Shown: one piece after another, positions 1-64,000 of the stretch
How positions within the stretch are numbered: the first letter of the stretch is position 1
How the letters are laid out: each line of letters starts with the position of its first letter
Source of the DNA: Kiritimatiellia bacterium
Lineage (GTDB): Bacteria; Verrucomicrobiota; Kiritimatiellia; RFP12; UBA1067
Assembly (NCBI GenBank): GCA_017542055.1
Contig: JAFXXW010000023.1
Span: 22,839 to 86,838 of the forward strand
Reading direction: 5' to 3'
DNA length: 64,000 nt
Position numbers and translations under genes: made by a program
Notes under the pieces: generated by a model
What the model saw: the letters and a program-made list of their open reading frames with translations, nothing else
What the model was told of the DNA's origin: nothing
Databases searched by the model: none

Positions 1-233
1 TCCCCCGGCAACAACTCGCCCAAGCCAGTCCGCTCCTCGGTCTCCTTCAGCACGTCGGCCGTAAACCGGTCGACCGAAAAGCGCGCAACCGTCAGACAAA
101 CTCCGTTGACCGCGATCGACTCTCCCGCCTCCAACGGTTTGGCCCAAGGCTCGAACGCGATCTCGAGCACCAGCCCCGCGCCCCGGCTGACGCGCTTCAC
201 GGTTCCGATTTTCTGGATTATGCCCGTAAACAT
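1..233 (-). CDS. ribE: Riboflavin synthase alpha subunit, N-terminal part; gene runs off the window start
   Basis: The reverse complement of 1-233 reads MFTGIIQKIGTVKRVSRGAGLVLEIAFEPWAKPLEAGESIAVNGVCLTVARF..., the canonical MFTGI start of riboflavin synthase. The ATG at 231-233 overlaps the ribD stop. Confidence 0.75.
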   Translation of the reverse strand, partial: MFTGIIQKIGTVKRVSRGAGLVLEIAFEPWAKPLEAGESIAVNGVCLTVARFSVDRFTADVLKETEERTGLGELLPG

Positions 234-1177
234 ATATGCAGATCCTTTAGTTTGCCCGCGCCCAGCAAGGCGGCGTCGCGAATGTGGCGATTGCCGATCA
301 CTTTGGGACACAAAACGGTTAGCCACTCGTCCACCAGACCCTGCTCCACCAGACTGGTCGCCAGGCCCGCCCCGCCTTCGCACAACACGTGGTTGAAGCC
401 GGCCTTGCCCAATTCCGTCAGCGCCACCCGGGGATCGTCGAAGACCAACGTCTGGTTCTGCCCGTCCGCGAACACTTGGGCCTTTTTCGGCAATTTGCCC
501 GACCGTGACACCACCACCCGCACGAGATCCGGATTGGGCTTGCCGTGCGACAACAGCGAAGGATCGTCTTTGCGCACCGTTTCCGCCCCCACCATGATAG
601 CATCCACCCTTTCGCGCAAACGTCCGGTGACCACTCGCGACTCCTCGCTGCTGATCCACTTGCCGTCGCCCCAATTGTCCGCGAACTTGCCGTCCAACGT
701 CATCGCCAGCTTGACGGTCACGTACGGCAGTCCCGTCTTCACCCGCTTGGCGAACGGCTTGATCAGCTCCTCCGCCTCGATGCACGGCAAATGGTCGCAG
801 GAGATGCCGCAAGCGGCCAGCACCCTGCGCGCCCGGTTGCGGTTCTTGGGATTGGGATCGGTGCAAAGATATGTCACGTGCTTGATGCCCGAGCGGATGA
901 TCGCATCGGTGCAGGCGCCCACCCTGCCCGGCTTGGAACACGGCTCCAAAGTAACCAGCAAAGTGTCGGGGCGGCATTTGGGAAAGCGACGTTGCCGGTC
1001 GGCGATCGCCTCCACTTCCGCATGGTTCTCGCCCGCCCGGTGATGATACCCCTCGCCGATGCACTTGCCCCGGGCGGTGAACAGCATGGCTCCCACCGGC
1101 GGATTGGGTCGCGTATGACCCTCGCCCCGACGCGCCAACTCAAGCGCGCGATTTAGCGTAGCGGTCGAGAATTCCAT
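218..1177 (-). CDS. ribD: Bifunctional riboflavin biosynthesis deaminase/reductase RibD
   Basis: Cytidine-deaminase zinc motifs HAEVEAI and TLEPC, followed by a reductase domain. 319 aa. Overlaps the nusB end. Confidence 0.88.
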   Translation of the reverse strand: MEFSTATLNRALELARRGEGHTRPNPPVGAMLFTARGKCIGEGYHHRAGENHAEVEAIADRQRRFPKCRPDTLLVTLEPCSKPGRVGACTDAIIRSGIKHVTYLCTDPNPKNRNRARRVLAACGISCDHLPCIEAEELIKPFAKRVKTGLPYVTVKLAMTLDGKFADNWGDGKWISSEESRVVTGRLRERVDAIMVGAETVRKDDPSLLSHGKPNPDLVRVVVSRSGKLPKKAQVFADGQNQTLVFDDPRVALTELGKAGFNHVLCEGGAGLATSLVEQGLVDEWLTVLCPKVIGNRHIRDAALLGAGKLKDLHICLRA

Positions 1178-1592
1178 TTACGAGCGCCCTCGATTTGGGA
1201 GAAGAGAACCAGTTCGCCAAGTCCACCGCCTCGTTGATCACCACCGGCGCGGGAACGTCGCTATACTTGATTTCCCAAATCCCCATGCGCAAGACCGAAC
1301 GCTCCACCGTGCCCAGCCGGTGCAGTTCCCATCCGTCCAATAGCGGCTTGATGATTTCGTCCAGTTCGTCGCGCGTCTTCAAAACCCCCGCCACCCGCTC
1401 TTCGGTGAATTCCTTGAGCTGCCTTACCGCAGCCAGATTCATGGAGATGAGACCGTCGGTATCGGCGCTCGCGATCAGTTCCCATTCGCTGTCGATGAAC
1501 TCGTTCAGGTTCTCCGGCGGATTGAGGTCGGCCGCGGCGAGCATCTGGACCGCCCATTCGCGCGCCTGCCGTCTAGTAGGTTTGCCGTGCAT
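1140..1592 (-). CDS. nusB: Transcription antitermination factor NusB
   Basis: 150-aa protein with a NusB-like sequence (QAREWAVQML...NGILD). Confidence 0.85.
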   Translation of the reverse strand: MHGKPTRRQAREWAVQMLAAADLNPPENLNEFIDSEWELIASADTDGLISMNLAAVRQLKEFTEERVAGVLKTRDELDEIIKPLLDGWELHRLGTVERSVLRMGIWEIKYSDVPAPVVINEAVDLANWFSSPKSRALVNGILDRYAKSRA

Positions 1593-1593
1593 G

Positions 1594-4500
1594 TCATTTT
1601 CCTCCCAATTTCAACCAAACTCGCAAAAATTCCGAATCGCTCCAGGCTTGCGCGGTGCACCCCTTCTGCGCATGCGGAGCGTCGCCGTCGGCCACCTCGC
1701 TCAGATGGCCCACGCAGCCCAGATTGAGACTCTCCACCGCCGTGGCCAAGAGCGACAGTCCCGACCTTTTCTTCCGGGGATCGATTTCGGCCATCGCCTC
1801 CGCATACAGCGGGAACGGCCACGCCCACACGGTTCCGTTGTGGTAGGCCGGCTTGCGGCAGGTGTCTTCGTCGCCCTCGTAGCGTCCGCGATAGAGCGGG
1901 TGTCCGGCATTGAGCGATCGCACCCCGCCCGGCACCAGCAACTCTTCGGTCGCCTGCAGAATCGACGGGTCCTTGCAGATCCCCAACGTGACGAGAAATA
2001 GCTGGTTGGGCCGGATGGTGTCCTCGGGGATGGCGTTGCGGGCGCTCTCGCCGCCGGGCGCCGCCAAACAGTCGCGATAGCCGTGCTCCCATTTGAAATA
2101 CTTCTCCACCGACTTCGCGGCCATGTTCGCCAAATCGTGCTGCCCCACGAAATGGAGCGCGCTGATCCACAATGCCTGGATCTCCACCGGATACCCCACC
2201 CTCGGCGTGCAGGCGGGATAATTGGTGTCCATCCAGGTGAAATGCGAAGGACTCCACACGAGACCCGAATCGGGATCCATGTGGATGCCGTTGGGCGTGC
2301 CCGACTTGTAGCAGGCGACGATGTTTTCGCAGGTTGGCTTAAGCCCGGACACGTCCACCCCCAGCTTGTCCAGCTCGTTGACGCAGTGGACAAACCACAA
2401 TTGCGCGTCGGTGGTGTCGCGATTGCCGGCCGTGTTGCCGTAGATGATGTTGGGCAGCGTCCCGTTCTCCTCGAACGCCGCAAAGGCCTTCAGGATCTTG
2501 ACGCAGTCCTCGATCATTCCGGCCGCGATCATCCCGCGCATGAAGATGAAAGTGTCGCGTCCCCAATCGAGGAACCAGGGATAGCCCGCGATCACGGTCT
2601 TGAGGTCATCGCGTTTGACGATGTATAGTTCCAACGCCTGACGCAACGCCGTTCCGAAAGTGGTCGTCTCGGGCGTGTCGGGCATGGACGGAAAATTGAT
2701 GAGCGACGGGATGTTCATGGGATTCATGACGCCGATCAGCTCCATCGTGTCGCCCACTTTCAAGTCCGCGCTGACCCAGCCGGGACTGTAAAGATCGCCG
2801 GCGCCCTCCTGTCCGCGCGCCGCTTCCTCGCTATGGTCCACGTTGTACGTCCACTGCGGCTCGTGATGGTAGGCGCCGTTGACCACGCACAACCGGAACA
2901 CGTCGTCGTACGGCCTGAACGAAAATCCGTCCTCCATGTGCACGGTGCGCCGGGGGAATAGTTCCTCCAGTCCCGCGTACGCTTTGGTGGTGGAATGGAA
3001 ACTGCGCCACTCGATATCGGGCCGGAACACCAACCGCACCTGGTCGCCCACGTCCAGATGGCCGGCGTCGACGCGCGACACCTTGATCCGCGCGGCGTTG
3101 ATGTCGGGGCCGAGCGACACTTCGAAACTGAAAGCCGCCTCCTTGCCCATGCCGCAGGGAACCGTAAAGTCCCACTTGGCCGCCCTTCCGGCCGGATCGG
3201 CCGTGAACTTGGTCTGGCAGTGCTTGTCGAACTCGCGCGTATAGCCTTCGCGCTGCAACCAGCAACGGGTGCGCGTCCAGAGATTGATCCGGTCGCTCGG
3301 CACGTTGGGGTTGGGATTGGCCGCCAGAATCGCGTCGTATTGCGACCTCAATTCGCCCCAGCCGACACGAAGCTGGCTCGCGGCTCCGGCGCCGTTGGAA
3401 AGCACCGTCCTAAACTCCGGATTCTTCCTGATCTCCGCCCCCGAAAGCGACAGCTGGGCCTTGGCCTTGGTCGCGGTGGGCGGAATCAAAAAGCGCGACT
3501 TCGTGCGGGTGGATTTGCCGGGCGTGTAGACGATCATCGCGAGCGTCAATTCGCGGGAACGCGTCCCGTTTCCGTGATAGTGCGGCGCGTCGAACACCAC
3601 CTTGTTGTCCACGCTGCGCTGCACCCGGATGGTCTTGCCGGTTTCGGGATCCACCAGCCGCACCCGGAAATGGTACGGCGCGCTTATCTCCACCAGCTCT
3701 TCCTCCGGCACGCAAACGTCGCGGTTGACGTCGCGCGGGAATTGCCAATGGAATTTGGCCGCGCGAGCGGTCCCGACCGGTTCCGGCCCGGCTGCCGCTT
3801 CCGCCTTAGCCTGTTCCATCGGCGCCAGGCATTTCACTTCGCCCGGCTTCAGCGCCAAGCTTCCCTTCAGCTCCGTTTTGCGCTCGGACAGGATATCGAA
3901 CGCCTCGTCATGGGCGAACTTGCTCTCGTCCCATTGGATCCGCGCCGGAGCTCCGGTGTCGAGATTGGCCAGAATGAGCACGCCGTTTCGAATCACCGCC
4001 AACGTGTTGCCTTCGCCGCGCGTGACCACTTCCAGATGGCTCGCGCCGGAAAACGCGGGATTCGTGTCGAGAATATGGTTGAGCTTGGCGATGAGGTCCA
4101 CCATGTTGTCCTGGGCGCCCCAGTTGAGGTCGTTCTTGCCGTGAACGTCGATCTTCTCCCGGCAAAACCACTCCACGCCGTTGGCGATTCCCCACGCCCC
4201 CTGCCAACTCAAAAGCGCCGCCAGCTGCACGCGCATTTTGGCGTACGTTTCTCCGCCTTTGGCCAGCCGGTCGTTGTCGTGCGTCTCCGCGAAATGCACG
4301 AGCGTGCCGTACTTTTCGCTCCGGGCGATCGCCTGCGGCAGATACCACTCGAACTGCCCCCTATCGTACGTCTGGAAGATTTCCGAATACGCCCAGTCGA
4401 GATTGGCCTCCGCCAGCAGCGCGTCCGTAACCTGCAAGTCGCCACCCAGACCCTCCAGCATGAAAACGGTGTCGGGATATTCCTCGCGCACCCGCGCCAC

Positions 4501-5418
4501 GATATATTCCCAGGTCTTGAGGGGAATCATGTAGCCCGCGTCGCACCGGAAACCGTCCACCCCGTTGCGGCACCAGAAGAGAAACACGTCGGCCATATAG
4601 GCCCGCAGCTCCGGATTGGAGTAGTCCAGCTCCACCAGATCCGACCAGACCACCCCCCACGCGCCCGGACTTACGAACTTGCCGTCCTTGGCGCGATGGA
4701 ACCAGTCGGGATGGTGCGTCTGCAGCGTGGACGCCCACCCGGTATGGTTGGCCGGCAAATCCACGAAGAAGAGACCCTTCCGCGCATGGACCGCGTCCAC
4801 CAGTTCCAGAAACTGGTCCAGCGGAGTGGCGTATTCGTCGAATTCCGCCATCGCCGGATCGACCGAAAAGAAATCGAGCGCGGCGAACGGACAGCCGTAT
4901 TCGCCCATCACCGCGTAAGTGGTGGGCACGGGGAAAGGCGGCAACGTCTGAATGATGCGGAAACCCATCCGGTCCATGATGTGCGGCAGCCTCCGCACGA
5001 TTTCGCGGAACGAGCCGAACTGGCGGGGAAAGACGGTGTAGATGGAATTGTTCTTGCGGATTTCCTTGGGCTCCACCTTGATGTGGAAATTGGTGCCGTC
5101 CGGCCACTCGGGCACATTGGACCCGTCGGCGAAAAAGCACGCCTTGCCCGAAAAAATACCCACTTCGTTGAGCGGGATCTCCACCTCGTAGGTGTTGACT
5201 CCGGTCTGCGGCATGGGAATGTCGGTCCACGCCTTGGCCAGCGGCACTTCCCCGCGTTCGGTTTCGGCGATGATCTCCGCGCGGCGCACTTTGGCGTTCC
5301 CGAGATTGCACCTGAACGCCGCCCTTCCGTTGCGCGGATACGGCAGCGTGAGCGACACCTTCAACGTGTCGCCGCACCACTTGAGCAGAAAATCGCCCGG
5401 ATTAGGATATTGCGTCAT
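1594..5418 (-). CDS. Bifunctional glycogen debranching-type enzyme: N-terminal GH13 alpha-amylase-family catalytic domain fused to a C-terminal amylo-alpha-1,6-glucosidase (GDE_C/GH133) domain
   Basis: GH13 regions FVDLPANHTGW, GFRCDAGYM, FMLEGLGG and FAETHDN. C-terminal GYPWFLDWGRDTFI and NGTVWAWPFPLY, typical of the GDE C-terminal domain. 1274 aa. Confidence 0.8.
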   Translation of the reverse strand: MTQYPNPGDFLLKWCGDTLKVSLTLPYPRNGRAAFRCNLGNAKVRRAEIIAETERGEVPLAKAWTDIPMPQTGVNTYEVEIPLNEVGIFSGKACFFADGSNVPEWPDGTNFHIKVEPKEIRKNNSIYTVFPRQFGSFREIVRRLPHIMDRMGFRIIQTLPPFPVPTTYAVMGEYGCPFAALDFFSVDPAMAEFDEYATPLDQFLELVDAVHARKGLFFVDLPANHTGWASTLQTHHPDWFHRAKDGKFVSPGAWGVVWSDLVELDYSNPELRAYMADVFLFWCRNGVDGFRCDAGYMIPLKTWEYIVARVREEYPDTVFMLEGLGGDLQVTDALLAEANLDWAYSEIFQTYDRGQFEWYLPQAIARSEKYGTLVHFAETHDNDRLAKGGETYAKMRVQLAALLSWQGAWGIANGVEWFCREKIDVHGKNDLNWGAQDNMVDLIAKLNHILDTNPAFSGASHLEVVTRGEGNTLAVIRNGVLILANLDTGAPARIQWDESKFAHDEAFDILSERKTELKGSLALKPGEVKCLAPMEQAKAEAAAGPEPVGTARAAKFHWQFPRDVNRDVCVPEEELVEISAPYHFRVRLVDPETGKTIRVQRSVDNKVVFDAPHYHGNGTRSRELTLAMIVYTPGKSTRTKSRFLIPPTATKAKAQLSLSGAEIRKNPEFRTVLSNGAGAASQLRVGWGELRSQYDAILAANPNPNVPSDRINLWTRTRCWLQREGYTREFDKHCQTKFTADPAGRAAKWDFTVPCGMGKEAAFSFEVSLGPDINAARIKVSRVDAGHLDVGDQVRLVFRPDIEWRSFHSTTKAYAGLEELFPRRTVHMEDGFSFRPYDDVFRLCVVNGAYHHEPQWTYNVDHSEEAARGQEGAGDLYSPGWVSADLKVGDTMELIGVMNPMNIPSLINFPSMPDTPETTTFGTALRQALELYIVKRDDLKTVIAGYPWFLDWGRDTFIFMRGMIAAGMIEDCVKILKAFAAFEENGTLPNIIYGNTAGNRDTTDAQLWFVHCVNELDKLGVDVSGLKPTCENIVACYKSGTPNGIHMDPDSGLVWSPSHFTWMDTNYPACTPRVGYPVEIQALWISALHFVGQHDLANMAAKSVEKYFKWEHGYRDCLAAPGGESARNAIPEDTIRPNQLFLVTLGICKDPSILQATEELLVPGGVRSLNAGHPLYRGRYEGDEDTCRKPAYHNGTVWAWPFPLYAEAMAEIDPRKKRSGLSLLATAVESLNLGCVGHLSEVADGDAPHAQKGCTAQAWSDSEFLRVWLKLGGK

Positions 5419-6241
5419 GGATGATTTCCACGCCTTTCTTCAATTCTGCCTCGCTCACGTGGCTCTTCGGCTCGAATACCACATGCGGCACCTTTTTCAT
5501 CATGTCGGACAGTTCTTTGAAATCCACCTTGCCGCCTCCCGGCGCAAAATGGTCGTCGTTGAAATCTTTCACGTCGTTGAGGTGCATCCCCGCGAACTCC
5601 AACTTGCTGTAGGGCGAATCGAGAAACCGACCCGTCCACCGGTTGCACTCCTGGACGCGCCAATGCCCCGTGTCGAACCAAGGCTTGATCCAAGGGGAAA
5701 ACTTCGCCAGCTCCGGCCACTCCTCCGCCATCGGGAACCCTTCCAGATACGGCATGTTTTCGAGCCCCAAAGTAACTTTATTCTCCTCGAGCGCCTTCAC
5801 GATCTCCTCCAGCTCCGGCAACACCGCCTCCATCATCTTCTTTCCGTGCTTGCGCCGCGCCTTGACCCGGTTACTCCAAGGGAAGAACCCGTCCGAAAAA
5901 ACCCTCCCCGCGTGCAGCACCACCGTGTCCGCCCCCATCCTCCGCGCAAACTCCACGTTCTTGACGATGTTCACTTTGGCGATCGCCCGCGCATCCCGGT
6001 TCAAACTCGCTATCGTATACAGCTCCGGATGGCCCCCCGGCGCGGAAATCGGCACCGGACAGAACGAATGCACGCTCCCGATCGCGATCTTCCCCGCCAG
6101 CCGCAGATACTCTTCCGCCTCCTCCGAGGTCGTGCTGTACCCCAGCTCCAGCTCGCCGAATCCCAGCGCCAAGGCCCGGTCGATCCGTTCCGCCACGCTC
6201 GTCTCGCGTTTGAACCAGTTGGTGGAAAGACTCAGTCGCAT
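5402..6241 (-). CDS. Sugar phosphate isomerase/epimerase (xylose isomerase-like TIM barrel) family protein
   Basis: Real start MRLSLSTNWF lies inside the longer track ORF 5402..6955. 279 aa. TIM-barrel AP-endonuclease-2-like pattern (VVLHAG, LGLEN). Confidence 0.55.
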   Translation of the reverse strand: MRLSLSTNWFKRETSVAERIDRALALGFGELELGYSTTSEEAEEYLRLAGKIAIGSVHSFCPVPISAPGGHPELYTIASLNRDARAIAKVNIVKNVEFARRMGADTVVLHAGRVFSDGFFPWSNRVKARRKHGKKMMEAVLPELEEIVKALEENKVTLGLENMPYLEGFPMAEEWPELAKFSPWIKPWFDTGHWRVQECNRWTGRFLDSPYSKLEFAGMHLNDVKDFNDDHFAPGGGKVDFKELSDMMKKVPHVVFEPKSHVSEAELKKGVEIIHDAIS

Positions 6242-6999
6242 TTCAACCTGTCCATCATTTGGGAGATTACCGCCTCTTCGCCGATCATCCGTTCGCTCTG
6301 CCGGTATGCGGCTTCTACCGCCTCCACGTTCCTGAACGCGACGAAATCGTCCAGCTTGCCGCCAACCATCCAACCGCGCACTTCGCGCATGATCGTCCCG
6401 AAAAACGCCTTGCGCGCCAAGGCCTCGTTCTCCTGCGCTTCCGATTCCTTGAGCGACTTCATCATCGCCACCAAACCGTAAATGTCCTTCTCCCGCACCA
6501 TCTGGACGATGTCTTCCATCGTGTCCCGGTCCAGAAACTCCCCCGTCACCGCCAACTCGATCCGTTGCGTGCGCGATACGATCGTGGGCAATATCGCATC
6601 CGGCGCGTCCGTCAGCAAGAGGAACATCGTCTTGGGCGTCGGCTCTTCGAGCGTCTTCAGAAACGCATTGGCCGCCTCTTCGCGCATGCGGTCCGCCCCG
6701 CACACCACCCCCGCCTTCCAGCCTCCGCTGAAGCTCGTGGCGTTCATCGGCTCCACCAACCGCTCGCGCACGCTCTCCACCTTGATGATGCGAGACTTCC
6801 CTTCCGGCTCCAGCCACACGATGTCCGGATGGGTGCGATTCGCCACCTGTTCGACCGCGCCCGGAAACAGTTTCCGCAAAACGAGCTCCGCCAGTTCCGA
6901 CGCGTTGCCGCGCACGTCCCCGACGATCAGATAGCCGGTGGCCGCCTTGCCGCACTCGATGGCGCGGGAAATCAAACTATAGGCGCTACCGACTTCCAT
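6232..6999 (-). CDS. holB: DNA polymerase III delta-prime subunit
   Basis: Start MEVGSAYSLISRAIECGKAATGYLIVG; box TLEEPTPKTMFLLLTD...SRTQ. The classical tmk-holB adjacency is present. The N-terminal 112 aa of the track ORF is shadow sequence. The protein is short, about 255 aa. Confidence 0.7.
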   Translation of the reverse strand: MEVGSAYSLISRAIECGKAATGYLIVGDVRGNASELAELVLRKLFPGAVEQVANRTHPDIVWLEPEGKSRIIKVESVRERLVEPMNATSFSGGWKAGVVCGADRMREEAANAFLKTLEEPTPKTMFLLLTDAPDAILPTIVSRTQRIELAVTGEFLDRDTMEDIVQMVREKDIYGLVAMMKSLKESEAQENEALARKAFFGTIMREVRGWMVGGKLDDFVAFRNVEAVEAAYRQSERMIGEEAVISQMMDRLKCD

Positions 7000-8177
7000 A
7001 TCTCCGTTTCCACCTCGTCTACCGTGCCCGACGCGTCCACCAGTTTGATGCGTCCGGGCTCCGCCTTTTGCATGGCCAAAAATCCTGCTCTCAGCCGGGC
7101 ATGGAACTCGCGCCCCGCCTGCTCGATCCGGTCCGCGCTCGTGGCCGTCTGCGCCTCCCGCTGGCGCATCCTTGCCCGCGCCGTCTCCTCCGGCAAATCG
7201 AGCAGCAAAGTCAAATCCGGCTCCAGTCCTCCGCAAGCGAAAGAATTCATGAGCTCCACCGTTCCCAAGTCCATTCCCCGGCCATACCCCTGATAGGCCA
7301 TCGTGGAATCGCTGAAGCGATCGCTCACCACCCACTTGCCCGACGCCAAAGCCGGCCTAATCACCTTCTCCACCAACTGCGCCCGCGCCGCCAGAAAGAG
7401 CAACAGCTCGCACTTGTCCACCGGAGCTTCTTCCAACTGGTCCTTGATCAGGGTGCGAATGCGTTCGTTGAGCACGGTTCCGCCCGGTTCCCGGGTAAGC
7501 ACCGTCTCGATGCCCTTTTCCGCCAGCCGCGCCGCCAATCGCTTGATCTGGGTGGACTTTCCGCAGCCCTCGCCGCCCTCGAACGTCACGAATTTTCCGC
7601 GCTTCTTTTCCGTCCCCTCGAATTCCGTCATCGTCGCGCATCCTTCATGGTTGATTCCCGAAAAATCGAACATTTTCCCGATCGTCATCGCCAGAATCTT
7701 GAGGTCCAGTTTAAGACTCCGGTTCCGCACGTACCAGGCGTCCAGCTCGAATTTCCGCTCCCACGATAGCGCGTTGCGACCGTTCACCTGCGCCCATCCG
7801 GTGATGCCCGGCAGCACCTGGTGCCGAATCGCCTGCTCCGCGCTGTAGCGCGTAAGATACTTGACCGGCAAAGGCCTTGGCCCCACGAGACTCATTCTTC
7901 CGGCCAACACGAGGAAGAGTTGCGGCAGTTCGTCGATCGAGAATTTGCGCAGCCACTTCCCTGTCGCCGTGAGCCGCGCCTCGTCCGCTCCCTCGCCTTC
8001 CCGCATCGTCCGCAGTTTCCAGAACCGGAACGCCTTGCCGCCCTTCCCGGCCCGCTCGGACACGTAAAAAACGGGCCGACCCATCGTGAGCGCCACGATC
8101 GCCATGCCAACGAGCAGCACCGGCAGCCACACCGGCAAGCCCAACAACGCGAGCGCGATATCCAAAACCCGCTTCAT
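6972..8177 (-). CDS. tmk: Fusion protein: polyprenyl-phosphate sugar phosphotransferase (bacterial sugar transferase) domain + thymidylate kinase
   Basis: N-terminal half has a TM helix followed by a WbaP/WecA-C-like sugar-transferase domain (DELPQL, GPRP, KLDL). The C-terminal half carries the Tmk P-loop FVTFEGGEGCGKSTQ and a lid region. No stop separates the two halves. Confidence 0.7.
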   Translation of the reverse strand: MKRVLDIALALLGLPVWLPVLLVGMAIVALTMGRPVFYVSERAGKGGKAFRFWKLRTMREGEGADEARLTATGKWLRKFSIDELPQLFLVLAGRMSLVGPRPLPVKYLTRYSAEQAIRHQVLPGITGWAQVNGRNALSWERKFELDAWYVRNRSLKLDLKILAMTIGKMFDFSGINHEGCATMTEFEGTEKKRGKFVTFEGGEGCGKSTQIKRLAARLAEKGIETVLTREPGGTVLNERIRTLIKDQLEEAPVDKCELLLFLAARAQLVEKVIRPALASGKWVVSDRFSDSTMAYQGYGRGMDLGTVELMNSFACGGLEPDLTLLLDLPEETARARMRQREAQTATSADRIEQAGREFHARLRAGFLAMQKAEPGRIKLVDASGTVDEVETEIWKSVAPIV

Positions 8178-9301
8178 TTCTGCGCCACCGCCTTAAGTTC
8201 GCCCTGCCCCAGCCGGATGCCCAGCACCTCGCCCGACGCTACCGCCTGCGCCTCCTTCACCACCTCGCCGCTTTCCCTGGTCACTATCGCATACCCCCGG
8301 TCCAGCACCGCGTAAGGCGACAAGAGATTCAGCCGGGTGGAAACCTTTTCCAGTCGCCTCCCCACGCGTTCGCCGTACAGCGCGAGCGCCGAGGCAAGCG
8401 TATCCGACAAGTGATCGAGCCGTTGGGCGAACCATTCGCCCTTCGACACTACCGCGCTACGCATCAACGCGGAATAGCGCGACAGCCGGTCCCGCTCCTT
8501 GACGTATTCCGGCACCGACATCTCGGCCGCGATGGAAGGCGTCCCGGCCCGCAGATCGGCCGCAAGCTCCGTCAAAGTGAAATCGCTTTCGTGACCGATG
8601 GCCGCCACTACCGGAACTTCGCTACCCGCCACCGCCCTTACGAGCGCCTCGTCGTTGAAGCAGAAGAGGTCTTCGAAACTCCCGCCCCCTCGCGCCACCA
8701 CGATCAAATCCGGTCTCCATTCCGTATTGAAATACTTTAGCGCCTTCATCACGCTCGCCGGCGCCTCTTCGCCCTGCACCACGCACGGAAAGAGCCGGAT
8801 CTGCAAATACGGAAATCTCCTGGTCAGCACCCGCGCCATATCGTGGATCACCGCTCCCGCCTCGCTCGTGCAGATGCCGATCCGCTTCGGCAGATACGGC
8901 AATTTCCGCTTTCTCGCCGCGTCGAACAATCCCTCCTGCTGCAGCTTGGCCTTGAGCTCCAGATACTTCTGCATCAAATCGCCTTCGCCCACCAGCTTCA
9001 TTCGCCGGACGACCAACTGGTAGTTGCCCCGGGGCGGATACACCCCCACCGACCCCCGCGCCTTGATTTTGGCGCCGTCCTTGAAGAGCGACCGCTGCGC
9101 GCACGCCGACAGCGCCCCCGCAAACATCACCGCCCCGATCTGCGCGCCTTCGTCCTTGAGCGTGAAATAGGCATGACCCGACGGATACACCTTCCAGCCC
9201 GAAATCTCCGCGTCCACGTCCACGCTCGGGAAGCTGCCCTCCAGCAGACCCTTGATCCGCTGCGTGAGTTCGCTTACGCTGAGACTGGGAGGAGCGTCCA
9301 T
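8174..9301 (-). CDS. xseA: Exodeoxyribonuclease VII large subunit
   Basis: N-terminal OB fold followed by an XseA catalytic region. 375 aa. ATGA overlap with the downstream gene. Confidence 0.85.
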   Translation of the reverse strand: MDAPPSLSVSELTQRIKGLLEGSFPSVDVDAEISGWKVYPSGHAYFTLKDEGAQIGAVMFAGALSACAQRSLFKDGAKIKARGSVGVYPPRGNYQLVVRRMKLVGEGDLMQKYLELKAKLQQEGLFDAARKRKLPYLPKRIGICTSEAGAVIHDMARVLTRRFPYLQIRLFPCVVQGEEAPASVMKALKYFNTEWRPDLIVVARGGGSFEDLFCFNDEALVRAVAGSEVPVVAAIGHESDFTLTELAADLRAGTPSIAAEMSVPEYVKERDRLSRYSALMRSAVVSKGEWFAQRLDHLSDTLASALALYGERVGRRLEKVSTRLNLLSPYAVLDRGYAIVTRESGEVVKEAQAVASGEVLGIRLGQGELKAVAQK

Positions 9302-9302
9302 T

Positions 9303-10442
9303 TTACTTCTGCTCCTTGACGGCCCTGAGGCCCACCGAGAAAATCGTCCCTACCGCAAAAAACGCGCTCAGCATGTTGGTGCCCCCGTAGCTGAAAAAAG
9401 GTAGCGCCATTCCTTTGGTCGGTAGCGCCCGGCACACCACCCCCAGATTGAACATCGCCTGGAAGAAAATGATAAACGCCATTCCGCCCGCCAGATACCG
9501 CCCGAAACGATCCGGCGCATGCGCGGCGATATGGGTGGACAAGACGAAAAACGCGATGAAAAGACCCAACACCCCCACCGAAAACAAGAGCCCCATCTCT
9601 TCCGCCCCGATCGCGAAAATGAAGTCGGTATGCGCCTCGGGCAGATACGCCTGCTTCTGCATCGACTGCCCCAAGCCTACTCCGGCGATTCCTCCGTTCT
9701 TGATGGCCACCAGACTCTGCCGCGACTGGTACTCCGCCCTTTTCGCGGCCGGGTCCATCTGCTCTTCCGTCTTCTGTCCCGACTGCTCCGAAGACGTGGC
9801 GATGAACGCCGAAATTCTCGCCATTCGATTGGAATTGTGCGCCACGTGCCACCCCACTACCGCCACGCCCAAAAGGCCAAAGAGGAAGAGCTGGCGCAGT
9901 CTCACCCCCGCCAAAAACATCACCAGAAACCCCGCTGCCGCGATGACCATCGTCGACCCGAAATCCGGCTCTTTCATGACGAGCGCCGCGAGAATGCCGA
10001 AGATGACGGCCGACCCCACGCCGCCCTTCCAGAAGAGCTCCACCCGCCAGGCGAGCTTGTCCAGATAGACCGCCGTGCAGATGACTGCCGCCAGTTTGGC
10101 GAGTTCGCTCGGCTGCAGATTGAAGAACGACAGATTGATCCACCGGCTCGACCCGTTGATCGGACGGGTGAACAGCACCGCCACCAGCAATCCGCACATG
10201 ACGAGGTAGAATATAACCGCCAACGCCGGATATTTGCGCCAGTTGCGATAATCGAATTTCGCCGCCAGCAGCGCCAGCACCACCCCGGCTCCGCAGAACA
10301 CGAACTGCCTCGTCAGAAAGTGGTACTGGTTGTGATGGATGCGTGCGGCGTTTACTCCTCCCGCGGATGAGAGAACGATAAGGCCTAGAGTCGCCAACAA
10401 CGCAACTACTAGGCCCAACCAGAAAAGCGCGGCCTTGCGCAC
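9303..10442 (-). CDS. ftsW: SEDS family peptidoglycan glycosyltransferase (probable FtsW)
   Basis: Ten TM segments and a C-terminal PTKGMALPFFSYGGTNM motif. Lies in a dcw-like context with murD. Confidence 0.8.
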   Translation of the reverse strand: MRKAALFWLGLVVALLATLGLIVLSSAGGVNAARIHHNQYHFLTRQFVFCGAGVVLALLAAKFDYRNWRKYPALAVIFYLVMCGLLVAVLFTRPINGSSRWINLSFFNLQPSELAKLAAVICTAVYLDKLAWRVELFWKGGVGSAVIFGILAALVMKEPDFGSTMVIAAAGFLVMFLAGVRLRQLFLFGLLGVAVVGWHVAHNSNRMARISAFIATSSEQSGQKTEEQMDPAAKRAEYQSRQSLVAIKNGGIAGVGLGQSMQKQAYLPEAHTDFIFAIGAEEMGLLFSVGVLGLFIAFFVLSTHIAAHAPDRFGRYLAGGMAFIIFFQAMFNLGVVCRALPTKGMALPFFSYGGTNMLSAFFAVGTIFSVGLRAVKEQK

Positions 10443-10448
10443 TTTCCG

Positions 10449-11452
10449 TTACTGGTTGTCGGCGGGCAGCTTGATCACCTGGCCCGCCTTCAACTGGTCG
10501 CCTTCTTCGAGCCCGTTCAGCTCGCGAATCTTGGCCGCCGCCACGCCATACTGGATGGAAATGCCGGTGATGTCGTCGCCTTCCTGCACGGTGTAGTCCA
10601 TCGTGGCCACCTGGGGCACGGGCGCCGCTTCCGCCGGAGCAGCCGCTTCTTCCGCTACCGGCGCTTCGACCGGAGCTTCCGCTGCCGGACGGGCCGGCGC
10701 GATCGTCAGCTGGGTGGGCTCGGCAACAGTCTCGGTCGCGGCCGGCTGGGGTGCGGGAGCGGTTTCCTGGACGGCACCTGCCGCCGGAACCTTCAGCTTC
10801 TGGCCGACGCGAATGTTGTTACTGGAAAGTCCGTTGAGCGACTTGAGCTGGCGGATGTTGATGCCGTTACCGTAGGCGATCTTGCCGAGCGTGTCGCCTT
10901 CCTGCACCGTGTACGTCGTGGTTTCGCCGGTGTAGGTGGTGGCCTGCGAGCTCTTGCCGGTCGTCTTTTCGCCACCCTTCTTGGCGGGCGCGGCAGCCAT
11001 CGCGGGCTTCTTCTGCTCGCCCACGTTCACCTTGCCCGGAAGCTTGATGGTCGCGCCCAACAGGATCTTGTCGTCCTTCATCTTGGGGTTGGCGTCGCGA
11101 ATGGCCTGCTGCTTGATGTTGTAGCGCTTGGAAATTCCGCTCAGAGTGTCGCCGCGCTGCACGATGTAGGGCGTGGTCTCCTGCACGGGAGCCGGCGCCT
11201 CCACCTTGCACTTGCAATCGGCCGCGCCGCACTTGCAAGGCGTCTTGTGCACCGCGCCCGCCGGACACGTGCACTTGGGCTCCTCTTCGACCACCACCAC
11301 TTCGACCGTTTCGGTCTGCTCGGCTTCCGGAGTGGCCTCCACCTGCTTCACCTCGTCCTGCGCCTGAGGACGGTGAGGCTTCAGATAATCGGGATCTTTG
11401 CACCCGGACAGCGTCGCGACCGCCGCAACGCCCACAACCAACGCGATCTTGT

Positions 11453-11456
<4 letters not shown>
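10449..11456 (-). CDS. LysM-domain lipoprotein with a Cys-rich CTCP...CKCG..CKCK motif
   Basis: Lipobox LSGC. Three LysM repeats (YTVQEGDTL..., YIVQRGDTLSGIS, YTVQEGDDITGIS). Low-complexity Ala/Pro linkers. Confidence 0.75.
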
Positions 11457-14723
<3,267 letters not shown>

Positions 14724-14762
14724 TCAGCCTTTCACCAGCTTAAAACAATGTTAGTATCTAAT

Positions 14763-14791
14763 ATTATATCATATTCCGGCCAAAAAAGCAA
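14763..14791 (-). promoter_or_regulatory. Sigma70-type promoter upstream of gyrB
   Basis: Minus strand reads TTGCTT, a 17-bp spacer ending GGAATATGA, then TATAAT (extended TG-10). Belongs to the conserved promoter family in this window. Confidence 0.7.
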
Positions 14792-14808
14792 GCAAAATCT
14801 GCACCAAT

Positions 14809-14840
14809 CGGTAAATCGAACAATCGGTAAATCGGTAAAT
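14809..14840. repeat. 8-bp tandem repeat array (cggtaaat x4, one degenerate)
   Basis: cggtaaat cgaacaat cggtaaat cggtaaat, immediately upstream of the gyrB -35. The same array recurs at 51097 and 51825. Confidence 0.8.
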
Positions 14841-14842
14841 GC

Positions 14843-14932
14843 CGGGGGGGTGCCCACCCCCTCCCCCTATCGCCCAATAGGGCGTCACCCCCTCGCCATA
14901 CGGGGCGACACCCCGGGGGGTGCTTACCCCCC
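14843..14932. other. Cluster of GC-rich hairpins (homopolymeric G/C runs)
   Basis: Hairpins ggggggtg/caccccc, cgccc-aata-gggcg, tcgcc-atacgg-ggcga and gggggg-tgctta-cccccc. No T-tracts. Confidence 0.5.
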
Positions 14933-14993
14933 TCGCCCATACCCCCCCTTGAGCTTTTCCGTCTCGACCTGCACCCTGATTCCGATAGCCTTT

Positions 14994-15030
14994 GTATCTG
15001 CGCTTATTATATAAGCGCGCATCCAGATAC
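14994..15030. repeat. 37-bp imperfect nested palindrome
   Basis: GTATCTG CGCTTAT TAT ATAAGCG CGCATC CAGATAC: an 8-bp inner stem plus a 7-bp outer inverted repeat. Confidence 0.7.
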
Positions 15031-15043
15031 AATCGGTCCCGAC

Positions 15044-15063
15044 GAATCCGATATATCGGATTC
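15044..15063. repeat. Perfect 20-bp palindrome GAATCCGATATATCGGATTC
   Basis: The sequence equals its own reverse complement. The half-site ATCGGATT recurs at 15154. Confidence 0.85.
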
Positions 15064-15211
15064 CATCGAACATCTAATTCAAGGCAATAAAGATTCTATA
15101 ATATTTTTCGCAACTTGCCGTCAAGGCCAAAAGTGATTCCGACAAACTCCCTTATCGGATTTACCCTCCATCGGTTTCATCTAATTCAGCCAAAACGCAA
15201 TTTGCTTTAAT
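15064..15211. other. AT-rich region with iteron-like 22-bp direct repeats (tccatcg..catctaattca x2); candidate replication origin of the adjacent helicase module
   Basis: Sits immediately 3' of the helicase gene. GC is far below the window average. Direct repeats at 15062-15084 and 15167-15191. TATAAT-like and TTATCCATT motifs are present. Confidence 0.45.
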
Positions 15212-16873
15212 TTACTGCGCTTTATCCATTATTTTGCGATACTTTTTGTTGTTCCCGACACCAGTACTGATAAGTTCCACACCATATTCGGTCAAATTAT
15301 CTTTGAAGTAATTGCGGATGGTTCGCATCTCTTCTTCAGTCGGTTTTTTGCCGTCAATCTTGATATTGCTCTTGATGTAATGATCCAACTCGCCGGCGTT
15401 CGGCATCAAACGCTCGACAAATTGGGATAGTTCATTCCCGTATTCGGCGAGCTTGGAGTCGTCCAAGCCGTCTTTCTTGGCGGCCTTAGGCGCGTCGGTG
15501 TAAGGCACTTCGTGCCAATAGACCATATCGCCACCTTCATCGATTGCCGGATCGTGATAGCGGATGAACTTGACCGGCAGCGAATATTTCTCTTTGACCT
15601 CCTTGGGAATATCCCATCCTAGCTGCTTATGACGCTTGCTGCCCGCAAAATAGAAGTGACCGGGCTTGTTCTTTACCGGCCACAGGAGCATCGCCGCGCG
15701 CACCCAGTTGGGTAAGTCCGCGCCACCGATGGCCGTATACTGCGCATACTCGTTGATGGGGTTGGCATTGGCGTTGTTTTTGTTGTTCTCCTGCGGCTTC
15801 ACCGTGTGATGGATGAAGATGAGCCCGCACCCCAAGTGCTTGACCTCGGCATCCTCCGCCACTCCCGGCAATGGATTGAGCACCGGCTCAATGGCGCGAT
15901 CGAAGTAATACCGGAAGAGTTCGCGCGCCTTGTCGTTGTTGGAGATGTCCTCGCCCGCCACCCCCATCAGCGGATTGACGATAAACAGATCGAACGGTTT
16001 GCCGGAGTTGCGGAACTCCTCGCGCTGCACCGCGCGAATCCAGTTGGTGAAATCTTTGCCCTGCAACCCATTCTTGAAAAAGAGCCTTATGTTCGCTCCC
16101 ATTCGCGCGAAATCTTCGTCCGTCCAATGCTCCTCCTGCCGCAATCCCCGCTTGATGTCATCGCGGAAACGCACCATCTCGCTCTTGTTGTCTTCGGTGC
16201 CGTAGATGGCGATCTTGAGCGGATGCACCGGACGCAGCCCCAACATCGCCCGTCCATTGGCCCACGCCATCGCCAGTTGCATACACAAAACCGACTTGCC
16301 TTGTCCCGCCAGCGACACCAACATGGCCGCTCCCCCCTTCTGCAACCACTGGTCGCGGATGAGCGCGTCCGGATTGTGGTCGTCATCTACCGGAGCTTCC
16401 AGTTCGTCCAGCGAAACCCCGCAGAGATCCACCGCCGTTCCAGATCCCGGCAGGTGCTCCTTGACATATTCCAGCACCGATGCGATCTGCGCCGTCTTCA
16501 CCGACAAATCCGGCGCGGAGGTTTCGATTTCTCTGAGTTTCTCCTGCCGCCAGCGATCTAGCGTGGATTCCGCAAACTCCTTGAGCAACAACTCGAGTCC
16601 ATTCATGCTCACTTCGACGTAGTTGTAGCGCTCGCGGAAATCGTCGCCCAGATGCGTTTTGAGCCGGTCCACCAGAATCGGAATATCTTCCAGATAGGAG
16701 CCATCGACATTGCGCGCCGAGATAAGCACCTCGAAAGCTTTGCGTGTCTTTTCGAAAAGGAAATAGTCCGGCTTGATTTTCCACCGCTCCACCCGCTGCA
16801 ACATTTCCTCCATGCGATTGGAATTGCCCAACATCGCCAACAACACTTTCGTTTCGCATTCTAGCTGCGTCAT
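15212..16873 (-). CDS. MGE-type replicative helicase: DnaB-N-terminal-like domain + AAA_25 (RecA-like) ATPase + C-terminal domain of unknown function
   Basis: Real start MTQLECETKVLLAMLGNSN (ATGA overlap with the upstream gene). Walker A motif SLAGQGKSVLCMQLA. A DLFIVNPL...IFIHHTVK pattern. Confidence 0.65.
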   Translation of the reverse strand: MTQLECETKVLLAMLGNSNRMEEMLQRVERWKIKPDYFLFEKTRKAFEVLISARNVDGSYLEDIPILVDRLKTHLGDDFRERYNYVEVSMNGLELLLKEFAESTLDRWRQEKLREIETSAPDLSVKTAQIASVLEYVKEHLPGSGTAVDLCGVSLDELEAPVDDDHNPDALIRDQWLQKGGAAMLVSLAGQGKSVLCMQLAMAWANGRAMLGLRPVHPLKIAIYGTEDNKSEMVRFRDDIKRGLRQEEHWTDEDFARMGANIRLFFKNGLQGKDFTNWIRAVQREEFRNSGKPFDLFIVNPLMGVAGEDISNNDKARELFRYYFDRAIEPVLNPLPGVAEDAEVKHLGCGLIFIHHTVKPQENNKNNANANPINEYAQYTAIGGADLPNWVRAAMLLWPVKNKPGHFYFAGSKRHKQLGWDIPKEVKEKYSLPVKFIRYHDPAIDEGGDMVYWHEVPYTDAPKAAKKDGLDDSKLAEYGNELSQFVERLMPNAGELDHYIKSNIKIDGKKPTEEEMRTIRNYFKDNLTEYGVELISTGVGNNKKYRKIMDKAQ

Positions 16874-17451
16874 TGTCTTGCTCCTTCCGGCTTGTCTTCC
16901 TGCTCCACTCGATTCCATCTGCCGATCAGATTGTCGAAGCGCGCCCAAAGTTCCGAATACGCGCCAATCCACTTGGACGACATAAGTTCGCCAGTTTCGC
17001 CGGTGAATACATCCAGCCAAGCCTTACGCGTCGCATCATGCGCTTCGATGAGACGCAAGACCGGCCATTCCAGTTCCGGACGCTTTTCCGCCAAGAGACG
17101 GAAAAAGCCGTCCCACGACCGTTTCATCGCATCTAGCGCATCCTGTAGCGCATCCTGTTCTGGATACTTTAGTCTGCCGGCAAGCGCCGAAAAGCGGATG
17201 AGGTTGCTCACGTCGTAGGTGGCAAGCAGTTTGTGAATCTCTTGGACGGGAAAGTTGGCCGAATCGTCCTCACGCACTTGCCCCGCCAAATAATCCAGCA
17301 TTTTCGCGGACAACTCCGGCACCTGCACCAGCTCCGCCACCACCTTTCCGCGTTCCGAAATAAATCGCCTGGCGTTCGTGCGTGCCGCTTCCACCGCCAC
17401 TTTCGCGAGCGATCCCATTTCCGCGTTCTGTCTGGTTTCTTTTTCGAGCAT
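16870..17451 (-). CDS. Hypothetical protein (middle gene of the ATPase-helicase operon)
   Basis: 193 aa measured from MLEKET (an alternative start at 17472 is possible). No recognisable motif. Translationally coupled to the helicase gene. Confidence 0.5.
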   Translation of the reverse strand: MLEKETRQNAEMGSLAKVAVEAARTNARRFISERGKVVAELVQVPELSAKMLDYLAGQVREDDSANFPVQEIHKLLATYDVSNLIRFSALAGRLKYPEQDALQDALDAMKRSWDGFFRLLAEKRPELEWPVLRLIEAHDATRKAWLDVFTGETGELMSSKWIGAYSELWARFDNLIGRWNRVEQEDKPEGARQ

Positions 17452-17455
17452 ATCG

Positions 17456-18643
17456 TTATCGAAATAGATCAAGTGGATTCAGCGCCAGAAAATCTCCAAC
17501 CGGCATGCCTTCCGGCCCTACCAGCAAAACTCCATGCGGCTTGAATCGCTTGCGGAATTCCGCCATTCCCGAAGTAAACGTTTCTCGATTGGTCTTCACT
17601 TCGATCGCCACCAATTTCCCCTGTTTTTTCAGCACGAAATCAACTTCCAATTCGCCATCTCGCCAATACATCGCTTCGTAGTTGTCGACAAATGCCCTGG
17701 ACATCAAATGGGCCCCTACCGCCGATTCCACGCAGCGACCCCATTCTACCGGGTTGGACATGATATCTTTGGGCGGCACTCCAAGATAATGGCTCCTAAG
17801 CGAATTGTCGTGAACCTGGAATTTGGGCGAACTGGCCCGTTGGCGCGCCTGGTCGACCGTGCACTTGGGCAAGGCCGAAAGCATTCCGGCCGCCGATAGC
17901 AAAGCAAGGTACCCCGCGAGCGTGGTGGTATTGCCCGCATCGACGAGCGATCCCATCATCTTGGTGTAAGACAGTTCCTTGCCGGAATATTGCGCCCCCA
18001 ACTCGAATGCTTGCCTAAGTAGCGCCGGCTTGGCCACATTCGATCCCATCAGCACATCTTTCTGGATGGTGGCCTCGATTATCGAAGTGCCGATATATTC
18101 CGACCATCGTTCATAATCTTTCGCCAAGGTGGCAGCACCGGGGTAACCGCCGAAATACATATACTCCACTTCGTCAAATCCGAATGCCGCCTGCATTTCC
18201 GGGAAACTCCAATGCGCCACTCGCAACTCTTCGAATCTCCCCTGCATGGACTCGGACAGTCCTCGCTCCAGCATTACCCTTGAAGACCCCAACAATACCA
18301 CTTTAATGTTGACATCGGCGAAAGTATCCGCATCCCACTCTTTCTTGACCGCTTCGCTCCAATTGCGGATCTTCTGGATTTCGTCGATCGCCAGCACGAA
18401 TTCCCGATCGCCGCCCACTCGCATCCTGGTGCGAGCCAATTCCCAGGTATCGCCGATCCATCCCAGATTTTCGCTGGGAACTGCATCGGCCGAAACATAC
18501 AAGTACGGAACCTCAAGTTTGCTCAAAACCTGCTTGACAATGGTCGTCTTGCCCACTTGCCTGGGGCCCACCAATACTTGGATGAACCTGCGCGACTCTT
18601 TCAATCGCGCCAACAGTTTTCCGCATGCCTCACGTTCGTACAT
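17456..18643 (-). CDS. AAA+ ATPase (AAA_14-like) fused to a DUF4143 domain carrying a PD-(D/E)xK-like nuclease motif
   Basis: Walker A motif GPRQVGKTT. C-terminal WRDGELEVDFVLKKQGKLVAIEVK, i.e. a D..EVD...K / E-x-K arrangement. Confidence 0.75.
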   Translation of the reverse strand: MYEREACGKLLARLKESRRFIQVLVGPRQVGKTTIVKQVLSKLEVPYLYVSADAVPSENLGWIGDTWELARTRMRVGGDREFVLAIDEIQKIRNWSEAVKKEWDADTFADVNIKVVLLGSSRVMLERGLSESMQGRFEELRVAHWSFPEMQAAFGFDEVEYMYFGGYPGAATLAKDYERWSEYIGTSIIEATIQKDVLMGSNVAKPALLRQAFELGAQYSGKELSYTKMMGSLVDAGNTTTLAGYLALLSAAGMLSALPKCTVDQARQRASSPKFQVHDNSLRSHYLGVPPKDIMSNPVEWGRCVESAVGAHLMSRAFVDNYEAMYWRDGELEVDFVLKKQGKLVAIEVKTNRETFTSGMAEFRKRFKPHGVLLVGPEGMPVGDFLALNPLDLFR

Positions 18644-18653
18644 GTCGCTTGCC

Positions 18654-18707
18654 TTTTACTCAATACCTTGCAGGATTTTACTCAATGACTGGTAATTTTT
18701 TACTCAA
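18654..18707. repeat. Three direct repeats TTTTACTCAA(T/C) spaced 21-22 bp, in the leader between the -10 element and the start codon
   Basis: Repeat copies at 18654, 18676 and 18697. The spacing corresponds to two helical turns. They overlap the predicted TSS region. Confidence 0.7.
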
Positions 18708-18715
18708 CAGATAGT

Positions 18716-18745
18716 ATTATATCATATTTTTCGCCCAAATGTCAA
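18716..18745 (-). promoter_or_regulatory. Consensus sigma70 promoter (TTGACA-18-TATAAT) for the ATPase/helicase operon
   Basis: Minus strand reads TTGACATTTGGGCGAAAAATATGATATAAT. Confidence 0.7.
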
Positions 18746-18837
18746 TAGAGAAATACAAAATGTTTCTTCCCGCCAGCCCATGCGCCACCCGGCAGATAAC
18801 GATGCGCTGTCGTTTTGATCCCGATGAACACCGCGCC

Positions 18838-18880
18838 GCATCCCGATCAAATTATCACCGCATCCCGATCAAACTGCCCT
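18838..18880. repeat. Two 16-bp direct repeats CCGCATCCCGATCAAA separated by 6 bp, plus a related half-site
   Basis: Seen directly in the sequence. Located about 95-140 bp upstream of the -35 of the 18716 promoter. Confidence 0.7.
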
Positions 18881-18913
18881 TGAGGGCGACAGAAGCGATA
18901 AACTTCGCTTCGC

Positions 18914-19912
18914 TTACTTGGCACCCAGTATTTCCGCTTTTTTCCTAGCATATTCTTCGTCGGTCAAAAGTCCTTTCTCGTGTAAGCTGTCCAATCGTTT
19001 GATTCGCGCTTCAACTTCTGGACCAGGCGTTTTCTTGGTTGCCACTTCACCCTTGCGCTTAATCTTTGGCTTGGTCGCTTTGGCTGCAGGTGCTGGCTTG
19101 GCGACTGGCACTGGCTTGTCGGACAGTTCAACCTTTACCGCAGGCGGCGGAGCTTGCTCTATCTTAGGCTCCGGTTTGGCGACTGGCGGATCGATTCGTG
19201 CCTTGTCGTTTCCACCGAACTTGAAGTTTACGAGCGGAAATTTCCATCCGTTGGCATTCCGGTTCCAAAGACCGATCTGCACCGACCAGTCCGACCCGGA
19301 AGGATCGTGCTCTTTGATTTCATTGTAGAGACCTGCAATCTGCAACCCGCTACCGTACTTTGCCTGATTGCTGAGGCCCGCCACTTGAATTCCGCCGAAA
19401 TCCTCGCTACCGTTAAACAAACTTCCGACTTGAATACCGTTGAGTTCCTTCGCCCGGTTCCACATGAGACCCACCTGAATGCCGTTCATGTCCAGCACCT
19501 CCGAACCCCACCAGCCAATGCCTAGCCCATAGACAGACCGCTGCGCAAAGCACGGATACTCCCAGCCTTCGACAGAATTGGGTTTTCGGGGACCGTAGGC
19601 GAACGGAACAGGATGGAAATCCTGAATCATAATGCCGCATATGTTCCAGTGATAGGCTCCAACTTCGCCAAACGAATAGGAAAAAGGCGACCAAGTGTCG
19701 GACGGAGCTTTTCGCCAAGCCTCCATACGCCGCTCCATACGCTGCTCCTGACGTTTGAGATTTAGCTCCTGAAACTCTTGTCGCTCCTCGGCAGTAAGGA
19801 AAAGCGTCCCTTTTCTCCGCACCACATCCTCGATTGGCTCCTTTTCCCCTGATTTAGGCGTATGGCACGCCACTATCGGCAGACACAGCAAAAGACCAAG
19901 CAATTTTTTCAT
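18914..19912 (-). CDS. Lipoprotein with GIQVG-type internal repeats and a C-terminal SHOCT domain
   Basis: Lipobox IVAC. Repeats NGIQVGLMW / NGIQVGSLF / GGIQVAGLS / GLQIAGLY. A Pro/Lys-rich linker. C-terminal LHEKGLLTDEEYARKKAEIL. Confidence 0.7.
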   Translation of the reverse strand: MKKLLGLLLCLPIVACHTPKSGEKEPIEDVVRRKGTLFLTAEERQEFQELNLKRQEQRMERRMEAWRKAPSDTWSPFSYSFGEVGAYHWNICGIMIQDFHPVPFAYGPRKPNSVEGWEYPCFAQRSVYGLGIGWWGSEVLDMNGIQVGLMWNRAKELNGIQVGSLFNGSEDFGGIQVAGLSNQAKYGSGLQIAGLYNEIKEHDPSGSDWSVQIGLWNRNANGWKFPLVNFKFGGNDKARIDPPVAKPEPKIEQAPPPAVKVELSDKPVPVAKPAPAAKATKPKIKRKGEVATKKTPGPEVEARIKRLDSLHEKGLLTDEEYARKKAEILGAK

Positions 19913-19913
19913 T

Positions 19914-20453
19914 TCAAAGCTCCTTGATGATTGCGGATTTCTTCTGTTCGTATTCTTCCTTGTTCAAAAGACCTTCCTCGTATGCGAGCTTGAGTTCTTG
20001 CAAATTTTGTCTCATCGGGTCGTTCGCCTCCATCTCCTCTGCGAGATATCCATACTCCTGCACCAGTTTCAGGTTGTTGGCGCGATTGACATCCATTATC
20101 GCTCCAGCCATGCCGAATGGCATTGTCACCGAATATATGTACGGGAACCATGACACCGACAATAAAAGCACCCCGCTGCCATTAAGCTCCGCTCTGTCGT
20201 AATCGTGGTTTTCGATGGCCGCATCGCCCATTTTGTTGGCGATAAACATTTGCCCCGCACCCGGCAAAATACTCCAGAAAATCGCTGGCGTCATTTTGAC
20301 GGCCGGTTTGTATCCTGGCGGCGGATTGCCTGCCCAACTTACCCCCTGTTCGTGCAGTCGATCCAATTGCGCCCGCTCTTTTTCGTACACGCGCACGGAA
20401 TTACACCCGGCCATGCCGGCCAGCATCGCCACCATCAATATGCACTTTTTCAT
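19914..20453 (-). CDS. Lipoprotein with a C-terminal SHOCT domain
   Basis: Lipobox LAGMAGC. C-terminal LKLAYEEGLLNKEEYEQKKSAII. Confidence 0.7.
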   Translation of the reverse strand: MKKCILMVAMLAGMAGCNSVRVYEKERAQLDRLHEQGVSWAGNPPPGYKPAVKMTPAIFWSILPGAGQMFIANKMGDAAIENHDYDRAELNGSGVLLLSVSWFPYIYSVTMPFGMAGAIMDVNRANNLKLVQEYGYLAEEMEANDPMRQNLQELKLAYEEGLLNKEEYEQKKSAIIKEL

Positions 20454-20763
20454 AGCATCCTTTCGTTTTCTGTTTTACCGCGTGCGATCCACAAAAAGAA
20501 AACCTCCCTTTGTATCTCTAGAGAGGCTGTGAGAATTGCCCAGATGGAAATACAAAGAGAGGAAGTGCGTTTGCACTTTCCCTGCCAAGTTTCGTCCATC
20601 TTGAAACTTCTCACATTTCTCTAGACGATCGCTTTGCAGCGTTGCAAATTGTCTGTCACTCCGCGCGTTGGCGCGGCGACGTTTGGCGGGGCGTTGCCCG
20701 CCTATACCGTTTTACCTTCTGCCGTTTCCTTTCATTCGGTTCAACGATGGTTTGAAATCTTGC

Positions 20764-21108
20764 TCATGGTTTCGGCAGTTCTGACTGTATGGCGGACAAC
20801 TGCTTTCTCATCTTCGGCAATACGCCGCGAACCGTTTCCCACAATGCCGCATAATCAACCCGCATGTATTCGTGGGCTATCATATTGCGAAGACCCACCA
20901 TCTTGTGCCATTGCACTTCCGGATGGTCGGCCTTCATCGCTCCAGACACCATGTGCGCCGCCTCGCCGATAATCATTATATAACGCTCGGCTGCGGCAAG
21001 CTTATCCTTGTTCTCAAGAAAATCTTCTTTCCGGATGCCGTCGGTCGATTCAAGCGCATCATCGATAGCGCCAAGAATATGCAGGATTCGATCGTAGTCG
21101 CGCATCAT
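20764..21108 (-). CDS. hepT: HepT-like (DUF86) toxin of a HepT/MNT toxin-antitoxin pair
   Basis: RNxxxHxY motif LRNMIAHEY. ATGA overlap with the upstream MNT gene. Confidence 0.8.
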   Translation of the reverse strand: MMRDYDRILHILGAIDDALESTDGIRKEDFLENKDKLAAAERYIMIIGEAAHMVSGAMKADHPEVQWHKMVGLRNMIAHEYMRVDYAALWETVRGVLPKMRKQLSAIQSELPKP

Positions 21109-21407
21109 ACGCTCACCATGTCCCTTCTTACTTCTTTGGCAAACCAAGGACTGCGCTCGTTGTCGATGCACCCATACGAGACAACATCCACTTCACGCCC
21201 CAGAACTCTCTCCATATCGTCTTTAAGGTCGATTGCGTCGAACAGGTTATACTTTGGCGCATACTCCACGAGAAAATCCACATCGCTGTCAGGGCGCTCT
21301 TCCTTGCGGGCGCAGGAGCCGAAGACCCAAAGCTTTTCGGCTTTGTGTTTCCGCGCGATAGCGTAGATTTCGTCCCGCTTCGCCCTGATCTCATCGAGCA
21401 TGCACAT
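21105..21407 (-). CDS. mntA: Nucleotidyltransferase (MNT) antitoxin
   Basis: GSCARKEERPDSDVDFLV nucleotidyltransferase motif. 100 aa. Confidence 0.8.
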   Translation of the reverse strand: MCMLDEIRAKRDEIYAIARKHKAEKLWVFGSCARKEERPDSDVDFLVEYAPKYNLFDAIDLKDDMERVLGREVDVVSYGCIDNERSPWFAKEVRRDMVSV

Positions 21408-21430
21408 GGATTTCCCCGTTAGATGCTAAT

Positions 21431-21459
21431 ATTATACCATATTCCCACCCGAAAAGCAA
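21431..21459 (-). promoter_or_regulatory. Promoter P1 of the MNT-HepT operon
   Basis: Minus strand reads TTGCTT, a 17-bp spacer, then TGGTATAAT. Confidence 0.65.
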
Positions 21460-21614
21460 GCAGAATCTGCGAAAACTCCCCAACTCCAAAACTCCCCCAA
21501 GCGAAAGCAACTCCCCACCCGTCAAGCGGAAAGCGGGGAAAGTGTGAGACGGGAGGTATGGTCAGTAGGCGGCGAGCTTGAGTTCGTCCGTCATGCCCTT
21601 GAAGAAATCCGAGT

Positions 21615-21643
21615 ATTATACCATTTTCCGCCTCAAAAAGCAA
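21615..21643 (-). promoter_or_regulatory. Second promoter-family copy (P2), 184 bp upstream of P1
   Basis: Minus strand reads TTGCTT, a 17-bp spacer, then TGGTATAAT. Starts right after the GT8 stop. Confidence 0.6.
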
Positions 21644-21653
21644 GGGGAATTAT

Positions 21654-22616
21654 TCAGCATCCGTACTTAAGGCGGATATTGAGAAGGTAAAGGAAATAGC
21701 AAGCCAGGTCAAATGCGCCTTGCGGGAGAAACTTATGGAGATAATACTGGAGGAGGTAGCACGGCTGCATGGGCCGCGTCTGTTCGGCCGCAAGCGCCAA
21801 ATCCGCTTCCCGCGCCGCCTCCCGGTAGCGCTCGCGCAAGGGATGGCGCGAGCTCGTATACCAGGGCCGGCCGAGCGTATGGCCGAGAAAATGGAAGATG
21901 CGCGGGTCTTTTTGCGCCTCCAAGTATTCCTTTTCGCCAAAGCGCATCACGCCGCCATTAACGCGCCTTACCCCCGCGTACGAAAAAAGGAAATAGTGCG
22001 AAATAAAGTTCCACTTCGGGTGCAAAAGCGCCGTCTCTTCCGGGAACAGGCGCACGAACACATCCTGGTCGCCCAAAGGATTGGGTCCGTGGGGGTGGGC
22101 GAGCTCGTCCAAGAAACGCTCAGTGCAGCGATGCTCGCGCCACGCTTCAAGGTCGATCACCATCACCCCGGCATTGTAATACGGCAGTTCTTTTGGATGG
22201 TTGATCGCTCGCTTGTATGTCCAAGGCACGCAGTCGGTCGCAAGCGCCAGAGGCTTCCCGCCCAAATCCTGCTCCCACAGCTCCTTGAGGCTTCCGCCCA
22301 CCAAGGTGTCGCAATCAAGATAGATTACACGCTTTTGCGCCAAGAGCTCGGGAATGAAAATGCGTGCGTAGGTGGCGTAAGACGTGTAGCCGTTATAGCC
22401 ACGCGCCTTCAGGTTTTCGAGCGCCCCGCCCACCTCGACATAGCGGAAAGACCCGCCCTTCGCCTCCACCCGGCTTTGCACGAGCTCCCGCGCCGCCGCC
22501 TCAAGCCCATACCCCAAAAGCACGATCTCCGCACCCGGATTGTGCGTCAAGGCCGAAACCGCGCTAATGGCCGTAAGCGCAACGTAATTTGCATCGCTCG
22601 CGTAGACCAAAGTCAT
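21654..22616 (-). CDS. Glycosyltransferase family 8 (LPS/general stress protein A-like)
   Basis: YLDCDTLV and NAGVMVIDL motifs. 320 aa. Confidence 0.8.
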   Translation of the reverse strand: MTLVYASDANYVALTAISAVSALTHNPGAEIVLLGYGLEAAARELVQSRVEAKGGSFRYVEVGGALENLKARGYNGYTSYATYARIFIPELLAQKRVIYLDCDTLVGGSLKELWEQDLGGKPLALATDCVPWTYKRAINHPKELPYYNAGVMVIDLEAWREHRCTERFLDELAHPHGPNPLGDQDVFVRLFPEETALLHPKWNFISHYFLFSYAGVRRVNGGVMRFGEKEYLEAQKDPRIFHFLGHTLGRPWYTSSRHPLRERYREAAREADLALAAEQTRPMQPCYLLQYYLHKFLPQGAFDLACYFLYLLNIRLKYGC

Positions 22617-22718
22617 CTTCAGTAGGCGACGGGTTGGAATTCGCGGATGGCGCGCTTGCCGAGGAAGCGGGCGAAGAGACTATTGCCCTTTTCGCCGGAT
22701 TTTTTCGTTTTCACTCGC

Positions 22719-23351
22719 TTAACGCGCTTGAGCCGCCTTTTCCTGGCGCAGATAGAGGACAAAACGAATCGCCCAAACGAGCACCATCATGTAGCCGAAG
22801 AGCTCGACCGATTCTTCGGTGAAGCGCTTGAACGAGTGCCAGGACCCGTCGGCCGCGCCGGTGCCTTCCGCCAAGGTCTTCCAGAACTTCTTATATCCAA
22901 TGACGCGCGAAAAGCCGAGAATCGTAAAGACGCCCAGCATGAGCAGCGCGGAATTGGGCGCTTTGACCATTGCTTCGAGTCCATCAAGAATGGTCGTGCG
23001 ATACTTGACGGCCAGAACGAGCGCGGCTACCGTGATTACGCCCACCGGCACCACCCAAAAGCCGTGCACCACCTTGTCGAAAAGCGCATCCTGCTCGCGG
23101 ATGGCCATATCGAGGAAGAAGACGCCCGCGAGGAGCAGTCCCGCCAGCAAGTCGCGCCGCTTGAAAGCCGCCCACACGAGCGCGCAACCGGAAACGGCGA
23201 GCGCCAAAAACTGGCACCACTCCACCACGCCGTTTTCCTCGCACGGCTGATGGAGCCCCATCACGTCGGCGATCATGGCGCCGAGACAAATCACCACCAT
23301 GCATAGAAGCGGCAGCGCTTCCCCGACCATCTTTGCGATACGTTTGATCAT
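22719..23351 (-). CDS. Integral membrane protein of unknown function
   Basis: About six hydrophobic segments. ATGA overlap with rfbA. Confidence 0.55.
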
Positions 23352-24211
23352 TTGCAGAGCCCTCTCAAGTATTGTCCGTAAGTCGAAGAACCGTAAGTGG
23401 CGGCGATGTTCCTGAGCTGCTCGCTGGAAATCCAGCCGCGACTCCAGGCGATCTCCTCGATGCAGCTCATCTGGAGACCCTGACGCTCGATGATGGCGCG
23501 CACGAAGTTGGTGGCGTCCGCGAGCGACTGGTGCGTGCCCGTGTCGAGCCAGGCGAAACCGCGACCCATGTTGCGCACGTGCAGGCGCTTCTCCTTGAGA
23601 TAGATCTTGTTGAGGTCGGTTATCTCGTACTCGCCGCGCGCCGAAGGCTGCAGTTCGGCCGCGTACTTGACCACGTCGTTGGGATAGAAGTAAAGCCCCA
23701 CCACCGCGTAGTTGCTCTTGGGATGCGCTGGCTTCTCCTCGAGGCTCAGCACCTTGCCGTCCGCGTCGAATTCCACCACGCCGTAGCGCTCCGGATCCAC
23801 CACCCGGTAGCCGAAAATGGTGGCTTCCTTGCCGTTGCTCGTGTCCAAAAGGAGCTGCGACAGATTGGCGCCGTAGAAAATGTTGTCGCCCAGCACCAGG
23901 CAGACGTCGTCGTCGCCGATGAATTCCCGTCCCAGCACGAACGCCTGGGCGAGCCCGTTGGGCACCTCCTGCACCTTGTACGAAAAGCGCATGCCGAGCG
24001 AGGAGCCGTCGCCCAACAGCCGTTCGTAGAGCGGCAGGTCGAGCGGCGTGGAGATGATCAGCACCTCCCGGATGCCCGCCAGCATCAGCGTGGAGAGCGG
24101 ATAGAAGATCATCGGCTTGTCGTAGACGGGCAGGAGCTGCTTGGAGACCACCCGGGTGAGCGGATGGAGACGGGTGCCGGAGCCGCCGGCCAGAATTATG
24201 CCTTTGCGCAT
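23348..24211 (-). CDS. rfbA: Glucose-1-phosphate thymidylyltransferase
   Basis: [19 protein letters not shown]...[10 protein letters not shown]. Confidence 0.9.
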
Positions 24212-24215
24212 AAGT

Positions 24216-25367
24216 TTACCTCCCGGTGTATTGGCCCATTACGATAACGGACTTGGTGGGTTCGTGATAGATGAAATAGAGGAAAGGACGGTTCAAGACG
24301 AGCGAATGGATTTCCTTGCCCTTGTCCAGATGGACCTGCTGCTCCTGGGGCTTGTCCTTGAGCGGCTCCGCGTCCACTCCCTGCTCGTCCAGCCGGAAGC
24401 GGACCACCTGGCGGAAATCCCGGCCCGGAATGTCGCCGTTGAGTTTGAGATAGCCCTGCACCGGGAACTTGAAGTGCCCCATCGCCCCCGTCAAATCGTT
24501 GACGCTCGTCTGGTCCATCGTCGGGATCGCCACCACTGCCGGACCCTTGTAGATGCCGGTTTCGGTGATGGAATCCATCATTACCAAAAGATCGCCGAAA
24601 TTCTTTTCGGTGAGCTGCTCGCGCACCGCTTTAAGGCTTGTGCCGCTGTGGGGCAGCACCGCATAGAACCAGGCGCCGTCCGCCATCGGGAGGCGGCCCA
24701 TCGTGTAGGTTTTGCCGGTGTAGAGCTCCACCTCGCGAATATCGCACATCATGTCCGTCAAAACACGCGTCTTGAAGTCGGCCTCGTTGGGTAAGAACGC
24801 CTTCTTGCGCCGGTTCCCCACCGGGAACGGTTCCGCCCAGCTGATGTGCACGCTCGCGAGCTCGTAGAAAGAATTGCGCTCCGACTTGGCCGTGTCCATC
24901 GGGATTTCGAAGTCTTCCATGTCGCCTTCCATCATCGCCCGGAACCAGCACTCCGCGCCCTCTTTGGGGAAGGCAAGGGTCACCTCCCCTTGGAAATCGC
25001 GTTGCAGGTCCTGCGCGTAGGCGGCCGAAACCTTGCGGAAATCGGGCACCAGAAAAGCCCGCGCGGAAACGTAGGAAAGGCGATTGGTGGACGACACCTC
25101 GCGCAAATGGCGGAGGATGGGCACGTACGTGCCCTCGAGTCCCGTCAACACCCCCAAGGTCTCCGCGAAATGCGACTTGGCGATGGGCTCGAACGCATTG
25201 GCCATCATCACCGAATCGAGTTCGAAACCGAGGGGCGAAAACACCTTGCTCTCCAAAGTCTCGGCCGGCACTCCGGCATTGAACGCCTCCATGTTGAAGC
25301 CGGGCATCCGTCCCGCCCAAGCCGCACCCGAAATTCCTATCACCAATATCGCCAAAATCCGCTTCAT
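24216..25367 (-). CDS. Secreted serpin-family protein
   Basis: Signal peptide. The C-terminal [11 protein letters not shown] fits the serpin signature pattern. 383 aa. Confidence 0.7.
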
Positions 25368-25381
25368 TGCCGCTCCTTACC

Positions 25382-26113
25382 TTATTCGCCTAGCGCCAGC
25401 CGTTCCGCCAACCGTTCCGGGAGGCCCGCCCTCCTGATGCGTTCCTGCGCCGATTGCACGTCGTATTCGAGCCGCTTGAACCGGACGATGCGCGTCATGG
25501 GGTCGTAGAGGACATAGGCGGCGCGCGGATCCCCGTCACGCGGCTGGCCCACGCTCCCCACGTTGATGAAATACTTGCGCCCGATGGGCAGCTTGAAGTC
25601 CTGCGGGTCGATTCTATACACCCCGCTCACCTGCTTTTCGTAGATCATCGGCACGTGTGTGTGGCCGTGAAAACAAAGCGGCGCCTTCTGGCAGATGAAG
25701 TTGGCCTCGGCCTGGAAATGGTCGAACACGTAGCCGAACGTCTCCGGCCGGTCCATCGTGGAATGGACGAGCGCGATGCCCATCTTGGTCTCCACGAACG
25801 GCAGGTCGAAGAGCCACTGGATCTCCTCCTGGGTCAGCTGTTCGCGCGTCCACTGCACTACGGCAGCGGCGTTGGGATGGAAGTCTTCGAGGTTCTGCTC
25901 GGACGCCACGTAATGGTCGTGGTTGCCCTTGACTACCGGGCAGCCCAGCTCGCGCACGATCTTCATGCACTCCGAAGGCGCCGCGTTGTATCCCACCACG
26001 TCGCCCGTGCAGAGGAAGTCGGTGACGCCCTCCTTGCGGCAATCGTCCAGCACCACGTTGAGCGCCTCGAGGTTGGCGTGGATGTCTCCCAGTATCGCGA
26101 ATAGTCTGGCCAT
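25382..26113 (-). CDS. Metallophosphoesterase (calcineurin-like, YfcE-type)
   Basis: Real start MARLFAILGDIHAN. GDVVGYN and GNHD motifs. Confidence 0.75.
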   Translation of the reverse strand: MARLFAILGDIHANLEALNVVLDDCRKEGVTDFLCTGDVVGYNAAPSECMKIVRELGCPVVKGNHDHYVASEQNLEDFHPNAAAVVQWTREQLTQEEIQWLFDLPFVETKMGIALVHSTMDRPETFGYVFDHFQAEANFICQKAPLCFHGHTHVPMIYEKQVSGVYRIDPQDFKLPIGRKYFINVGSVGQPRDGDPRAAYVLYDPMTRIVRFKRLEYDVQSAQERIRRAGLPERLAERLALGE

Positions 26114-26130
26114 AAAAGATGTTTTGGGGG

Positions 26131-26796
26131 TTATTTGAGCAGGGCCACCGCAATCTGCAGATCTTCCACTGTGGTGATCTTCAGATTGGGCTGGTTGGTT
26201 TCGTAAATCCGGACTTTCTCGCCGCTTTTCTCCACCACCATGCAATCGTCGGTGCATTCCCTCTTGCCGATGGCCTTGTACGCCTTTTTGAGGATGCCGA
26301 TGGGGAACACCTGCGGCGTCTGCACCTGGTAAAGACCCTCGCGCGTGACGGTGCTGACGATTTCCTTCTTGTCCACCTTCTTGATGGTGTCCACCACCTT
26401 GTGGCCTACCGTCACCGGACCCGAAGCTTTGGCGTCCTTCACGACTGCCGCCACCAGTTCCGGCGTGACGAGCGGTCTCGCGCCGTCATGCACCAGCACG
26501 AAGGTGGTGTCCGGATCGCACTGCGCCAACCCCGCCTGCACCGACTCCTGGCGCTTCTGGCCGCCCGGCACCACCTTGTCCAGCTTGGAAATGCCGAACG
26601 TCTTGGCGAGGGTCGCAGCCGCCAGCTGCTGCTCCTTGCGCACCACGAGAATGATGCGGTCGACTTCCTTGCACCGCTCCATCGCGAGCAAACTCCACGC
26701 GACGACCGGTTTGTTGCACAGCGACATGAACGCCTTGTCGCTGCCCGCGCCCATGCGCGTCGATTTGCCTGCCGCCACTATGATCGCCGTAACCAT
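26131..26796 (-). CDS. ispD: 2-C-methyl-D-erythritol 4-phosphate cytidylyltransferase
   Basis: MVTAIIVAAGKSTRMG. 221 aa. Lies inside the C-terminal part of a long shadow ORF. Confidence 0.85.
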   Translation of the reverse strand: MVTAIIVAAGKSTRMGAGSDKAFMSLCNKPVVAWSLLAMERCKEVDRIILVVRKEQQLAAATLAKTFGISKLDKVVPGGQKRQESVQAGLAQCDPDTTFVLVHDGARPLVTPELVAAVVKDAKASGPVTVGHKVVDTIKKVDKKEIVSTVTREGLYQVQTPQVFPIGILKKAYKAIGKRECTDDCMVVEKSGEKVRIYETNQPNLKITTVEDLQIAVALLK

Positions 26797-26798
26797 GC

Positions 26799-29732
26799 CT
26801 ATGCCCCCTTTCCGCAACATTTCTTGTATTTTTTGCCGCTGCCGCAAGGACAGGGATCGTTGCGACCCACTGCCGCCTGCGACTTGGGCGTGACCGGAAT
26901 CGACTGCGGACGCACTCCCAGGATGTCCGCTACCGTCTTGGGTTTGTAAGGCGCGGACGAGGGCGCTTCCGCCTTTTCGGGCGCCGGCATGCGCTGATGC
27001 ATGAGCCGCTGCATGCGCATGGCGGTGGCGCTCCGGAACTCGCTCGACACCACCTTGCTCTTCACCGTGTTCATCAGCGTCTCGAACATGCCGAACGCCT
27101 CTTTCTTGTATTCGATCAAGGGGTCGCGCTGACCATAGCTCCGGAGATTCACCCCCTGCCGCAAGTCGTCCATCGCGCGCAGATAGTCCTGCCATTCGCG
27201 ATCGATGACCTGCAGGAAAACGCCGCGCTCCATGAAAGGCAGCACTTCCGGGTCTTCGCTCTTGCACTTGGCCTCGTACGCCTCCTCCACGCGCTTCATC
27301 ACGAGCTCCCCCGCCTCCAAGGGCCGGCCCATGAGCGGCTTCAGCTCGTCCTCGGTGCAGGTGATGGGGAAGGTGACGCCCAACCAGTTCATGAAGTCCA
27401 CCAGCTGTCCGTCCTTCTCGCTGAAGAGATACCGCTCGGACTGGTTCATGACGAGGTCGTTCATCACGTCCAAAACGAGATTGTGCACCGCCTCCGGCGC
27501 GCCGGTCAGCACCCGACCGCGCAATTCGTAGATGATGGCGCGCTGCTTGTTCATCACGTCGTCGTATTCGAGCGTGCGCTTGCGGACCGCGAAATGCTGC
27601 TGCTCCACGCGACGTTGGGCCGTCTCGACCGACCGGTTGAGCCACCGGTGCTCCATCACGTCGCCCTCCTTCATGCCCAGCTTGGCCATGATGCCGCTGA
27701 TGCGCTGCGACCCGAACAGCCGCATGAGCTGGTCTTCGAGCGAGATGAAGAACTGGCTGGAACCGGGATCGCCCTGACGCGAGCAGCGGCCCCGGAGCTG
27801 GCGGTCGATTCGCCGGCTCTCGTGGCGCTCGGACCCGATCACGTGGAGGCCGCCCAATTCCGTGACGCCCTCGCCGAGCTTGATGTCGGTGCCGCGTCCG
27901 GCCATGTTGGTGGCGATCGTCACCGCGCCCTTCTGGCCCGCCAACGCCACGATTTCGGCTTCGCGCGCATGGTTTTTGGCGTTCAGCACCTCGTGGGGAA
28001 TGCGCGCCATCTTGAGCATGCGCGAGAGGATTTCGGACGTGTCTACCGTCACCGTGCCCAGCAGAATCGGCTGGCCCTTTTCGTGGCGGCGCGCCACGTC
28101 GGCGATGATGGCCTTGAACTTTTCGCGCTGCGTGCGGTAGATCTGGTCGTTGTAGTCGATGCGGTTGACCGGCTTGTTGGTGGGAATCGACACCACGTCG
28201 AGCTTGTAGATGTCCTTGAATTCCCGCGCTTCCGTTTCGGCCGTGCCCGTCATGCCGGCCAGCTTCCGGTAGAGCCGGAAATAGTTCTGGATGGTGATGG
28301 TGGCGAGCGTCTGGCTTTCCTTCTCGATCTCCACCTGTTCCTTGGCCTCCACCGCCTGGTGGAGTCCGTCCGACCAACGCCGACCCGGGAGCACGCGGCC
28401 CGTGAACTCGTCCACGATGTACACGTGGTTGTCCTGCACCACGTAATCGACGTCCTTTTCGTACAGGCAATAGGCCCTGAGCAGCTGGTCCACCACGTGC
28501 ACGCGGTCGCTCTTGACCATGAAGTTGCTCTGTGCGTCGCGACGCTTTTCGAGCCGCTCCACGTCGCTCAAAGCGGCGTCGCCGTCGATGGCGCTCAGTT
28601 CGGCCGCGAGGTCCGGCAACACGAAGAGCTTGGGATCTTCGGGGCAGATCTTCTCGCAACCCTTGTCCGTCAGGGACACTTCGCGGGTGCGTTCGTCGAT
28701 GGTGAAGTAGAGCTCTTCCTTGAGACTCAAGGCGCGCGCCTTCCACATCTCGGAGAGCATCTGCATCTCCACGTCCTCGTGCAGTTTGCGCAAATCCGCG
28801 TCTTCCAAGAGGTGCAGGAACTGTTTGTGCTTGGGCATCGAGTGGTAGACCTGGTAGAACTTGTCCTTCACGGTCTGCACGTCGCCCGCCTCCCACGCCT
28901 TCTTGGCCGCCTGCACGAAATCGTTGCACTGCGCCGTCTGCACGCGCACGATGGAGGAGACCATCGGGTTGATTTCGTTGTAGATGTGCGAGGTGGAAAC
29001 CGTAGCCGGGCCCGAAATGATGAGCGGCGTGCGCGCCTCGTCGATGAGGATCGAGTCCACTTCGTCCACGATCGCGAAGTGATGGCCGCTCTGCACCACC
29101 TGCTCGGGCCGGATGGCCATGCCGTTGTCGCGAAGATAGTCGAAACCGAACTCGCTGTTGGTGCCGTAGGTGATGTCGCAAGCGTACTGGGCGCGACGCT
29201 CTTCGGAGTCCATCGAGTTCTGGATGCACCCTACGGTCAGGCCCAGATAGCGGTACAGGTGGCCCATCCAGCTGGCGTCGCGGCGCGCCAGGTAGTCGTT
29301 GACGGTCACCAGTTGCACGTTCTTGCCGGCGAGCGCGTTGAGGTACAGGGGGAGCGTGGCCACCAAAGTCTTGCCTTCGCCCGTCTGCATTTCCGAAATC
29401 TTGCCCTGATGGAGCACGATGCCGCCGATCAGCTGCACGTCGAAAGGAATCATATTCCAGACGAGCGTGTGGCCGCACACTTCCTCGGTGGTCCCCACCA
29501 GATGACGGCAGGCGTTCTTGACTAGCGCAAACGCGTCCACCAGAATGTCGTCCAAGGTCTCGCCGTTCTTGACCCGTTCGCGCAGTTCGGCCGTCTTCTT
29601 GGGGAAGTCTTCGTCCGTCAGATGCTGCGCTTCGAGTTCCGCCTCTTTCGCGTTGATCTGCTTCACCACCGGCCACAGCTTTTTGAGTTCGCGCTCGTTC
29701 TTGGTGCCGAAAATCAGCTTCAGAATGTTCAT
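26799..29732 (-). CDS. secA: Preprotein translocase ATPase SecA
   Basis: Real start MNILKLIFG. DEAD motor and preprotein cross-linking domains. C-terminal zinc finger CPCGSGKKYKKCCG. 977 aa. Confidence 0.92.
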   Translation of the reverse strand: MNILKLIFGTKNERELKKLWPVVKQINAKEAELEAQHLTDEDFPKKTAELRERVKNGETLDDILVDAFALVKNACRHLVGTTEEVCGHTLVWNMIPFDVQLIGGIVLHQGKISEMQTGEGKTLVATLPLYLNALAGKNVQLVTVNDYLARRDASWMGHLYRYLGLTVGCIQNSMDSEERRAQYACDITYGTNSEFGFDYLRDNGMAIRPEQVVQSGHHFAIVDEVDSILIDEARTPLIISGPATVSTSHIYNEINPMVSSIVRVQTAQCNDFVQAAKKAWEAGDVQTVKDKFYQVYHSMPKHKQFLHLLEDADLRKLHEDVEMQMLSEMWKARALSLKEELYFTIDERTREVSLTDKGCEKICPEDPKLFVLPDLAAELSAIDGDAALSDVERLEKRRDAQSNFMVKSDRVHVVDQLLRAYCLYEKDVDYVVQDNHVYIVDEFTGRVLPGRRWSDGLHQAVEAKEQVEIEKESQTLATITIQNYFRLYRKLAGMTGTAETEAREFKDIYKLDVVSIPTNKPVNRIDYNDQIYRTQREKFKAIIADVARRHEKGQPILLGTVTVDTSEILSRMLKMARIPHEVLNAKNHAREAEIVALAGQKGAVTIATNMAGRGTDIKLGEGVTELGGLHVIGSERHESRRIDRQLRGRCSRQGDPGSSQFFISLEDQLMRLFGSQRISGIMAKLGMKEGDVMEHRWLNRSVETAQRRVEQQHFAVRKRTLEYDDVMNKQRAIIYELRGRVLTGAPEAVHNLVLDVMNDLVMNQSERYLFSEKDGQLVDFMNWLGVTFPITCTEDELKPLMGRPLEAGELVMKRVEEAYEAKCKSEDPEVLPFMERGVFLQVIDREWQDYLRAMDDLRQGVNLRSYGQRDPLIEYKKEAFGMFETLMNTVKSKVVSSEFRSATAMRMQRLMHQRMPAPEKAEAPSSAPYKPKTVADILGVRPQSIPVTPKSQAAVGRNDPCPCGSGKKYKKCCGKGA

Positions 29733-30784
29733 GCTATTTGTTCCACTATGTTTTCCATCGGGTCGCCCTCGCTCCGGAGAAGCGACACCGTTTTTTCCAG
29801 CAACGCCGACTGTTTTTCCCGCGTGTCGGCGTCGTTCAGCCACTTGTCCAGCTGCCTGCAAACCGCCGCTACCGTGAAATCCTCCTGCAAAAGTTCGATC
29901 ATCGGCTGCTCGCCCTCGCCTCCGCACCGGTCCCAGATGATGTTGGCCAGTCCCGCGTACTTGGTGCCGGTGATCATGCGGCGCAAAATGGCCGCCAAGA
30001 GCGCGCTGACCCGGTAGACGAGAATGGTGGGACAGTGGCAGAACGCCGCCTCCAAAGTGGCCGTGCCGCTGGCCACTACCGCGCATTCGGACTGGAGCAA
30101 AACCTCGCGCGCCCCGCCTTGGCGCACCTCGAGGTTGGCGGGGAGCGCATACCGGGAGATCCATCTCGCCGCGCGTTCGTGGGCGGCCGGCACGACGAAA
30201 CGCCGGTCCGGATAGCGCCGCGCCACCTCGAGGAGCGGGGGAAGGATGCGGGAAACTTCGCCCTTGCGCGACCCGGGCAGCAGCGCCACCTGGCCGGCGA
30301 TCGGAGTGCGCACCACGCCGGACAGCTGCTTGGCCAACGGATGGCCGGTAAAGACGGCAAAACCGGGCCGGAACAGCTTGGGTTCGAACGGGAAGAAGCA
30401 GCAGAGGCGATCGAGCGACGCCTCGATTTTGGGGATGCGACCCTGATGCCAGGCCCACACCTGGGGACAGACCACGTGCACCGCCTTGACCCCGCGCTTT
30501 TTGGCGTAGGCGTCCAGCTTGAGGTTCATGCCGGGATAGTCGATGGTGACGATCGCGTCCGGCTTCCAGTCGTCGATGGCGCGCTCCATCGTCCGCTTGA
30601 CCCGGAGGAAAAAGAAAATGCGCCGCAGGACCGCCGCGAAACCGAACACCGCCAGATCCGCGATCTCGAAGCCGTAATCCTGGTAGGTGCGGAATTCGCA
30701 ACCGGGCAGGCGCGCCATCAGCTCGCGCGCGTAGATCATGCCGGACTCTTCTCCGGCCAGGAGGAGGATCTTTTTGCCGGTCAT
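29729..30784 (-). CDS. lpxB: Lipid-A-disaccharide synthase
   Basis: 351 aa GT19-like protein. ATGA overlaps with both lpxI and secA. Confidence 0.85.
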   Translation of the reverse strand: MTGKKILLLAGEESGMIYARELMARLPGCEFRTYQDYGFEIADLAVFGFAAVLRRIFFFLRVKRTMERAIDDWKPDAIVTIDYPGMNLKLDAYAKKRGVKAVHVVCPQVWAWHQGRIPKIEASLDRLCCFFPFEPKLFRPGFAVFTGHPLAKQLSGVVRTPIAGQVALLPGSRKGEVSRILPPLLEVARRYPDRRFVVPAAHERAARWISRYALPANLEVRQGGAREVLLQSECAVVASGTATLEAAFCHCPTILVYRVSALLAAILRRMITGTKYAGLANIIWDRCGGEGEQPMIELLQEDFTVAAVCRQLDKWLNDADTREKQSALLEKTVSLLRSEGDPMENIVEQIA

Positions 30785-31620
30785 GGTCTCAAGGGGGCGG
30801 GGGCGAGACCGCTGTCCACGCCCACGATGGCGATCGAATGTTTGTTGGCGTAGGCCAATACCGCGTCCTTCTGGAGCACTATCTGACGCCCCGCCTGGAA
30901 CCCTAGCGCGGTAGCTCCGGCCTTGCGCATGGTTTTCAAAGTCTTAAGCCCGATTACGGGAATGTCGAAGCGGAAGTCGTGCCCTTCCCGCGCCGCCTTG
31001 TAGACTACCGACCCTCCCCCGCGCGAAAGCTTGCCGCCCCGCTTGATGGCCGCGTTGGTGCCCTCGAACGCCTCGACCGCCAGCACCATGCCGTCGCGCA
31101 CCATCACCGTCTGTCCCACGTCGTGCAGCCCCACGTCGTGCACCACCTGTTTGGCGTGTTCGAGGTCGATCTTTTCCTGCTCGGTGAGGTCGCGCGCGGT
31201 GAGCGGTCCCACGCCCGGCATGGCCTCGTCCATGAAGAGCGAAGCCGGCAACACCTTGAGCCCCATCGCCTCGATCTTCTCGATGAGCTTGCCGAAGATG
31301 GTGTGCGCGGTCTTGACCTTGAGTTCGTCGAGCCACTTTTGGATTTCGCGATCGAACCCTCCCCGGAAAAGCGACATGGGACTGATCTGCCCGGCCATGA
31401 TGACGCCATCGTACCCTTCCGACGCCAAACGCCGCAACGACGCCACCGATTCCCGGAGCGTCCACCAACGGACATGATCGGCCGCCGCAGCCGTCTGGCG
31501 CGACGTCGACCCCTTGATGGCCATCACATCGACCGTGCGCACGCCCGCACGATGTGCACCCTCCACGAGCAACCGGGGATAGTCCCCGCTTCCCGCGATT
31601 ATCGCCAACTTTTCTATCAT
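30781..31620 (-). CDS. lpxI: UDP-2,3-diacylglucosamine hydrolase LpxI (DUF1009)
   Basis: MIEKLAIIAGSGDYP start. 279 aa. Confidence 0.8.
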   Translation of the reverse strand: MIEKLAIIAGSGDYPRLLVEGAHRAGVRTVDVMAIKGSTSRQTAAAADHVRWWTLRESVASLRRLASEGYDGVIMAGQISPMSLFRGGFDREIQKWLDELKVKTAHTIFGKLIEKIEAMGLKVLPASLFMDEAMPGVGPLTARDLTEQEKIDLEHAKQVVHDVGLHDVGQTVMVRDGMVLAVEAFEGTNAAIKRGGKLSRGGGSVVYKAAREGHDFRFDIPVIGLKTLKTMRKAGATALGFQAGRQIVLQKDAVLAYANKHSIAIVGVDSGLAPAPLRP

Positions 31621-31628
31621 TGTTATAT

Positions 31629-31657
31629 ATTATATCATATTCCGCCCGAAAAATCAA
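31629..31657 (-). promoter_or_regulatory. Promoter of the lpxI-lpxB-secA-ispD operon. Its -10 element lies 8 nt from the lpxI ATG, so the first gene is predicted to be leaderless.
   Basis: Minus strand reads TTGATT, a 17-bp spacer, TATAAT, then ATATAACA and ATG. Confidence 0.65.
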
Positions 31658-31704
31658 GCAGAAAACCACCCGTCCGGACATTTTTCGGACCGACGACGCC
31701 AGGT

Positions 31705-32736
31705 CTACATCAGACGACGGGTGGCGATCATCGATAGCGTCACGGCCAATGCCGTCAACAGCGCGCCCGGCAAAAGAAACAGGCGGAAATGCTCGTGCCA
31801 ACGCTCGTAGACGTCGGCGTCGAGCTCGGTGGTCTCCAGCTGGTCGATTTCATCCAGCGCCTCCCCCAGCGCATTGCGATCGTTGACGGCGAAGTAGCGC
31901 CCTCCGGTAGTGGCGGCGATGGACTTGAGTTGCTCCTCGTTGAAGCCGAAACGTTTCATATCGATATTCTCGCCGCCAAACAGCACGTTCGGCACGATGG
32001 CCGGCACCAGATCCGTCCCGGTGCCCACCCCGATGGTGTAGACCTTGACGCCTAGCTTGGCGGCGGATTCGGCTGCCGCTTGGGGATCTACCGAGCCCAA
32101 TCCCTCCGAGTTCTCGCCGTCCGAGAGGAGAATCGCCACTTTGGAGACGGGTTTAGCCTCCTTGAGCCGCAAAATCGCGGTTGCCAGTCCGTCCCCGATG
32201 GCCGTTGCCCGCTCTTCGTTGAGGGCCGACGGCACCTGCACGCCCTCCAATACCTTCAAGAGCGCGGCGTGGTCGGCCGTGAGCGGACAACGCGTAGCGG
32301 CGAATCCGCCAAAGGTCACGAGTCCGATGAGATCGTCCGGACGCTTTTCCACGAATTGGGCGAAGAGTTTCTTGACTACGGCGAGGCGCGTCATGTCCCG
32401 GGTGAAACGGGTGGTGCCCGCCGGAGCCATATCGAGCGCGTTCATGGAACCGGACACGTCTACTGTCATCGCGATGGCGATTGCGTCCACCGCCTTGCGA
32501 TCGTGCGCGAACGGCGTGCGCGGACGGGCTGCGGCCACGATCGAAAGCGCGAGACCCAGCAGAAGCAGATAAGGCACCAGACCCGCCAGCCGGGCCCGCC
32601 AGCCGCCATTGGAGGCGGGGAGCCGGTCGAGGGCGGAGAATTTGATGCCCCGATTGCGTCCGCGCCGCAAGAGTCGCCACGCCGCAAGCGCCCAAATCGC
32701 GAACGCCAGGAACATCCAGGGATTAGCGAACGACAT
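31705..32736 (-). CDS. BatA-like von Willebrand factor A domain membrane protein
   Basis: Real start MSFANPWMFLAF. VWA MIDAS motif DVSGSM. C-terminal TM helix. Confidence 0.8.
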   Translation of the reverse strand: MSFANPWMFLAFAIWALAAWRLLRRGRNRGIKFSALDRLPASNGGWRARLAGLVPYLLLLGLALSIVAAARPRTPFAHDRKAVDAIAIAMTVDVSGSMNALDMAPAGTTRFTRDMTRLAVVKKLFAQFVEKRPDDLIGLVTFGGFAATRCPLTADHAALLKVLEGVQVPSALNEERATAIGDGLATAILRLKEAKPVSKVAILLSDGENSEGLGSVDPQAAAESAAKLGVKVYTIGVGTGTDLVPAIVPNVLFGGENIDMKRFGFNEEQLKSIAATTGGRYFAVNDRNALGEALDEIDQLETTELDADVYERWHEHFRLFLLPGALLTALAVTLSMIATRRLM

Positions 32737-33507
32737 TGTCCCCCTCCAGATAGTTTCTGGCGCAACCGGTCGCCTCCGACGCCATTTCGGGCGTGGCGGC
32801 AAGTCCCGCGAATTTGACGAGATCGGCCGACTCCAGGAAGTCTTTGAGCTGGACGGCCGAATCGGCGCAGACGGTGCGGGCCGCGACCAGGAATTCGCCG
32901 GTCGTCAGATGCGGCGCCTTGATGCCGTATTTGCGCTGAATGTAGCGCCGGACCACCATTGTCAGCTCCACGTAAAAATCTTTGTAGCGACCCTTGCCGG
33001 GCAAGTCCGCCCGGATGAGCCGCTCCAGTTCCACCCGGGCGCGTTCGATGGGCGAAAGATAATGCTCGCGCACCCGGCGAAAGGCGAACGCGAAAAACCG
33101 CCACAGCGCCCAGATCGCACCCGCGCCTGCCGCCAACGCCAAAGCGATTTCCGACGCCAGACGCCAGGTGAGCGGAGACAGGTCGCGCTTGGGCTCGGTC
33201 TCTATCGCACCCCCTACCGCCTCGCGCTTGGGCGGAGGATCGAAATAAACGGGACCGTACACCTTGCCTTCGAAGGCGAACGGCGCGATTTTGTAGACCT
33301 CGGCGCAAGGTTCGGGCACGAGTCGCCAACTGGTGGCATGGTCGTCGTCGTAATCTTCGGCCACGCTGAACCCGCGAAACCGGTTCCGCAGGTCGATGCC
33401 CTTGGGCGCGACCGTGATGAAAAGCGAACGGGCGGGGTCCACTTGCCGATCGCCGGAAACGATCACCGGACCTTCGCGGTATAGAACTGCGGCGAGCAAT
33501 AGCGCGA

Positions 33508-33511
<4 letters not shown>
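32723..33511 (-). CDS. DUF4381-like membrane protein of the MoxR operon
   Basis: Real start MIALLLAAVLY. ATGA overlap with the DUF58 gene. C-terminal YKDFYVELTMVVRRYI pattern. Confidence 0.55.
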
Positions 33512-35322
<1,811 letters not shown>

Positions 35323-35330
<8 letters not shown>

Positions 35331-37167
35331 GTTGCATTCCTTTCGCGAATTCCTTGAACTTGGGCCATGTCATGCCCCGGATTTGCTTTGCTTTCAAACT
35401 CAAATCGAGTTGCCGGGCGGGATCGCTCTCGCCGGCCTTGAGCCTTAGCAGATGGTCCACCCAGATGTCCCGGGCGCGATCCTGCATCTGCTTGGGCACG
35501 CTCTGGGAGCTGGAGTTGCTCAGCTCCGCCTCCAGCAGAACTTCGGTGTACCACTTGTCTTCCGTCGGGCTCAGCTTCTTTTCGAAATCGCTCTTGCCGG
35601 CGGACAGATAGGAAGAAACGAACTTGCGCGTGAAATCGTGCGACAGGACGGAAGCCGGCAAGAGTTCGCGCAACACCAGGATGAGCGCCTCGTCGTCCGG
35701 ATTGGCCGACAAAAGTTCCATCAGCGCCATTTCCGCCGGAGAAGGCGGCTCGATCAATTGCGCATCGAGTCCCGGCATGGGCGGATCGTACTCCTCGGCC
35801 TCCAGTTCTTCGACTGTGTCCGGCACGTGAACTTCGCCGCGCAAACCCGGCGAGGGACTTTTCACCTTGCCCAATTCTTCGAAAATCGCCTGTACCGGCA
35901 ACTTCAGGAGTCTCGCGGCTTCTTCCGCGAGCGTCGCCTTGAGCACCGCGTTTTTGCAGGCCGCCAAAGTGGCGATGACGGCTTTGGCCACACGGTTGAC
36001 CGCTGCGATGTCGTCCGGCTTGGCTTCCTTGGCCCGGGCCGCGCGCACCTGGAAAGCGACGATCGATTCCGCCTTGTCTTCGATCATCCGGCGAAACGCC
36101 TCGGCGCCATGACGCCTCAGGAAACTGTCGGGGTCGTCGCCGTCGGGCAGACTCGCCACCCGGACCGGGATCTCCTCCTGCAGCAGAATGGCGGCAGTAC
36201 GCACGGTGGCCTTGTGTCCGGCATCGTCGTCGTCGAAACACAAAAGCGCCGTATCGGCCACGCGCTTGAGCATCCGCGCGTGCTCGGGGGTGAAAGCCGT
36301 TCCCTGGCTGGCCACCGCGTTGGCGAAACCGTTCACGTGCAACCGGATGCAATCGATCTGCCCCTCGCAAACGATCACCTCGCGATGCGGCTCCTTGGCG
36401 ATGGGACCGGCCGCCTTGTCGAACCCGAAAAGCACTTGCGACTTCTTGAAAATGGGAGTTTCCGGCGAGTTGACGTATTTGCCGGAATGCTTGTTTTCCT
36501 CCAGCTGGCGACCAGAAAACGCCACCGCCCTGCCTCGCCGGTCGGCAATCGTGAACATCAGCCGCCCGCCAAAACGATGATAGCCCGCATCGCCCGCGCG
36601 CTCCGGTCTCCGGATGAGTCCGGCCTGCTCAAGTTCTTCCAGCTTGAAATGGTGCTTGGCCGCCCACTTTTCCATCACCGCCATGCCCTTGGGGGCGTAG
36701 CCGATGATATACTTCTCCGCGATTTCGCCGTCCAACGCGCGTTCCGCCAGATACTTCCGCGCATTGGCCGCTTCGGCCGTCTGCACGAGGCAGCGGCGAT
36801 AGAATTGCGCCGCCTCGCCCATAAGCGCGTAAAGTCGCGTGCGCAGGCCTTCTTCGGGGTCCGCCTTGTACTCCAGCTTGACCCCGGTCTTCTCCGCCAG
36901 CTTCCGGACCGCCTCCACGAACGAAAGCCCCTCTTCGCGCGCCACGAATGTAAACGCCGTTCCCGACACCCCGCAGCCGAAGCAATGGTAGTAGCCTTCG
37001 TTCTGGTTGATGACGAAACTGGGCGTCTTTTCGTTATGGAACGGACAGCAGCACTTGAGCGAGGAGCCCGCCCGGCGCACGTGATAGCCGTACGAGGCCA
37101 CCAGTTCGCCCAAATCGATGCGGGCCTTGATTTCCTCCAGTTGCGCTCGAGTGAATCCGGCCATCAC
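35323..37167 (-). CDS. dnaG: DNA primase
   Basis: Zinc ribbon CCPFHNEKTPSF. TOPRIM motif VIVCEGQIDCI. Confidence 0.9.
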
Positions 37168-37173
37168 GCCCCT

Positions 37174-38826
37174 TTAGATATGGCTGGGTGCGGCGATCCC
37201 CAAAAGATCCAACCCCTTGCACAGCACCCGACCGAACAACCGGCACAGTCGGAGACGGGCATTGCGCACTTGGGCTTCGCTCTTCAAGATGGGCGAATTC
37301 TGGTAGAAGCTGGAATAAAGCTGGCAGGTCTGGTAGAGGAAGTCCGCGAGCACGCTGGGCTTGTAGACCTCGGCCGCCCGGACCACCGCCGAAGGAAACT
37401 TCAACAGCTGCAGCGCCAACTGCTTCTCGAACGGCGATTCTACCGCGAAACCCGCGCTCTCGTCCAACGTCTCCGCCTTCTCCAAGAGCGAACAGACTCG
37501 CGCGTAGGCGTACTGGAGGTAAGGTCCGCTGTTGCCGTCGAGCGCCAGCGCCTTGTCCCAGTTGAAATCGATGGCGGTGGCCGGATCGTGGCTCAGATCC
37601 GCGTACTTGACGGCGCCGTAGCCGATTTCCTCCGCCAGTTTTTCGCTGGCGTTGCCGCGCTCCTCGAGCGTCGCCAGACACCGCCGGACCGCTTCCGACA
37701 GCAGATCGTCCAGCTTGATGAGATTGCCCTCGCGGGTCGAAATGGCCTTGCCTTGATAGGACATGAGCCCGAACGGCACGTGCACCAGCTTGACTCCGGT
37801 GTAGCCCATCTTGGCCGCGATGTCGAAAAATTGCCTGAAGTGGAGCTGCTGGCGATCGTCGGTGACGTAGATGATGCGCTCGGGCGCATACTCCTCCACG
37901 CGCGACTTGACGCACGCCAGATCGCTCGTGGTGTAGTTGTAGCCGCCATCCGACTTGCGCACGATGGCCACGCCCAACCCTTCGTCGTTCAAATCCACGA
38001 TGAGCGCGCCCTCGGACTCCTTGGCGAGCCCCAGCTCAATCAGCCGATCCACCACGCCCGGCATGATCGCGTTGTAGTAGCTCTCGCCGCGATAGGTGTC
38101 GAACTTGACGCCGAGCTTGCGGTACATCCGCTCGAACTCGCCGATCGAAATGTCGATAAAGCGCTTCCAGAGCTCCATGTTGGCTGCGTCGCCCTGCTGC
38201 AACCGGACCAGTTCTTCGCGGCAGGAGCTCTTCCATTCTTCCGACTCTTTGGCGCGCGCCGCCGACAGCACGTAGCACTTTTCCAGATTGGCCACCGACA
38301 GGTTCTCGCGTTCCTCGTCGGTGAGGCATTCGCGATAGCCCTTGATGAGAATGCCGAACTGCGTGCCCCAGTCGCCCAGATGGTTGTCCGCCACCACCCG
38401 GTACCCCAGCGCGCGGAAAATGCGATCGATCGCCGAGCCGATCACCGTCGAGCGGATATGCCCGATGTGCATCTGCTTGGCGGCGTTGGGCGAAGAGTAG
38501 TCGATGACTACCGTCTTGCCCTCGCCCTGCCTGGCGATCCCCAGGTTGGCGTCGGACTCCAACGCGGCCAGACGCGACCCCAGCCACTCGGGCGTTACCG
38601 TCAAGTTGAGGAAGCCGGGACCGGCCACCTCCGCCTGAATCGGCAACAGCGCCGCCACCTTTTCCGCGATGGCACGCGGCGGAAGCTTGAGCCGCTTGGC
38701 CAGCTTCAGCGCGTCATTGCACTGGAAATCGCCGAATTTGGCGTCGGTGGCGGGCAAAACCCGGACGAAGGAAAAATCCTCGCCCGGGAACGCCTGCTCG
38801 AACGCCTTCTGGACTATGCCGTCCAA
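37174..38826 (-). CDS. argS: Arginine--tRNA ligase
   Basis: HIGH motif as MHIGHIRST. 550 aa. Confidence 0.9.
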   Translation of the reverse strand: MDGIVQKAFEQAFPGEDFSFVRVLPATDAKFGDFQCNDALKLAKRLKLPPRAIAEKVAALLPIQAEVAGPGFLNLTVTPEWLGSRLAALESDANLGIARQGEGKTVVIDYSSPNAAKQMHIGHIRSTVIGSAIDRIFRALGYRVVADNHLGDWGTQFGILIKGYRECLTDEERENLSVANLEKCYVLSAARAKESEEWKSSCREELVRLQQGDAANMELWKRFIDISIGEFERMYRKLGVKFDTYRGESYYNAIMPGVVDRLIELGLAKESEGALIVDLNDEGLGVAIVRKSDGGYNYTTSDLACVKSRVEEYAPERIIYVTDDRQQLHFRQFFDIAAKMGYTGVKLVHVPFGLMSYQGKAISTREGNLIKLDDLLSEAVRRCLATLEERGNASEKLAEEIGYGAVKYADLSHDPATAIDFNWDKALALDGNSGPYLQYAYARVCSLLEKAETLDESAGFAVESPFEKQLALQLLKFPSAVVRAAEVYKPSVLADFLYQTCQLYSSFYQNSPILKSEAQVRNARLRLCRLFGRVLCKGLDLLGIAAPSHI

Positions 38827-38828
38827 GC

Positions 38829-38984
38829 TTAGGCCTCGGGCTTGGTCTTCTTGAGACCCAGACCGCGACTACCTTCCTTCCACTCGCCGCGCTTCTGGAG
38901 CAGGTCGACCCGCTCGAAACGCTTCAGCACGTTGCGCTTGGAAGTAATCTTTCCGGAACCTTTGAGAGACGGATGTTGGCTCAT
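38829..38984 (-). CDS. Small basic protein (51 aa, Sbp-like)
   Basis: MSQHPSLKGSGKITSKRNVLKRFERVDLLQKRGEWKEGSRGLGLKKTKPEA. Not present in the ORF track. An AAAGGA RBS. First gene after the 39012 promoter. Confidence 0.6.
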   Translation of the reverse strand: MSQHPSLKGSGKITSKRNVLKRFERVDLLQKRGEWKEGSRGLGLKKTKPEA

Positions 38985-39011
38985 GTTCTGCTTTTCCTTT
39001 CAAATAGTTGT

Positions 39012-39041
39012 ATTATATCATATTTCCGGGTGGAAAATCAA
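39012..39041 (-). promoter_or_regulatory. Promoter of the sbp-argS-dnaG-moxR operon
   Basis: Minus strand reads TTGATT, an 18-bp spacer, then TGATATAAT. Confidence 0.65.
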
Positions 39042-39045
39042 GGGG

Positions 39046-40116
39046 TTATTCCGCTTTTTCTTCGGCCGGCGGCACGAAGCGCTGGAAGTCGCCGCCCGCC
39101 TGGATGTTCGATTCCTTCAGCACCTGGATGATGTACTCCTGCTGGATCTGGCGCGTCTTCTGCTCGGTCAGATAGGCGACCACCTCTTCCCGGCCGGGCA
39201 ACTTCTGCTCCGAAGCCACCTTGACGAGAATGTGCGAAGCGCGCACCGATTCGGGCGCGGCCGGCTCGTCGCCTTCCGCTTCCACCGCCGGGGTCTTTTC
39301 CGTCACCAGGATGAGATGGTAGCCGAACTGCGTCTTGACCGGATCGGACACCACGCCCACCGGCAGCGCAAACGCCACCTCGTCGAACTCCTTGACCATC
39401 TGGCCGCGCGTGAAGGTGCCCAGGTCCCCTCCCTTGCGGGAGCTGGGGCAGGACGATTCAGCCTGCGCGAGTTCGGCGAACTTGGCGCCCACCTGCTCGG
39501 CCGGAGTGTCGTTGAGCGCCGCCTTGATCAGCTCGATCTTGGACTTGGCTTCGGCGTCGGTGGCGGCGTTCTTGGCGTTGTCGGCCTCGATCTTGGCGAT
39601 GATCTCGTCGGCTTCGGCGCTGACGTCGATATTGGCCTTGGCGGTCACGTCGTCCAACAACTTCTTGATGACGATGGCGTGCGTCAGCTCTTCGCGGGCG
39701 CGCTCCTTGCCGAAGGGAAACTTCTCCATGAACTCGTCCATCGTCTTGGGGGCGTCGGGCTGGCCCGCCACCACCTTGAGGAATTCATCCTCGCGCGCCT
39801 TGATGTCGGCGTCGGTGGCCACGAAACCTTCGGCCGTGGCCTTGGCGAAGAGCGCGTTCTCCATGAGGAACGTCTGCACCAGCTGGTTCTTGATCATGGC
39901 CCGGACGTATTCCTGCTGTTCCGCCGGAATCTCCTCGCCGTTGGCCGCAATCAGCGTGTCGATGTCGGACTCCAGCTGCCCGCGCGTCAACGTGACGCCG
40001 GCCACCGCCACCGCCATTTCGTCCGCGCCCTCGACCGGCGCCGAAGCCGTTTCCTTGCCGCAACCGGCGAGCATCGCAAGGCCCGCAAAGGCCGCAACCG
40101 CAATCGAATTTTTCAT
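39046..40116 (-). CDS. Parvulin-type peptidyl-prolyl isomerase lipoprotein (SurA/PrsA-like)
   Basis: Lipobox LAGC. Parvulin motif ASHILVK. Confidence 0.75.
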
Positions 40117-40823
40117 TGCAATTCTCCTTGTTCGTTAGCAATCAGTTTGAGGACCTCGCGCCGGAAACCGGGCGAAAAATCCAGATGGAAATTATAGTAT
40201 ACACCAATTACCCTCGCCGCGTCAAGCAGAATCTTCATATTTTTCTCGCGGCGCGGACGGAGCAAACATGCGGCAACCCTCGGCGTAATGGGCATTTGGC
40301 GACTGCTTTGGCCGGTGAACGACCCCTCCTCGAGGTAGAAGCGGCTGAACGGCGCCTGACACCCTGCGAAGTCCGGCGACACCCCCGCGAGGGTCAGCGC
40401 CGAAAGATCGAATTCGAGCATTTTCGCCATCGCGTCGACCCCGTCGGCCTCGTTCAGACCCTTGGCCAAAAGCGCGTACCACTCCTCCGCCTCGTGCCCG
40501 AGCGGCGAAAGTTCCCCCGCCACGTAACGCATGTATTCCGCCAACGCCAACGCCCGGTAGTCGCCGCGCAACCGGTCGCGCGACTCGACGATGGCGCATT
40601 CCCTCAGCGCATGCACGTCCGACCGCGCCCGCGCGTAATAGACGATTTCGCACGTGTAATTGAGATCGTACTGCCCCAGGAAAAAACTCTTAGGCCGCTC
40701 CGCCCCCTTGACGAGAGTCGTCACCTTGCCGGACGGTGTGAGCCAGGTCGTCACGTGGCTGGTCTTGGACCAGGGACGGATGGCGAGACAGATCGCCTCC
40801 GACTTTACCAGCTCGCCCGCCAC
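40113..40823 (-). CDS. recO: DNA repair protein RecO
   Basis: 236 aa with a RecO N-terminal OB pattern. Confidence 0.75.
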
Positions 40824-41990
40824 CTATACCACCTTGCCCACGAGCCCCCGGTCGCTCGTTCCGGCCACCAGCACCTTGACTTTCGACTTCCTGGCGCCCG
40901 AAAGTCCCCTGCCCTGGCACTCGCACCAGACGTATTCGCCCGTCCACCCGCTGCAGTTCCGGTCGTCGCGGACGTTCTCCACCACCACTTCCACTTCCTT
41001 GCGCACGAAACGCCGCTTGAACCGGACGAAATTGGCCGAAGCGATCTGCGCGATTTCGCGCGCCCGGCTGCGACGCACCTCGCGCGGAAGCCGTCCCGGC
41101 AGCATGGCCGCGATCGTGCCGGGCCGCTCGGAATAGGGAAAGACGTGCGCGTTGACCAGATTGTGCCGCGCGAAAAGTCCCATCGTCTGATGGTGGTCGA
41201 GTTCGCTCTCGCCGGGAAAGCCAGAGATGATATCGCACCCCAGACACGCCCCCGGTAGCGTCTGGTCGGCGTATTCCAGCAGCTTGTCAAGGTCCTTCGC
41301 CGTGTATGGCCGGTGCATCGCCGTCAGCACCCGCTGCGACCCCGACTGGATGGAAAGATGCAAAAACCGGCAAAGATTCGGCTTTTCGGCCATCAAATCC
41401 ACGAGCTCGCGGGCAAAAGGTCCCGGCTCCACCGACCCCAACCGGATCCGGCACTCGCCGTCCAAATCGCACAACGCCGCCACCAGATCCGGAAAGCGGG
41501 GATACTGGCAGAGATTGCACCCCGTGACCACGATTTCGCGATATCCGGTGGCGATGAACGCCCGGGCTTTGGCCATCACGTCCTCGAACGGCACCGGACG
41601 CGACGCCCCCCGGAACTTGGGCACGATGCAATACGTGCAGGCGCTGTTGCAACCGTCCTGCACCTTGAGATAGGCCCGGGCCGTCCGGGTGGGCACGTGG
41701 ACGAGACCCGTCGCCACCTTGCCCGCCTCGCGAATCACGAGCGGCTTGGCGTCCTTGATGCATCCGGTCACCCAGATGCGCTTGTTGGGATACTTCTCCT
41801 TGAGCCGCGCGATTTCCGTTTCGCAATCGTGCTGGGCCTTGCCGGTGACCGAACAGGCGCGGATCACGATGAGATCCGCCTCCTGGTGGCTGTCGACTAT
41901 CTTGTGGCCCTTGAGCCTGGCCTGCGCTTCTTCTTCCAGCGCCTCCGCCCGGTTCAGCCGGCAGCCGAAAGTGTCGAAGCAGATGTTCAC
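40824..41990 (-). CDS. mtaB: Radical-SAM methylthiotransferase, MiaB-like (MtaB-type)
   Basis: N-terminal MTTase domain followed by CNSACTYC. Confidence 0.8.
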   Translation of the reverse strand: MNICFDTFGCRLNRAEALEEEAQARLKGHKIVDSHQEADLIVIRACSVTGKAQHDCETEIARLKEKYPNKRIWVTGCIKDAKPLVIREAGKVATGLVHVPTRTARAYLKVQDGCNSACTYCIVPKFRGASRPVPFEDVMAKARAFIATGYREIVVTGCNLCQYPRFPDLVAALCDLDGECRIRLGSVEPGPFARELVDLMAEKPNLCRFLHLSIQSGSQRVLTAMHRPYTAKDLDKLLEYADQTLPGACLGCDIISGFPGESELDHHQTMGLFARHNLVNAHVFPYSERPGTIAAMLPGRLPREVRRSRAREIAQIASANFVRFKRRFVRKEVEVVVENVRDDRNCSGWTGEYVWCECQGRGLSGARKSKVKVLVAGTSDRGLVGKVV

Positions 41991-41991
41991 G

Positions 41992-43227
41992 TCACTGCAG
42001 CTTGCGGCTCAGCAGCTGGAACTCCTCGAACGTCTGGCCCGGCACCTTGCCCGACCACAACTTCTGGGCCATCACCGGCATGGCGTGCGAAATGCGCTTT
42101 TGCACGTCGTCCAGGCTGGCCGCGTCGAGGAGATCGTTCCAGAGCGCGTATTTGCCGCCCACGATCTGCTCGCAATCCTCCGGAAACACCTTGTCGCCGA
42201 TCACGTTCGGCTCCCAGTTGTTGAAGAGGAACGGCAAATTGAGGTAGTCGTAGTAGTAGCCGGCCTTGGGCACGATGTACACCCAGCCGTCGGGAATGGA
42301 CACGATCGAATACCCGGCTGCGATCGCCTCTTCGGGCCGGTAGAACTGGTTGCTCCAGATGTCCATGTAGATGTCGCGATCGGCGATGACCGGAGTCTCC
42401 CCCCTCGCGTGCGACAGCGACCCCCACGCGCACGCCTTGTAGCCGTACTTGCGGACCATCTTGAACATGGCGTCGGTGAACTTGCGGAAATCTTCGGCCG
42501 CCGCCTTGTTGTATTCGTCGGTGCCCACGTGGCAGTAGGGCCCGGCGAACACCGGATCCTCGCCCGTCAGATACTCGGCGAAAAGCGGCTCCAGCCACGC
42601 CAGTATCTCCTCCTGCTTCGAGAGGTCGAAGTGGTCTTCGCCGTACTCCCGGGAGGCGAAATCCGGCCGGATGCGCGTAAAGGCCAGCGAGTGGGCCGGC
42701 ACGTCGATTTCCGGCACCACCGTCACGCCCTTCGTCTTGGCGTACTTCATGAAATCGCGGAACTCGCCCTTGGAATACGATCCGTCCTTGGCGGTCAATT
42801 CCGGATACGTGCTCGACTCCAACCGGAACGCCGCGTACTTGGTGGACCAGTCGGCCTTGGGATCCTTGCAGATTTCGTTGTCGTTCAGATGCAGATGGAG
42901 CGTGTTGAGCTTGTAGTAGCTCATTTCGTCCACCAGTTCCCTCAGATACGTCAGGGGAATGTACTTTCTCCCCACGTCCAGCAGAATGCCGCGCACCCGG
43001 TACTTGGGCACGTCCGTGATCTCCAACGTGCCTTTGCGCAGAAATTCGTCGCGCATCAGCTGCTTGAGCGTCTGGTTGGCCCAGATATACCCCGTAGGCG
43101 ACTCCGCCACCACCGACACCTGTCCGTTCGACATCGTGATCCGGTAGCCCTCCGGACCCAGCGACTCCGCCGGCCTCGGCTGGGGAATCACCGGCAGCAG
43201 CGCCGCCAACACCATTGTAGCCATCAT
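41992..43227 (-). CDS. Secreted GH20 beta-N-acetylhexosaminidase
   Basis: Signal peptide. GILLDVGRKY, LHLHLNDN, VPEIDVPAHS and HVGTDE motifs. Confidence 0.85.
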   Translation of the reverse strand: MMATMVLAALLPVIPQPRPAESLGPEGYRITMSNGQVSVVAESPTGYIWANQTLKQLMRDEFLRKGTLEITDVPKYRVRGILLDVGRKYIPLTYLRELVDEMSYYKLNTLHLHLNDNEICKDPKADWSTKYAAFRLESSTYPELTAKDGSYSKGEFRDFMKYAKTKGVTVVPEIDVPAHSLAFTRIRPDFASREYGEDHFDLSKQEEILAWLEPLFAEYLTGEDPVFAGPYCHVGTDEYNKAAAEDFRKFTDAMFKMVRKYGYKACAWGSLSHARGETPVIADRDIYMDIWSNQFYRPEEAIAAGYSIVSIPDGWVYIVPKAGYYYDYLNLPFLFNNWEPNVIGDKVFPEDCEQIVGGKYALWNDLLDAASLDDVQKRISHAMPVMAQKLWSGKVPGQTFEEFQLLSRKLQ

Positions 43228-43242
43228 GTTCGTTTTCCTTCC

Positions 43243-43986
43243 TTACTTCTTTCTGATTACCGGACTCGGCGCGGGATTGTAGACCGTCGAATATGGCGGC
43301 ACCGAATCCTTGAGCCATACGTTGCCGCCTATCTCGGAATCGTGGCCGATCGTCGTATCGCCCCCGAGAATGGTCGCCCCCGCATAAATCACCACGTTGT
43401 CCTCCACGTTGGGATGGCGCTTGATGCCCTTCACGAGCGAACCCGTTTCCGGGTCCCGGTCGAAGCTGAGCGCCCCCAAGGTGACCCCCTGGTACAGCTT
43501 CACGTTCTTCCCGATGACGCACGTCTCCCCGATCACCACCCCGGTGCCGTGATCGATGAAAAACCGCTCCCCTATCGTCGCACCCGGATGGATGTCGATG
43601 CCAGTCTTCGAATGGGCGATTTCGCTCATGATGCGCGGAATGATGGGCACCTGAAGCTTGTAGAGCTCGTGCGCCAGGCGATGGATGGTGATGGCGTAGA
43701 GTCCCGGATACGACATCACCACCTCCATCCGGCTCGTGGCGGCCGGGTCTCCCTCGTACGCCGCGGTCACGTCGCTGTCCACCAGCTTGCGCACCGCCGA
43801 AAGCCGGTTCATGAAATCGGTCACCGTCTTTTCCGGATCCCCCTTGGGCATCAACAGCCGCACCTCCTTCAAGAGGTCGCCCGCGATGTCCAGCTCGTTC
43901 GTCCGGCCCAGTTCGTCGTACACGCACGGATGCATGATCGCCATCGCGTGCCGGATTATGTGCGCCACTCTTTGCGGTAGTGTCAT
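43243..43986 (-). CDS. cysE: Serine O-acetyltransferase (hexapeptide repeat)
   Basis: Real start MTLPQRVAHIIRHA. Left-handed beta-helix repeats. ATGA overlap with metXW. Confidence 0.8.
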   Translation of the reverse strand: MTLPQRVAHIIRHAMAIMHPCVYDELGRTNELDIAGDLLKEVRLLMPKGDPEKTVTDFMNRLSAVRKLVDSDVTAAYEGDPAATSRMEVVMSYPGLYAITIHRLAHELYKLQVPIIPRIMSEIAHSKTGIDIHPGATIGERFFIDHGTGVVIGETCVIGKNVKLYQGVTLGALSFDRDPETGSLVKGIKRHPNVEDNVVIYAGATILGGDTTIGHDSEIGGNVWLKDSVPPYSTVYNPAPSPVIRKK

Positions 43987-45776
43987 TTTCTGCCGATCCT
44001 CACGATGATTTTGGCCGCGCCCAAATTCTTGAGCCCCAGCGCCATCAACAATTTGCCCATAAAGTGCCGCGATTCCGACCTCACCTCGCGGATTTCGTAC
44101 CCCTCGGCGTCGCACAGCCGCTTGAAGTCGTGCAGCGTCACGCAATGGATATTGGGCGTGTCGTACCACTCGAACGGCAACGTCTTGGACACCGGGAGCC
44201 GCCCCTTGAAGCCCAGACACAGCCGGATGCGATACTCCGCGAAATTGGGGAACGACACCACCGCCTCGTCCGCGATCCTCAACGCCTCGCGCAAGAGTCC
44301 CCGGGGGTTCTTCACCTCCTGCAGCGTGTCCGACAGCACCGCCACGTCGTAATACTTGTCCGGCACCATCCCCAAGCCTTCGTCCGCGTCCACCCAGAAC
44401 ACGTTATTGCCGTCCGCCAACGCCTCCTTGTAGCGATCGATGTCGATTTCCACCCCGTCGCCCTTGGTGCCGCGCGTGGCTTTGAGCACGTTGAGCAAGG
44501 TGCCGTCGCCGCACCCGATATCGATCACGTGCGCGCCTTTTTTGACCATCGACGCCACCTGGCGATAGAGCCGCTTCTGCCAGTTCATCACCTTGGGCTC
44601 GCGCGGACAGAGGAAGCCGCCCACCACGCCCGAGAGGTCCGAGATGTCCGTCAAAAACGAATCGTGTCCCCGGCCAGACTCCAGGTGGCAGTAGCTCACT
44701 TCCTTCCCGCCCTTCAAGAGCGCGGTGGCCATCGCGGTAGACTCTTCCGCGCCGAACAGCACGTCGCCCCCGTACGACACCACCAGGCACTTGGCCTTCA
44801 CCCGCGCGAAGGCCGCCTCCAACGACCCGAATTCTTCCGCCGCGTCGTAAAAGTCGAGCGATCTCGTCACGTGCAGATACGAATTGGCGTCGAACCGCTT
44901 GAGGAATTTGGACCCCTGATAATCGAGATAGCTCTCGATCTGGAAATACGTCTTGAAGGCGGCGTCGCGCTTTTTGCGCTCTTCCTCCGGCGCCTCGAGA
45001 AAACTCTGCTGCAGCTTGCGCCCGAACTTCTCCTCCAGCAAATCGCGCGAAAGGTACGTGATGTGCGCCAGCTGCCGCGCGTTGGCCAGCCCCAGCTTGG
45101 GCCCCATCCCGTCCCCGATCTCGTAATAGTCGCCGCCATGCCAGTTGGGATCGTCGGTGATCGCCGCGCGACCCACCACGTCGAACGCCAAAGTCTGCGT
45201 GTTGCACGCGGCCGAAGTGGCGATGATGAGCGCCTTGTCCATCTCGTCCGGGCAACGCGTCACCCAGTCCACCACCTGCATGCCGCCATAGCTGCCGCCC
45301 ACCAGCGCCGCCAGCTTCATCTCGCCCGGCAGGGAATTCTCGCGCCACAACTGGCGCAGAAACCTCCGGTACATGTCGACCGCGTCCTTGAACGTGTGTT
45401 GCGGGAAGGTGCTCCCGTAGGGCTTGCCCGTTTCCGGATTGACGGAAGACGGCCCCGTCGTGCCGCTGCAGCCGCCCAGCACGTTGGCGCAGACGATATG
45501 CCACTTGCGCGTGTCGAACGCCCTTCCCGGTCCGATCATGCGCTCCCACCAGCCGCTCGGCTTCGTTTCGCCCGGACGAATCCCCGCCACGTGAGCGTCG
45601 CCGGTCAAAGCATGGCAGAAGAAAATGACGTTGTCCGCGCGAATCGGCGCGCCGCATTCCTCGTAGCGCACCTCCACGTGCTTCAATACGCCGTGCGCCA
45701 CCTCCAGCCCTCCCGGAGGCAGCTCCAGCACCATCGTCTTCGGCGATACTACGCCCACTCCTCCGTCAATATCCAC
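43983..45776 (-). CDS. metXW: Homoserine O-acyltransferase MetX fused to a MetW methyltransferase-like domain
   Basis: N-terminal alpha/beta hydrolase domain (GGSYGGMQ). C-terminal MetW-like domain (VIDIGCGDG). Confidence 0.8.
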   Translation of the reverse strand: MDIDGGVGVVSPKTMVLELPPGGLEVAHGVLKHVEVRYEECGAPIRADNVIFFCHALTGDAHVAGIRPGETKPSGWWERMIGPGRAFDTRKWHIVCANVLGGCSGTTGPSSVNPETGKPYGSTFPQHTFKDAVDMYRRFLRQLWRENSLPGEMKLAALVGGSYGGMQVVDWVTRCPDEMDKALIIATSAACNTQTLAFDVVGRAAITDDPNWHGGDYYEIGDGMGPKLGLANARQLAHITYLSRDLLEEKFGRKLQQSFLEAPEEERKKRDAAFKTYFQIESYLDYQGSKFLKRFDANSYLHVTRSLDFYDAAEEFGSLEAAFARVKAKCLVVSYGGDVLFGAEESTAMATALLKGGKEVSYCHLESGRGHDSFLTDISDLSGVVGGFLCPREPKVMNWQKRLYRQVASMVKKGAHVIDIGCGDGTLLNVLKATRGTKGDGVEIDIDRYKEALADGNNVFWVDADEGLGMVPDKYYDVAVLSDTLQEVKNPRGLLREALRIADEAVVSFPNFAEYRIRLCLGFKGRLPVSKTLPFEWYDTPNIHCVTLHDFKRLCDAEGYEIREVRSESRHFMGKLLMALGLKNLGAAKIIVRIGRK

Positions 45777-46842
45777 AGTCCATGATCTTTCTTTCGAAAC
45801 CGAACACGCTCGCGATCAACGCCGCGCGAATCCACATGCCGTTACGCATCTGCCGCCAATACATCGCCCGGGGGTCGTGATCGCAGCAGGTGGCGATTTC
45901 GTCCCGGCGCGGCAAGGGATGCATGATGATGGCGTCTTTGCCCAGGAGAGCGAGTTCCTCCGCGCCGAATTTGAACCGGCTCGTATCGATCTTGGCGCTC
46001 TCGCCCTTGGCCACGTCCCACTCATCCTGGATGCGCGTCATGTAGACCGCGTCGGAAACTTGCGTCGCGGCCTTGAGGTCGCACCCGATTTCGTACTTGA
46101 CGCCCTTTTCCTTGAGAATCGCGATCACGTCGTCCGGCACCTGCAACGCGTCCGGCGCCACGAAAATCTGCTTGACGTCGCGGAAATTCGTGAGGAGATA
46201 GCTCAAAGATCTCACCGTGCGTCCCCGCAAAAGATCGCCGCAGAACGTGACGGTGCGTCCGTCCACCCCGCCCTTCTTCTCGAACGACCGGATGAGCGTG
46301 TAGATGTCGAGGAGCGCCTGCGTGGGGTGCTGGTCCTTGCCCGACCCCGCGTTCAAGATCGGCACCGGACGCTCCGAATTGGACAGCTCCCACGCCATCT
46401 TTTCCGCCAATCCCTGCTCCGGCGAACGCATGATGATCATGTCGAAGTAGGAGGAGAAAGTGCGGATGGAGTCTTCGTGGCTTTCGCCCTTGAACTCGGA
46501 AGACGTGGCCGCGTCGCGCACGCTGCCCGTCGTGATGCCCAAAATCTGGCACGCCGCCAGGTGCGACAGGAACGTACGCGAGCTCGGCTGCGAGAAATAC
46601 AGCATGGCGCGCTTGTGCGCCAGCACGTTCTTTAGGTAAAGCGCCCCCTCTTTGGACTTGTTGATGAACCGGATGCGATTGGCGAGCCGGCACAGCCGCT
46701 CCAGGATCTCCCGGTCGAACTGCTGCGCGAACAGGGTGTGGTACGGCATGCCGTCGCCCTCGATCCGCTCGAGGTACGGACGCTTGTCGGTCAAACTCAG
46801 CCGGGAAAACTCCGCCCAGCCTATCTTGGTCAGATCGCCCAT
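45766..46842 (-). CDS. pyrB: Aspartate carbamoyltransferase-family protein with an N-terminal extension
   Basis: SSRTF (a variant of STRTR), HPTQALLD and HPLPR motifs. Confidence 0.7.
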   Translation of the reverse strand: MGDLTKIGWAEFSRLSLTDKRPYLERIEGDGMPYHTLFAQQFDREILERLCRLANRIRFINKSKEGALYLKNVLAHKRAMLYFSQPSSRTFLSHLAACQILGITTGSVRDAATSSEFKGESHEDSIRTFSSYFDMIIMRSPEQGLAEKMAWELSNSERPVPILNAGSGKDQHPTQALLDIYTLIRSFEKKGGVDGRTVTFCGDLLRGRTVRSLSYLLTNFRDVKQIFVAPDALQVPDDVIAILKEKGVKYEIGCDLKAATQVSDAVYMTRIQDEWDVAKGESAKIDTSRFKFGAEELALLGKDAIIMHPLPRRDEIATCCDHDPRAMYWRQMRNGMWIRAALIASVFGFERKIMDCGY

Positions 46843-46858
46843 GTTCGCTCCTTCGTGC

Positions 46859-46942
46859 TGGTGCACCTGGTGGGACTCGAACCCACACGCCTTGCGGCAC
46901 TGGAACCTAAATCCAGCGTGTCTGCCATTTCACCACAGGTGC
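46859..46942 (-). tRNA. tRNA-Leu (anticodon TAG)
   Basis: Manual fold: acceptor GCACCTG/CAGGTGC; D-arm GTG..CAC; anticodon stem CTGGA/TCCAG with loop TTTAGGT; long variable arm; T-arm GTGGG TTCGAGT CCCAC; 3' ACCA. Confidence 0.8.
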
Positions 46943-46951
46943 GCCTCGAAA

Positions 46952-48139
46952 TCATTGTTTTTGCAGCTTCTCTTTGTGTTTGAAAAACACGGTCGTGCGC
47001 TGTTTGAACCGGTCCTTCTCCGGGAAATTGCCCGACTGCGCATGCTTCTGGAACGTCTCCAGCGCCGCCTTGGCCTTCTTGTCCAGATTGACCGGCACCT
47101 CGAAGACGATCCGCGCGATAAGGTCGCCGCGCATCTGTCCCCTCAAGCCCGTCATGCCCTGACCCCTCAGCCGCATCACCTTGCCGTTGGGCGTGCCGGC
47201 CGGGAGCTTGATCTCGGCCGTGCCGTCCGGCGTGGGCACGTCGACCGTGCACCCCAAAGCCGCATCGACCGGCGAAACGGGAATGTCCACGTAGAGGTTG
47301 AGACCGTCGCGCTCGAAAATGTCGCTCTCCCCCACCTGCAAAAGAACGTACAGATCGCCCGGCTCGCCGCCCCGCAATCCGCCCGCGCCCTTGCCCGCGA
47401 GTCGCAGTCTCGACCCCGTATCCACTCCGGCCGGAATCTTGAGCGCGATGTGCTGCGCCTTGGCCACCCGGCCAGTTCCGTGACACTTGTGGCAGGGCTT
47501 GTCGATGACCGACCCCTCCCCTCCGCACGTGCGGCACGTCTGGCGAACCTGGAAAAAGCCCGATCCCGCCACCTCGATGCCGCTGCCCCGGCACGTCTTG
47601 CACGTCGTCCGCTTGCCGTCGGCCGAACCCGACCCGTGACAATCCTCGCACTCGGTCGGGAGCTGCAGATCGAGCGTCCGTTCGCTGCCGAACACCGCCT
47701 CGTCGAACTCCACGTCGAGCCGGAACGTCATGTCGTCGCCGCGACGCGGCGCGTTGGGGTCCACCCTGCGCTGCCGACCGCCCCCGCCCCAACCGGAAAA
47801 GCCGGAGAAGCCCCCGCCCATCCCGTTCAGGAACGTGTTGAGGATGTCGTTCAAATCCACGTCCTGGAAGTGGCTGAAGTCGCGTCCGAAGTTGAAGCCG
47901 CCCGGACCGAAATTGACGCCCTGATGACCGAACTGGTCGTACGCCTGGCGCTTCTCCGGATTGGACAGCACCTCGTACGCTTCGGAAATTTCCGTAAACT
48001 TCTCTTTGGCTTCGGGATTGTCCGGATTGCGGTCCGGATGGTACTTCATGGCCAGCTTGCGATAGGCCGACTTGATCTGGTCGGCCGTCGCGTCCTTGGC
48101 TACGCCCAAAACCTCGTAATAATCACGCTTGTCTGCCAT
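46952..48139 (-). CDS. dnaJ: Chaperone DnaJ
   Basis: J-domain with HPD motif. Gly-rich region. Four CxxCxG zinc repeats. Confidence 0.92.
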
Positions 48140-48746
48140 TTGACACCACTACCTGAGCCGGACGGAGCACCTTGCCCTTGAGCATCCATCCGCGCTTTAC
48201 TTCATTGGAAACCTTGCCTTCTTCGATCGTTTCGGACGGCAGCGTGGCAATCGCCTCCATCCGCTCCGGATCCAACGTCTCGCCTACCGAATCGAACGGC
48301 TCCGCGCCGTGATTCTTGAGCGCCGCGAGCATGCTGTCGTAGACGAGCTGCACGCCCTTGACGAAAGGATCCTCCTGGTTCGCCGCCTTCGACAGCGCCA
48401 GCGCCAGATTGTCGATGGCCGGGAGCACGTCGCCCAAAATGTCCGCTTCGGCGTACCGGTAAGTGTCCTCGCGATCCCGCAAGGCGCGCTTCTTGTAATT
48501 GTCGAAGTCGGCCTTCATTCGCGCATAAAGGTCTTTCCAGTCCGGCTCCACTTTTGCAACCTCGGGCCGGGGCGATTCCGCCTTGGGCGCCTCGGGCTGG
48601 GGCGTTTCGGTTGCCGGCTCTTCCGCCTGGGGTTCTTCCGCCTTAGGCGCTTCCGGCTGGGGTGCTTCCTCCGCCGGCTCCGTTTCCGGCGTCACCGGAG
48701 TCTCCGGTTCTTTCGCTATATCCGCTGTTTCTTCCATTTCGCTCAT
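48123..48746 (-). CDS. grpE: Nucleotide exchange factor GrpE with an acidic Pro/Glu-rich N-terminal repeat
   Basis: GrpE core [13 protein letters not shown]-terminal PE/PEA repeats. Confidence 0.85.
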
Positions 48747-49975
48747 GCCTTGATTTGTCCCGCCTTCGCGAGCATCTTCGCTTCCACGCTCTGGATTTCC
48801 GCAAAGCCCTGCGAGCTATGCGGATTGAGTCCGTCCGACGCCTCCATGGAGCTGTCGGCCTCGTTGTAGATCGTGGCCTTGAGCCCCGTGAGACGCTCGA
48901 AAAAGATATTGCCCTTGTAGAGCCCCAAGGTCACTTCCGCCGTAGCCTTGTCCGCCCACACCTGAATGGCCGCCCGCGCCGCCTGCGTGGCCGGATCGAA
49001 CCACCTGCCGTCGTAGATCTGGTCCGCCACCAGCTTCGAGAGCTGCTGGAAGAGCAAGGTGGACCGGCGATCCATCACGCCTTCGTAGATGTACTTGAGC
49101 CCCGCCGACAGCACCTCCATGCCCGGCGCCTCGTACACGCCCCGGCTCTTGGTGCCGATGATGCGATTCTCGAGCGCGTGCTTCATGCCGATGCCGTTCC
49201 GCCCCCCGATCTTGTTCACCTCCAGCATCACCTCGTAGGGGGTAAGCTTCTTCCCGTTCACCGCCACGCACCGGCCCTTTTCGAACTTGAGTGTGATTTT
49301 CTCCAGCTTGCCCGGCGCCTTTTCCGGCCACACGCCCATCGTGGGCTTCACGATGCGCATCGACGTCTCCATGCTCTCCAGATCCTCCGCCTCGTGGCTG
49401 AGTCCCGCGAGATTGGCGTCGGTCGAGTACTTCTTTTTCGTCCCCACGAACGCCTGGATGCCGCGCTCGGCCAGAAACTCCACCATCTGGGTGCGACCCG
49501 GAAACTGCTTGAGCAAATCCTCGTCGCGCCAGGGCGCGTACACGCCGAACTTGGGGTCCAGCACGTTGGTGTACCGCTCGAAACGCATCTGGTCGTTGCC
49601 GCGACCCGTCGCTCCGTGCACCAACACCACGCAACCCGCCTTTTTCATGGCCGGGAGCAGTTTTTGCACCGTCACCGCCCGCGCAATGCCGGTGGAATTC
49701 CAATAGCCGCCATCGTACATCGCCTGGCACTTGACCGTCTCGAAGCAGATGTCCGCCATCTCCTTGGTCACGTCCACGATCGTCGTCTCCACTCCCGTCG
49801 GCGCCATCTTCTTCTTGATGTCGTTGATGTCCTTCTCGTCGGGCTGGCCCACGTTGGCGCTGAACGCCTTGACCTTGACTCCGGCGTCCTTCAAAACGCA
49901 ACAGATGGTCTTGGAATCGAGACCGCCCGAAACGCAAACGCCGACCGTCTTTCCTTTCAAATCTGCAAGCTTCAT
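48743..49975 (-). CDS. argG: Argininosuccinate synthase
   Basis: MKLADLKGKTVGVCVSGGLDS PP-loop motif. Confidence 0.92.
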   Translation of the reverse strand: MKLADLKGKTVGVCVSGGLDSKTICCVLKDAGVKVKAFSANVGQPDEKDINDIKKKMAPTGVETTIVDVTKEMADICFETVKCQAMYDGGYWNSTGIARAVTVQKLLPAMKKAGCVVLVHGATGRGNDQMRFERYTNVLDPKFGVYAPWRDEDLLKQFPGRTQMVEFLAERGIQAFVGTKKKYSTDANLAGLSHEAEDLESMETSMRIVKPTMGVWPEKAPGKLEKITLKFEKGRCVAVNGKKLTPYEVMLEVNKIGGRNGIGMKHALENRIIGTKSRGVYEAPGMEVLSAGLKYIYEGVMDRRSTLLFQQLSKLVADQIYDGRWFDPATQAARAAIQVWADKATAEVTLGLYKGNIFFERLTGLKATIYNEADSSMEASDGLNPHSSQGFAEIQSVEAKMLAKAGQIKA

Positions 49976-50012
49976 GTCTGGATTCTCCTCCTTAAAAACA
50001 TTTTAATAGTAT

Positions 50013-50042
50013 ATTATATCATATTTCCCGCCCAGAAGTCAA
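50013..50042 (-). promoter_or_regulatory. Promoter of argG-grpE-dnaJ
   Basis: Minus strand reads TTGACT, an 18-bp spacer, TGATATAAT, then AAGGAGG. Confidence 0.65.
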
Positions 50043-50049
50043 GGAAAAA

Positions 50050-51000
50050 CTACTTATCGCGCTGAAAAAAGTTGAATATTCCCGCCATCAAAGCGCCCGA
50101 AACCGAATGCCATACGCACGACACGGCCGAGGCGATGGCCGCCTCCGGCATGAGCGGAAAGTGCTTCCCGGCGAGGACTGTCGCAAGGCCCGCGTTCTGC
50201 ATTCCCACCTCGATCGACACCGTCCGCTTCTTGGGCGCGGAGAATCGGGCCGCCACGCCTGCCGCGTATCCCAAGAGATAGCCGAGCGCGTTATGGAGAA
50301 ACACCGCCACGAAAATCAGCACCCCAGACTCCATGAACTTGGCCCCGTGCGCCGACACCACGCCGCCCACGATGCACGCGAGCCCCAGCACCGCCAGGCC
50401 CGGCATAACTTTCATCGCCTCGCGATAGGCCGCGCGCCGTCCGAACGCGGAATTGAGCACGTAGCCGCCCGCCACCGGGAGGAGCGTCACGAGCAGAATC
50501 GACTTGAACATCCCGATCGCGTCGATGTCCACGTTCTCGCCCGCCAGCCACAGCATCAACAGCGGCGTCGTGAGCGGCGCGAAGAGCGTGGAAAACGTGG
50601 TGAGTCCCACCGAAAAAGCCACGTCGCCCTTGCAGAGAAACGTCATGATGTTGGATGACACCCCGCCCGGGCAGCAGCCCACCAGGATAAGCCCCACCCC
50701 TACCGCCTTGGGGAGCCCCATCACGTGCACCAGCAGCCACGCCACGCCCGGCATCACCATAAACTGCGCCAACGCCCCTACCGCGATATCCCAAGGCCGC
50801 GACGCCAAAATGCGGAAATCTTCCGTCTTGAGCGTCATGCCCATCGTAAGCATGATGAAGCCCAGCACCGCAGTCTGCGCATAGCCGCGCACCCAGTCGA
50901 ACACTCCCGGCGCGAAATACGCCCCCACCGCCACTCCGGCCACGAACAGCGGCGTCCACTTGGTCAACCACGCCGCCACCCTCTGCAATTGTTTCATCAT
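50050..51000 (-). CDS. Bile acid:sodium symporter (BASS) family transporter
   Basis: CPGGVSSN motif. The ATG at 51000 follows a GGAGAG SD; the track ORF starts at an upstream TTG. Confidence 0.75.
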   Translation of the reverse strand: MMKQLQRVAAWLTKWTPLFVAGVAVGAYFAPGVFDWVRGYAQTAVLGFIMLTMGMTLKTEDFRILASRPWDIAVGALAQFMVMPGVAWLLVHVMGLPKAVGVGLILVGCCPGGVSSNIMTFLCKGDVAFSVGLTTFSTLFAPLTTPLLMLWLAGENVDIDAIGMFKSILLVTLLPVAGGYVLNSAFGRRAAYREAMKVMPGLAVLGLACIVGGVVSAHGAKFMESGVLIFVAVFLHNALGYLLGYAAGVAARFSAPKKRTVSIEVGMQNAGLATVLAGKHFPLMPEAAIASAVSCVWHSVSGALMAGIFNFFQRDK

Positions 51001-51036
51001 CGTTCTTCTCTCCAAGTTTTGCTTTTTAAGCCGCGT

Positions 51037-51065
51037 ATTATATCATATTTTCCCCAAAATTGCAA
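51037..51065 (-). promoter_or_regulatory. Promoter-family copy upstream of the BASS gene (part of direct-repeat block B)
   Basis: Minus strand reads TTGCAA, a 17-bp spacer, then TGATATAAT. Confidence 0.6.
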
Positions 51066-51096
51066 GCGGAAAGTGCACATTCACACTAATCACAAT

Positions 51097-51128
51097 CGGT
51101 AAATCGATAAATCGGTAAATCGGTAAAT
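51097..51128. repeat. 8-bp tandem repeat array (cggtaaat x4)
   Basis: cggtaaat cgataaat cggtaaat cggtaaat. Confidence 0.8.
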
Positions 51129-51145
51129 TCTCAGTTAAACACCAA

Positions 51146-51167
51146 GGGCTGGGATTGCTCCCAGCCC
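51146..51167 (-). terminator. Perfect hairpin GGGCTGGGA-TTGC-TCCCAGCCC downstream of the DUF5615 gene
   Basis: 9-bp GC-rich stem with a 4-nt loop, followed on the minus strand by TTGGTGTTTAA. Confidence 0.55.
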
Positions 51168-51173
51168 CGAGTA

Positions 51174-51524
51174 TTAGCGCTTGATCCGGCAAGAGTAGTC
51201 GCGCAAGATACAGACCGTGTCGACCAATGAAGAACCGGCATTGGCCAGAAACCATTTGAGCCGCTCCATGATGGCTCGCCGATTGGGCTGTCTGAGCGCC
51301 ACCACCACTATTCCGGCATGATGCGGATGCAAGAGCGGAACCGTATGGTAAAAGTCGCGATCCGAAGTAAGAATCACCGCTCCCAACCTTTGGGCCGTCG
51401 CGAAAACATCGTCGTCCTCAGCGCCGAAATCGCACGCATCTTCAAACGCAATTGCGATATGCCCGCACTCCTCTACGACCTCGGCCGCAGACTTGGGGAA
51501 GTTCTCGTCCAGCAGAAACTTCAT
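51174..51524 (-). CDS. DUF5615 PIN-like toxin-type protein
   Basis: MKFLLDENFP start. 116 aa. Paired with a DUF433 gene. Confidence 0.7.
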   Translation of the reverse strand: MKFLLDENFPKSAAEVVEECGHIAIAFEDACDFGAEDDDVFATAQRLGAVILTSDRDFYHTVPLLHPHHAGIVVVALRQPNRRAIMERLKWFLANAGSSLVDTVCILRDYSCRIKR

Positions 51525-51757
51525 CAGACCACCGACAAATTACCGTACGGCATGTCTTCAAAGCTGGCAAGCGAACCTGCAAACGCGAAGACTGCGGAAA
51601 TGTCTTCCGAAGTAATGCTGGGATAATCCATCATTATATCGTTTACCGAATCGCCTCCGGCAAGCGCACCAAGCAATTGTGACACCAAAACTCTAGTGCC
51701 GCGAATGACCGGTTTGCCGTGGCAGACGGACGGATTTATCTCAATTCTTTCATTCAT
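51524..51757 (-). CDS. DUF433 domain protein (putative antitoxin)
   Basis: INPSVCHGKPVIRGTRV motif. Real start MNERIEI lies 7 nt from the -10 element. Confidence 0.7.
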   Translation of the reverse strand: MNERIEINPSVCHGKPVIRGTRVLVSQLLGALAGGDSVNDIMMDYPSITSEDISAVFAFAGSLASFEDMPYGNLSVV

Positions 51758-51764
51758 GCCTAAT

Positions 51765-51793
51765 ATTATATCATATTTTCCGCCAAATTGCAA
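51765..51793 (-). promoter_or_regulatory. Promoter of the DUF433-DUF5615 cassette (block A); predicted leaderless
   Basis: Minus strand reads TTGCAA, a 17-bp spacer, TATAAT, then ATTAGGC and ATG. Confidence 0.65.
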
Positions 51794-51824
51794 GCGGAAA
51801 GTGCACATTCACACTAATCACAAT

Positions 51825-51856
51825 CGGTAAATCGATAAATCGGTAAATCGGTAAAT
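51825..51856. repeat. 8-bp tandem repeat array (cggtaaat x4)
   Basis: Identical to the array at 51097. Confidence 0.8.
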
Positions 51857-51872
51857 TCTCTATAAACACCAA

Positions 51873-51894
51873 GGGCTGGGATTGCTCCCAGCCC
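51873..51894 (-). terminator. Perfect hairpin GGGCTGGGA-TTGC-TCCCAGCCC downstream of the giant gene
   Basis: Same hairpin as at 51146. Sits about 30 nt after the stop at 51924. Confidence 0.55.
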
Positions 51895-51923
51895 TCGATC
51901 GTTAGCGCTAAGCTAAAGCGTGC

Positions 51924-54900
51924 TTAGTTGTTAGGCGTGGCACTGACCTTGACGCGATAGAACACCGCAGTAGGCGTGCCATTCACCGCCGGCTTCACGG
52001 GGTCGACAGATGCGCTGGTCGCCAACTTGCGAGTGCCCTCGGTCTTACCTTCAGTGAAGCCCAGGTTGGTGGCCGCCTCGATGGAGTAGTAGAGGCCAGG
52101 CTTGGCAGTCGTGATCGTGACTTCAGTGGCATCAGCATCAAGCGCATCCGCCAGGCCTTCAGTCAGTTCATCGGATTCCGAAGCCGGGAACACAACCTCT
52201 TCATTGAGGTCATTGACCGGATCGACCTTCACTTCATACTTACCGTATGTCGCAGACTGCGTCACCGTGTAGTTGAAGTAGGTCTTGTAAGTTTCGGCCG
52301 TTACGCCAGTAGCGGCAGCGACCACAGCTTCCGGAATCTTCACCGAAGCTGCCGCGATAGCTGCTTCCTCGATCTGCGCCTGAGTCTTGCCCGCAGGGTC
52401 GACCGCCACTTCCTGCGTGGAAGTCGAATCGGTCGGATCGATGCCGGCAGACGCCAGCGTGTAGTAGCCAACCTCTTCGGCTTCCACCCACTTGTAGCCA
52501 TTAGGAATTTCCGAAGTCCAGGTAGCGGAAACCGCAACCGTAATACTGACTTTGCTCATGTCATTGTTGTCATCAACAACAGCAACCGCCTTTGTGGCGG
52601 AGAGCGAAGCTCCGGTCTCGATCCGAACATCGATCGTACGATTGGCATCATACTGGGCAACCGCAATCGCCGCGCCCTTGATGGTGGCACCATTGCCAGT
52701 AGGATTGTAGGAATAGGTGGCTACCGTGCCCGTAATGGAGGCGTTCATGGCAACGGACAAACTACCGTCACGGATTTCGATGCCGGACTCGCCTTTGACG
52801 ATGGCAGTACTGCCAACCGTTACATTAGCATGGCCCTGGACCGCGATACCGCTGTGAACATTTTCTCCACCAGTTGCCTCGGACGCATCAACCGTGCCGT
52901 TCACGACAATGTTGATCTCGTTCTCCTGATTCCTCAGGTTGCCGAGCACGAAGAGCATGCCCTTGACGGTGCCATTGACGGTCACATCAATCTTATTCTT
53001 CGTTGCATTGTTGGAGCCGAACACATTGAGACCATAGCAAGTGCCCTCAAGCGTGACATTCTGACCGATTGTGAGCGTACGCTTGCTGGTCAAATCGCCA
53101 GTGCCACGAATCTCAATCGGAGCCCAAGCAACATCAGTGCATGTAATCTTGCCCGTGCCAGTAACAGTCAAGCTACCACCAGCCAATGCAATTCCGTGCG
53201 TGGTAGTGATGTTGCAGTTGTTGAGATCAAGCGTAATGGCCTTATTCTCGGTCGTAGTAGCATAACGTCCCGAGCCCGCGAAGGCCGGCTCTGCACCCGC
53301 ATTCACGAAGAGACGCTCAGTCAGAGCCACATTGGACACCAACGTCACTGTCTGCCCGTCGGTTGCCGCAGCAAGCGCCTCAGCGAGGGTGGGATACAGC
53401 GTGGTGCCGATTTTGGCCTGAGCCATCGCGAAGGTAACATTGACGACCGAATCACCAGTCACAGCGGCAGTGTAGACATTGCCCACCGGAGCCGGTAGAT
53501 CAACCGGATCGGCTGCGCCCACCTTGATGGTGGCCGAGCTGACGAGGCGGTCACCATAGGGGGTCACCGTGAACGAGAGATCCGCGCCATCCTTGACGTA
53601 GAAGTAGGCTCCTGACGGACCGCCCATTTCAGCCGCGACAGCTTCCGGAACCTGACGGACCAGATCACCAATCGTTACGACGACATTACCGTCACCCGAC
53701 AGATAATCCATCTTAACCGTGCGGCGCTCGCCATAGCCATACTTGACGCGACGGTTGGGCGTCACACCGCTTATGGTCTCCACAATCCAGGTAGTGTCAC
53801 CCAAGAAGAAGGACATCTCATCGCCAATGACATAGCCGCCATCGACCGTGATGTCGATTCCCTGTCCGAACGAGACGGTCTCGCCCACATCGATCGTCAC
53901 CGCCTTATCAAGCACCAGCGCATCAGGCACCGCCTGAAGGAGCTTGACCGTCTGGCCAGCCTCGGCCGCCTCGAGGGCCTCGGAGAAGGTCTCGTACTTC
54001 ACGCCGCCGACCTCTGCGACCCAAGTACCGGCCTGAACGACCCAGTAGCCTTCCTGGAGCTTGGCAATACGGCCAGTGGCGAGGAAGTTCGTGCAGAGGC
54101 CGGAGTCGTCACCCTCTTCAGGGTTGACCTGCCAGAAGGAGCCGCCAGTAATGGTGATGAGCTGCTGAGCTACGTTTGCCTGGTTGACCGCCATGCCCGT
54201 CCAGCCAGTCTTGTACTGGTATTCAACAGCGGTGTTGTTCCTGTAGGTACCGCTATTGATGGTAACAGCAGCACCAGTGAACGGATAGACGCAAGCACCA
54301 GCCTGGGAATTGACGGTGACTGTGAGGTCTTCGAGCGTGACATTCGAGCCGGTTCGCGCCGTGATGGCGTAAACACCAGTAGCAACAATTGCGGTATCGT
54401 CCTGCGTGCAGTCGATGGTGCCGTTCTTGATGGTGACCGTGCCGCTCTTGACGTCGAACACGCTGCCGTTGCCGGAGGTGCCGGTACGGGTGATCTTGTG
54501 TCCGTTCAGGTTAATCGTGACCGGCGACATACCGGGACTCGGTTCCACGCGCTCCGTCAGCGTGATATCTTTGAGGACAACCACTTCCGCGTTATACGCA
54601 GTGGCCACAGCTACTGCCCCGGCCAGCGAATCGTAGAGGGTATAATCCACCCGGGCAACCGCTTCCTTGACCTCCATACCTTCCGGTCGAGTAACCGTGT
54701 CGGTATCGGCAGTAAGGGAAATCACCTTCTGAGAAGCGCCATTGATCACATAATCACCATCTGCCGTATAGGTGATGGTTACATTCTCTCCTATCCTCGC
54801 TTTATAGGTGTTGGTATCGGCATCAACCACTTCAGCATCCCCACCCTGCACCGAGATGGTCGTATTGTCCGGAACCTCGACAGTGAAGGTCTTAAACGCC

Positions 54901-57900
54901 AGTTTGAACGGAATGGTAATGGACAGATCGCCGGTCACCGCAGGAATGGTCGCTACAGCAACCGTTTCGTCCTCTTCCGGCTCTTCCGGTTCGATTTCTT
55001 CGGTGATATCTGCATCACCCATGACAACGGAGAGATCATCACTGTCCCCATCGATTTCGTAGTCCTCATCAGGCGTGATTGTGATTGTCACCTCAACACC
55101 GTGCTTGACCGTGTAAGGCGAAGCCGTACCCTTGATGTCGCTTGCGGAAATAGCAACCGAACCATGCTCAGTTGCAGCAACCGTAACCGTATGCGAAGCA
55201 GCATAGCCAATCGACACGACATTGCCCGCAGTGGCCGCCCAGGTGTCGGTGCCGAGGGTATAGGTGGTGCCAGCCGCAAGGGAAATCATACCGGTCGTCA
55301 TCGTCACCGTGCCCACGCTAGTAACGCCAGAGGCCGCATTAATCGTGAGATTCTTGTCGAGCGTGATGCTCTCGACATTCTTGTTGAGCGTAATCGTGTC
55401 GCCCTCGCTTGCGGCTTCAATCGCGGCAGCCAGAGTCGCATACGGCGTGTTGTCGTACGTCGCCTCCGCCAGAGTCGCCACGAGCTCGTAGTAACCGTTC
55501 TTGTAGTTCTTCGTGTAGAAGTAGTTGACATTGGTAGGAGGCACCACTGTCACCTTGTTGTCAGCCTGATCGATGAGACCGGTGAGCTGATATTCCCCTT
55601 CCGTAACGGCGAGACCCGAGCAGTCGAAGGTCAGCGAACCATCCGCGCTAAGCTGAACCGGAACACCGGTCAAGTCCAGCGCGCCATATTCCGTAGTCAC
55701 CGGAGTATTGATGACGGCAGCCGACGTCGGCTTGACAAAGTTGTCTTCCTCCTTTTCAACCGTAAGCGCCGCATTGCCGCCAATGGTCAGCGTCTCCACG
55801 TTGAGCGTTGCGTTAACGGCCAGAGCAGCGGCACCGTCGACCGTAATCGTCACGGAAGTATTGTAGCCTTCAACAACGCTTTCCGGCAGATCGTACTTGT
55901 TCTCCGTATCGCCGTCGCGATCCCACGCGTCAGTGGCTTCGAGTTCCACCTCGCCGGAAACCGTACGCGTGTAAAGACCACCCTGCGGGACGTAAGGATA
56001 GGCATCAACGATTGCTGCCGCCTGAGCATCCGAAATGGCGTAGTCGAACACCCGGATTACGTTTACAACGCCAGTCTCGGATTCATTGTCGGCAACACCC
56101 TTCCAGATGCCTGCACTGCGAACTCCATTACCGAAGTCCGCACCAACCTGCAAACCGGCCTGGGCAGTCGAACCAAGCGTAAACCCTTCACCGGCATCAA
56201 AGTTGCCACGCTTGATACCGTCAACCCAAACCGTGAATTCCGTTCCGCTCTTGACGATTACGTATGCATGGCGAGCAGTCGCCGCGTTCGGCACCGACAC
56301 CTTAACACCATGTGCATCGTCAACCGTACCGCCAGTATTCTTGGCGATCAAAACCTCATCGGCTTTCTCGGTAGTGGCAATCATGAGGCCGGTGCTGGTG
56401 CTGTGATACGAGCCACCCATGTGGACAAATATCGTCTTGGCTGTCGGCGACATCTGTCCCACCACAACCGCAGTAAAGTTATCGAGCGACGAGAACACGT
56501 CATTGGCATCATTGATGTAGGGCGAGCAACGCAGATAAAGACCGGTCGTTTCATCCCAAGCGTCATTATTGAAAGTCGCCGCGTGGTCGAAATACAGTCG
56601 CGCGCCTTCCTTTGCCTTGTAAGTGAAGGTGCCGGGGTTTTGACCATATCCAGACTTGCCGACATCGTCGCGATTGTTGGCGAAGGTGATATCGAACATT
56701 GTTGCCGCGCCGCCAATCTTCACTTCACCCGTGCCTCGAGAAGCGCTGCCGTTCTCCACCTCCAGAGTCGAGGTCGTTCCGTCGACGCGATTGAGCTTTA
56801 CGTACGAAACTCCTTCCAGATTGGAAACGGCAAACCTATCGTTTCCATATTCCGCTGACGTTTCTTTAATCACAACCGTCGAACCGGTAGTGAACTTAAA
56901 CTCTGCAGGCAACGTGCGGGTGGCACTGATATCGTACACCACATTGGCCCCCAGCGAAATGTCGCCCGTCACCTCGGTGAAATCAAGTTTCTCCACCAGC
57001 ACCTGCGTAAGTTCCGCCTCGCTCGTAAACGCCAGCGTGAAGGAACCGGAGCAAACAAACTTGACGTAATCGTACGTCTCCAGCAACGCAGCCAAATCAA
57101 CCGTGCTGGTTCCGCCGTCTGCAACTTCGATTGTCTTGAACGCCGGCTCAGCCTTGATGATCTGAACTGCCGCAAGACCGGCTCTGGCACCAGGCATGGC
57201 ACGGGTAGTGATCTTGAGCGTTCCTTCTTCACCTCGCGGCAGGATGGGGGAAACCAGATAGTTGCCGTTTTCGGTCAAAGTCGCATTATTGGCGGAACCC
57301 CACTTTTCGGTTCCCCAATACTCCACATCATTAAGCGAGACGTACCCAAACTGTCTGCCGTCGGTATCGTTCGAGAAATAAAGGACCACGCGATAGTAGT
57401 CGAACTCGGACGGAATACCGGTTATAGTGGCAATCGGCGTATCAGTCCCGTTGTTCCGATCGTCAATATAACCATGCAACAAACTCTTAGTCGCCTTGCC
57501 GCCACAGTACCAAGAACCTCTCGTGTCCTCCACCTTGACGCTTGTTCCGGCGGAAACCACCTTGTATCCGGCAGTGGAAACCTTGCTGACGGTCGAAAGC
57601 GGCGAATTGAACGTGCTACCGCCAACCGATGTCATCGTGCTCCAATACGTTCCCGGCACCGCATAGTCGCTCGCGCCAACCTTGCCGGAGGTGGAAATGA
57701 CGGTAGTGCCGGAAGCGAAGTTGATGTTGATGGAGGGATTCACATTACCGGTAAATCCGGCAATCGGCGTATTAGCATTTGCAATCGTAGCAATCTCTTC
57801 AGCCGTAAGCGCACCCTTGAAGATCGCAAAGTCGTCGATATAGGTCGTTCCAATGCTCTGCCCGCGAAGCGACGCATCAGCTGCAGAGCCGGCACGTCCC

Positions 57901-58931
57901 GGGCCCATTGCCGCCTGCTTCAGCACACCGGAAAAGCCGGAGGCGGTCTTGACGCTAGTTCCATTCTGATAAACCGTCAGGCTGCCATCGGTTCCGAATA
58001 CCAGCGCATAGTGCGCCCACTCGCCGGCAGTGTAGGCAAGTCCTGCAAACGGAGCATCGCCAGTGCCTCTATACATTGCAAACGAATCATTGGACATATG
58101 TTCCAAACGATAGTTCTCGCTACCGATGCGCAGCGCAATGAAGGAAGCCCAATCCTGAATATCGGATCCGATGTTGGCCCAGAACGAAACCGTGAAGCCT
58201 TCGGAAGTTCCGACGCCAAGGCCGCTCGTGTTGTCTGCCAGACCCAACGTGCCGCTATTGAGCTTGGCGGACTTAGTGCCAAACTTGACCTCGGTTCCAT
58301 CATAATTGCGATAACCGCTTTTCCAAGCTGTCGGAACTACGGTACCAATGCCGCCATCGGTCGCCAGCGCCACGCCGCCATCACCACAGTTGTCGCAAGA
58401 GATATAGTACAGTAGCTCGCTATGGACCAGCTTTAGACCCGAGACGCCATAACCATTCGTCGAATCGGAAGTGGCAGGAGCAATGGAAGCCTCTCCGTTG
58501 TAGGTGCCATTCTCACCTGACTCCTGGAAGCGATAACCTATGCCATTGGAAGCGGCGATATAACGGGCATTGGTGGCTACCGCCTTGATGTTATCGCCAT
58601 CCTGCGTAAGTTCCACGATAACGCACTTGATGTAGCTGCCATCCTTGGTTTGCAATTCGTAGCGCACCACGTCTTCGGACGAAGAGTTGGTGAACGTGTC
58701 GCGGTTGCACACGGCCGCAGGACCGGGATTGTCGATATAGCCGCCATCCATCGTTGCCGCGAGGAAGTACTTGGTGCCGATTTCCGAAAGCTGCACGCCC
58801 TCGAAAACGGTCGTCGCCGTAGTCGGCACGTACGCATCATATACGAGCGACGTTGCCCATGCACTTGTTCCTAGTATTGCCGCGCATGCGAGGGCGACAA
58901 AACGCATAACCCTTCCTGACGTATGTTTCAC
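51924..58931 (-). CDS. Giant (2335 aa) secreted repetitive surface protein with two LamG/concanavalin-like domains and beta-helix-like repeats
   Basis: GTG start with an AAGGAGG SD. Sec signal MKHTSGRVMRFVALACAAILGTSAWA. LamG-like segments FTVSFWANIG...LTVYQNG and IFVHMGG...FTVWVDG. Thr/Val/Gly-rich repeats. C-terminal FYRVKVSATPNN. Confidence 0.7.
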   Translation of the reverse strand: MKHTSGRVMRFVALACAAILGTSAWATSLVYDAYVPTTATTVFEGVQLSEIGTKYFLAATMDGGYIDNPGPAAVCNRDTFTNSSSEDVVRYELQTKDGSYIKCVIVELTQDGDNIKAVATNARYIAASNGIGYRFQESGENGTYNGEASIAPATSDSTNGYGVSGLKLVHSELLYYISCDNCGDGGVALATDGGIGTVVPTAWKSGYRNYDGTEVKFGTKSAKLNSGTLGLADNTSGLGVGTSEGFTVSFWANIGSDIQDWASFIALRIGSENYRLEHMSNDSFAMYRGTGDAPFAGLAYTAGEWAHYALVFGTDGSLTVYQNGTSVKTASGFSGVLKQAAMGPGRAGSAADASLRGQSIGTTYIDDFAIFKGALTAEEIATIANANTPIAGFTGNVNPSININFASGTTVISTSGKVGASDYAVPGTYWSTMTSVGGSTFNSPLSTVSKVSTAGYKVVSAGTSVKVEDTRGSWYCGGKATKSLLHGYIDDRNNGTDTPIATITGIPSEFDYYRVVLYFSNDTDGRQFGYVSLNDVEYWGTEKWGSANNATLTENGNYLVSPILPRGEEGTLKITTRAMPGARAGLAAVQIIKAEPAFKTIEVADGGTSTVDLAALLETYDYVKFVCSGSFTLAFTSEAELTQVLVEKLDFTEVTGDISLGANVVYDISATRTLPAEFKFTTGSTVVIKETSAEYGNDRFAVSNLEGVSYVKLNRVDGTTSTLEVENGSASRGTGEVKIGGAATMFDITFANNRDDVGKSGYGQNPGTFTYKAKEGARLYFDHAATFNNDAWDETTGLYLRCSPYINDANDVFSSLDNFTAVVVGQMSPTAKTIFVHMGGSYHSTSTGLMIATTEKADEVLIAKNTGGTVDDAHGVKVSVPNAATARHAYVIVKSGTEFTVWVDGIKRGNFDAGEGFTLGSTAQAGLQVGADFGNGVRSAGIWKGVADNESETGVVNVIRVFDYAISDAQAAAIVDAYPYVPQGGLYTRTVSGEVELEATDAWDRDGDTENKYDLPESVVEGYNTSVTITVDGAAALAVNATLNVETLTIGGNAALTVEKEEDNFVKPTSAAVINTPVTTEYGALDLTGVPVQLSADGSLTFDCSGLAVTEGEYQLTGLIDQADNKVTVVPPTNVNYFYTKNYKNGYYELVATLAEATYDNTPYATLAAAIEAASEGDTITLNKNVESITLDKNLTINAASGVTSVGTVTMTTGMISLAAGTTYTLGTDTWAATAGNVVSIGYAASHTVTVAATEHGSVAISASDIKGTASPYTVKHGVEVTITITPDEDYEIDGDSDDLSVVMGDADITEEIEPEEPEEDETVAVATIPAVTGDLSITIPFKLAFKTFTVEVPDNTTISVQGGDAEVVDADTNTYKARIGENVTITYTADGDYVINGASQKVISLTADTDTVTRPEGMEVKEAVARVDYTLYDSLAGAVAVATAYNAEVVVLKDITLTERVEPSPGMSPVTINLNGHKITRTGTSGNGSVFDVKSGTVTIKNGTIDCTQDDTAIVATGVYAITARTGSNVTLEDLTVTVNSQAGACVYPFTGAAVTINSGTYRNNTAVEYQYKTGWTGMAVNQANVAQQLITITGGSFWQVNPEEGDDSGLCTNFLATGRIAKLQEGYWVVQAGTWVAEVGGVKYETFSEALEAAEAGQTVKLLQAVPDALVLDKAVTIDVGETVSFGQGIDITVDGGYVIGDEMSFFLGDTTWIVETISGVTPNRRVKYGYGERRTVKMDYLSGDGNVVVTIGDLVRQVPEAVAAEMGGPSGAYFYVKDGADLSFTVTPYGDRLVSSATIKVGAADPVDLPAPVGNVYTAAVTGDSVVNVTFAMAQAKIGTTLYPTLAEALAAATDGQTVTLVSNVALTERLFVNAGAEPAFAGSGRYATTTENKAITLDLNNCNITTTHGIALAGGSLTVTGTGKITCTDVAWAPIEIRGTGDLTSKRTLTIGQNVTLEGTCYGLNVFGSNNATKNKIDVTVNGTVKGMLFVLGNLRNQENEINIVVNGTVDASEATGGENVHSGIAVQGHANVTVGSTAIVKGESGIEIRDGSLSVAMNASITGTVATYSYNPTGNGATIKGAAIAVAQYDANRTIDVRIETGASLSATKAVAVVDDNNDMSKVSITVAVSATWTSEIPNGYKWVEAEEVGYYTLASAGIDPTDSTSTQEVAVDPAGKTQAQIEEAAIAAASVKIPEAVVAAATGVTAETYKTYFNYTVTQSATYGKYEVKVDPVNDLNEEVVFPASESDELTEGLADALDADATEVTITTAKPGLYYSIEAATNLGFTEGKTEGTRKLATSASVDPVKPAVNGTPTAVFYRVKVSATPNN

Positions 58932-58966
58932 GATTAGCCTCCTTGGATTTTAAATTAGTTACACAT

Positions 58967-58995
58967 ATTATACCACCTTTTGGCCGCCCTGTCAA
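58967..58995 (-). promoter_or_regulatory. Perfect-consensus promoter TTGACA-17-TATAAT for the giant gene
   Basis: Minus strand reads TTGACAGGGCGGCCAAAAGGTGGTATAAT. Confidence 0.7.
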
Positions 58996-59101
58996 GTGTA
59001 AATTGCGGAAACTTCCAAAACTCCCGATATCGAAAGCAACTCTCCACCACGCCCTCTTCCTGCCCTCTACGGGCCGCTTTCCGGGCCTCTACGGAGCGGC
59101 T

Positions 59102-59434
59102 TCAAAAATTAAGGGCGGGGCAGATGGTATGGGAGTCGGGGTTGGTCCACTCGAACGGGAAGGTGCGGCACTTGTCGGGCTTGACGGGATTGATGGCGCA
59201 GCGGTTGTCCGGGGTCAGATACGCGCAGGCGCCATCCGGTCGACTTTTGAGCACGAGACCTTGGCGATCGGGGGAGAGGTCGGTCTCCCGCGCGATGAAT
59301 TCCGCCTCGTCCAGTCCCAGAAAGGCCGCGATCCGCGCGATTTCCCCGTCCGACACGCGCACGATGCCGTCCTTGATGCGACAGCACGCCCCGCAACAAC
59401 GGCAGCGGAAATCGCGCCTAGCCGCGTCCGTCAT
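59102..59434 (-). CDS. YkgJ-family (UPF0153) Cys-cluster protein
   Basis: CRCCGACC motif plus a downstream DGAC...C..C..KC motif. 110 aa. Confidence 0.7.
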   Translation of the reverse strand: MTDAARRDFRCRCCGACCRIKDGIVRVSDGEIARIAAFLGLDEAEFIARETDLSPDRQGLVLKSRPDGACAYLTPDNRCAINPVKPDKCRTFPFEWTNPDSHTICPALNF

Positions 59435-59703
59435 GCCAGGACCTGGCCACGCTCCAGGCGGCGATTGCGGAAGTAAAGGACGATATCGAAACCGACCACG
59501 AAAAAGAGCAGCACGTACACCCAGGTGACCCAGTTGAAGTTGTTGACGAGCTTGTGAACGATGCCGCACACGTAGCCCAGTTCGATGAGACAGAGGAAAA
59601 CGAGACTCTTCCCCTTGGTGCTGCGCGACCTCAGCGACTTGGCGATGGAAAACGGCCACGACGCCCCGAAACACACCAACATCATAAATTCGAAAACGCT
59701 CAT
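59431..59703 (-). CDS. Small (90 aa) membrane protein, unannotated in the ORF track as a separate gene
   Basis: MSVFEFMMLVCFGASWPF... with three hydrophobic segments. ATGA overlaps on both sides. Confidence 0.5.
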   Translation of the reverse strand: MSVFEFMMLVCFGASWPFSIAKSLRSRSTKGKSLVFLCLIELGYVCGIVHKLVNNFNWVTWVYVLLFFVVGFDIVLYFRNRRLERGQVLA

Positions 59704-61292
59704 GACGCTTGATTCCTGGTTTCCAGGTCGGCCCAGCGATCGACCAGTTGCTCGAGTTCGGTTTGGGCGGTCGAGAGCCGGGCGGAATCGACCGTTTCGC
59801 GCTTCACGAGCGCCTGCTGCAAGGACTCGATTTCCGCTTCGAGCGCGGCGATCCGGTCCGGCAACTGCGCGAGTTCGCGCTGTTCGTTGTAGGAAAGCTT
59901 CTTCTTGTCTTTGGGCGCGGACTCCTTGCGGGCAGGTTCGGTCGGAGGCGCTTCCTCCTCCGGACGCGCCTCCCCGGACAGATTCCGGAGGTCGAGGGTG
60001 GAAGTGACCACGTTGTCCATGAATTCGCGGTCGTGACTCACCAAAAGGAGCGTGCCCCGGTACTCCATCAGCTCCTCCTCCAGGAGCTCCAGCGTCTCGA
60101 TGTCGAGGTCGTTGGTGGGTTCGTCCATCACGATGAGATTGGCGGGCTTCAAAAAGAGCTTGGCCAAAAGGAGCCGCGCGCGTTCGCCGCCCGACAGCGC
60201 CTTGACCGGAGTGCGGCAACGCTCGGGCGTGAAGAGAAACTTGGCCAGATACGAATACTGCGTGTCGCCCGGCATGTTGTCGAGCACGCTGGCCTCGGGC
60301 TTGAGTTCGGCGCGAAGCTGGTCGAAAAACACCATCTCCACGTTGGTCCCGAGCGTTATCTCGCCGCGCGTGGGTTTGAGTCGGCCCGTGAGGAGTTTGA
60401 GGAGCGTCGTCTTGCCCGCGCCGTTGGGTCCCGTGATGCCCAGCCGCTCGCCCCGCAAAACGTCCATCGTTAGGTTTTGGACGATGGGCGTTCCGCCCTC
60501 GTACGCAAAAGTGACGTCCTCCACCTTGATGACGCGCATGCCGCCCGGCAAGGCGGTGTCGATTCTGAGCTTGGAGGTTCCGATGGACTTGCGGCGATTG
60601 GCGAACTCCTGGCGCAGCGCCAAAAGCGCCGCCACCCGACCCTCGTTGCGGGTGCGCCGCGCCTTGATGCCTTTGCGGATCCACGCCTCTTCCTGCGCGA
60701 GTTTCTTGGACTTGCGCGCCCAGTAGACGGCTTCGTCGGAGAGGAGCTCGGCCTTGCGCTTCACGAACGTGGTGTAGTCGCACTCCCAGCCGCTCAGCTC
60801 CCCGCGATCGAGATCGAGAATGCGCGTAGCCACGCGCCGCAAAAACCTTCGATCGTGCGTCACCACGATCACCGCCATCTCGCGTTGCCGGCGAATCATG
60901 CTCTCGAGCCAGTCGATGCTTTCGCAATCCAGATGGTTGGTGGGTTCGTCGAGGAGCAGCAGGTCGGGTCGGGACAGCAGCGCCTGCTCCAGAATCTGCC
61001 TACGCCGCCTGCCCCCCGAAAGCGCGTTGAACGCGTCGTCGCCGGGACGATCGGCCGGCACCTCCTGCGAAACGTAAACGGTTTTGAGGTCGGGCGCGCG
61101 GACGATCTCGCCCGAATCCGGCGCGGTCAGTCCCGCGATCACCTTGAGCAAGGTGGACTTGCCCTCGCCGTTGCGACCCGTCAACGCGGCCCTCAGTCCC
61201 CTTTCCACCGAAAGCGACACCTGGTCGAGCACGTCCGGACCGCCGAACGCCAGCGACACGTCCTTGAGCGATAAAAGAAAGGCGCGGTTCAA
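59700..61292 (-). CDS. ABC-F family ATPase (Uup/YheS-like) with a C-terminal coiled coil
   Basis: Two ABC cassettes (GRNGEGKST/LSGGRRRR and GPNGAGKTT/LSGGERARL). A C-terminal coiled coil. Confidence 0.85.
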   Translation of the reverse strand: MNRAFLLSLKDVSLAFGGPDVLDQVSLSVERGLRAALTGRNGEGKSTLLKVIAGLTAPDSGEIVRAPDLKTVYVSQEVPADRPGDDAFNALSGGRRRRQILEQALLSRPDLLLLDEPTNHLDCESIDWLESMIRRQREMAVIVVTHDRRFLRRVATRILDLDRGELSGWECDYTTFVKRKAELLSDEAVYWARKSKKLAQEEAWIRKGIKARRTRNEGRVAALLALRQEFANRRKSIGTSKLRIDTALPGGMRVIKVEDVTFAYEGGTPIVQNLTMDVLRGERLGITGPNGAGKTTLLKLLTGRLKPTRGEITLGTNVEMVFFDQLRAELKPEASVLDNMPGDTQYSYLAKFLFTPERCRTPVKALSGGERARLLLAKLFLKPANLIVMDEPTNDLDIETLELLEEELMEYRGTLLLVSHDREFMDNVVTSTLDLRNLSGEARPEEEAPPTEPARKESAPKDKKKLSYNEQRELAQLPDRIAALEAEIESLQQALVKRETVDSARLSTAQTELEQLVDRWADLETRNQAS

Positions 61293-61335
61293 GTCCGCGC
61301 CCTTTCTTGCCCAGCCTGGCTTGGTTTTGCCATGC

Positions 61336-62628
61336 TTACAGGTCGTTGAGCGCGGCCACGCCCGGGAGCGTCTTGCCTTCGAGGAACTCGAGGGAAGCGC
61401 CGCCGCCGGTGGAAATGTGGCTCATCTCCGCCGCCTTGCCGCTCTTCTTCACCGCGCTGACGCTATCGCCGCCGCCGATGATGGAAGTGCCGCCATTGGC
61501 CTTGACCGTAGCCACCGCCTCGCACACGCCGTAGGTGCCCTTGGCGAGCGGCGCGAATTCGAAGCAGCCCATCGGACCGTTCCAGACCACCGTCTTGGCG
61601 CCCTTGATGGCTTCGGCGAAAAGCTCGACCGACTTGGGACCCACGTCGAGACCCATCCAGCCGTCGGGAATGTCGCCCTCGCACACCTGGATGGTGATGT
61701 CGCTCGCGTCCTTTTCGGCCGGGAACTTGTCGGCGATGACGTTGTCGACGGGGAGGAGAATCTTCACGCCGCGCGCTTCCGCCGCCTTGAGCATCTCGCC
61801 GCAATAGGCCACCTGCTCGTCCTCGCATAGCGAAGCGCCCACCTTGAGGCCCTGGGCCTTCTTGAAGGTGTAGGCCATGCCGCCGCCGATGATGAGGGTA
61901 TCGACCTTGGCGAGGAGATTCTTGACGACCGCCAGCTTGTCGCTGACCTTGGCGCCGCCCAGGATCGCCACGAAAGGACGGACGGGATTTTCGACCGCGT
62001 CGCCCAGGAACTTGAGCTCCTTCTCCAGGAGGAAACCGGAAACGGCCGGCTGCAGATAATCGGCCACGACCGCAGTGGAGGCGTGGGCGCGGTGAGCCGT
62101 GCCGAACGCGTCGTTGCAGTACACGTCGCCGTAGGAAGCGAGCTTCTTGGCCATCTCCTGACGCTTGGCCTTGAGTTCGGCCTTCTTGGCGGCGAACTCT
62201 TCGTCGGTGAGGTGGATGCCCTTCTTCTCGTCATCCTTCTTCACCTTGCCGTCTTCGGCCTTGTAGAAGCGGGTGTTCTCGAGGAGCGCCACTTCGCCCG
62301 GCTTAAGCGCCGCGACCACGTCGTCCGCGGCCATGCAGTCGGGGGCGAACTTGACCTCGATCCCCAGCTTGGCCGACAGCGCTTCCGCCACCGGCTTCAG
62401 CGTGAAAGCCTCTTCGAAGCCCTTGCCCTTCGGACGGCCGAGGTGGCTCATCAGCACGAGGCTGCCGCCCTGCTCCAGCACGTACTTGATGGAGGGGAGC
62501 GCGGCCACGATGCGGGTGTCGTCCGTGATCTTGCCGCTGCCGTCCTTGGCCATCGGCACGTTGAAGTCGACGCGCATCACTACGCGCTTGCCCTTGAGCT
62601 CGACGTCGCGCAGAGTCTTCTTGGCCAT
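61336..62628 (-). CDS. pgk: Phosphoglycerate kinase carrying an approximately 25-aa Lys/Glu-rich insertion
   Basis: RVDFNVP and NDAFGTAHR motifs. An insertion [32 protein letters not shown]. Confidence 0.9.
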
Positions 62629-62631
62629 GGC

Positions 62632-62925
62632 TCAGGCCTCCTTGGCGGCCTTGGCGGCCATCTTGTTGAGCTTGAGCTGCGCGCGGCTCTTCTTGCGGTC
62701 GGCGGTATTCTTCTTGATGATACCCTTCTTCACCGCCTTGTCGAGACCCGAGACGAACTCTTTGAACTTCTTGTCCGCAGTTTCCTTCTCGCCCGCGTCG
62801 GCGGCCTTGAAGAGCTTCTTGTGCGAGTCATGAAGCTTCGCCTTCACGACGGAGTTCCGCTTGTTCGCCTTAGCATTCTGACGATCACGCTTCCTGGCGG
62901 CACGACCGCCCTTGATGTTTGCCAT
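62632..62925 (-). CDS. rpsT: 30S ribosomal protein S20
   Basis: MANIKGGRAARKRDRQNAKANKRN. 97 aa. Confidence 0.88.
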   Translation of the reverse strand: MANIKGGRAARKRDRQNAKANKRNSVVKAKLHDSHKKLFKAADAGEKETADKKFKEFVSGLDKAVKKGIIKKNTADRKKSRAQLKLNKMAAKAAKEA

Positions 62926-62960
62926 TTTGTTTTCTCCTTAGTTTGGAAATTTTTCATGAT

Positions 62961-62989
62961 ATTATATCATATTCCGCGCAGAAAATCAA
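62961..62989 (-). promoter_or_regulatory. Promoter of rpsT-pgk
   Basis: Minus strand reads TTGATT, a 17-bp spacer, TGATATAAT, then AAGGAGAA. Confidence 0.65.
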
Positions 62990-62998
62990 TAGGAAATA

Positions 62999-63568
62999 TC
63001 ATAAAAGATGTTGACCCCCGTCCACCGGCACCACGCAGCCGGACACGAAAGGCGTCTCCAGCAAAAAGCGCACGGCCGCAGCTACCGCCTCGGGAGTGGG
63101 CCGGCCGAAGGGAGTTGGGCCCGCCTTTTCGGCCACCCCCACCGGCGCCAGCACGGGACCCGGCGCCACCGCGTTGACCCGCGTTCCAGGGTGGTGGCGC
63201 AAGGTGAGATCAAGAAGCCGCGCCTTCGTTTCGAAGTAGGCGTCGACCTTGGCGGGATGGCGGGACAAAACGCGCGAATCGAGAATATTTACGATATTTG
63301 GCGCGATTTGCTCCTCGATTATCCGCTTGGGCGCGAGATAGTTGACGAGCATCATTTCCGCAGGCGAACCGGTGAAAATGGCCGCGTTGTTGACTACCGC
63401 GTCGAATTTGGGCAGCTCCCACCTCTGGCGAAAATCCACCAGATAATCGGCCGAGGCTTCGGGTCGGTGCGAGGTGGTGAAAACCTTCCAGCCCTTCTCC
63501 CGCAAATGCGACGCGATGGCGAGCCCCAGCCTTACCGTGCCGCCCGTAACGAGTACCGTGCCGCTCAT
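62999..63568 (-). CDS. Short-chain dehydrogenase/reductase-family protein (190 aa)
   Basis: Real start MSGTVLVTGGTVRLG at residue 136 of the track ORF. ATGA overlap with the upstream gene. Confidence 0.65.
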   Translation of the reverse strand: MSGTVLVTGGTVRLGLAIASHLREKGWKVFTTSHRPEASADYLVDFRQRWELPKFDAVVNNAAIFTGSPAEMMLVNYLAPKRIIEEQIAPNIVNILDSRVLSRHPAKVDAYFETKARLLDLTLRHHPGTRVNAVAPGPVLAPVGVAEKAGPTPFGRPTPEAVAAAVRFLLETPFVSGCVVPVDGGQHLL

Positions 63569-63993
63569 ACCGCCAACATCCCCAGCGCGTGAGTTACCGC
63601 CTGCTCCCGGATGGCCGCGCGGTCGCCCGCGAAAATGGCCTTTTCGGTGCGCACCCCGTTCCGGTCCGCGAGACCGAACCACACGAGACCCACCGGCTTC
63701 TCGTCCGTGCCGCCTCCGGGTCCCGCGATACCGGTCACGCTGACGGCGAGATCCGTCCCCAACAGCCGCCTCGCGCCCAGCGCCATTTCGGCCGCGCATT
63801 CGGACGATACCGCCCCCGCGCCCGCCAACGTCACGGCGCGCACCCCCAGGATGTGCTGTTTGACGGAATTGTCGTAGCTCGTCACCCCGCCATAATAGAC
63901 TTCGCTCGCGCCCGGCACCGAAGTGATGGCCGCGCCCACCATGCCGCCGGTGCAGCTTTCGGCCGTCGCACACGTGAGATTCTGCGCCTTCAA
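63565..63993 (-). CDS. pncC: CinA C-terminal domain protein / NMN amidohydrolase PncC-like
   Basis: LTCATAESCTGG motif. 142 aa. Start lies close to the window end. Confidence 0.75.
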   Translation of the reverse strand: MKAQNLTCATAESCTGGMVGAAITSVPGASEVYYGGVTSYDNSVKQHILGVRAVTLAGAGAVSSECAAEMALGARRLLGTDLAVSVTGIAGPGGGTDEKPVGLVWFGLADRNGVRTEKAIFAGDRAAIREQAVTHALGMLAV

Positions 63994-64000
63994 AAACGCC

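Follow-up and report, generated by a model that had tools for sequence, protein, structure and literature searches.

An uncultured gut Kiritimatiellia genome carries a foreign cassette of ~4 kb next to gyrB, and the core of this cassette is probably the replication module of an integrative element, in which a DnaB-type helicase of superfamily 4 (SF4) is joined by a small, helical partner protein and a cognate origin. The cassette contains three tightly packed ORFs on the minus strand (17456-18643, 16870-17451 and 15212-16873; coordinates refer to the window, i.e., the whole analyzed stretch of 64,000 nucleotides), located exactly where an earlier note on this DNA had placed them. The layout, in which the helicase gene is followed by origin-like DNA, recurs in many uncharacterised metagenome elements.

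The Helicase and Its Partner

The last gene of the block (15212-16873, minus strand) encodes a helicase of 553 aa, that is composed of a DnaB-like N-domain (residues ~1-145), a RecA-type AAA_25 core (~150-460) with the Walker A motif GQGKS, and an extra C-terminal domain (~470-550). The earlier note had taken it for a plasmid/phage-type replicative helicase and had predicted Pfam matches to both AAA_25 and DnaB_N. The former was obtained (E=5.2e-12), but the DnaB N-domain did not reach significance in Pfam for the helicase alone (E=0.052). The profile of this domain built from the helicase and its relatives matches Thermus DnaB (2q6t, residues 11-147, E=5.7e-6) as well as the DnaB-like phage helicase 3bgw (0.0019), and 7 of the 24 helicase relatives match Pfam DnaB. 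The AlphaFold model (pLDDT 88.8) aligns to full-length DnaB over ~500 columns (E=7e-14); it also matches RSF1010 RepA and T4 gp41 and, in BFVD, phage DnaB-like and primase-helicase models. The helicase assignment is supported by the Pfam core match, the N-domain profile and the structural model, and the homology is real. The extra C-terminal domain, which is of ~85 residues and is predicted to form three helices and a β-hairpin, gave no match with sequence profiles; judged by the predicted order of its secondary-structure elements, it may have a winged-helix-like topology.

The preceding gene (16870-17451, minus strand) encodes an all-helical partner of 193 aa, whose model (pLDDT 83) is a helical bundle. 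No family was found for it in Pfam, PHROGs, NCBIfam or PADLOC, and Foldseek returned nothing better than E=0.1, i.e., no recognisable fold relative. The partner and helicase genes are coupled: they overlap by ATGA, with GGAG placed 9 nt ahead of the helicase start codon. The same 4-nt overlap is present in 7/7 close relatives, remote partner homologues are of 172-211 aa, and the relatives' pairs usually have their own TGnTATAAT promoter. Comparison of these loci points firmly to a conserved partner-helicase pair, in which the partner is a candidate loader or accessory factor.

Relatives of the helicase are met in a mobile-element context. They are found on 19 IMG/VR contigs, and among 150 ORFs neighbouring the relatives there are seven matches to Phage_integrase and five to DNA_pol_A, with ERF and DnaG also present; the integrases of distant relatives are of the tyrosine type and the polymerases of family A. 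In L249 and L187 the helicase is preceded, at a distance of a few genes, by an integrase gene; L088 combines the helicase with genes for an excisionase-like protein and a major head protein. A tblastn search of 50,697 phage and 72,556 plasmid records gave no relative, and the family is therefore one without an experimentally studied anchor.

Origin-Like DNA Downstream of the Helicase Gene

The DNA that immediately follows the helicase gene (14951-15211) contains repeats of two sorts, 10-mers and a pair of longer units. The 10-mers of GAATCCGATA type lie at 14978 and 15044 on the plus strand and at 15054 and 15153 on the minus strand, with a further copy of two mismatches at 15135 (plus strand); when at most one mismatch is allowed, the window holds seven matches, four of them within 185 nt. 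Two inverted copies of the 10-mer constitute the perfect 20-bp palindrome GAATCCGATATATCGGATTC at 15044-15063, just as the earlier note had described it. Two other elements listed there were found in weaker form. In place of the 22-bp direct repeats there are two imperfect units of ~20-22 nt (15062-15081 and 15167-15188) with an identical core of 11 nt, CATCTAATTCA (15071 and 15178); the nested 37-bp palindrome has arms that are only 73% complementary, but its 8+3+8 core at 15000-15018, GCGCTTATTATATAAGCGC, is perfect.

This core is a GC-clamped palindrome with an AT core of 11 nt, far shorter than classical unwinding elements, and it is both the conserved hallmark downstream of the family's helicases and the candidate unwinding or loading site. 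In its strict form it occurs once in the 64-kb window and not at all in 1.28 Mb of related genomes, and it is present in the helicase loci L110, L111, L122 and L123. A relaxed form was found at 31 of 62 non-redundant distant loci, no more than 250 nt beyond the helicase stop, ~12-fold above the background of 0.04 expected per 250 nt. Of 20 loci that encode a helicase with the C-terminal domain, 16 show repeats together with a palindrome, as judged by eye. The palindrome is flanked by repeats that are specific for each element, e.g., three copies of TACCCGCAAAACCGT in L109, four copies of GGTGGAAAAA in L123, and direct and inverted GTTTGTCGG in L249. The order of helicase stop, element-specific repeats and GC-clamped AT palindrome is seen again in relatives both near and remote, much more often than background predicts; the downstream grammar is conserved, and this comparison supports the proposal of origin-like DNA after the helicase gene.

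Foreign Origin and Present State of the Block

The neighbours named in the earlier note were all found again: gyrB (12516-14714), a couple of SHOCT proteins whose N-termini are lipobox-like, and a toxin-antitoxin pair, which is HepT/MNT. The block differs from them in composition: GC is 0.425 in 14951-15211 and 0.535-0.558 in the three genes, vs. 0.613 in gyrB and 0.60 in the window, and GC3 is 0.63-0.70 in the three genes vs. 0.88 in gyrB. The variable presence that the earlier note had proposed to check was also observed. In seven related species (L010, L011, L013, L031, L048, L077 and L086) the genes for SecA, IspD, metallophosphatase and serpin are followed directly by gyrB, with hardly any spacer between the serpin gene and gyrB, and among 80 related species' loci none carries island genes near gyrB, the whole serpin-to-gyrB segment being absent there. 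Three contigs from other samples (L125, L128 and L129) contain the 4-kb block at 99% identity next to a different left neighbour, a gene whose product ends QFFKVKFGE. The block, ~14843-18880, was horizontally acquired.

Its left edge lies at 18804-18880 (minus strand), in TTTGATCGGGATGCGG direct repeats beyond which the 99%-identical copies diverge; the three contigs match the window from 18804 downwards, and the only repeat copy in common is 18851-18822. The right end is probably the stretch of G/C-rich repeats and hairpins at 14843-14950 (GC 0.74), which includes a poly-G run of variable length; L111 and L207 have similar repeats beyond their origin-like DNA. Contigs of eight assemblies stop at 14884-14946, which could reflect assembly failures in the G-rich hairpins instead of an element boundary. 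The block adjoins a host-type feature, the gyrB promoter with an upstream array of ATTTACCG 8-mers (14750-14842, minus strand). These tandem 8-mers (14806-14840) were considered as iterons of the element and rejected, since an identical array stands just 5' of two other promoters of the window (51094-51128 and 51822-51856). Likewise, a 53-nt repeat flanking 14750-21470 was rejected as an att duplication, being a member of the gyrB promoter family with at least seven copies, and the earlier statement that no att duplication was found stands.

No gene for an integrase, excisionase, relaxase, primase or capsid protein was found between gyrB and the serpin gene, as the earlier note had held for the integrase. 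With its integrase missing, this copy probably represents part of an element, or else a composite one, inside a larger accessory island with the toxin-antitoxin pair, the SHOCT lipoproteins and glycosyltransferase genes. One may ask if the module is by now an immobile relic of an integrated plasmid or satellite, which lost its integrase, whose origin no longer fires, and which is kept for the AAA_14 gene or for the gyrB promoter. The absence of integrase and excisionase genes fits such a history, as does the promoter of its own that gyrB has here, and neither a circular contig nor an excision junction was found for the block. Nevertheless, this explanation is rather unlikely. All three ORFs are intact, the helicase retains 15 of 15 invariant family residues, and the repeats and palindromes of the block show few imperfections or none. 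In comparison with the 99% variant, synonymous changes exceed non-synonymous ones in both the helicase (seven vs. two codon differences) and the AAA_14 gene, and the 99%-identical copy in another left context argues for recent movement or exchange.

The AAA_14 Gene and Other Readings of the Block

The first gene of the block (17456-18643, minus strand) encodes a protein of 395 aa with the two domains that had been predicted for it, AAA_14 (E=2.6e-23) and a C-terminal DUF4143 (E=2e-25), the latter listed among PD-(D/E)XK nuclease families. It matches the PADLOC model PDLC04791 (PDC-S01) end to end (E=2.9e-169). PDC-S01, a stand-alone gene and a candidate for defence, is very common; in rumen genomes it is the commonest candidate defence locus (PMC13356809). 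The stop of the AAA_14 gene is separated from the start of the partner gene by 4 nt. Between 18913 and 15212 the gene strand has a single promoter-like site, upstream of the AAA_14 gene (18716-18745); it has TTGACA, an 18-nt spacer and TG-n-TATAAT, and matches the consensus hexamers at 12 of 12 positions plus the TG, so that all three genes are predicted to be transcribed from one strong promoter. The leader contains three copies of (A/G)TTGAGTAAAA with an exact spacing of 22 nt (18654-18708), the only matches in the window (0.30 expected), possibly an operator or leader element.

These properties would also suit a single anti-phage defence operon, in which the PDC-S01 ATPase-nuclease acts with the helicase as effector or sensor and the partner as adaptor, the repeats being regulatory sites or a terminator. 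The shared promoter, the full-length PDC-S01 match and its frequency in rumen genomes speak for it, as do the adjacent HepT/MNT pair and one relative whose partner-helicase pair adjoins an EcoRI restriction-modification system. Yet such an operon is improbable. Neither the helicase nor the partner is matched by any PADLOC model, and the AAA_14 gene is absent from the loci of all seven close relatives. The conserved unit consists of the partner, the helicase and the downstream DNA. A defence operon leaves unexplained why the position of palindrome and repeats is conserved while the repeat sequence differs between elements; the relatives lie within integrase- or capsid-bearing elements, and the T-run expected of an intrinsic terminator is missing from the palindromes. 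PDC-S01 itself is defined as a single gene, other PDC-S01 loci have no helicase pair and other helicase pairs have no PDC-S01, whereas here it is predicted to be co-transcribed with the pair. The AAA_14/DUF4143 gene is, on these comparisons, cargo of this copy and not a conserved partner of the helicase.

Slightly less probable again is that the GC-clamped palindrome is a site-specific recombination site, either for Xer/dif-like multimer resolution or for attachment by a host recombinase (which would also account for the missing integrase), as might be suggested by the L110 palindrome, whose parts TGCGCATAT, ATATA and ATATGCGCA presumably resemble GTGCGCATAA, the arm of E. coli dif bound by XerC, and by the gene ending QFFKVKFGE, which precedes two different elements (L107 and L125) like a recurrent target; against it, the palindromes are symmetric with arms that vary between elements, they are embedded in element-specific repeats of both orientations as in iteron origins, and integrase-bearing relatives keep them directly behind the helicase gene, i.e., in the interior of the element and far from its end.

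Proposed Mechanism and Comparison With Known Systems

In the favoured reading, i.e., a replication module, the C-terminal domain of the hexameric SF4 helicase (RecA fold, AAA_25) would read the 10-mer repeats, placed in both orientations around the GC-clamped palindrome immediately 3' of its own gene. Binding of the repeats would open or extrude the AT core, where the helicase ring would be assembled, perhaps with the coupled partner protein as a loader, and the DnaB-like N-domain would recruit the host primase. In this copy the candidate defence gene PDC-S01 would have been inserted ahead of the pair. That the C-terminal domain binds DNA, that the helicase loads itself, that the partner plays such a role and that the module is active today is what we infer.

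In phage SPP1 (G39P-G40P) a DnaB-family helicase has a small loader gene directly upstream. The window pair resembles this type in the helical N-domain and RecA core, which align structurally over the full length, and in the small helical protein encoded just upstream with translational coupling. In contrast to DnaB-family helicases, its core scores as AAA_25 and not as DnaB_C and is followed by the extra domain; the partner has no detectable similarity to the known loaders, and it is downstream of the helicase gene that the origin-like DNA is located. In its ATPase core the helicase is of one type with RSF1010 RepA (1g8y/1nlf), the sole PDB sequence match of the family profile and a strong Foldseek match (TM 0.66-0.68 on target), but RepA is this core alone (279 aa), whereas in the window the core is fused to N- and C-terminal domains. 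In RSF1010 the origin is recognised by a separate protein, RepC, and priming is performed by RepB. For the RepA-like gp46 of Lactococcus phage F13, 5'-3' helicase activity was demonstrated by authors who placed AAA_25 beside RepA and noted that AAA_25 proteins had no described function (PMC8965321).

The best reading is that the module is analogous to Rep-ori of Staphylococcus aureus pathogenicity islands (SaPI/PICI), although with a DnaB-type helicase at its base. The SaPI Rep (and Pri-Rep) proteins are self-loading initiator helicases. Rep binds, through a C-terminal winged helix, iterons that flank an AT-rich region on either side and directly follow the rep gene (PMC9371898). The window module would share with them its own origin directly after the helicase gene, short element-specific repeats in opposite directions on either side of an AT-rich centre (PMC9371898), an extra C-terminal domain and relatives on integrative elements. 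The differences are that this copy has no integrase, that the upstream partner is a primase in SaPI and a helical protein here, that SaPI Rep belongs to AAA+ superfamily 3 whereas the window helicase is of RecA-fold SF4 with a DnaB-type N-domain, and that the AT centre is here a short GC-clamped palindrome.

Gene organization of the block

On the minus strand, three packed genes run from 18643 down to 15212: gene 1 (17456–18643), encoding an AAA_14/DUF4143 protein, gene 2 (16870–17451), encoding a small partner protein, and gene 3 (15212–16873), encoding a helicase. Genes 1 and 2 are separated by 4 nt, the stop of gene 2 and the start of gene 3 share ATGA, and in the direction of the genes the block has a single consensus promoter, upstream of gene 1 (18745–18716), the leader of which contains three 11-mers with 22-nt spacing. 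The earlier note, made from the sequence alone, had described a mobile-element-like module with a helicase and origin-like DNA; the finding is real and that first reading was essentially right. The GC deviation which it anticipated was found as a drop from ~0.61 to 0.50–0.58 across 15–22.7 kb of the window, and GC3 amounts to 0.63–0.70 in the three genes vs. 0.88 in gyrB (12516–14714). The island around the block, i.e., the segment between the serpin gene and gyrB, is a mosaic that includes a HepT/MNT pair, two SHOCT lipoproteins and a GT8 glycosyltransferase; an Rfam search of 14600–21700 returned no RNA family. The source GyrB shares at most 89% identity with species representatives, the nearest being rumen and gut MAGs. 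The second low-GC stretch of the window (GC 0.50–0.58) is filled by a 2335-aa ORF (51924–58931, minus strand) that has no Pfam match.

The 395-aa product of gene 1 carries AAA_14 and DUF4143 domains (Pfam), in agreement with its match to the PADLOC PDC-S01 model PDLC04791 (E=2.9e-169, residues 1–393 of 395). DUF4143 was placed among PD-(D/E)XK nucleases (PMC3424549) and PDC-S01 is the commonest candidate defence locus of rumen genomes (PMC13356809), where it stands as a candidate system with a putative role in phage protection. Gene 1 was considered as an obligatory partner of the helicase and rejected, since it is absent from the locus of every relative; because none of the seven close relatives has an AAA_14 gene, it is cargo carried by the window copy. 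In the HepT/MNT pair (21105–21407 and 20764–21108), the MNT protein matches the PADLOC candidate PDC-S09 (E=2.1e-28), so that, the helicase module aside, the island has two candidate defence loci.

The helicase and its partner protein

The gene 3 protein (553 aa) has an AAA_25 core (Pfam, E=5.2e-12), and residues G190, G192, K193, S194, D295 and R392, which are invariant or nearly so in 40 relatives, are all present, so that a RecA-fold core with Walker A, Walker B and arginine finger is found. An AlphaFold model built on these 40 relatives (mean pLDDT 88.8) is matched best in the PDB by full-length DnaB hexamer subunits (Foldseek, E=7e-14, ~500 aligned columns), followed by RSF1010 RepA and T4 gp41, and in BFVD by phage DnaB-like helicases and primase-helicase fusions. 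Of the domains that the earlier note expected from Pfam, AAA_14, DUF4143 and AAA_25 were recovered, and the DnaB N-domain was not significant in the window protein alone (E=0.052). The N-domain profile of the family, however, finds Thermus DnaB 2q6t (residues 11–147, E=5.7e-6) and the DnaB-like phage helicase 3bgw (E=0.0019), and a Pfam DnaB match is present in 7/24 relatives; by profile, relatives and structural alignment the window helicase has the DnaB N-terminal helical domain. No Pfam DnaB_C match was obtained, AAA_25 alone being reported at E≤0.01, and none of the NCBIfam models matched. The protein is related to DnaB without being an orthologue of it.

Past the core, residues ~470–550 form an extra domain, predicted as three helices and a β-hairpin (pLDDT >90), and the topology of this model would fit a winged helix. 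A PDB profile search and Pfam gave nothing convincing for this domain, and the winged helix is a putative assignment.

Though large, the helicase family is unstudied: among 1.84 billion cluster representatives searched, 1511 clusters matched at E≤0.001, the closest of them sharing only 36–37% identity. No tblastn match to the helicase was found in 50,697 phage and 72,556 plasmid records, the sole exception in these collections being a Vibrio phage weakly matched by a distant relative. Neither the helicase nor its alignment recovered anything but the query in word-indexed protein searches, and scans of species-representative genomes and a first metagenome scan revealed no relative.

The gene 2 protein (193 aa) matched no family in four libraries. 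In all seven close relatives (33–37% helicase identity) an ORF of 172–211 aa overlaps the helicase start by 4 nt, in most of them behind a TGnTATAAT promoter of its own, and these ORFs are remote gene 2 homologues (BLASTP E=3e-8 to the nearest) that can be aligned as a family. From this overlap in 7/7 relatives, and from the lack of an AAA_14 gene there, it follows that the conserved unit is the partner-helicase pair. The AlphaFold model of gene 2, built on a 6-sequence alignment, is a helical bundle (pLDDT 83), for which a fold search gave generic helical bundles only (E≥0.1) and no significant match.

Origin-like DNA downstream of the helicase gene

The 500 nt past the helicase stop were inventoried in the orientation of the helicase. 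The origin-like region (14951–15211) includes two repeat units of ~20–22 nt, each of which adjoins a GAATCCGATA-type 10-mer. Four such 10-mers (≤1 mismatch) lie within 185 nt, two per orientation, at 14978 (+), 15044 (+), 15054 (−) and 15153 (−), and only seven are present in the whole 64-kb window; two of the four make up the perfect 20-bp palindrome at 15044–15063. Among them, at 15000–15018, is located a palindrome with G/C ends and an A/T core (GCGCTTATTATATAAGCGC), referred to here as the clamp palindrome. G/C-rich repeats follow past the origin-like region (14843–14950), and the last item is the ATTTACCG 8-mer array with the gyrB promoter. These tandem 8-mers (14806–14840), initially taken as specific to the element, were rejected as its iterons, since the window has identical arrays at 51.1 and 51.8 kb, each just upstream of another promoter. 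The contigs of eight assemblies stop within the G/C-rich repeats, at 14884–14946; this could reflect a right-hand boundary of the block or merely assembly failure. A poly-G run within the repeats (~14935–14945) has 7, 8 or 10 G depending on the assembly (contig ends L002, L003, L005 and L007), and either sequencing error or hypervariability of the tract could explain these differences.

The strict clamp palindrome is found once in the window and not at all in 1.28 Mb of related genomic DNA, and it is also present past the helicase gene in four related loci (L110, L111, L122 and L123). Another (L109) has an imperfect version, and one contig (L108) stops inside such a palindrome. The flanking repeats differ element by element; examples are TACCCGCAAAACCGT, AAATTTCCC and TTTTCC-type repeats. 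Scanning metagenomes for a family motif added 105 further helicase loci from many environments, and in their full-length members the repeat/palindrome picture is a textbook one; in L249, for instance, GTTTGTCGG repeats stand before and inverted GACAAGC repeats after GGTATATATACTATGTATATACC. Judged by eye, repeats and palindrome are present in 16/20 loci whose helicase has the C-terminal domain. By a relaxed, automatic palindrome definition, a clamp palindrome occurs within 250 nt of the helicase stop in 31/62 non-redundant loci, vs. a background of 0.04 per 250 nt. G/C-rich tandem repeats lie past the palindrome in L207 and L111, as they do in the window.

Variable presence and mobile-element context

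In seven related species SecA-IspD-metallophosphatase-serpin runs directly into gyrB, whereas the window has 9.5 kb in between, and the island genes were found within 10 kb of gyrB in 0/80 related loci. Since the two closest relatives carry still other genes upstream of gyrB, including one tRNA-Leu, this site is a rearrangement hotspot. In the closest (L008) they are the genes of window 31.8–41.6 kb, and in the next (L009) tRNA-Leu and the genes of 46.9–50 kb. The exact helicase was found on 14 metagenome contigs, in the same context in all of them. A 99%-identical copy from three samples (L125, L128 and L129) matches the window only from 18804 downwards, and its left neighbour is a different gene; thus promoter, both upstream genes, helicase and downstream DNA occur together in at least two contexts. 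Between the window and this copy, synonymous and non-synonymous differences number 7 to 2 in the helicase and 5 to 2 in gene 1. Shortly upstream of two different elements (L107 163–186; L125 154–177, as well as L128 and L129) stands a 24-nt gene end (QFFKVKFGE and stop), which is absent from the window; the helicases of the two are only ~36% identical, and the gene end is possibly a recurrent insertion target.

As reported in the earlier note, neither an integrase nor an att duplication accompanies the block. No integrase or packaging gene is present between 14715 and 24220, and none of 11 short contigs checked for circularity had terminal overlaps. The 53-nt direct repeats at 14750–14802 and 21418–21470, 83% identical, were rejected as an att duplication, as they belong to a promoter family (TTGCTTG or TTGACA, spacer, TG-n-TATAAT) with at least seven copies in the window. 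This strongly conserved family recurs at 21602–21654, 31628–31663, 51036–51070, 58984–59048 and 18716–18745, and its gyrB and MNT copies are alike over the 53 nt, leader included. A duplicated segment of ~90 nt (51036–51128 and 51760–51856), composed of four ATTTACCGATT-type 8-mer repeats and a promoter, brackets a DUF433/PIN-like (DUF5615) TA pair (51177–51524 and 51527–51808, minus strand), and its second copy drives a bile-acid:sodium symporter gene; the region looks like a cassette insertion that duplicated the promoter region.

An empty site joining GT8 to gyrB was looked for among contigs that encode either of these two proteins in exact form and was not found, and only one alternative junction was seen: a contig of SRR17418359 is identical to the window through GT8 and diverges at 21457, before the MNT promoter, into other promoter-like sequence. 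A further six GT8 contigs stop at 21421–21527; together with the divergence, this suggests strain-level variation at the junction.

Relatives of the helicase are located on 19 IMG/VR contigs, and in one locus (L088) the helicase gene stands directly between those of an excisionase-like protein and a major head protein. Among 150 neighbouring ORFs of the metagenome loci, Phage_integrase (7) and DNA_pol_A (5) were the most frequent families, and ERF, DnaG, RadC and AbiTii also occurred. Two loci (L249 and L187) share the order host gene, tyrosine integrase, unknown gene, AlpA-like ORF, small Cys-rich ORF, helicase and origin-like DNA. Some distant relatives thus have an integrase or capsid gene, unlike the window copy. 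An EcoRI restriction-modification system adjoins the pair in 1/7 close relatives; two independent assemblies (L123 and L124) show the pair head to head with EcoRI endonuclease and methylase, and both contigs stop 74 nt past the helicase stop, inside GGTGGAAAAA repeats.

Proposed function and its alternatives

The core of the block is probably the replication module of an integrative mobile element, composed of the partner, a DnaB-type helicase and a cognate origin. The C-terminal domain of the helicase would bind the repeats, the palindrome would be melted, the partner protein may aid loading, and the DnaB N-domain could recruit the host primase. Because integrase and packaging genes are missing and the surroundings are mosaic, the window copy is probably a partial or composite element, and its replication activity is putative.

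That the module is a dead relic is unlikely, as its intact genes, perfect repeats and the 99% copy elsewhere are hard to square with decay. It is quite improbable that the three genes constitute one defence operon: the PDC-S01 match of gene 1 points to defence, yet such an operon would leave the conserved cis grammar and the absence of gene 1 from relatives unexplained. Least credible is a clamp palindrome serving as Xer-like recombination site, which would fit the missing integrase but not a palindrome that lies inside integrase-bearing relatives, wrapped in iteron-like repeats.

Beyond a replication module of partner, helicase and origin, a broader and more tentative reading may be put forward, namely a class of SF4 initiator-helicases that possess their own origin-reading C-terminal domain and load at a repeat-flanked, GC-clamped AT palindrome behind the gene. 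With the small coupled partner, such a helicase would form a minimal, portable replicon of 2.5–4 kb that, in uncultured bacteria, moves from one chromosomal site to another and among integrative elements, phages and defence islands, some copies without their own recombinase, and the example described here would be the first recognisable one.

AAA_25 proteins are common in genomes and had no described function as of 2022 (PMC8965321). One large AAA_25/DnaB-like subfamily is now linked to a concrete DNA partner that lends itself to testing, namely the predictable origin grammar right behind its gene. If the proposal is true, the one-protein logic of initiator and helicase, as seen in SaPI Rep and comparable SF3 proteins, extends to the DnaB/RecA-fold superfamily, and there would be a means of locating origins and the limits of mobile elements in uncultured bacteria of the gut and the environment. 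Genetic tools for Kiritimatiellia and relatives would gain a candidate for a compact replicon, and PDC-S01, a very common candidate defence gene, would be documented as travelling along with a replication module.

Comparison with known replication systems

Unlike an iteron plasmid replicon of the Rep_3 type, the island encodes no Rep-family protein among its nine proteins. In SaPI the Rep helicase doubles as initiator via a C-terminal winged helix, and the iterons follow rep directly and flank an AT-rich centre on either side (PMC9371898). The integrase, excision and helper-phage-dependent packaging functions of SaPI/PICI have no counterpart gene at 14715–24220. A putative counterpart of their winged helix, residues 472–547 of the window helicase, is predicted as three helices and a β-hairpin at pLDDT >90, with no PDB-profile or Pfam support. 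SaPI Reps belong to AAA+ superfamily 3, whereas the window helicase is a DnaB-like SF4 protein of RecA fold, therefore SaPI Rep-ori is an analogue and not a relative. The iteron layout of SaPI/PICI Rep-ori is nevertheless found here, with repeats directly past the helicase gene, in opposite orientations and around the AT core at 15000–15018, and relatives show the same grammar. SaPI Rep-ori is the closest functional analogue of the module.

Follow-up and report, generated by a model that had tools for sequence, protein, structure and literature searches.

We found that the palindrome-rich block at 14994-15211, in the non-coding DNA between a helicase gene and gyrB, is probably, as far as can be judged from sequence, the core of a replication-origin-like region (at least 14842-15211). 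This region would serve a compact, mobile-element helicase module in an island inserted upstream of gyrB. We think it fairly probable that the module consists of a gene for a 193-residue protein, a DnaB/RepA-like helicase gene and the putative origin, and that it is carried by an accessory island of lower G+C content. Throughout this report, "the window" means the whole stretch of 64,000 nucleotides analysed. The bacterium that carries the module belongs to the gut or rumen Kiritimatiellae. The original prediction was that the block is protein-binding DNA (an origin, a partition site or an operator) and not a spacer; the comparative evidence supports this view and favours an origin, and the layout matches that of the defined origins located directly 3' of the genes for self-loading helicases (PMC9371898, PMC7581432).

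Sequence elements of the block

All of the palindromes and repeats that had been claimed for the block were found in place by direct reading of the sequence. The flanking genes are also as described, with gyrB (12516-14714, minus strand; Pfam DNA_gyraseB and Toprim) on one side and the AAA_25 helicase gene (15212-16873, minus strand; 553 residues, DnaB/RepA-like, RecA-fold) on the other. The AT-richness was borne out, as the G+C content of 14994-15211 is 40%, compared with about 62% for the window. The elements lie inside 14994-15211, but this extent is too small; the putative functional unit exceeds it and covers at least 14842-15211.

The first repeats appear 24 nt past the helicase stop codon at 15212. 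Repeat cluster 1 (15137-15188, minus strand) holds copy A of a direct repeat, tccatcggtttcatctaattca (15167-15188), as well as two TCCGAYA motifs that form an imperfect inverted pair (15135-15144 and 15153-15162) with an 8-nt gap, which is followed by a short minus-strand T run. ATCGGATTTACC, which had been noted as a copy related to the cggtaaat 8-mers, is present at 15154-15165. Between the two repeat clusters lies an AT-rich spacer (15084-15136; no strand assigned) with 30-35% G+C, a candidate DNA-unwinding region that contains TATAATATT on the plus strand. Repeat cluster 2 (15031-15083, minus strand) holds copy B of the direct repeat, tccatcgaacatctaattca (15062-15081), and the perfect 20-bp palindrome GAATCCGATATATCGGATTC (15044-15063), which is made of one repeat and its own inverse. 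An ATCGG at 15031 in this cluster abuts the central palindrome.

The central palindrome, GTATCTG-CGCTTAT-TAT-ATAAGCG-CGCATC-CAGATAC, occupies 14994-15030 (no strand assigned), or +182-218 past the helicase stop codon. Its core, GCGCTTATTATATAAGCGC (15000-15018; +194-212), has G+C-rich arms and an A/T-only centre. On the far side, beyond the palindrome, we found an inverted repeat copy, GATTCCGATAG (14978-14988, plus strand; +223-233), which together with the ATCGG at 15031 lengthens the central palindrome to 26-nt arms that are 73% complementary. A second array follows (14842-14950, minus strand; +262-370), consisting of about three G/C-rich units of 31-35 nt. On the minus strand the unit reads TATGG(G)CGAGGGGG(G)T.A.C, and each unit can form a hairpin between its G run and its C run. 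Next to the second array is a tandem 8-bp array of 4.4 copies, ATCGGTAA(AT) (CGGTAAAT arrays), at 14805-14841 (no strand assigned).

About five copies of TCCGAYA are present within 14978-15162. The orientation of the repeats is opposed across the central palindrome (ATCGG at 15031 versus CCGAT at 14981), with the A/T-only core between them; upstream of the palindrome, forward and reverse copies are interleaved.

Enrichment, folding and melting

Among the perfect palindromes of the 64-kb window, the 20-bp one is the longest. As the longest palindrome in simulated sequences had a mean length of 16.8 bp and reached up to 24 bp, the 20-bp palindrome alone is a weak signal. The enrichment of the repeat core was observed directly: CCGAT/ATCGG occurs nine times in the 497-nt spacer, the maximum in the window, compared with 1.25 +/- 1.25 per 497 nt window-wide. 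In a scan of the 64-kb window, all of the 261-nt segments with at least six copies fell in the helicase-gyrB spacer. The window has a single G+C-armed, A/T-centred palindrome, at 15000-15018.

Compared with its own shuffles, the spacer folds better both as DNA (z = -3.9) and as RNA (z = -4.0). When corrected for G+C content, the total folding energy was no outlier among all segments of the window (z about -1.2), and thus the signal lies in the specific symmetric elements and not in overall foldability. Of the seven least stable duplex sites in the 64 kb, only two, at 15086-15105 and 15069-15108, lie outside consensus promoters. A search for unwinding elements had been proposed with the original prediction; the AT-rich spacer proved to be the least stable non-promoter duplex in the window.

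The helicase and the 193-residue protein

Judged from its predicted structure, the helicase is of the replicative type, DnaB/RepA-like with an added C-terminal domain. In its AlphaFold model (pLDDT 84), the DnaB-like fold is apparent, and the best Foldseek matches are DnaB helicases and RSF1010 RepA. RSF1010 RepA was also the sole, weak sequence match of the helicase family profile in the PDB. In the alignment-based model, the extra C-terminal domain (residues about 472-547) has the order helix-helix-helix-strand-strand with a pLDDT of about 90; a single-sequence model of this domain had low confidence (pLDDT 57). The order of the predicted secondary-structure elements, on which this assignment is based, suggests that the domain is winged-helix-like.

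Word-indexed protein searches, whether started from the window helicase or from the family alignment, gave only the query itself, and a tblastn search of plasmids and phages with the window helicase gave no match. The relatives were reached by an exhaustive search and by a search seeded with P0013. The exhaustive HMMER search with the helicase gave 1511 relatives. The top ones, of about 500 residues, are 31-40% identical (E = 4e-60 to 1e-45) over residues about 7-551. The window helicase keeps all 23 of the invariant columns of the family alignment (A1).

The gene for the 193-residue protein (16870-17451, minus strand) precedes the helicase gene, and its stop codon overlaps the helicase start codon (16873). 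The protein is predicted to be all-helical, and its gene was also called in identical metagenome contigs. No match to Pfam, PHROG or NCBIfam was found for it. In a closer subfamily of helicase relatives, a homolog of 189-219 residues precedes the helicase in all nine loci, with stop and start codons that overlap or abut. BLASTP comparisons of the 193-residue protein with these partners, including those of L129, L128, L130, and L126, gave E values of 6e-7 to 6e-4 (alignment A2).

The layout behind the helicase gene in relatives

We fetched the helicase relatives from phage-like and metagenome contigs; across lineages, their ATPase cores are 28-45% identical. In nearly all of the relatives examined, non-coding DNA of the same layout lies directly past the stop codon of the helicase gene. 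The order is as follows: short repeats that are specific to the lineage, some of them paired as palindromes; a central palindrome whose arms are G+C-rich and whose core is of the TATATA type; and the same repeats inverted beyond it. The closer subfamily adds a second array of longer repeats, which starts about 20-130 nt past the central palindrome. We observed this linkage of layout and helicase gene in at least eight independent, diverged lineages.

In the phage-like relatives, the layout is contained in about 200 nt past the helicase stop codon, with five forward repeats at about +15, 29, 41, 73, and 80, a central hairpin at about +90-115, and three or four inverted repeats at about +132, 166, 176, and 186. 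Among these lineages, all of the repeat copies change together (CTCCCAA, TGCGACA, GTCCCAA, GTGGGAA). The combination of lineage-specific repeats with a constant layout is the pattern expected of sites that are read by a diverging DNA-binding protein.

In the closer subfamily (nine loci), 300-660 nt of non-coding DNA lie behind the helicase gene where the next gene was reached; where the sequence was long enough, inverted repeats follow the palindrome and the second array comes after them. The first repeat clusters are found directly past the stop codon in L124, L127, L129, L133, and others, as is cluster 1 in the window. Palindromes made of a repeat and its inverse were found in every lineage examined, such as GGAAAACCGGTTTTCC in L124, CTCCCAAATTTGGGAC in the phage group, and AAATCCACTTTTCC...GGAAAAGTGGATTT in L100. 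A G+C-armed, A/T-cored palindrome lies 70-400 nt past the helicase stop codon in L100, L103, L126, L129, L130, L133, and L134, and looser versions are visible in L124, L127, and L132. This type of palindrome gave 14 matches in the 1.69 Mb of fetched loci, 13 of which are just downstream of a helicase-family gene. As in the window, the orientation of the repeats flips over the central palindrome in L126, L129, L130, and L133. The second array consists of about four copies of CCTCGGTAGGTC in L124, of CGGTAGACGGGT in both L126 and L130, of about seven 33-nt units in L129, including GGGGGGTAAGC as in the window, and of about eight GGAAGGTTT-like units in L133.

The window matches this layout piece by piece, with cluster 1, the AT-rich spacer, cluster 2, the central palindrome, the inverted repeat and the second array. 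Its repeats are fewer and less regular than those of the relatives, and what it has in common with them is the layout and the type of central palindrome, with no alignable sequence. A profile of the post-helicase regions of the phage group did not match the window, a nucleotide search of plasmids and phages with the block gave no match, and the 20-mer palindrome was not found in viral contigs. When the contigs of the relatives were tested for circularity, no terminal overlaps were found.

The island and the gyrB side

The block had been described as shared between the end of the helicase gene and the region upstream of gyrB. No nucleotide match to the block was found in the gyrB loci of 80 related species. 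In many related species, the gene order is metallophosphatase-(serpin)-gyrB and the spacer is just tens of bases long; the genes of the island were found in none of the related species examined at their gyrB loci. From these comparisons of sequence, we conclude that the block belongs to the helicase and not to gyrB. Absence of the region from close relatives that retain the flanking genes had been named as a refutation of the original prediction; the block is indeed missing at gyrB in the 80 species, but the helicase gene is missing there too, and thus the refutation does not apply as framed. In public data, the exact block occurs only as near-identical copies, so its own conservation is not measurable.

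The island (about 15.0-21.6 kb) has 50-55% G+C, compared with 62% for the window. No recognisable integrase, primase or initiator gene was found in it by searches of Pfam and other families; thus, the site may be an inactive relic. We considered two candidates for the boundary of the island and rejected both. Four of six short contigs stop at about 14881-14896, in poly-G runs of variable length. The poly-G length differs between contigs of the same island (G7, G8, and G10), and contigs break there, so an assembly problem is likelier than a junction or attachment site. A 53-nt repeat (14750-14802 and 21418-21470, 83% identical) was considered as a target-site duplication, but it matches the recurrent promoter consensus of the organism, which occurs nine times in the window. 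Related species have a similar native gyrB promoter.

The 8-bp array at 14805-14841 may be part of the origin-like region or of the gyrB promoter. The same array is also found upstream of two consensus promoters about 36 kb away (51093-51128 and 51821-51856), which argues for a promoter-linked element. Pointing to the origin-like region instead, the array contains the CCGAT core; the post-helicase region of L127 includes CCGATTTACCG, which may be compared with it.

Comparison with known systems

In the staphylococcal systems SaPI and SCCmec, the C-terminal domain of the helicase (SaPI Rep and SCCmec Cch2) binds short iterons just downstream of its own gene (PMC9371898, PMC7581432). SaPI Rep, an AAA+ helicase that is grouped with MCM (PMC9371898), has a C-terminal DNA-binding winged-helix domain and is self-loading (PMC9371898, PMC7581432). 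The SaPI origin lies immediately downstream of the helicase ORF and has 6-12 iterons of 5-6 nt that are opposed around an AT-rich centre (PMC9371898). The window likewise has repeats of 5-7 nt in opposed orientation over an A/T-cored palindrome, together with an AT-rich spacer, and its helicase carries an extra C-terminal domain. Unlike SaPI Rep, however, the window helicase is a RecA-fold, DnaB/RepA-like protein (Pfam AAA_25). The centre in the window is a palindrome with G+C-rich arms, past which longer repeats form a second array; there is no adjacent primase gene; and the host is one of the Kiritimatiellae, with the site known from sequence alone. In the case of SCCmec Cch2, inverted and direct repeats are located just downstream of the helicase gene, and both unwinding and binding by the C-terminal domain of the helicase depend on the direct 5-nt iterons (PMC7581432). 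The window resembles this putative origin in having direct and inverted repeats in the DNA just downstream of the helicase gene, whereas SCCmec has another class of helicase, a companion polymerase-primase pair (CCPol-MP), and a different number and arrangement of repeats. By analogy, these likenesses suggest that the window module works like the SaPI/SCCmec type but is not a member by descent, because its helicase matches DnaB/RepA (Foldseek, Pfam AAA_25) and not the AAA+ Rep/Cch clade.

The minimal replicon of the Sulfolobus plasmid pRN1 consists of a small-protein gene, a helicase gene and an essential stem-loop of about 100 nt, which lies in the 166 bp just downstream of the helicase-primase gene (PMC4234260). 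The window shares the small-protein gene, the helicase gene and a symmetric element 3' of the latter. Unlike the window, pRN1 is archaeal and has a fused primase-polymerase and SF3 helicase, and no iteron arrays have been reported as essential for it (PMC4234260).

RepA of RSF1010 (IncQ) is like the window helicase in the ATPase core (Foldseek), and it was the only solved structure in the sequence search. In the oriV of IncQ plasmids, iterons occur together with G+C-rich segments, AT-rich segments and priming sites that form hairpins. RSF1010 has RepC as a separate initiator and RepB' as its primase, and its oriV is not known to lie directly 3' of repA. In contrast, no RepC-like or RepB-like gene was found in the window, and the window helicase has extra DnaB-like N-terminal and C-terminal domains.

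Two further types of origin were considered and rejected. A classical plasmid iteron origin (Rep_3/RepA-type, such as those of RK2 and pPS10) has tandem 17-22-bp iterons with helical-turn spacing, a dedicated winged-helix initiator gene and usually DnaA boxes. The 20-22-bp direct repeats of the block are 107 bp apart and not tandem, no Rep_3-like gene was found in the window, and no DnaA boxes with up to one mismatch were found in the spacer. As for a chromosomal oriC, there is no switch of G+C skew (the cumulative skew drops steadily over the whole window), the spacer has no DnaA boxes, and the region is absent from related species.

Proposed mechanism and alternative explanations

From these elements we infer protein binding, the identity of the binding protein, melting and replication in the following way. 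A sequence-specific DNA-binding part of the module would recognise the short TCCGAYA/CCGAT repeats, which sit in two clusters and are oppositely oriented on either side of the central palindrome. The likeliest reader of the repeats would be the extra winged-helix-like C-terminal domain of the helicase, with the 193-residue partner as the alternative. The bound protein would melt DNA that opens readily, which may be the TATATA-type core of the palindrome or the AT-rich spacer beside it. The hexameric helicase would then load itself at the melted DNA, probably as one ring per direction, and the host primase and polymerase would take over. The G/C-rich second array may serve copy control, handcuffing or partition.

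Although we regard this as unlikely, the region could instead be another protein-binding site of the same module. It would then serve partition (as a centromere-like site), copy control or autoregulation (as an operator) or, in the phage relatives, packaging. Centromere-like sites, operators and terminase-binding sites are also defined by arrays of direct and inverted short repeats, and the second arrays of longer tandem repeats look like centromere or incompatibility repeats. In the phage group, the region lies at most about 2 kb from the terminase genes, between the replication genes and a nuclease-terminase block, which favours a site of the packaging or partition type. The repeat type in this group did not co-vary cleanly with the whole N- or C-terminal domain of the helicase or with the upstream 420-residue protein, and this favours a binding site other than an origin. 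However, neither in the window nor in the closer subfamily does a ParA/ParB-like or small-terminase gene adjoin the region, and the constant partner of the layout is the helicase gene, even over the 28-45% identity of the ATPase cores. In addition, the experimentally defined SaPI origin has this layout, with repeats that oppose each other around a readily melted centre immediately 3' of a helicase gene. A role of the region as a structured nucleic acid, such as the 3' UTR of the helicase operon, a terminator or processing structure, an antisense RNA from TATAATATT, or a hairpin signal in single strands, seems quite improbable. It would agree with the better folding of the spacer than of its shuffles, with the need of the pRN1 origin for an intact stem-loop (PMC4234260), and with the change in concert of forward and inverted repeats, which would also keep base pairing in a transcript or in single-stranded DNA. 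A weak terminator-like hairpin (15159-15138; nine pairs, three of them G-C, with the tail ATCACTTTTG) with a T run lies 53 nt past the helicase stop codon; it could end the helicase operon, but it accounts for little of the block. The plus-strand TATAATATT is identical to the -10 region of the consensus promoter of the organism, but this TATAAT has no good -35 element. Against a structural role, no Rfam family reached threshold for the region, and the G+C-corrected folding energy is ordinary within the window. No T run follows the central palindrome, either in the window or in the relatives, or the 20-bp palindrome of the window, and the unequal numbers of forward and inverted copies and their irregular spacing suit protein sites better than helices.

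Finally, the block may be an unremarkable AT-rich spacer on the border of an island gained by horizontal transfer, with symmetry that arose by chance or by local duplication. The reach of the simulations (up to 24 bp), the unexceptional overall foldability, and the near-identity of all public copies, which leaves conservation unmeasurable, would fit such a spacer. This explanation is disfavoured, and we consider it very improbable, as the density of CCGAT/ATCGG is the maximum of the window, the single G+C-armed, A/T-cored palindrome of the window sits where the relatives have theirs, and the layout recurs behind the helicase gene in the eight or more independent lineages.

Returning to the origin-like reading, we tentatively propose a more specific form of it, which is possible but less than even in probability: a novel type of replicon in phages and integrated elements associated with uncultivated gut or rumen Kiritimatiellae. 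Here, a DnaB-like (SF4) helicase that carries an extra DNA-binding domain at its C terminus would, along with a conserved partner of about 200 residues, both recognise the origin and load itself. This origin would in every case sit immediately 3' of the gene, around a G+C-armed, TATATA-cored palindrome; the system would be convergent with the AAA+ Rep/ori of SaPI and SCCmec; and the copy in the window would still be able to fire next to gyrB.

Significance

If confirmed, the finding would extend the principle of a helicase that recognises an origin just past its own gene to the DnaB/RepA-like class, beyond the AAA+ Rep and Cch proteins, and would show that the same solution reaches a phylum with almost no genetics. 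The specific repeat sequences, the loading site and the two candidate binding proteins are testable predictions. A minimal replicon of about 2.7 kb could be the starting point for plasmid vectors in Kiritimatiellae and related gut bacteria, and the G+C-armed, A/T-cored palindrome behind AAA_25 helicase genes could serve as a metagenomic marker for origins in phages and integrated elements. In the present genome, what lies upstream of gyrB is an acquired element and not native regulatory DNA.

Elements of the block

Direct reading of the sequence placed every palindrome and repeat of the original prediction at its coordinates: the nested palindrome GTATCTG-CGCTTAT-TAT-ATAAGCG-CGCATC-CAGATAC (14994-15030), the perfect 20-bp palindrome GAATCCGATATATCGGATTC (15044-15063), two copies of a 20-22-bp direct repeat (15062-15081 and 15167-15188), and ATCGGATTTACC (15154-15165). 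The spacer that holds the block (497 nt, 14715-15211) lies between two minus-strand genes, gyrB (12516-14714; Pfam DNA_gyraseB, Toprim, and HATPase_c) and the gene of the AAA_25 ATPase (hereafter the helicase; stop codon 15212-15214). The G+C content of the block is 40%, against about 62% for the window. On the helicase strand, with distances counted from the helicase stop, the order is repeat cluster 1 (15137-15188; +24 to +75), an AT-rich spacer (15084-15136; +76 to +128), repeat cluster 2 with the 20-bp palindrome inside (15031-15083; +129 to +181), a central palindrome with the core GCGCTTATATAATAAGCGC (14994-15030; +182 to +218), an inverted repeat (14979-14989; +223 to +233), and a second array of three G/C-rich units of 31-35 nt (14842-14950; +262 to +370).

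The 20-bp palindrome is the longest in the 64 kb, but simulated sequences attain 24 bp, and we therefore count this statistic as weak. The CCGAT/ATCGG pentamer occurs 9 times in the 497-nt spacer against 1.25 ± 1.25 per 497 nt, the maximum of the window, and a palindrome with G+C-rich arms and an A/T-only centre occurs once in the window (15000-15018). The AT-rich spacer (15069-15108) is among the seven least stable duplex sites of the window; the others are all consensus promoters.

The poly-G runs of the G/C-rich array (14881-14950) differ in length (G7, G8, and G10) across contigs of the same lower-G+C island, which is either a sequencing or assembly artefact or real variation. Several such metagenome contigs (L082-L087) end inside the runs (14881-14946). 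An element boundary at this point is disfavoured; as the G-run length varies between contigs, we read the ends as an assembly artefact.

The helicase and its partner

Word-indexed protein searches with the window helicase returned only the query itself. An exhaustive HMMER search gave 1511 relatives; the best are about 500 residues long and share 31-40% identity with the window protein almost end to end. Their alignment comprises a helical N-terminal domain, a RecA-type core with a Walker A motif, and a conserved C-terminal domain, and all invariant residues are kept in the window helicase. The AlphaFold model made from the alignment (pLDDT 84) matched DnaB replicative helicases best in the PDB (about 470-510 aligned columns); next came RSF1010 RepA, which is also the sole PDB match by sequence. 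For residues at about 472-547, the model predicts helix-helix-helix-strand-strand at high confidence, which would be the element order of a winged helix; a single-sequence model of the isolated C-terminal domain was poor. In a tblastn search of sequenced plasmids and phages, we found no close counterpart of the module; the sole matches were weak ones over the ATPase core, to primase/helicase genes of Microbacterium phages, and a single one in a Wolbachia phage.

A closer subfamily of nine loci was reached through the seed P0013. In all nine, a protein of 189-219 residues is encoded directly upstream of the helicase, with a stop codon that overlaps or abuts the helicase start, and these proteins are homologous to the 193-residue protein of the window (BLASTP E = 6e-7 to 4e-4; alignment A2).

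Layout of the DNA downstream of the helicase gene

Wherever the next gene was reached in the closer subfamily, 300-660 nt of non-coding DNA lie 3' of the helicase. Lineage-specific short repeats (GGAAAACC, CGTTTTTCC, CGGGAAAT, GTGGAAAAG, and CTGAAAAY) come first, followed by palindromes made of the repeat and its inverse, and then by a central palindrome of a conserved type (GCGCCTATATATAATAGGCGC in L130, AGCGCCTATTATATATAGGCGCT in L126, ACGCGCCTATATATAATATAGGCGCGT in L133, and GCGCCTATATTAAGATAGGCGC in L124). Inverted repeats stand directly past it, and a second array of longer direct repeats lies farther out. This type of central palindrome had 14 matches in the 1.69 Mb of fetched DNA, 13 of them 70-400 nt past a gene of the helicase family and the remaining one in the roughly 1.3 Mb of gyrB loci; it is nearly exclusive to post-helicase sites. 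What the window and its relatives have in common is the layout, with no alignable sequence, and the window repeats are fewer and less regular than those of the relatives. The second array of the window and that of L129 have GGGGGGTAAGC in common.

A more distant, phage-like group (about 30-38% identity over the ATPase core) comes from viral and rumen metagenome contigs, and among the genes near its helicase are those of a gpA-like large terminase, an N6 DNA methylase, and a PD-(D/E)XK nuclease. Here, roughly 200 nt directly 3' of the helicase stop are non-coding, and nearly every locus has one fixed layout: five forward 7-mers (at about +15, 29, 41, 73, and 80), a central hairpin (about +90-115), and three or four inverted copies (at about +132, 166, 176, and 186), where the third of the forward copies makes a palindrome with one inverted 7-mer. 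The 7-mer is CTCCCAA, TGCGACA, GTCCCAA, or GTGGGAA according to lineage, and all copies switch in concert; the more distant lineages L097, L100, and L113 follow the same principle with other repeats. The repeat type in this group tracks neither whole helicase domains nor the upstream 420-residue protein.

In the same 200 nt of these loci (L088-L118), G and C runs are conserved whatever the repeat type (TAGGGGG left of the central hairpin, and CCCCACCCCC..CCCCC right of it); to judge from this conservation, they may bind a common factor. The next gene starts MPRKPKAKKP..TIIEDTREQTPL.

The gyrB neighbourhood

The GyrB protein is 75-89% identical to homologs in nearly all Kiritimatiellae (Kiritimatiellia) genomes kept by the scan, which were assembled from gut and rumen metagenomes. 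In many related species, the genes upstream are arranged metallophosphatase-(serpin)-gyrB, the spacer being only tens of bases long, and the helicase, its neighbours, and the block were found in none of 80 gyrB loci of related species. In the window, the serpin gene is about 9.5 kb from gyrB, and the region of about 15.0-21.6 kb (50-55% G+C) encodes the AAA_25 protein, the 193-residue protein (no assigned function), an AAA_14/DUF4143 ATPase, two SHOCT lipoproteins, and a HepT/MntA toxin-antitoxin pair. The identical helicase is present on 14 metagenome contigs, with unchanged surrounding genes in all seven places listed; the sole contig that extends beyond the spacer has gyrB.

An AAA_14/ATPase_2-type ATPase gene adjoins the helicase module both in the window (17456-18643, upstream) and in L127 (2534-3658, downstream of the repeat region), and may be an accessory gene of the element. 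The strongest-folding low-G+C segment of the window (20461-20740; z about -2.7 after G+C correction) lies between the start of a SHOCT lipoprotein gene (20453) and the HepT stop (20764), and could hold structured RNA or terminators.

Tandem arrays and promoters

Tandem 8-bp arrays of about four copies (ATCGGTAAAT/ATCGATAAAT) occur at 14805-14841, 51093-51128, and 51821-51856 (12 motif matches against 2.2 expected), 50-90 nt upstream of three strong consensus promoters: those of gyrB, of a predicted membrane-protein gene (50050-51015), and of a small two-gene cassette. These arrays might be binding sites of a regulator, or might be connected with the helicase element. The CGGTAAAT array at 14805-14841 contains the CCGAT core, and the post-helicase region of L127 carries CCGATTTACCG; the arrays at the other two places are nearly identical to it. 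It may be part either of the origin-like region or of a module tied to promoters.

At 51020-51170 and 51750-51900 stand two almost exact copies of a roughly 150-nt module made up of a promoter, a CGGTAAAT array, and a G+C-rich terminator hairpin. They flank two small genes (51524-51808 and 51174-51524) which, judged by their sequences only, resemble a toxin-antitoxin pair; this arrangement suggests insertion of a cassette with duplication of the promoter module. The promoter consensus, TTGC(T/A)..-17-TGATATAATATT, has nine instances in the window against none expected (14759, 18712, 21427, 21611, 31625, 39008, 50009, 51761, and 62957, all minus strand). These sites are also the least stable duplex sites of the window. 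In related species, a similar TGGTATAATAT element precedes gyrB by about 40 nt. A single ORF of 2335 residues (51924-58931, minus strand) occupies a second lower-G+C stretch (54-58% G+C).

A candidate replication origin

The proposal that the block is protein-binding DNA and not plain spacer is backed by the conserved post-helicase layout of the relatives with its lineage-specific repeats. This is the pattern that a cis-acting site should show when the DNA-binding protein that reads it diverges. Its components are the opposed orientation of repeats around an easily melted centre and the strict position immediately 3' of the gene of a replicative-type helicase. In staphylococcal SaPI origins, defined experimentally, 6-12 short iterons immediately downstream of rep have an AT-rich centre with opposed orientation on each side, and a self-loading helicase binds them through its winged-helix C-terminal domain (PMC9371898); the post-helicase pattern matches this layout. 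It also matches the putative SCCmec origin, which is bound by the Cch2 C-terminal domain (PMC7581432). In pRN1, the origin takes the form of a stem-loop immediately past the 3' end of the helicase gene (PMC4234260). Because of the layout, these parallels, and the low stability of the AT-rich spacer, we consider the block to be probably the core of a replication origin belonging to the two-gene module. A protein would bind the TCCGAYA/CCGAT repeats in a sequence-specific manner, the DNA would melt at the core of the palindrome or in the AT-rich spacer, and the helicase would load itself.

A chromosomal origin is ruled out, since the cumulative G+C skew declines steadily from one end of the window to the other and the spacer has no DnaA box. 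The block might instead serve the same module as a site for partition, copy control, or packaging, or as an operator, which we regard as unlikely. A structured RNA or single-stranded element seems rather improbable: a weak terminator (15159-15138) and a possible plus-strand promoter at TATAATATT favour it, as does the fold compared with shuffles of the same sequence (z about -3.9), but once G+C is corrected for, the total folding energy does not stand out (z about -1.2). Chance would be a very improbable source of a layout that recurs in the relatives. If the block is an origin core, it could be a relic, because the island has no recognisable integrase or primase gene. Nor does any integrase or tRNA gene lie close to it.

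An iteron origin directly after the gene of a self-loading helicase is of a known kind. The helicase here is DnaB/RepA-like, in contrast to iteron-origin systems with an AAA+ helicase. The present system also differs in its conserved partner of about 200 residues, in a centre formed by a palindrome with G+C-rich arms and a TATATA-type core, in the second repeat array that follows, and in its setting in elements of uncultivated Kiritimatiellae.

Follow-up and report, generated by a model that had tools for sequence, protein, structure and literature searches.

The repeats in the leader of the PDC-S01 gene described here are, as judged by comparison of homologous leaders, part of a strictly 22-bp-phased array of a short word that belongs to the gene family, and this array is the new part of the analysis. 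We infer with moderate confidence that the PDC-S01 protein binds the leader array and represses its own gene. The gene lies in a 64-kb window, by which the whole stretch of DNA analyzed is meant, and is itself not new: its full-length profile match identifies it as an ordinary member of PDC-S01 (AAA_14 plus DUF4143), a very common candidate defense family. For the word array, or for DUF4143/PDC-S01 regulation, no report was found in the searchable literature.

The PDC-S01 gene (17456–18643, minus strand) starts with ATG and encodes a protein of 395 residues, as assigned from the ORF, Pfam, PADLOC, and an AlphaFold model. Pfam places the AAA_14 ATPase core (PF13173, E 2.6e-23) at residues 21–150 (18194–18583, minus strand) and DUF4143 (PF13635, E 2e-25) at residues 194–351, the latter matching profile positions 1–159 of 160, and the PADLOC PDC-S01 model PDLC04791 aligns with residues 1–393 over profile positions 1–393 of 395 (E 2.9e-169). 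The ATPase core contains the Walker A sequence GPRQVGKT and the Walker B pair D87-E88, and residues G26, P27, R28, Q29, G31, K32, D87, and E88 do not vary among 26 homologues. The AlphaFold model of the whole protein (pLDDT 89.8, pTM 0.89) is nearest in fold to Orc1/Cdc6, ORC subunits, and RuvB, with 2qby, 2v1u, and human ORC as the best matches; a sequence search for solved relatives returned weak AAA matches and nothing beyond. In the secondary structure of the model, residues ~200–280 (17804–18046, minus strand) form a predicted winged-helix DNA-binding module composed of three helices (206–218, 226–232, and 239–251) and two strands (255–258 and 274–277). The third helix opens with a GNT-x-T motif that includes residue 240, the codon of which is at 17924–17926. 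A second PDC-S01 copy in the window was excluded because the other 395-aa ORF encodes DnaJ.

The C-terminal PD-(D/E)xK nuclease-like core spans residues 298–375 (17519–17752, minus strand), as assigned from a separate domain model and Foldseek. This domain model (pLDDT 95.2) comprises helix 11–33, strands 36–42, 45–53, and 56–62, helix 71–80, and strand 84–88, the αβββαβ topology of the PD-(D/E)xK core fold, and its best PDB matches in Foldseek are R2 endonuclease, XisH, Hjc, McrC, Can2, and VRR-NUC (probability ≤0.99). The nuclease motif reads W327-R-D-G-E-L-E333-V-D335-F-V-L-K-K...A-I-E348-V-K350, with E306 on the first helix, D335 on strand 2, and E348-x-K350 on strand 3, which is the motif layout of PD-(D/E)xK nucleases. 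Residues E306, D335, E348, and K350 are invariant in the same 26 homologues and again in a 16-sequence domain alignment. The original prediction, made from the letters of the window, had described an AAA+ ATPase with a fused PD-(D/E)xK-like tail and had quoted a D/E-x-K motif in the DUF4143 C terminus; Pfam, the structure model, and the four invariant residues agree with the former, the motif is present as E348-V-K350, and the structural check it proposed returned a confident C-terminal model (pLDDT 95) whose Foldseek matches are PD-(D/E)xK nucleases. At the level of the models, an AAA+ domain, a winged helix, and a predicted nuclease core are confirmed in one protein.

DUF4143/COG1373 has been on the list of PD-(D/E)xK families since 2012 (PMC3424549). 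PDC-S01, with its ATPase plus PD-(D/E)xK architecture, was defined by genomic embedding only and is an unvalidated defense candidate; it is reported as the fourth most common in prokaryotes, a survey having counted ~29,500 instances in bacteria and ~10,000 in archaea (PMC12988326). In rumen genomes, it is the most frequent single locus (PMC13356809).

The gene is preceded by a σ70-type consensus promoter, TTGACA-18-TG-n-TATAAT (18716–18745, minus strand), with a hexamer score of 12/12 and a TG one base before the −10 hexamer, so the perfect TTGACA/TATAAT pair reported earlier is there, with an 18-nt spacer and a TG extension. When both strands of the window were scanned, two perfect 12/12 sites were found, the other being at 58995 (minus strand), 64 nt before the start of a 2335-aa ORF at 51924–58931. 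The leader contains three words reading TTGAGTAAAA, each a putative operator: F1 (18698–18707, minus strand) starts at approximately +2/+3, 9 nt past the −10 hexamer; F2 (18676–18685, minus strand) follows 22 bp after F1; and F3 (18654–18663, minus strand) follows 22 bp after F2 and ends 10 nt short of the ATG. The window contains these three exact copies of the word and no others, where shuffled sequence would give 0.03. The three leader repeats noted originally are therefore real and not due to chance, but they are spaced by 22 and 22 bp rather than 21–22 bp, and the 11-mer in which they had been described is found in two copies only, the promoter-proximal copy reading GTTGAGTAAAA. The three words are perfect, while the spacers between them differ in sequence. 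Contigs of the same species have no SNP in either promoter hexamer, and their SNPs in the leader adjoin the words, with none within them.

A second array of three TT(G/C)ATCGGGAT copies lies upstream of the promoter (18818–18872, minus strand). Its copies, TTGATCGGGAT at 18862–18872, TTGATCGGGAT at 18840–18850, and TTCATCGGGAT at 18818–18828, are exactly 22 bp apart. The two upstream 16-bp direct repeats pointed out earlier, TTTGATCGGGATGCGG twice, are real and belong to this three-copy array. A scan of all 64 kb for phased repeats in three copies, with at least nine identical positions in ten and periods of 12–40, found the leader array and the upstream array and no others, and five locally shuffled copies of the window gave no triple phased repeat. 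The second array is known from same-species contigs only; it is missing in the closest relatives and was not found when sought in other loci, and its RNA fold is not significant.

The leader array extends far beyond the window. A strict TG[A/C]GTAA word pair is present in 124 of the 143 distinct homologous leaders from Bacteroidota and Kiritimatiellae, all sets taken together. At the level of genome loci, TG[AC]GTAA-N15-TG[AC]GTAA is found no more than 200 nt upstream of the gene in 73 of 80, and the remaining seven have degenerate copies. Of 156 spacings between neighboring words, 154 measure 22 nt, and the orientation of the array, like its sequence and spacing, is shared by nearly all relatives in the two phyla. 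The array and the gene are found together in Kiritimatiellae and in many Bacteroidota families. Outside the leaders, 1.05 Mb of related loci contains five word pairs at three loci, with orphan arrays lacking the gene at L076 and L126. The original prediction was to be judged in part by whether its repeat is a common genomic word; in the window, the word is confined to the PDC-S01 leader, and it is rare outside leaders in the 1.05 Mb. Its suggestion that the repeats are an operator gains strong comparative support from this conservation, binding itself being what we infer. In most relatives, an inverted copy, TTACTCA, which had escaped earlier notice, sits between the direct copies.

The position of the array with respect to the promoter is also shared. 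The word register of −64/−42/−20 is common to the window and the distant relatives L012, L056, and L084, and the last word usually lies 18 to 12 nt ahead of the ATG, with −18 as its position in 42 loci. With predicted transcription start sites as the reference, the array overlaps or adjoins the core promoter in every case. In the σ70-type relatives with three words (the window, L185, and L187), the first word starts 9–10 nt past the −10 element. In relatives with two words (L010, L090, L091, and L093), the first word, TGAGTAAAAT, is itself the −10 element (TTGACx-16/17-TAAAAT). In Bacteroidota, 35 leaders have a TAnnTTTG box whose end is 4 nt short of the first word, and 28 have the box inside the first unit.

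The surroundings of the gene are not conserved. In the window, a gene for a 193-aa protein (16870–17451, minus strand) starts 4 nt past the PDC-S01 stop codon and is probably co-transcribed with it; it is followed, with a 4-nt overlap, by a gene for a 553-aa protein (15212–16873, minus strand) that Pfam assigns to AAA_25 (RepA/DnaB-like helicase type). The 193-aa protein has no match in Pfam, NCBIfam, PHROG, or PADLOC. The AAA_25 protein has weak PHROG primase/helicase matches, only distant relatives (≤~40% identity), and no phage or plasmid match, and it was set aside as a clue to the arrays, being of no explanatory help. These downstream genes are missing in the closest relatives, and the AAA_25 gene is not found beside PDC-S01 homologues. 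An MNT/HepT pair lies ~2 kb upstream of the PDC-S01 gene; MNT matches the PADLOC candidate PDC-S09, and HepT has no PADLOC match. No conserved partner or regulator gene was found beside the homologues at ~158 loci, where the largest cluster of neighbor genes takes in 13 loci, most of them in human-gut assembly contigs with near-identical leaders. The homologues occur in unrelated settings; their host records include L031, a 4.4-Mb sequence with the title 'chromosome: 1', and contigs that run to hundreds of kilobases. Viral contigs contain almost no member of the window's subfamily (four distant matches). A mobile-element boundary was also considered from the ends of same-species contigs and rejected: their shared break at 14884 coincides with a hairpin region of G/C homopolymers, the breaks on the upstream side are scattered, and L006 merely diverges; the contigs show no sharp element boundary. 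The PDC-S01 gene is a stand-alone module.

Since the array accompanies the gene across two phyla, the word is private to it, and no neighbor is conserved, the gene product is likely to be the factor that binds the words. It has in its model the means to do so, namely an AAA+ domain and a winged helix, and the folds closest to the model are those of the DNA-bound initiators Orc1/Cdc6 and ORC and of RuvB. In the proposed mechanism, the winged helix would bind the leader words, and the exact 22-bp spacing of the sites would bring several protomers into line along the same face of the helix. From their position at approximately +2 to +55, directly behind a promoter of consensus strength, these protomers would block RNA polymerase, and a potentially toxic nuclease would be kept at a low level. 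Repression might be relieved when the protein is drawn away or when its nucleotide or oligomer state changes. That the effect would be repression rather than activation is assumed from the position of the array. Points counted against self-binding include the combination of an inverted pair, with a 9-bp center-to-center distance, and 22-bp direct phasing, the possible RNA hairpins in Bacteroidota, and the closeness of the last word to the ATG, from which an RNA effect on translation is conceivable.

Co-variation between the protein and the word was examined at word base 3, which is A or C. Residue 240 is the column with the highest mutual information with this base, both globally (0.45, next column 0.33) and within a clade of 72% identity (0.92, next column 0.65). 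Serine at this position accompanies TGCGTAA in 14 of 14 cases and valine accompanies TGAGTAA in 45 of 45, and threonine is found mostly with A (66 A, 9 mixed, and 3 C). The TGCGTAA class is essentially one clade, with a mean within-class identity of 77%, so that there are few independent switches. Among close A/C pairs chosen greedily, which are not independent, residue 240 differs in 14 of 15, as do five other variable columns. The claim for residue 240 is kept modest because other columns differ alike and the pairs are not independent. In the model, residue 240 is at the start of the predicted recognition helix.

An unlikely alternative is that the array works in the mRNA, where UGAGUAA and the interleaved UUACUCA would form mutually exclusive 5′-leader hairpins; by masking or freeing the sequence immediately before the start codon, these hairpins would regulate translation or the stability of the mRNA. 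Most Bacteroidota leaders do have inverted copies between the forward words, with Watson–Crick pairs at 80% of positions, folding of the L051 leader gives −32.8 kcal/mol (z −7.9), and the placement of the last word at −18 in 42 loci suits such a role. The leader of the window, in contrast, is unstructured on folding (z +0.99), and its inverted copies have decayed, as they have in the closest relatives L185 and L187, yet three perfect forward words are retained in all of these; an RNA hairpin is less likely because the window leader is unstructured. Forward and inverted words partly co-vary (A–T 103 and C–G 15), but 18% of units have a nonpairing A·G or C·U at the center of the stem. The excess of G·U over A·C (70 versus 18) arises largely from an A-to-G change at one position of the inverted word, which makes the TTTG box, and from C-to-T changes in AT-rich genomes, and these counts were dropped as evidence either way because the promoter box and the AT bias confound them. 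In the two-word relatives, where the first word is the −10 element, and in the 28 Bacteroidota leaders with the TAnnTTTG box inside the first unit, the transcript is predicted to lack the first word and, often, its partner as well. Furthermore, the spacing is fixed at 22 nt, although loop lengths could drift, and neither the window region nor any of 15 related loci matches an Rfam family.

It is quite improbable that the words are operators of a separate host transcription factor with a regulon of its own, as had been suggested originally. The position over the transcription start site and leader and the phased spacing would suit any repressor, and the window is 64 kb of a genome in which a regulator gene could be elsewhere. 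The idea of a wider regulon is not supported by the distribution of the word, which has no further copy in the window and, as pairs, is almost confined to PDC-S01 leaders in the 1.05 Mb of related loci. No neighbor gene is conserved, a separate factor would have to be shared by, or co-transferred among, Kiritimatiellae and many Bacteroidota families, and other subfamilies have different private words. Readings of the words as σ-dependent pause sites, as a start–stop mini-ORF, or as insulators with stops in three frames were also thought of and put aside.

Least of all do we favor the arrays as iteron-like origins or element ends served by an Orc1/Cdc6-like initiator or an array-cutting nuclease, with gene and array forming a small selfish or replicative unit. 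Direct repeats of 22 bp are the classic geometry of iteron plasmids, and in the window, such a unit could act in concert with the AAA_25 helicase-like gene on its downstream side and with the second array further upstream. This very improbable reading, despite the 22-bp period of both window arrays and of 154 of 156 word pairs, whole-protein fold matches to Orc1/Cdc6 and ORC on origin DNA, a gene spread across phyla in unrelated contexts, the orphan arrays at L076 and L126, and the window's operon with a helicase-type protein and a second phased array flanking the promoter, is countered by arrays that always lie between promoter and start codon with no adjoining AT-rich unwinding region, by homologues on chromosomal contigs of up to 4.4 Mb rather than on autonomous replicons, by the near absence of the window's subfamily from viral contigs, by the lack of conservation of the AAA_25 gene and second array with the gene, and by same-species contigs without a sharp element boundary.

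Two other DUF4143 subfamilies have their own repeats around their own predicted promoters. A 446-aa subfamily has two to five direct repeats with a period of exactly 33 nt, and a 417-aa subfamily has locus-specific repeats 68–87 nt apart, which at several loci, as read from the printed sequences, flank a σ70-type promoter. Pfam finds AAA_14 plus DUF4143 in four of five paralogues, including the representatives of both subfamilies, and AAA_14 only in the fifth; a search of viral contigs for the L087-type subfamily yielded no loci. A tentative and rather doubtful extension is that all PDC-S01 proteins are sequence-specific AAA+ nucleases, each with its cognate word phased around its own promoter as a self-repression site and ATPase platform, and with a specificity that may be reset by a few winged-helix residues. 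The layouts in such a scheme would be 22 nt, 33 nt, and ~75 nt in the three subfamilies, and the specificity code would pair V, T, or S at residue 240 with A or C at word base 3. If true, the fourth most common defense candidate of prokaryotes would be a family with a readable DNA recognition code; this extension also leaves room for Orc-like selfish DNA-binding modules rather than phage defense.

The array provides, for each subfamily, a DNA sequence that its winged helix may recognize, together with a candidate specificity residue. If the PDC-S01 protein binds its own array, regulator and effector would be one polypeptide, unlike the separate repressors of BREX, CBASS, and restriction–modification systems. 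Self-binding, if true, would also bear on whether PDC-S01 genes are defense systems at all.

Compared with known systems, the window protein is closest to PADLOC PDC-S01 itself, with the same two Pfam domains, a full-length match, and no difference at the protein level. McrBC and other AAA+-coupled nucleases similarly combine an NTPase with the PD-(D/E)xK cleavage that it drives, and the McrC structure 6hz4 is among the fold matches (probability 0.99). In McrBC, however, the GTPase McrB and the nuclease McrC are separate subunits with a different DNA reader, unlike the single chain of PDC-S01, and McrBC is not known to have a self-operator.

Similar to the window protein, Orc1/Cdc6, with its ORB repeats, and DnaA have an AAA+ domain followed by a winged-helix (or helix-turn-helix) DNA reader. 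Both have repeated cognate sites beside their own genes, and DnaA represses its own promoter. They lack the C-terminal nuclease core present in PDC-S01 and have no detectable sequence homology with it. The PDC-S01 arrays differ from initiator sites in being located between promoter and ATG, in ordinary chromosomal contexts, and without an unwinding element. The iteron Rep proteins (pPS10 RepA, F RepE, and P1 RepA) are winged-helix proteins that read direct repeats of ~22 bp, and an inverted version of the iteron word at rep promoters is used for self-repression. The PDC-S01 leaders likewise mix 22-bp direct words with inverted copies at the promoter. Rep proteins are not known to be AAA+ ATPases or to contain a nuclease domain, and the PDC-S01 loci, unlike iteron systems, have no sign of a replicon on the records examined.

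The control that self-binding would provide is reminiscent of the C-proteins of restriction–modification systems, with their C-boxes, and of BrxR/CapW-type repressors, which bind repeated promoter sites of toxic or defense genes and keep their expression low and steady while still allowing a burst. C-proteins and BrxR/CapW are separate small proteins; in PDC-S01, the effector would carry its own reader domain, and its sites, unlike theirs, are strictly phased direct repeats.

The gene under study, PDC-S01 (a PADLOC phage-defence candidate), occupies window positions 17456..18643 on the minus strand, in agreement with the original coordinates, and encodes a 395-residue protein from an ATG start. 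Its predicted promoter, TTGACA-18-TATAAT with a TG one base before the -10 (18745..18716, minus strand), matches the sigma-70 consensus at 12 of 12 positions, bearing out the perfect TTGACA/TATAAT pair of the original prediction. Only one other 12/12 site is present in the 64 kb, TTGACA-17-TATAAT with TG at 58967-58995 (minus strand), which precedes a 2335-aa ORF (51924-58931) by 64 nt. Between promoter and start codon, TTGAGTAAAA appears in three exact copies on the minus strand, at 18698-18707 (beginning nine bases past the -10), 18676-18685, and 18654-18663 (with 10 nt between its end and the ATG). No further copy of the 10-mer is present in the window (0.03 expected). When triple phased repeats with periods of 12-40 were sought over the whole window, only this leader array and a second array upstream were returned, and shuffled copies gave 0. 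The three leader repeats first proposed are real and non-random, but their spacing is exactly 22 + 22 rather than 21-22, and the proposed 11-mer is present in two of the three copies, with only the 10-mer common to all.

The leader repeats are very probably a conserved, gene-specific cis-regulatory array. Compared loci comprise 80 genome and 80 metagenome homologue loci at 52-63% identity, nearly all from Bacteroidota with a few Kiritimatiellae-like, and the three closest relatives at 66-69%. In almost every fetched locus, two or three copies of the word TGAGTAA or TGCGTAA immediately precede the ATG on the coding strand. A strict word pair is found within 200 nt upstream in 73 of 80 genome loci, the remaining seven having degenerate copies, and in 124 of 143 distinct leaders over all sets. 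Adjacent words are 22 nt apart in 154 of 156 cases and never 21 or 23. Outside leaders, 1.05 Mb contains five strict pairs: three in an unusually long array at locus L101 and two orphan arrays (L076:1550-1600 and L126:4108-4160), in which two TG[AC]GTAA words at 22 nt have no homologous gene behind them and which may have been left by copies since lost or moved. Among the genome loci, two words are present in 62 and three in 15; in 42 loci the last word begins at position -18 relative to the ATG. With its flanking bases, the consensus reads c-A-y-TGMGTAA-a-w. Most Bacteroidota leaders also contain an inverted copy (TTACTCA or TTACGCA) between the forward words, giving the unit TGMGTAA-ww-TTACKCA-N6; the window and its closest relatives have kept the forward words, and their inverted copies have decayed. 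TGAGTAA includes two stop codons, TGA and TAA, in different frames, and a 22-nt period equals 1 modulo 3, such that two or three words close all three frames just before the start codon, which may be a by-product.

Judged from promoter and transcription start site (TSS) positions that are consensus predictions, the array is always on the promoter. In the three-word relatives of sigma-70 type (the window, L185, and L187), 9-10 nt separate the end of the best predicted promoter from the first word. In the two-word relatives L010, L090, L091, and L093, the first word, TGAGTAAAAT, itself supplies the predicted -10 of TTGACx-16/17-TAAAAT. The TAnnTTTG promoter box of Bacteroidota has three placements: it stops 4 nt short of the first word (35 leaders), falls within the first unit (28 leaders, TGAGTAAATTTGC), or arises from an upstream inverted word (14 leaders).

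The words could act in RNA, with forward and inverted copies forming leader hairpins as a switch. Through the inverted copies, strong hairpins are possible in many Bacteroidota leaders (-32.8 kcal/mol, z -7.9, in L051), and G.U outnumber A.C mismatches 70 to 18. However, an A-to-G change that converts the inverted word to a TTTG promoter box accounts for much of the G.U excess, the centre is non-pairing in 18% of units, and word spacing does not drift. Moreover, in many loci the predicted TSS falls downstream of the first word, and the window leader has less structure than its shuffles (z +0.99), yet carries three perfect words. An RNA switch therefore rates well below a DNA operator and is a candidate for Bacteroidota. 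A separate host factor that reads the words as DNA is unlikely because conserved neighbour genes are lacking, with at most 13 of ~158 loci (mostly near-identical leaders from human-gut assembly contigs) sharing a flanking-gene cluster, yet the array accompanies the gene in two phyla.

For the DNA operator, the obvious candidate reader is the gene's own product, which has a predicted winged helix. Its Pfam domains are AAA_14 (residues 21-150) and DUF4143 (194-351). A confident AlphaFold model built from an alignment of 26 homologues (pLDDT 89.8, pTM 0.89) consists of an AAA+ core and lid, followed by three helices and a beta wing (helices 206-218, 226-232, and 239-251; strands 255-258 and 274-277), and a C-terminal domain with an alpha-beta-beta-beta-alpha-beta fold (residues 298-375). 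The nearest folds to the whole model are DNA-bound Orc1/Cdc6 and ORC subunits, and also RuvB. Modelled separately (pLDDT 95.2), the C-terminal domain matches almost exclusively PD-(D/E)xK nucleases, including R2 endonuclease, XisH, Hjc, McrC, Can2, VRR-NUC, and Bax1, with probabilities up to 0.99 and modest E-values. Residues E306, D335, E348, and K350 are invariant among homologues, as are Walker A and Walker B, and the putative nuclease motif is intact. A prediction lacking a nuclease fold would have counted against the original proposal of an AAA+ ATPase fused to a PD-(D/E)xK tail; the model does have such a fold, and the proposal therefore stands.

Mutual information between word variant and each protein column was calculated over 147 distinct proteins. 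The top column is residue 240, the x of GNT-x-T, at the start of the predicted third (recognition) helix. Serine accompanies TGCGTAA in 14 of 14 cases and valine TGAGTAA in 45 of 45; threonine is found with 66 A, nine mixed, and three C arrays, A and C denoting base 3 of the word. The score is 0.45 globally (runner-up 0.33) and 0.92 inside a 72%-identity clade holding both classes (runner-up 0.65). As a sign of self-recognition, this covariation is no more than suggestive: a single clade makes up essentially the whole C class, and several other variable columns differ as frequently as residue 240 within close A/C pairs.

On balance, we lean towards the PDC-S01 protein repressing its own gene at the DNA level through the array. 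Protomers would bind the words through the winged helix, aligned along one face of the DNA, and would hold down transcription of the potentially toxic gene that encodes them. This repression could be lifted by a change of nucleotide or oligomer state, or through titration by other DNA.

PDC-S01 lies in a lower-GC stretch of ~7 kb (14750-21600; ~0.50 vs 0.60) flanked by gyrB and a GT8 glycosyltransferase gene. This stretch also encodes a 193-aa orphan, an AAA_25 protein, two SHOCT-domain lipoproteins (18914-20453), and an MNT/HepT toxin-antitoxin pair (20764-21407), the MNT protein of which matches PADLOC PDC-S09. The next start is 4 nt from the PDC-S01 stop, and the second and third genes overlap by 4 nt; given this tight spacing, the promoter probably drives a three-gene operon. 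The helicase-like AAA_25 protein (553 aa; 15212-16873, minus strand) is very divergent: a word-indexed search of 5.8 billion proteins returned only itself, an exhaustive search gave 1511 relatives (best at 36% identity, none above ~41%), and tblastn found no match in phage or plasmid collections. The window's downstream genes were not found beside the closest relatives, L185, L187, and L188. Their neighbours include other large P-loop ATPase genes, namely ATPase_2 genes at L185 (478 aa) and L188 (472 aa) and a 396-aa ORF with weak or faint AAA-family Pfam matches at L187, which suggests defence-island-like surroundings. The region upstream of gyrB (14715-15211) is dense in odd repeats: three copies of CAATCGGTAAATCG (14805-14842), G/C-homopolymer hairpin repeats (14842-14945), a hairpin with 26-nt arms (14982-15036), and a perfect 20-bp palindrome, GAATCCGATATATCGGATTC (15044-15063). 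Three same-species contigs break at position 14884. The gyrB and PDC-S01 promoters have the extended -10 AATATGATATAAT in common.

The upstream array comprises three copies of TT(G/C)ATCGGGAT at 18818-18872 (minus strand), 73-127 nt upstream of the -35: TTGATCGGGAT at 18862 and 18840 and TTCATCGGGAT at 18818, exactly 22 bp apart. The two 16-bp repeats noticed originally are real but incomplete, belonging to this three-copy array, which equals the leader array in non-randomness and period. It is restricted to contigs of the same species, absent from the gene's closest relatives, and without a significant RNA fold. Candidate identities are a second operator, an iteron-like site serving another operon protein (the 193-aa orphan or AAA_25), or a relic leader.

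Distant AAA_14 + DUF4143 paralogues were chance occupants of the fetched loci; of five examined with Pfam, four have both domains and L095 has AAA_14 only. Self-recognition predicts private repeats around the promoter, as these subfamilies display. In a 446-aa subfamily (L059, L025, L174-L183), two to five direct repeats recur with a spacing of exactly 33 nt, and each ends in GAAAAAGTG after a variable part. Members of a 417-aa subfamily (L189-L207) carry a locus-specific element of ~11-20 nt that is repeated at a distance of 68-87 nt, and in several loci, read by eye, the copies flank a sigma-70-like promoter; the 417-aa paralogues L131 and L034, in Bacteroidota loci, have TGGCAATATTGCCA palindromes instead. 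From these sequences, private promoter repeats look like a general trait of the superfamily.

The comparative evidence raises the repeats above a local curiosity, and through the array both the regulation and the DNA specificity of PDC-S01 become open to direct test. The match of the 395-aa protein to PADLOC model PDLC04791 (PDC-S01) is full-length (E 2.9e-169); an identical protein is on record from a Kiritimatiellae MAG, and the next closest of >8000 relatives scored has 69% identity. DUF4143/COG1373 was already among the PD-(D/E)xK families in a 2012 catalogue (PMC3424549), and in recent surveys PDC-S01 is presented as a fusion of an ATPase with a PD-(D/E)xK domain and ranked as the fourth most common prokaryotic defence candidate, still without validation (PMC12988326, PMC13356809). 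The protein is thus unremarkable for its family, which is known, abundant, and unvalidated, and the nuclease idea is not new; the array in its leader is conserved, strictly phased, operator-like, and apparently undescribed.

Follow-up and report, generated by a model that had tools for sequence, protein, structure and literature searches.

A repeat-framed toxin–antitoxin operon in Kiritimatiellae as a probable unit of a small, strain-variable cassette array

A toxin–antitoxin (TA)-like operon lying between two nearly identical direct repeats raises the question of whether it is a single insertion or one unit of a larger set that is exchanged among strains. Such a locus is present in the genome of a Kiritimatiellae bacterium, within a 64-kb stretch of DNA (the window, meaning the whole stretch that was analysed), and all genes at the locus are carried on the minus strand. 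The nearly identical direct repeats of the original prediction were real, although a gapped alignment gave them a length of about 146 nt rather than 130 bp. The upstream copy occupies 51763-51909 and the downstream copy 51035-51180, both on the minus strand and both spanning AGCGCTAA to TATAATA; the repeat finder paired 51025-51132 with 51753-51860 at 94% and 51136-51167 with 51863-51894 at 100%. The repeats thus stand as such, but they reach 13-15 nt further than had been proposed, overlapping the 3' end of the toxin coding sequence (last codons AAG CGC TAA). The copies of this block differ by three mismatches and one indel before the hairpin, by a 3-position patch after it, and, within the promoter spacer, by two mismatches. 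The interval between them holds two genes and no more, both on the minus strand, in agreement with the prediction of one two-gene TA-like cassette. The 32-mer and the 22-nt hairpin that had been quoted as parts of the repeat each occur exactly twice in the 64-kb window, while shuffled sequences expect 0.

Each block carries, in minus-strand order, AGCGCTAA, a 10-bp GNRA hairpin terminator, four copies of ATTTACCG, a conserved 21-mer, and a promoter. Across strains, long and short forms of the block exist, covering about 90-150 nt, and the 8-nt array with the 21-mer is an optional part. A perfect 10-bp palindrome, TTAGCGCTAA (51902-51911, on neither strand in particular), is part of a small stem-loop ahead of the terminator according to the sequence and RNA folding; in other cassettes, the block catalogue gave its full form as TAATCGCGCTTTAGCTTAGCGCTAAC, starting at the stop codon. 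The hairpin itself (51873-51894, minus strand) reads GGGCTGGGA-GCAA-TCCCAGCCC followed by TTGGTGTTTA, and its loop is either GCAA or GCGA in the catalogue, both of them GNRA. It combines the features of a Rho-independent terminator: a GC-rich stem-loop (10 pairs, 7 of them GC) after a stop codon and a U-rich tract, TGGTGTTTAA, whose U content is moderate. The RNA fold z-scores of the hairpins were -5.6 (at 51873-51894) and -4.4, and in the downstream block both the terminator and the promoter were flagged by the scan. We consider the hairpin at 51873-51894 to be an intrinsic-terminator-like element for the gene upstream of the array. The 8-nt array follows (51822-51856, minus strand; 4.4 copies in both blocks according to TRF, one unit being ATTTATCG), and then the 21-mer, GTGATTAGTGTGAATGTGCAC (51801-51821, minus strand), which lies between the array and the -35 box and is missing in the short block form. 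The promoter (51765-51793, minus strand), identified by promoter scan and sequence and predicted to be strong and of the sigma-70 type, consists of a -35 TTGCAA, a 17-nt spacer, and a TG-extended -10 TATAAT. The corresponding parts of the downstream copy, also on the minus strand, are the hairpin at 51146-51167, the 8-nt array at 51094-51128, the 21-mer at 51073-51093, the -35 box at 51060-51065, and the -10 box at 51037-51042.

Two of these parts also occur outside the block. The promoter-family copy that was predicted in the block is present, but its -10 part, ATATGATATAAT, occurs nine times in the window, always on the minus strand and ahead of housekeeping genes including argG, and is a generic promoter consensus of this organism. 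The 4x cggtaaat array was likewise confirmed in both copies, while a third ATTTACCG array lies in the window at 14762-14840 (minus strand), where it accompanies the generic promoter without the hairpin or the 21-mer; the gene behind that promoter is gyrB in our reading of its N-terminus, not by Pfam. Moreover, the array is found upstream of a ParE-type TA in contig L036. In viral contigs, four matches of 2-3 units were seen and were judged unrelated or uninformative.

The promoter, the terminator, and the leaderless start are predictions based on consensus. Because the ATG of the first cassette gene lies 8 nt after the -10 box, its mRNA is predicted to be leaderless or to have a 1-nt leader. 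Only this operon looks leaderless; the second promoter copy is predicted to drive the SBF transporter gene through a leader of about 30 nt with the Shine–Dalgarno sequence GGAGAG, as judged by promoter comparison. In other strains, the SBF gene has a promoter of its own (TTGACC, 17 nt, TATAAT). The idea of a cassette with its own leaderless promoter needs to be amended: both the promoter and the terminator are parts of the shared block, not of the cassette. The same block promoter is placed ahead of other TA families and also ahead of the housekeeping genes SBF and PPDK. In this arrangement, which follows from consensus scans and folding, the block would end transcription of the preceding unit and restart it for the next.

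The cassette of the window encodes a DUF433 (COG2442) predicted antitoxin of 77 aa (51524-51757, minus strand; Pfam E=4e-22), which was called at this length on several contigs, and a DUF5615/PIN_10 (Mut7-C-like PIN) predicted toxin of 116 aa (51174-51524, minus strand; Pfam E=2e-17). All domain scores were above the Pfam gathering cut-offs (PF04255, 78.2 vs 23.6 bits; PF18480, 63.5 vs 23.8; PF18478, 28.7 vs 26.2), so that both the DUF433 antitoxin and the Mut7-C-like PIN toxin are present. The antitoxin gene comes first, and the two genes are co-oriented with a 1-nt overlap, as in type II TA operons. Compared with L030, the toxin gene has 27 synonymous and 7 non-synonymous codon differences, and the TA genes are under purifying selection, which gives only indirect support for the predicted growth arrest by the toxin and its neutralisation by the antitoxin. 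The pairing of DUF433 with PIN-like proteins was predicted to be a TA system (PMC2701414) and has been classified (PMC5499597). Known pairs of DUF433 (COG2442) with PIN-like proteins (COG4634/PIN_10/DUF5615), for example Rv2018 (VapB45) and Rv2019 of M. tuberculosis, likewise have a Mut7-C-like PIN gene that overlaps a small DUF433 gene ahead of it. The window proteins themselves are nothing unusual, whereas the promoter in common with unrelated TA families sets this locus apart, speaks against operators specific to one cassette, and makes autoregulation by the cassette's own antitoxin at this promoter questionable.

The array is anchored on both sides. Upstream lies the gene of a giant, secreted-looking protein of 2327-2335 aa (51924-58931, minus strand, from the list of open reading frames; 2327 aa on metagenome contigs), in which the Pfam search found no domain, and the first block is directly 3' of its stop codon. 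Arrays in other contigs come after genes for giant-protein paralogues or variants, 1496-1638+ aa long. The downstream anchor is a transporter of the SBF (bile acid:Na+ symporter) family according to Pfam (50050-51000, minus strand). The Rfam scan of the window returned only a tRNA-Leu.

Additional copies of the block with other cargo were found: VapBC-like, GNAT-type, and DUF3791/DUF3990 cassettes. Metagenome contigs whose SBF protein is identical to that of the window have other cargo between the same blocks, either an 83-aa protein plus PIN (VapBC-like) followed by a 56-aa protein plus GNAT (GNAT-type) or the latter alone, each cassette bounded by blocks; beginning at the SBF -10 box, their flanks match the window at 96-98% identity. 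Apart from a 758-bp difference, equal to one cassette plus one block, contigs L013 and L017 align collinearly at 98.5% identity, and the lone block in L016 and L017 is chimeric, joining the 5' variant of block 1 of L013 to the 3' variant of its block 2. At a second chromosomal site, next to the housekeeping gene PPDK, the cargo includes a DUF3791/DUF3990 cassette, the GNAT cassette, and a fused antitoxin. The order there (L036-L039) is the giant gene (1496 aa), cassettes C4, C3, and C2', and PPDK, while L031 has C4, C5, and C1. Copies of the GNAT cassette beside SBF and beside PPDK share 98% identity. The PPDK-linked array co-occurs with the window genome in the same three samples and comes from a closely related, or possibly the same, genome. 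Arrays of three cassettes with four blocks exist, and all cassettes are TA-like by Pfam, each being a TA operon of 1-3 genes. The related sequences are metagenome contigs or MAGs only, in which repeats can cause mis-joins; each configuration was, however, independently assembled in 2-5 samples by different assemblers, and this recurrence argues against mis-joins.

The TA pair is not conserved in place in all relatives. It is in place in one related species (L032-L035), with a toxin 91% identical in amino acids, where it has a different terminator and promoter and no bracketing repeats; the gene ahead of it is one that we take to be a giant-protein homologue. No array was present at SBF homologues of about 80% identity (L028/L029) or at a PPDK homologue of 86% nucleotide identity (L045-L054), and these array-free loci show lineage restriction and not an empty site. 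Among related contigs, we found neither an empty site (giant gene, one block, SBF) nor a circular or excision junction, so that strain comparison is the sole basis for inferring gain and loss. An exact look-up with ArgG for further configurations returned only that of the window, and the contigs returned with PGK break at the giant gene.

Sequence exchange between blocks has left traces. Over 10,351 nt, the window and L002 differ by no more than three clustered changes at 51861-51864, through which the upstream block copy takes on the sequence of the downstream one, a pattern typical of gene conversion between block copies. Blocks vary before the hairpin (ACACTCG or ACGATCGA), in the promoter spacer (ATTTGGCGG or TTTCGCCGG), and in form (long or short), and these variants are not linked to cargo, the same cassette being found with differing combinations of them on both sides of the hairpin; inside a single array, the variants are mostly uniform. 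The left edge of homology also shifts between cassettes and lies 7 to 33 nt ahead of the hairpin. These varying edges and the independence of variants on either side of the hairpin contradict a single crossover point. Alternative cargo in the same flanks, mosaic junctions, and the lack of any dedicated recombinase among the genes found are together what is expected of cassette exchange by homologous recombination, as in minimal mobile elements. Long and short block forms share homology arms of about 50-65 nt, a length on the low side for efficient RecA recombination.

Given that related strains carry other TA pairs between the same block, we hypothesize, with a probability of about 0.65, that the locus is one unit of a small chromosomal TA cassette array, which is reshuffled by homologous recombination and gene conversion between blocks. 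Repeated in direct orientation, the block would serve as portable homology. RecA-type recombination and gene conversion, within the chromosome and with incoming DNA of related strains, would remove, add, exchange, and rearrange whole cassettes while keeping the blocks similar to one another; the basis of this proposal is comparative, and the enzymology is inferred. A cassette between direct repeats should be easily lost, so that addictive TA modules would be the surviving cargo, by analogy with chromosomal integrons, and this would explain why every cassette seen is TA-like. The proposal covers the turnover of cassettes, not the first framing of unrelated TA operons by the block. Insertion or excision by recombination between the repeats, as originally suggested, is borne out insofar as strains differ by cassette-plus-block units and block copies have recently exchanged sequence; no active excision was seen, and the locus is a multi-cassette array rather than a single insertion.

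The mosaic junctions bear directly on a site-specific system similar to an integron or CALIN, in which an unlinked recombinase would recognise the hairpin and/or TTAGCGCTAA, with cassettes entering and leaving at one fixed position. We regard this as unlikely, in spite of an architecture that resembles the Vibrio type, with co-oriented cassettes of TA cargo in variable order, each followed by a repeat of about 90-150 nt with a hairpin. The hairpin and palindrome are invariant although the TA genes differ by 9-11% between strains, and the cassettes start near ATTAGGCA and end near (C)TTAGCGC, sharing a weak TTAG(G/C) motif. On the other hand, the edges of homology differ per cassette, block variants recombine independently on either side of the hairpin, and the patch at 51861-51864 is typical of homologous gene conversion. 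Moreover, no integrase or recombinase (Phage_integrase or other) was found in the gene and Pfam tables of about 33 kb around the array or in the Pfam run on the neighbours, and pairs of attC core sites (RYYYAAC...GTTRRRY, 42-137 nt spacing) numbered zero in the whole window on either strand. Single-stranded DNA folding of both strands gave no structure other than a perfect stem of 10 bp closed by a 4-nt loop, which with its U-rich tail is not a long imperfect attC-like palindrome. An identity as an integron or CALIN was rejected on these grounds (no integrase in the annotated flanks, no attC core sites, a simple hairpin only). The identity of the hairpin and palindrome between strains whose TA coding sequences differ by 11% could also mean a protein recognition site. 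In a more speculative reading, which we consider improbable, the block would be the recombination site of a cassette-capture platform not described before, which would be the functional counterpart of integrons in Kiritimatiellae, with an unlinked recombinase or transcript-based capture recognising the palindrome and the GNRA hairpin. Transcript-based capture is conceivable because the cassette limits coincide with the predicted transcription start and terminator, and such a terminator–promoter spacer would not only drive the expression of operon-sized cassettes behind giant surface-protein genes but also make them mobile.

That the TA pair is an old resident behind the giant gene, with a one-off local duplication of the intergenic region in this lineage that plays no role in cassette turnover, would agree with L032-L035, where the pair directly follows the presumed giant-protein homologue and is not bracketed by repeats. 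This is quite unlikely, considering that strains with an identical SBF have other cassettes or one fewer at this site, each bracketed by blocks, that arrays of three cassettes and four blocks exist, and that conversion between copies is seen. Nor do we give much credit to a phase-variable switch, as originally proposed, in which reversible excision and re-insertion of the cassette or changes in the length of the 8-nt array would toggle expression in a clonal population. Direct repeats of 146 nt can recombine, and the array ranges from 3 to 9 units between strains, with a difference of one unit between contigs that are 99.8% identical. However, the array lies upstream of the -35 box (at about -65 to -100), and its copy number therefore leaves the -35/-10 spacing unchanged; alternative forms from the same sample differ by 9-12% in TA sequence and hence represent different strains; and loss of an addictive TA should be counter-selected. 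Together with the failure to find an empty site or circle junction, this speaks against phase variation. A generic dispersed intergenic repeat (REP/BIME-, MITE- or Correia-like) that flanks the TA pair by chance is very improbable. The nine -10 consensus copies in the window and the further ATTTACCG arrays at 14762-14840 and in L036 would fit it, but the hairpin, palindrome, and 21-mer were confined to arrays in all sequences examined, and the block has no terminal inverted repeats or target-site duplications, only the internal hairpin. A scan of 185,579 species genomes for the hairpin gave one contig, the JGI metagenome scan gave two, both at this locus, and none was found in viral contigs (IMG/VR), phage records, or plasmid records; the copy numbers are lower bounds, because the JGI scan missed some contigs known to contain the hairpin. 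A dispersed repeat or MITE was rejected on these counts. The collection scans thus returned array loci only, and not a ubiquitous intergenic element at hundreds of loci.

Compared with known systems, the locus shares features with several. CALINs are clusters of attC sites without an integrase, the tyrosine recombinase IntI being required for an integron but not for a CALIN. In attC sites, R'' (RYYYAAC) and R' (GTTRRRY), 40-130 nt apart, flank an imperfect palindrome with extrahelical bases. Chromosomal integron arrays and CALINs (e.g., the Vibrio cholerae repeat, VCR) resemble the present array in their tandem, co-oriented small cassettes, each followed by a conserved hairpin repeat of about 100-150 nt, in having TA modules as typical cargo, and in content and order that vary by strain. 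TA cassettes are thought to stabilise chromosomal integron arrays (PMC4889954, PMC13108822). In contrast to integrons, the array in the window lacks attC core sites and a long imperfect palindrome, and no IntI was found nearby. Most integron cassettes have no promoter and depend on a common Pc promoter, whereas here each block has TTGCAA-17-TG-TATAAT directly upstream of the next cassette; with a terminator and a full promoter in the repeat, every cassette is predicted to be expressed on its own. The crossover point of integrons is fixed and the repeat travels with the upstream cassette, while the crossovers here are scattered. The minimal mobile elements (MMEs) of Neisseria are alternative cassettes in the same conserved flanks that move by homologous recombination without a dedicated recombinase. 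Strain-alternative cassettes in the same flanks, again without a dedicated recombinase, also characterise the present locus, but the arms of MMEs are flanking conserved genes with one cassette per site, whereas here the arms are a non-coding block of 90-150 nt in tandem, and multi-cassette arrays, intra-array deletion, and gene conversion occur. Correia/CREE, REP/BIME, and ERIC elements are short non-coding repeats with hairpins that can supply terminators or promoters to their neighbours. The block is similarly short, non-coding, hairpin-bearing, and able, by prediction, to supply a terminator and a promoter; unlike them, it lacks terminal inverted repeats, target duplication, and dispersal, and the complete block is confined to TA arrays. 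Literature searches brought up no earlier account of arrays of this kind in Kiritimatiellae, nor of TA arrays that have terminator–promoter spacers and do not depend on an integrase.

Integrons, which depend on a dedicated integrase and on attC sites, are almost the only systems in which gene-cassette arrays are known. In an uncultured gut/rumen lineage of Kiritimatiellae, a similar outcome, namely an ordered and strain-variable array of TA operons framed by repeats of about 90-150 nt, is seen with no integrase found nearby, and the repeat has the look of a functional terminator–promoter unit. If plain homologous recombination is responsible, a modular expression spacer alone can make a locus a cassette-shuffling site, and what persists between direct repeats would be addictive TA modules. 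This would provide a simple, testable model for the assembly of TA or defence islands. The block, by its predicted activity, would also be a compact natural terminator–promoter "insulator" part for Kiritimatiellae, and strains in gut and rumen metagenomes could be typed with the array as a marker locus.

All real genes in the array part of the window lay on the minus strand, in the order 2335-aa ORF, a direct repeat (the block) of about 146 nt, two overlapping small genes, a second block, an SBF-family gene, and argG. The giant ORF (51924-58931, minus strand) contained no Pfam domain and its stop codon was followed by the block; the SBF-family transporter gene (50050-51000, minus strand) was located between the second block and argG. 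The repeat finder matched 51025-51132 with 51753-51860 (94%) and 51136-51167 with 51863-51894 (100%), and gapped alignment set the block limits at 51035-51180 and 51763-51909. The 32-mer of the original prediction and the 22-nt hairpin each occurred exactly twice in 64 kb (0 expected). The two small genes, both on the minus strand, encoded a DUF433 protein (77 aa; Pfam E=4e-22) and a DUF5615/PIN_10 protein (116 aa; E=2e-17). The association of COG2442 with PIN is a predicted type II toxin-antitoxin (TA) pairing (PMC2701414) and has been classified as such (PMC5499597). The original observation of a repeat-bracketed TA-like pair was confirmed. An Rfam scan of the window matched a single tRNA-Leu gene (46859-46942), which has dnaJ on one side and the gene for ornithine carbamoyltransferase on the other.

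On the coding strand, the block started with (AA)GCGCTAA, or with TAATCGCGCTTTAGC-TTAGCGCTAAC from the stop codon onward in other cassettes; this part includes a small stem and a palindrome that is perfect over 10 bp. It continued with the hairpin GGGCTGGGA-GCAA-TCCCAGCCC and TTGGTGTTTA, an 8-nt tandem array (ATTTACCG x4), a conserved 21-mer (GTGATTAGTGTGAATGTGCAC), and a promoter with -35 TTGCAA, a 17-nt spacer, and a TG-extended -10 TATAAT. Both block promoters and the terminator of the downstream block were flagged by consensus scans. The hairpin was dominant in DNA and RNA folds (z -3.2 to -5.6); its loop variants elsewhere, GCAA and GCGA, both fit GNRA, and the stem variants were wobble changes. 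Because the palindrome and hairpin are strictly conserved, they might be recognised by a protein. Promoter and terminator are both shared scaffolding within the block and do not belong to the mobile unit. The DUF433 ATG was 8 nt past the -10, from which we infer a leaderless mRNA, while the SBF gene was predicted to be driven by the second block copy via a leader of about 30 nt with GGAGAG.

The -10 region ATATGATATAAT was the general promoter consensus of this organism. Nine near-identical promoters, (c)TTGa..N17..cGGAAATATGATATAAT, were found, every one of them on the minus strand of the window (14774, 18727, 21442, 31640, 39023, 50024, 51048, 51776, and 62972; one of them before argG), and their conservation reached well past the -10 hexamer. 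The ATG at the 31640 promoter was likewise 8 nt beyond the -10, so this organism may often use leaderless starts. The ATTTACCG array also occurred at the promoter at 14762-14840, ahead of a gene read as gyrB from its N-terminus. Since the -10 region is general and the array is present at another promoter, the block is a mixture of generic and locus-specific parts. Upstream of the gyrB-like gene (14762-14960), G/C-rich repeats preceded the array and promoter, and by eye this region closely resembled positions 2540-2700 of the related contig L036, upstream of an Unstab_antitox/ParE-type TA pair; if this likeness is real, array-plus-promoter modules would be common to housekeeping and TA promoters. 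Sequence motifs indicated a second TA-type operon at 20764-21407 (minus strand), encoding a 100-aa nucleotidyltransferase (MNT) and a 135-aa HEPN-like protein. This putative operon had a promoter of the same family (~21429-21442), a leader, ATTAGCATCTAACGGGGAAATCCATG, similar to the cassette leaders, and a different preceding 8-nt tandem repeat (AACTCCCC x3, 21474-21497), and was not bracketed by the hairpin block. Two IMG/VR viral contigs with a GC content of 54%, L059 (near 494) and L061 (near 11292), carried a terminator hairpin followed by ATTTACCGATTTACCGATTTATC, a block-like arrangement with a different hairpin.

Related contigs, metagenome assemblies throughout, were collected by exact-protein look-ups, and every block on them was catalogued; by the source names on identical and homologous proteins, the organism belongs to Kiritimatiellae of ruminant and gut metagenomes. 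Instead of the single cassette locus originally proposed, their configurations described a multi-cassette array, and each configuration was seen again in 2-5 samples with different assemblers. All cassettes were TA-like by Pfam: C1 (DUF433 and DUF5615), C2 (83 aa and PIN), C3 (56 aa and a GNAT-like protein of 202 aa), C4 (DUF3791, DUF3990, and 82 aa), C5 (Unstab_antitox and a toxin remnant), and C2' (a 126-aa protein in which the C2 and C5 antitoxins are fused). The window, L001-L004, and L024/L025 shared the order giant, block, C1, block, SBF, and in L023 and L027 C1 was followed by the hairpin and SBF's own promoter. L013-L015 contained a variant giant gene, block, C2, block, C3, the hairpin with own promoter, and SBF, while L016 and L017 contained the variant giant gene, block, and C3 on the way to SBF. 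In L036-L039, including the MAG contig JAFVHU010000010.1, a 1496-aa giant gene was followed by C4, C3, and C2', with a block before each and a last block before PPDK and, further on, rpmH-rnpA-yidC. L031 carried C4, C5, and C1 separated by blocks. In L005-L010 and L030, the giant gene and C1 were followed by the hairpin (with or without the array) and a module of a 195/211-aa protein and an AAA_25 protein. The SBF protein of L013-L018 was identical to that of the window, and the DNA was 96-98% identical from the SBF -10 box on, which indicates different cargo on one backbone.

The giant gene was hypervariable, with versions of 2327, 1638+, 1525, and 1496 aa (window 51924-58931; L030, L036, and L056-L058) and a divergent C-terminus in L013-L017; contigs from other samples ended just upstream of its start. 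PPDK-linked array contigs and window-type contigs co-occurred in the same three samples and could derive from one genome or from closely related ones. NCBI lists the PPDK-array MAG (L021/L038, JAFVHU010000010.1) as "Afipia sp.", a name that is probably wrong, since the MAG shares its cassettes and blocks with contigs named Kiritimatiellae. Ahead of the AAA_25 module, whose second product is helicase-like (L005 5480-5760, L006 1700-4000, L030 10380-11706, and L041 9400-11400), were iteron-like repeats (GCGTGYAGACTTTT, and tandem copies of GGGAAAAGCCCTGCGGGAGATTT). The module followed C1 in some strains and lay between PMT_2 and tyrS in others; it joined the block at GTGCAC and possibly represents a small, replicon-like integrative element.

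Contigs L013 and L017 aligned collinearly at 98.5% identity, interrupted only by a 758-bp unit that consisted of C2 and one block. The surviving block in L016/L017 combined the spacer variant of the first L013 block with the leader of the second, and such mixed variants mark it as a crossover product. The window and L002 were identical over 10,351 nt but for three clustered changes at 51861-51864 (ATAGAGA to AACTGAGA) that exactly matched the downstream block copy; judged from the sequences, this difference is a gene-conversion patch. Every block variant was found with more than one cassette, while variants were mostly uniform inside an array. Pre-hairpin variants (ACACTCG vs ACGATCGA), spacer variants (ATTTGGCGG vs TTTCGCCGG), and long versus short blocks (the latter without the array and 21-mer) were all unlinked to the cassette; a 98%-identical C3 was flanked by short blocks in L013 but by long ones in L036. 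The left homology edge preceded the hairpin by 7 nt behind the C2 PIN gene, by ~16 nt behind DUF5615, by ~20 nt behind C5/C2', and by 33 nt behind C3, C4, and the giant genes. The 8-nt array ranged from 3 to 9 units across contigs. In the last block before PPDK, L036 had 4 copies of ATTTACCG and L037/L039, 99.1-99.8% identical, had 3, so that the array acts as a VNTR that changes quickly. Scattered breakpoints, together with conversion patches and concerted evolution, favour general homologous recombination over a fixed-site recombinase. Cassettes also decayed: the 126-aa ORF (L036 10786-11166; also L021 3034-3381) joins the C2 antitoxin N-terminus to a C5-type Unstab_antitox C-terminus at a TTGATG microhomology, the intervening PIN toxin being deleted and an orphan chimeric antitoxin left, and C5 in L031 keeps only a toxin stub.

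An integron or CALIN was rejected, because no integrase was present in the gene tables over ~33 kb or in the Pfam run on the neighbours, no RYYYAAC/GTTRRRY pair occurred anywhere in the window, folds of the block contained no long imperfect palindrome, and each cassette has its own promoter upstream. A dispersed repeat or MITE was rejected as well. The hairpin was confined to arrays in all sequences examined. It matched 1 contig in 185,579 species-representative genomes and 2 contigs in JGI, both this locus (lower bounds, because several contigs that do contain the hairpin escaped the JGI scan), with no match in IMG/VR, phage records, or plasmid records, and no terminal inverted repeats at the block. 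The array was restricted by lineage, being absent from relatives whose SBF protein was ~80% identical or whose PPDK gene was 86% identical at the nucleotide level. One related species carried this TA pair, with a toxin of 91% aa identity, after a presumed homologue of the giant protein; there, terminator and promoter differed and repeats did not bracket the pair. C1 could thus be a long-standing resident, with the array system built up around it.

We place the locus with cassette arrays and minimal-mobile-element-type exchange. Insertion or excision of the cassette by recombination between repeats is supported at the population level (unit indel, alternative cargo, and conversion patch), with the corrections made above. 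Phase variation is not supported, and neither an empty site nor an excision product was seen in the metagenome contigs compared. The TA genes were under purifying selection: synonymous and non-synonymous codon differences numbered 27 and 7 against L030, and 41 and 11 against L032. The block would end and then restart transcription and so insulate every cassette. Recombination of the RecA type between blocks, intrachromosomal or with incoming DNA of related strains, would delete, insert, and reorder cassettes, and would also homogenise the blocks. TA cargo may predominate because an addictive module flanked by direct repeats is not readily lost, a role comparable to that of TA cassettes in chromosomal integrons (PMC13108822).
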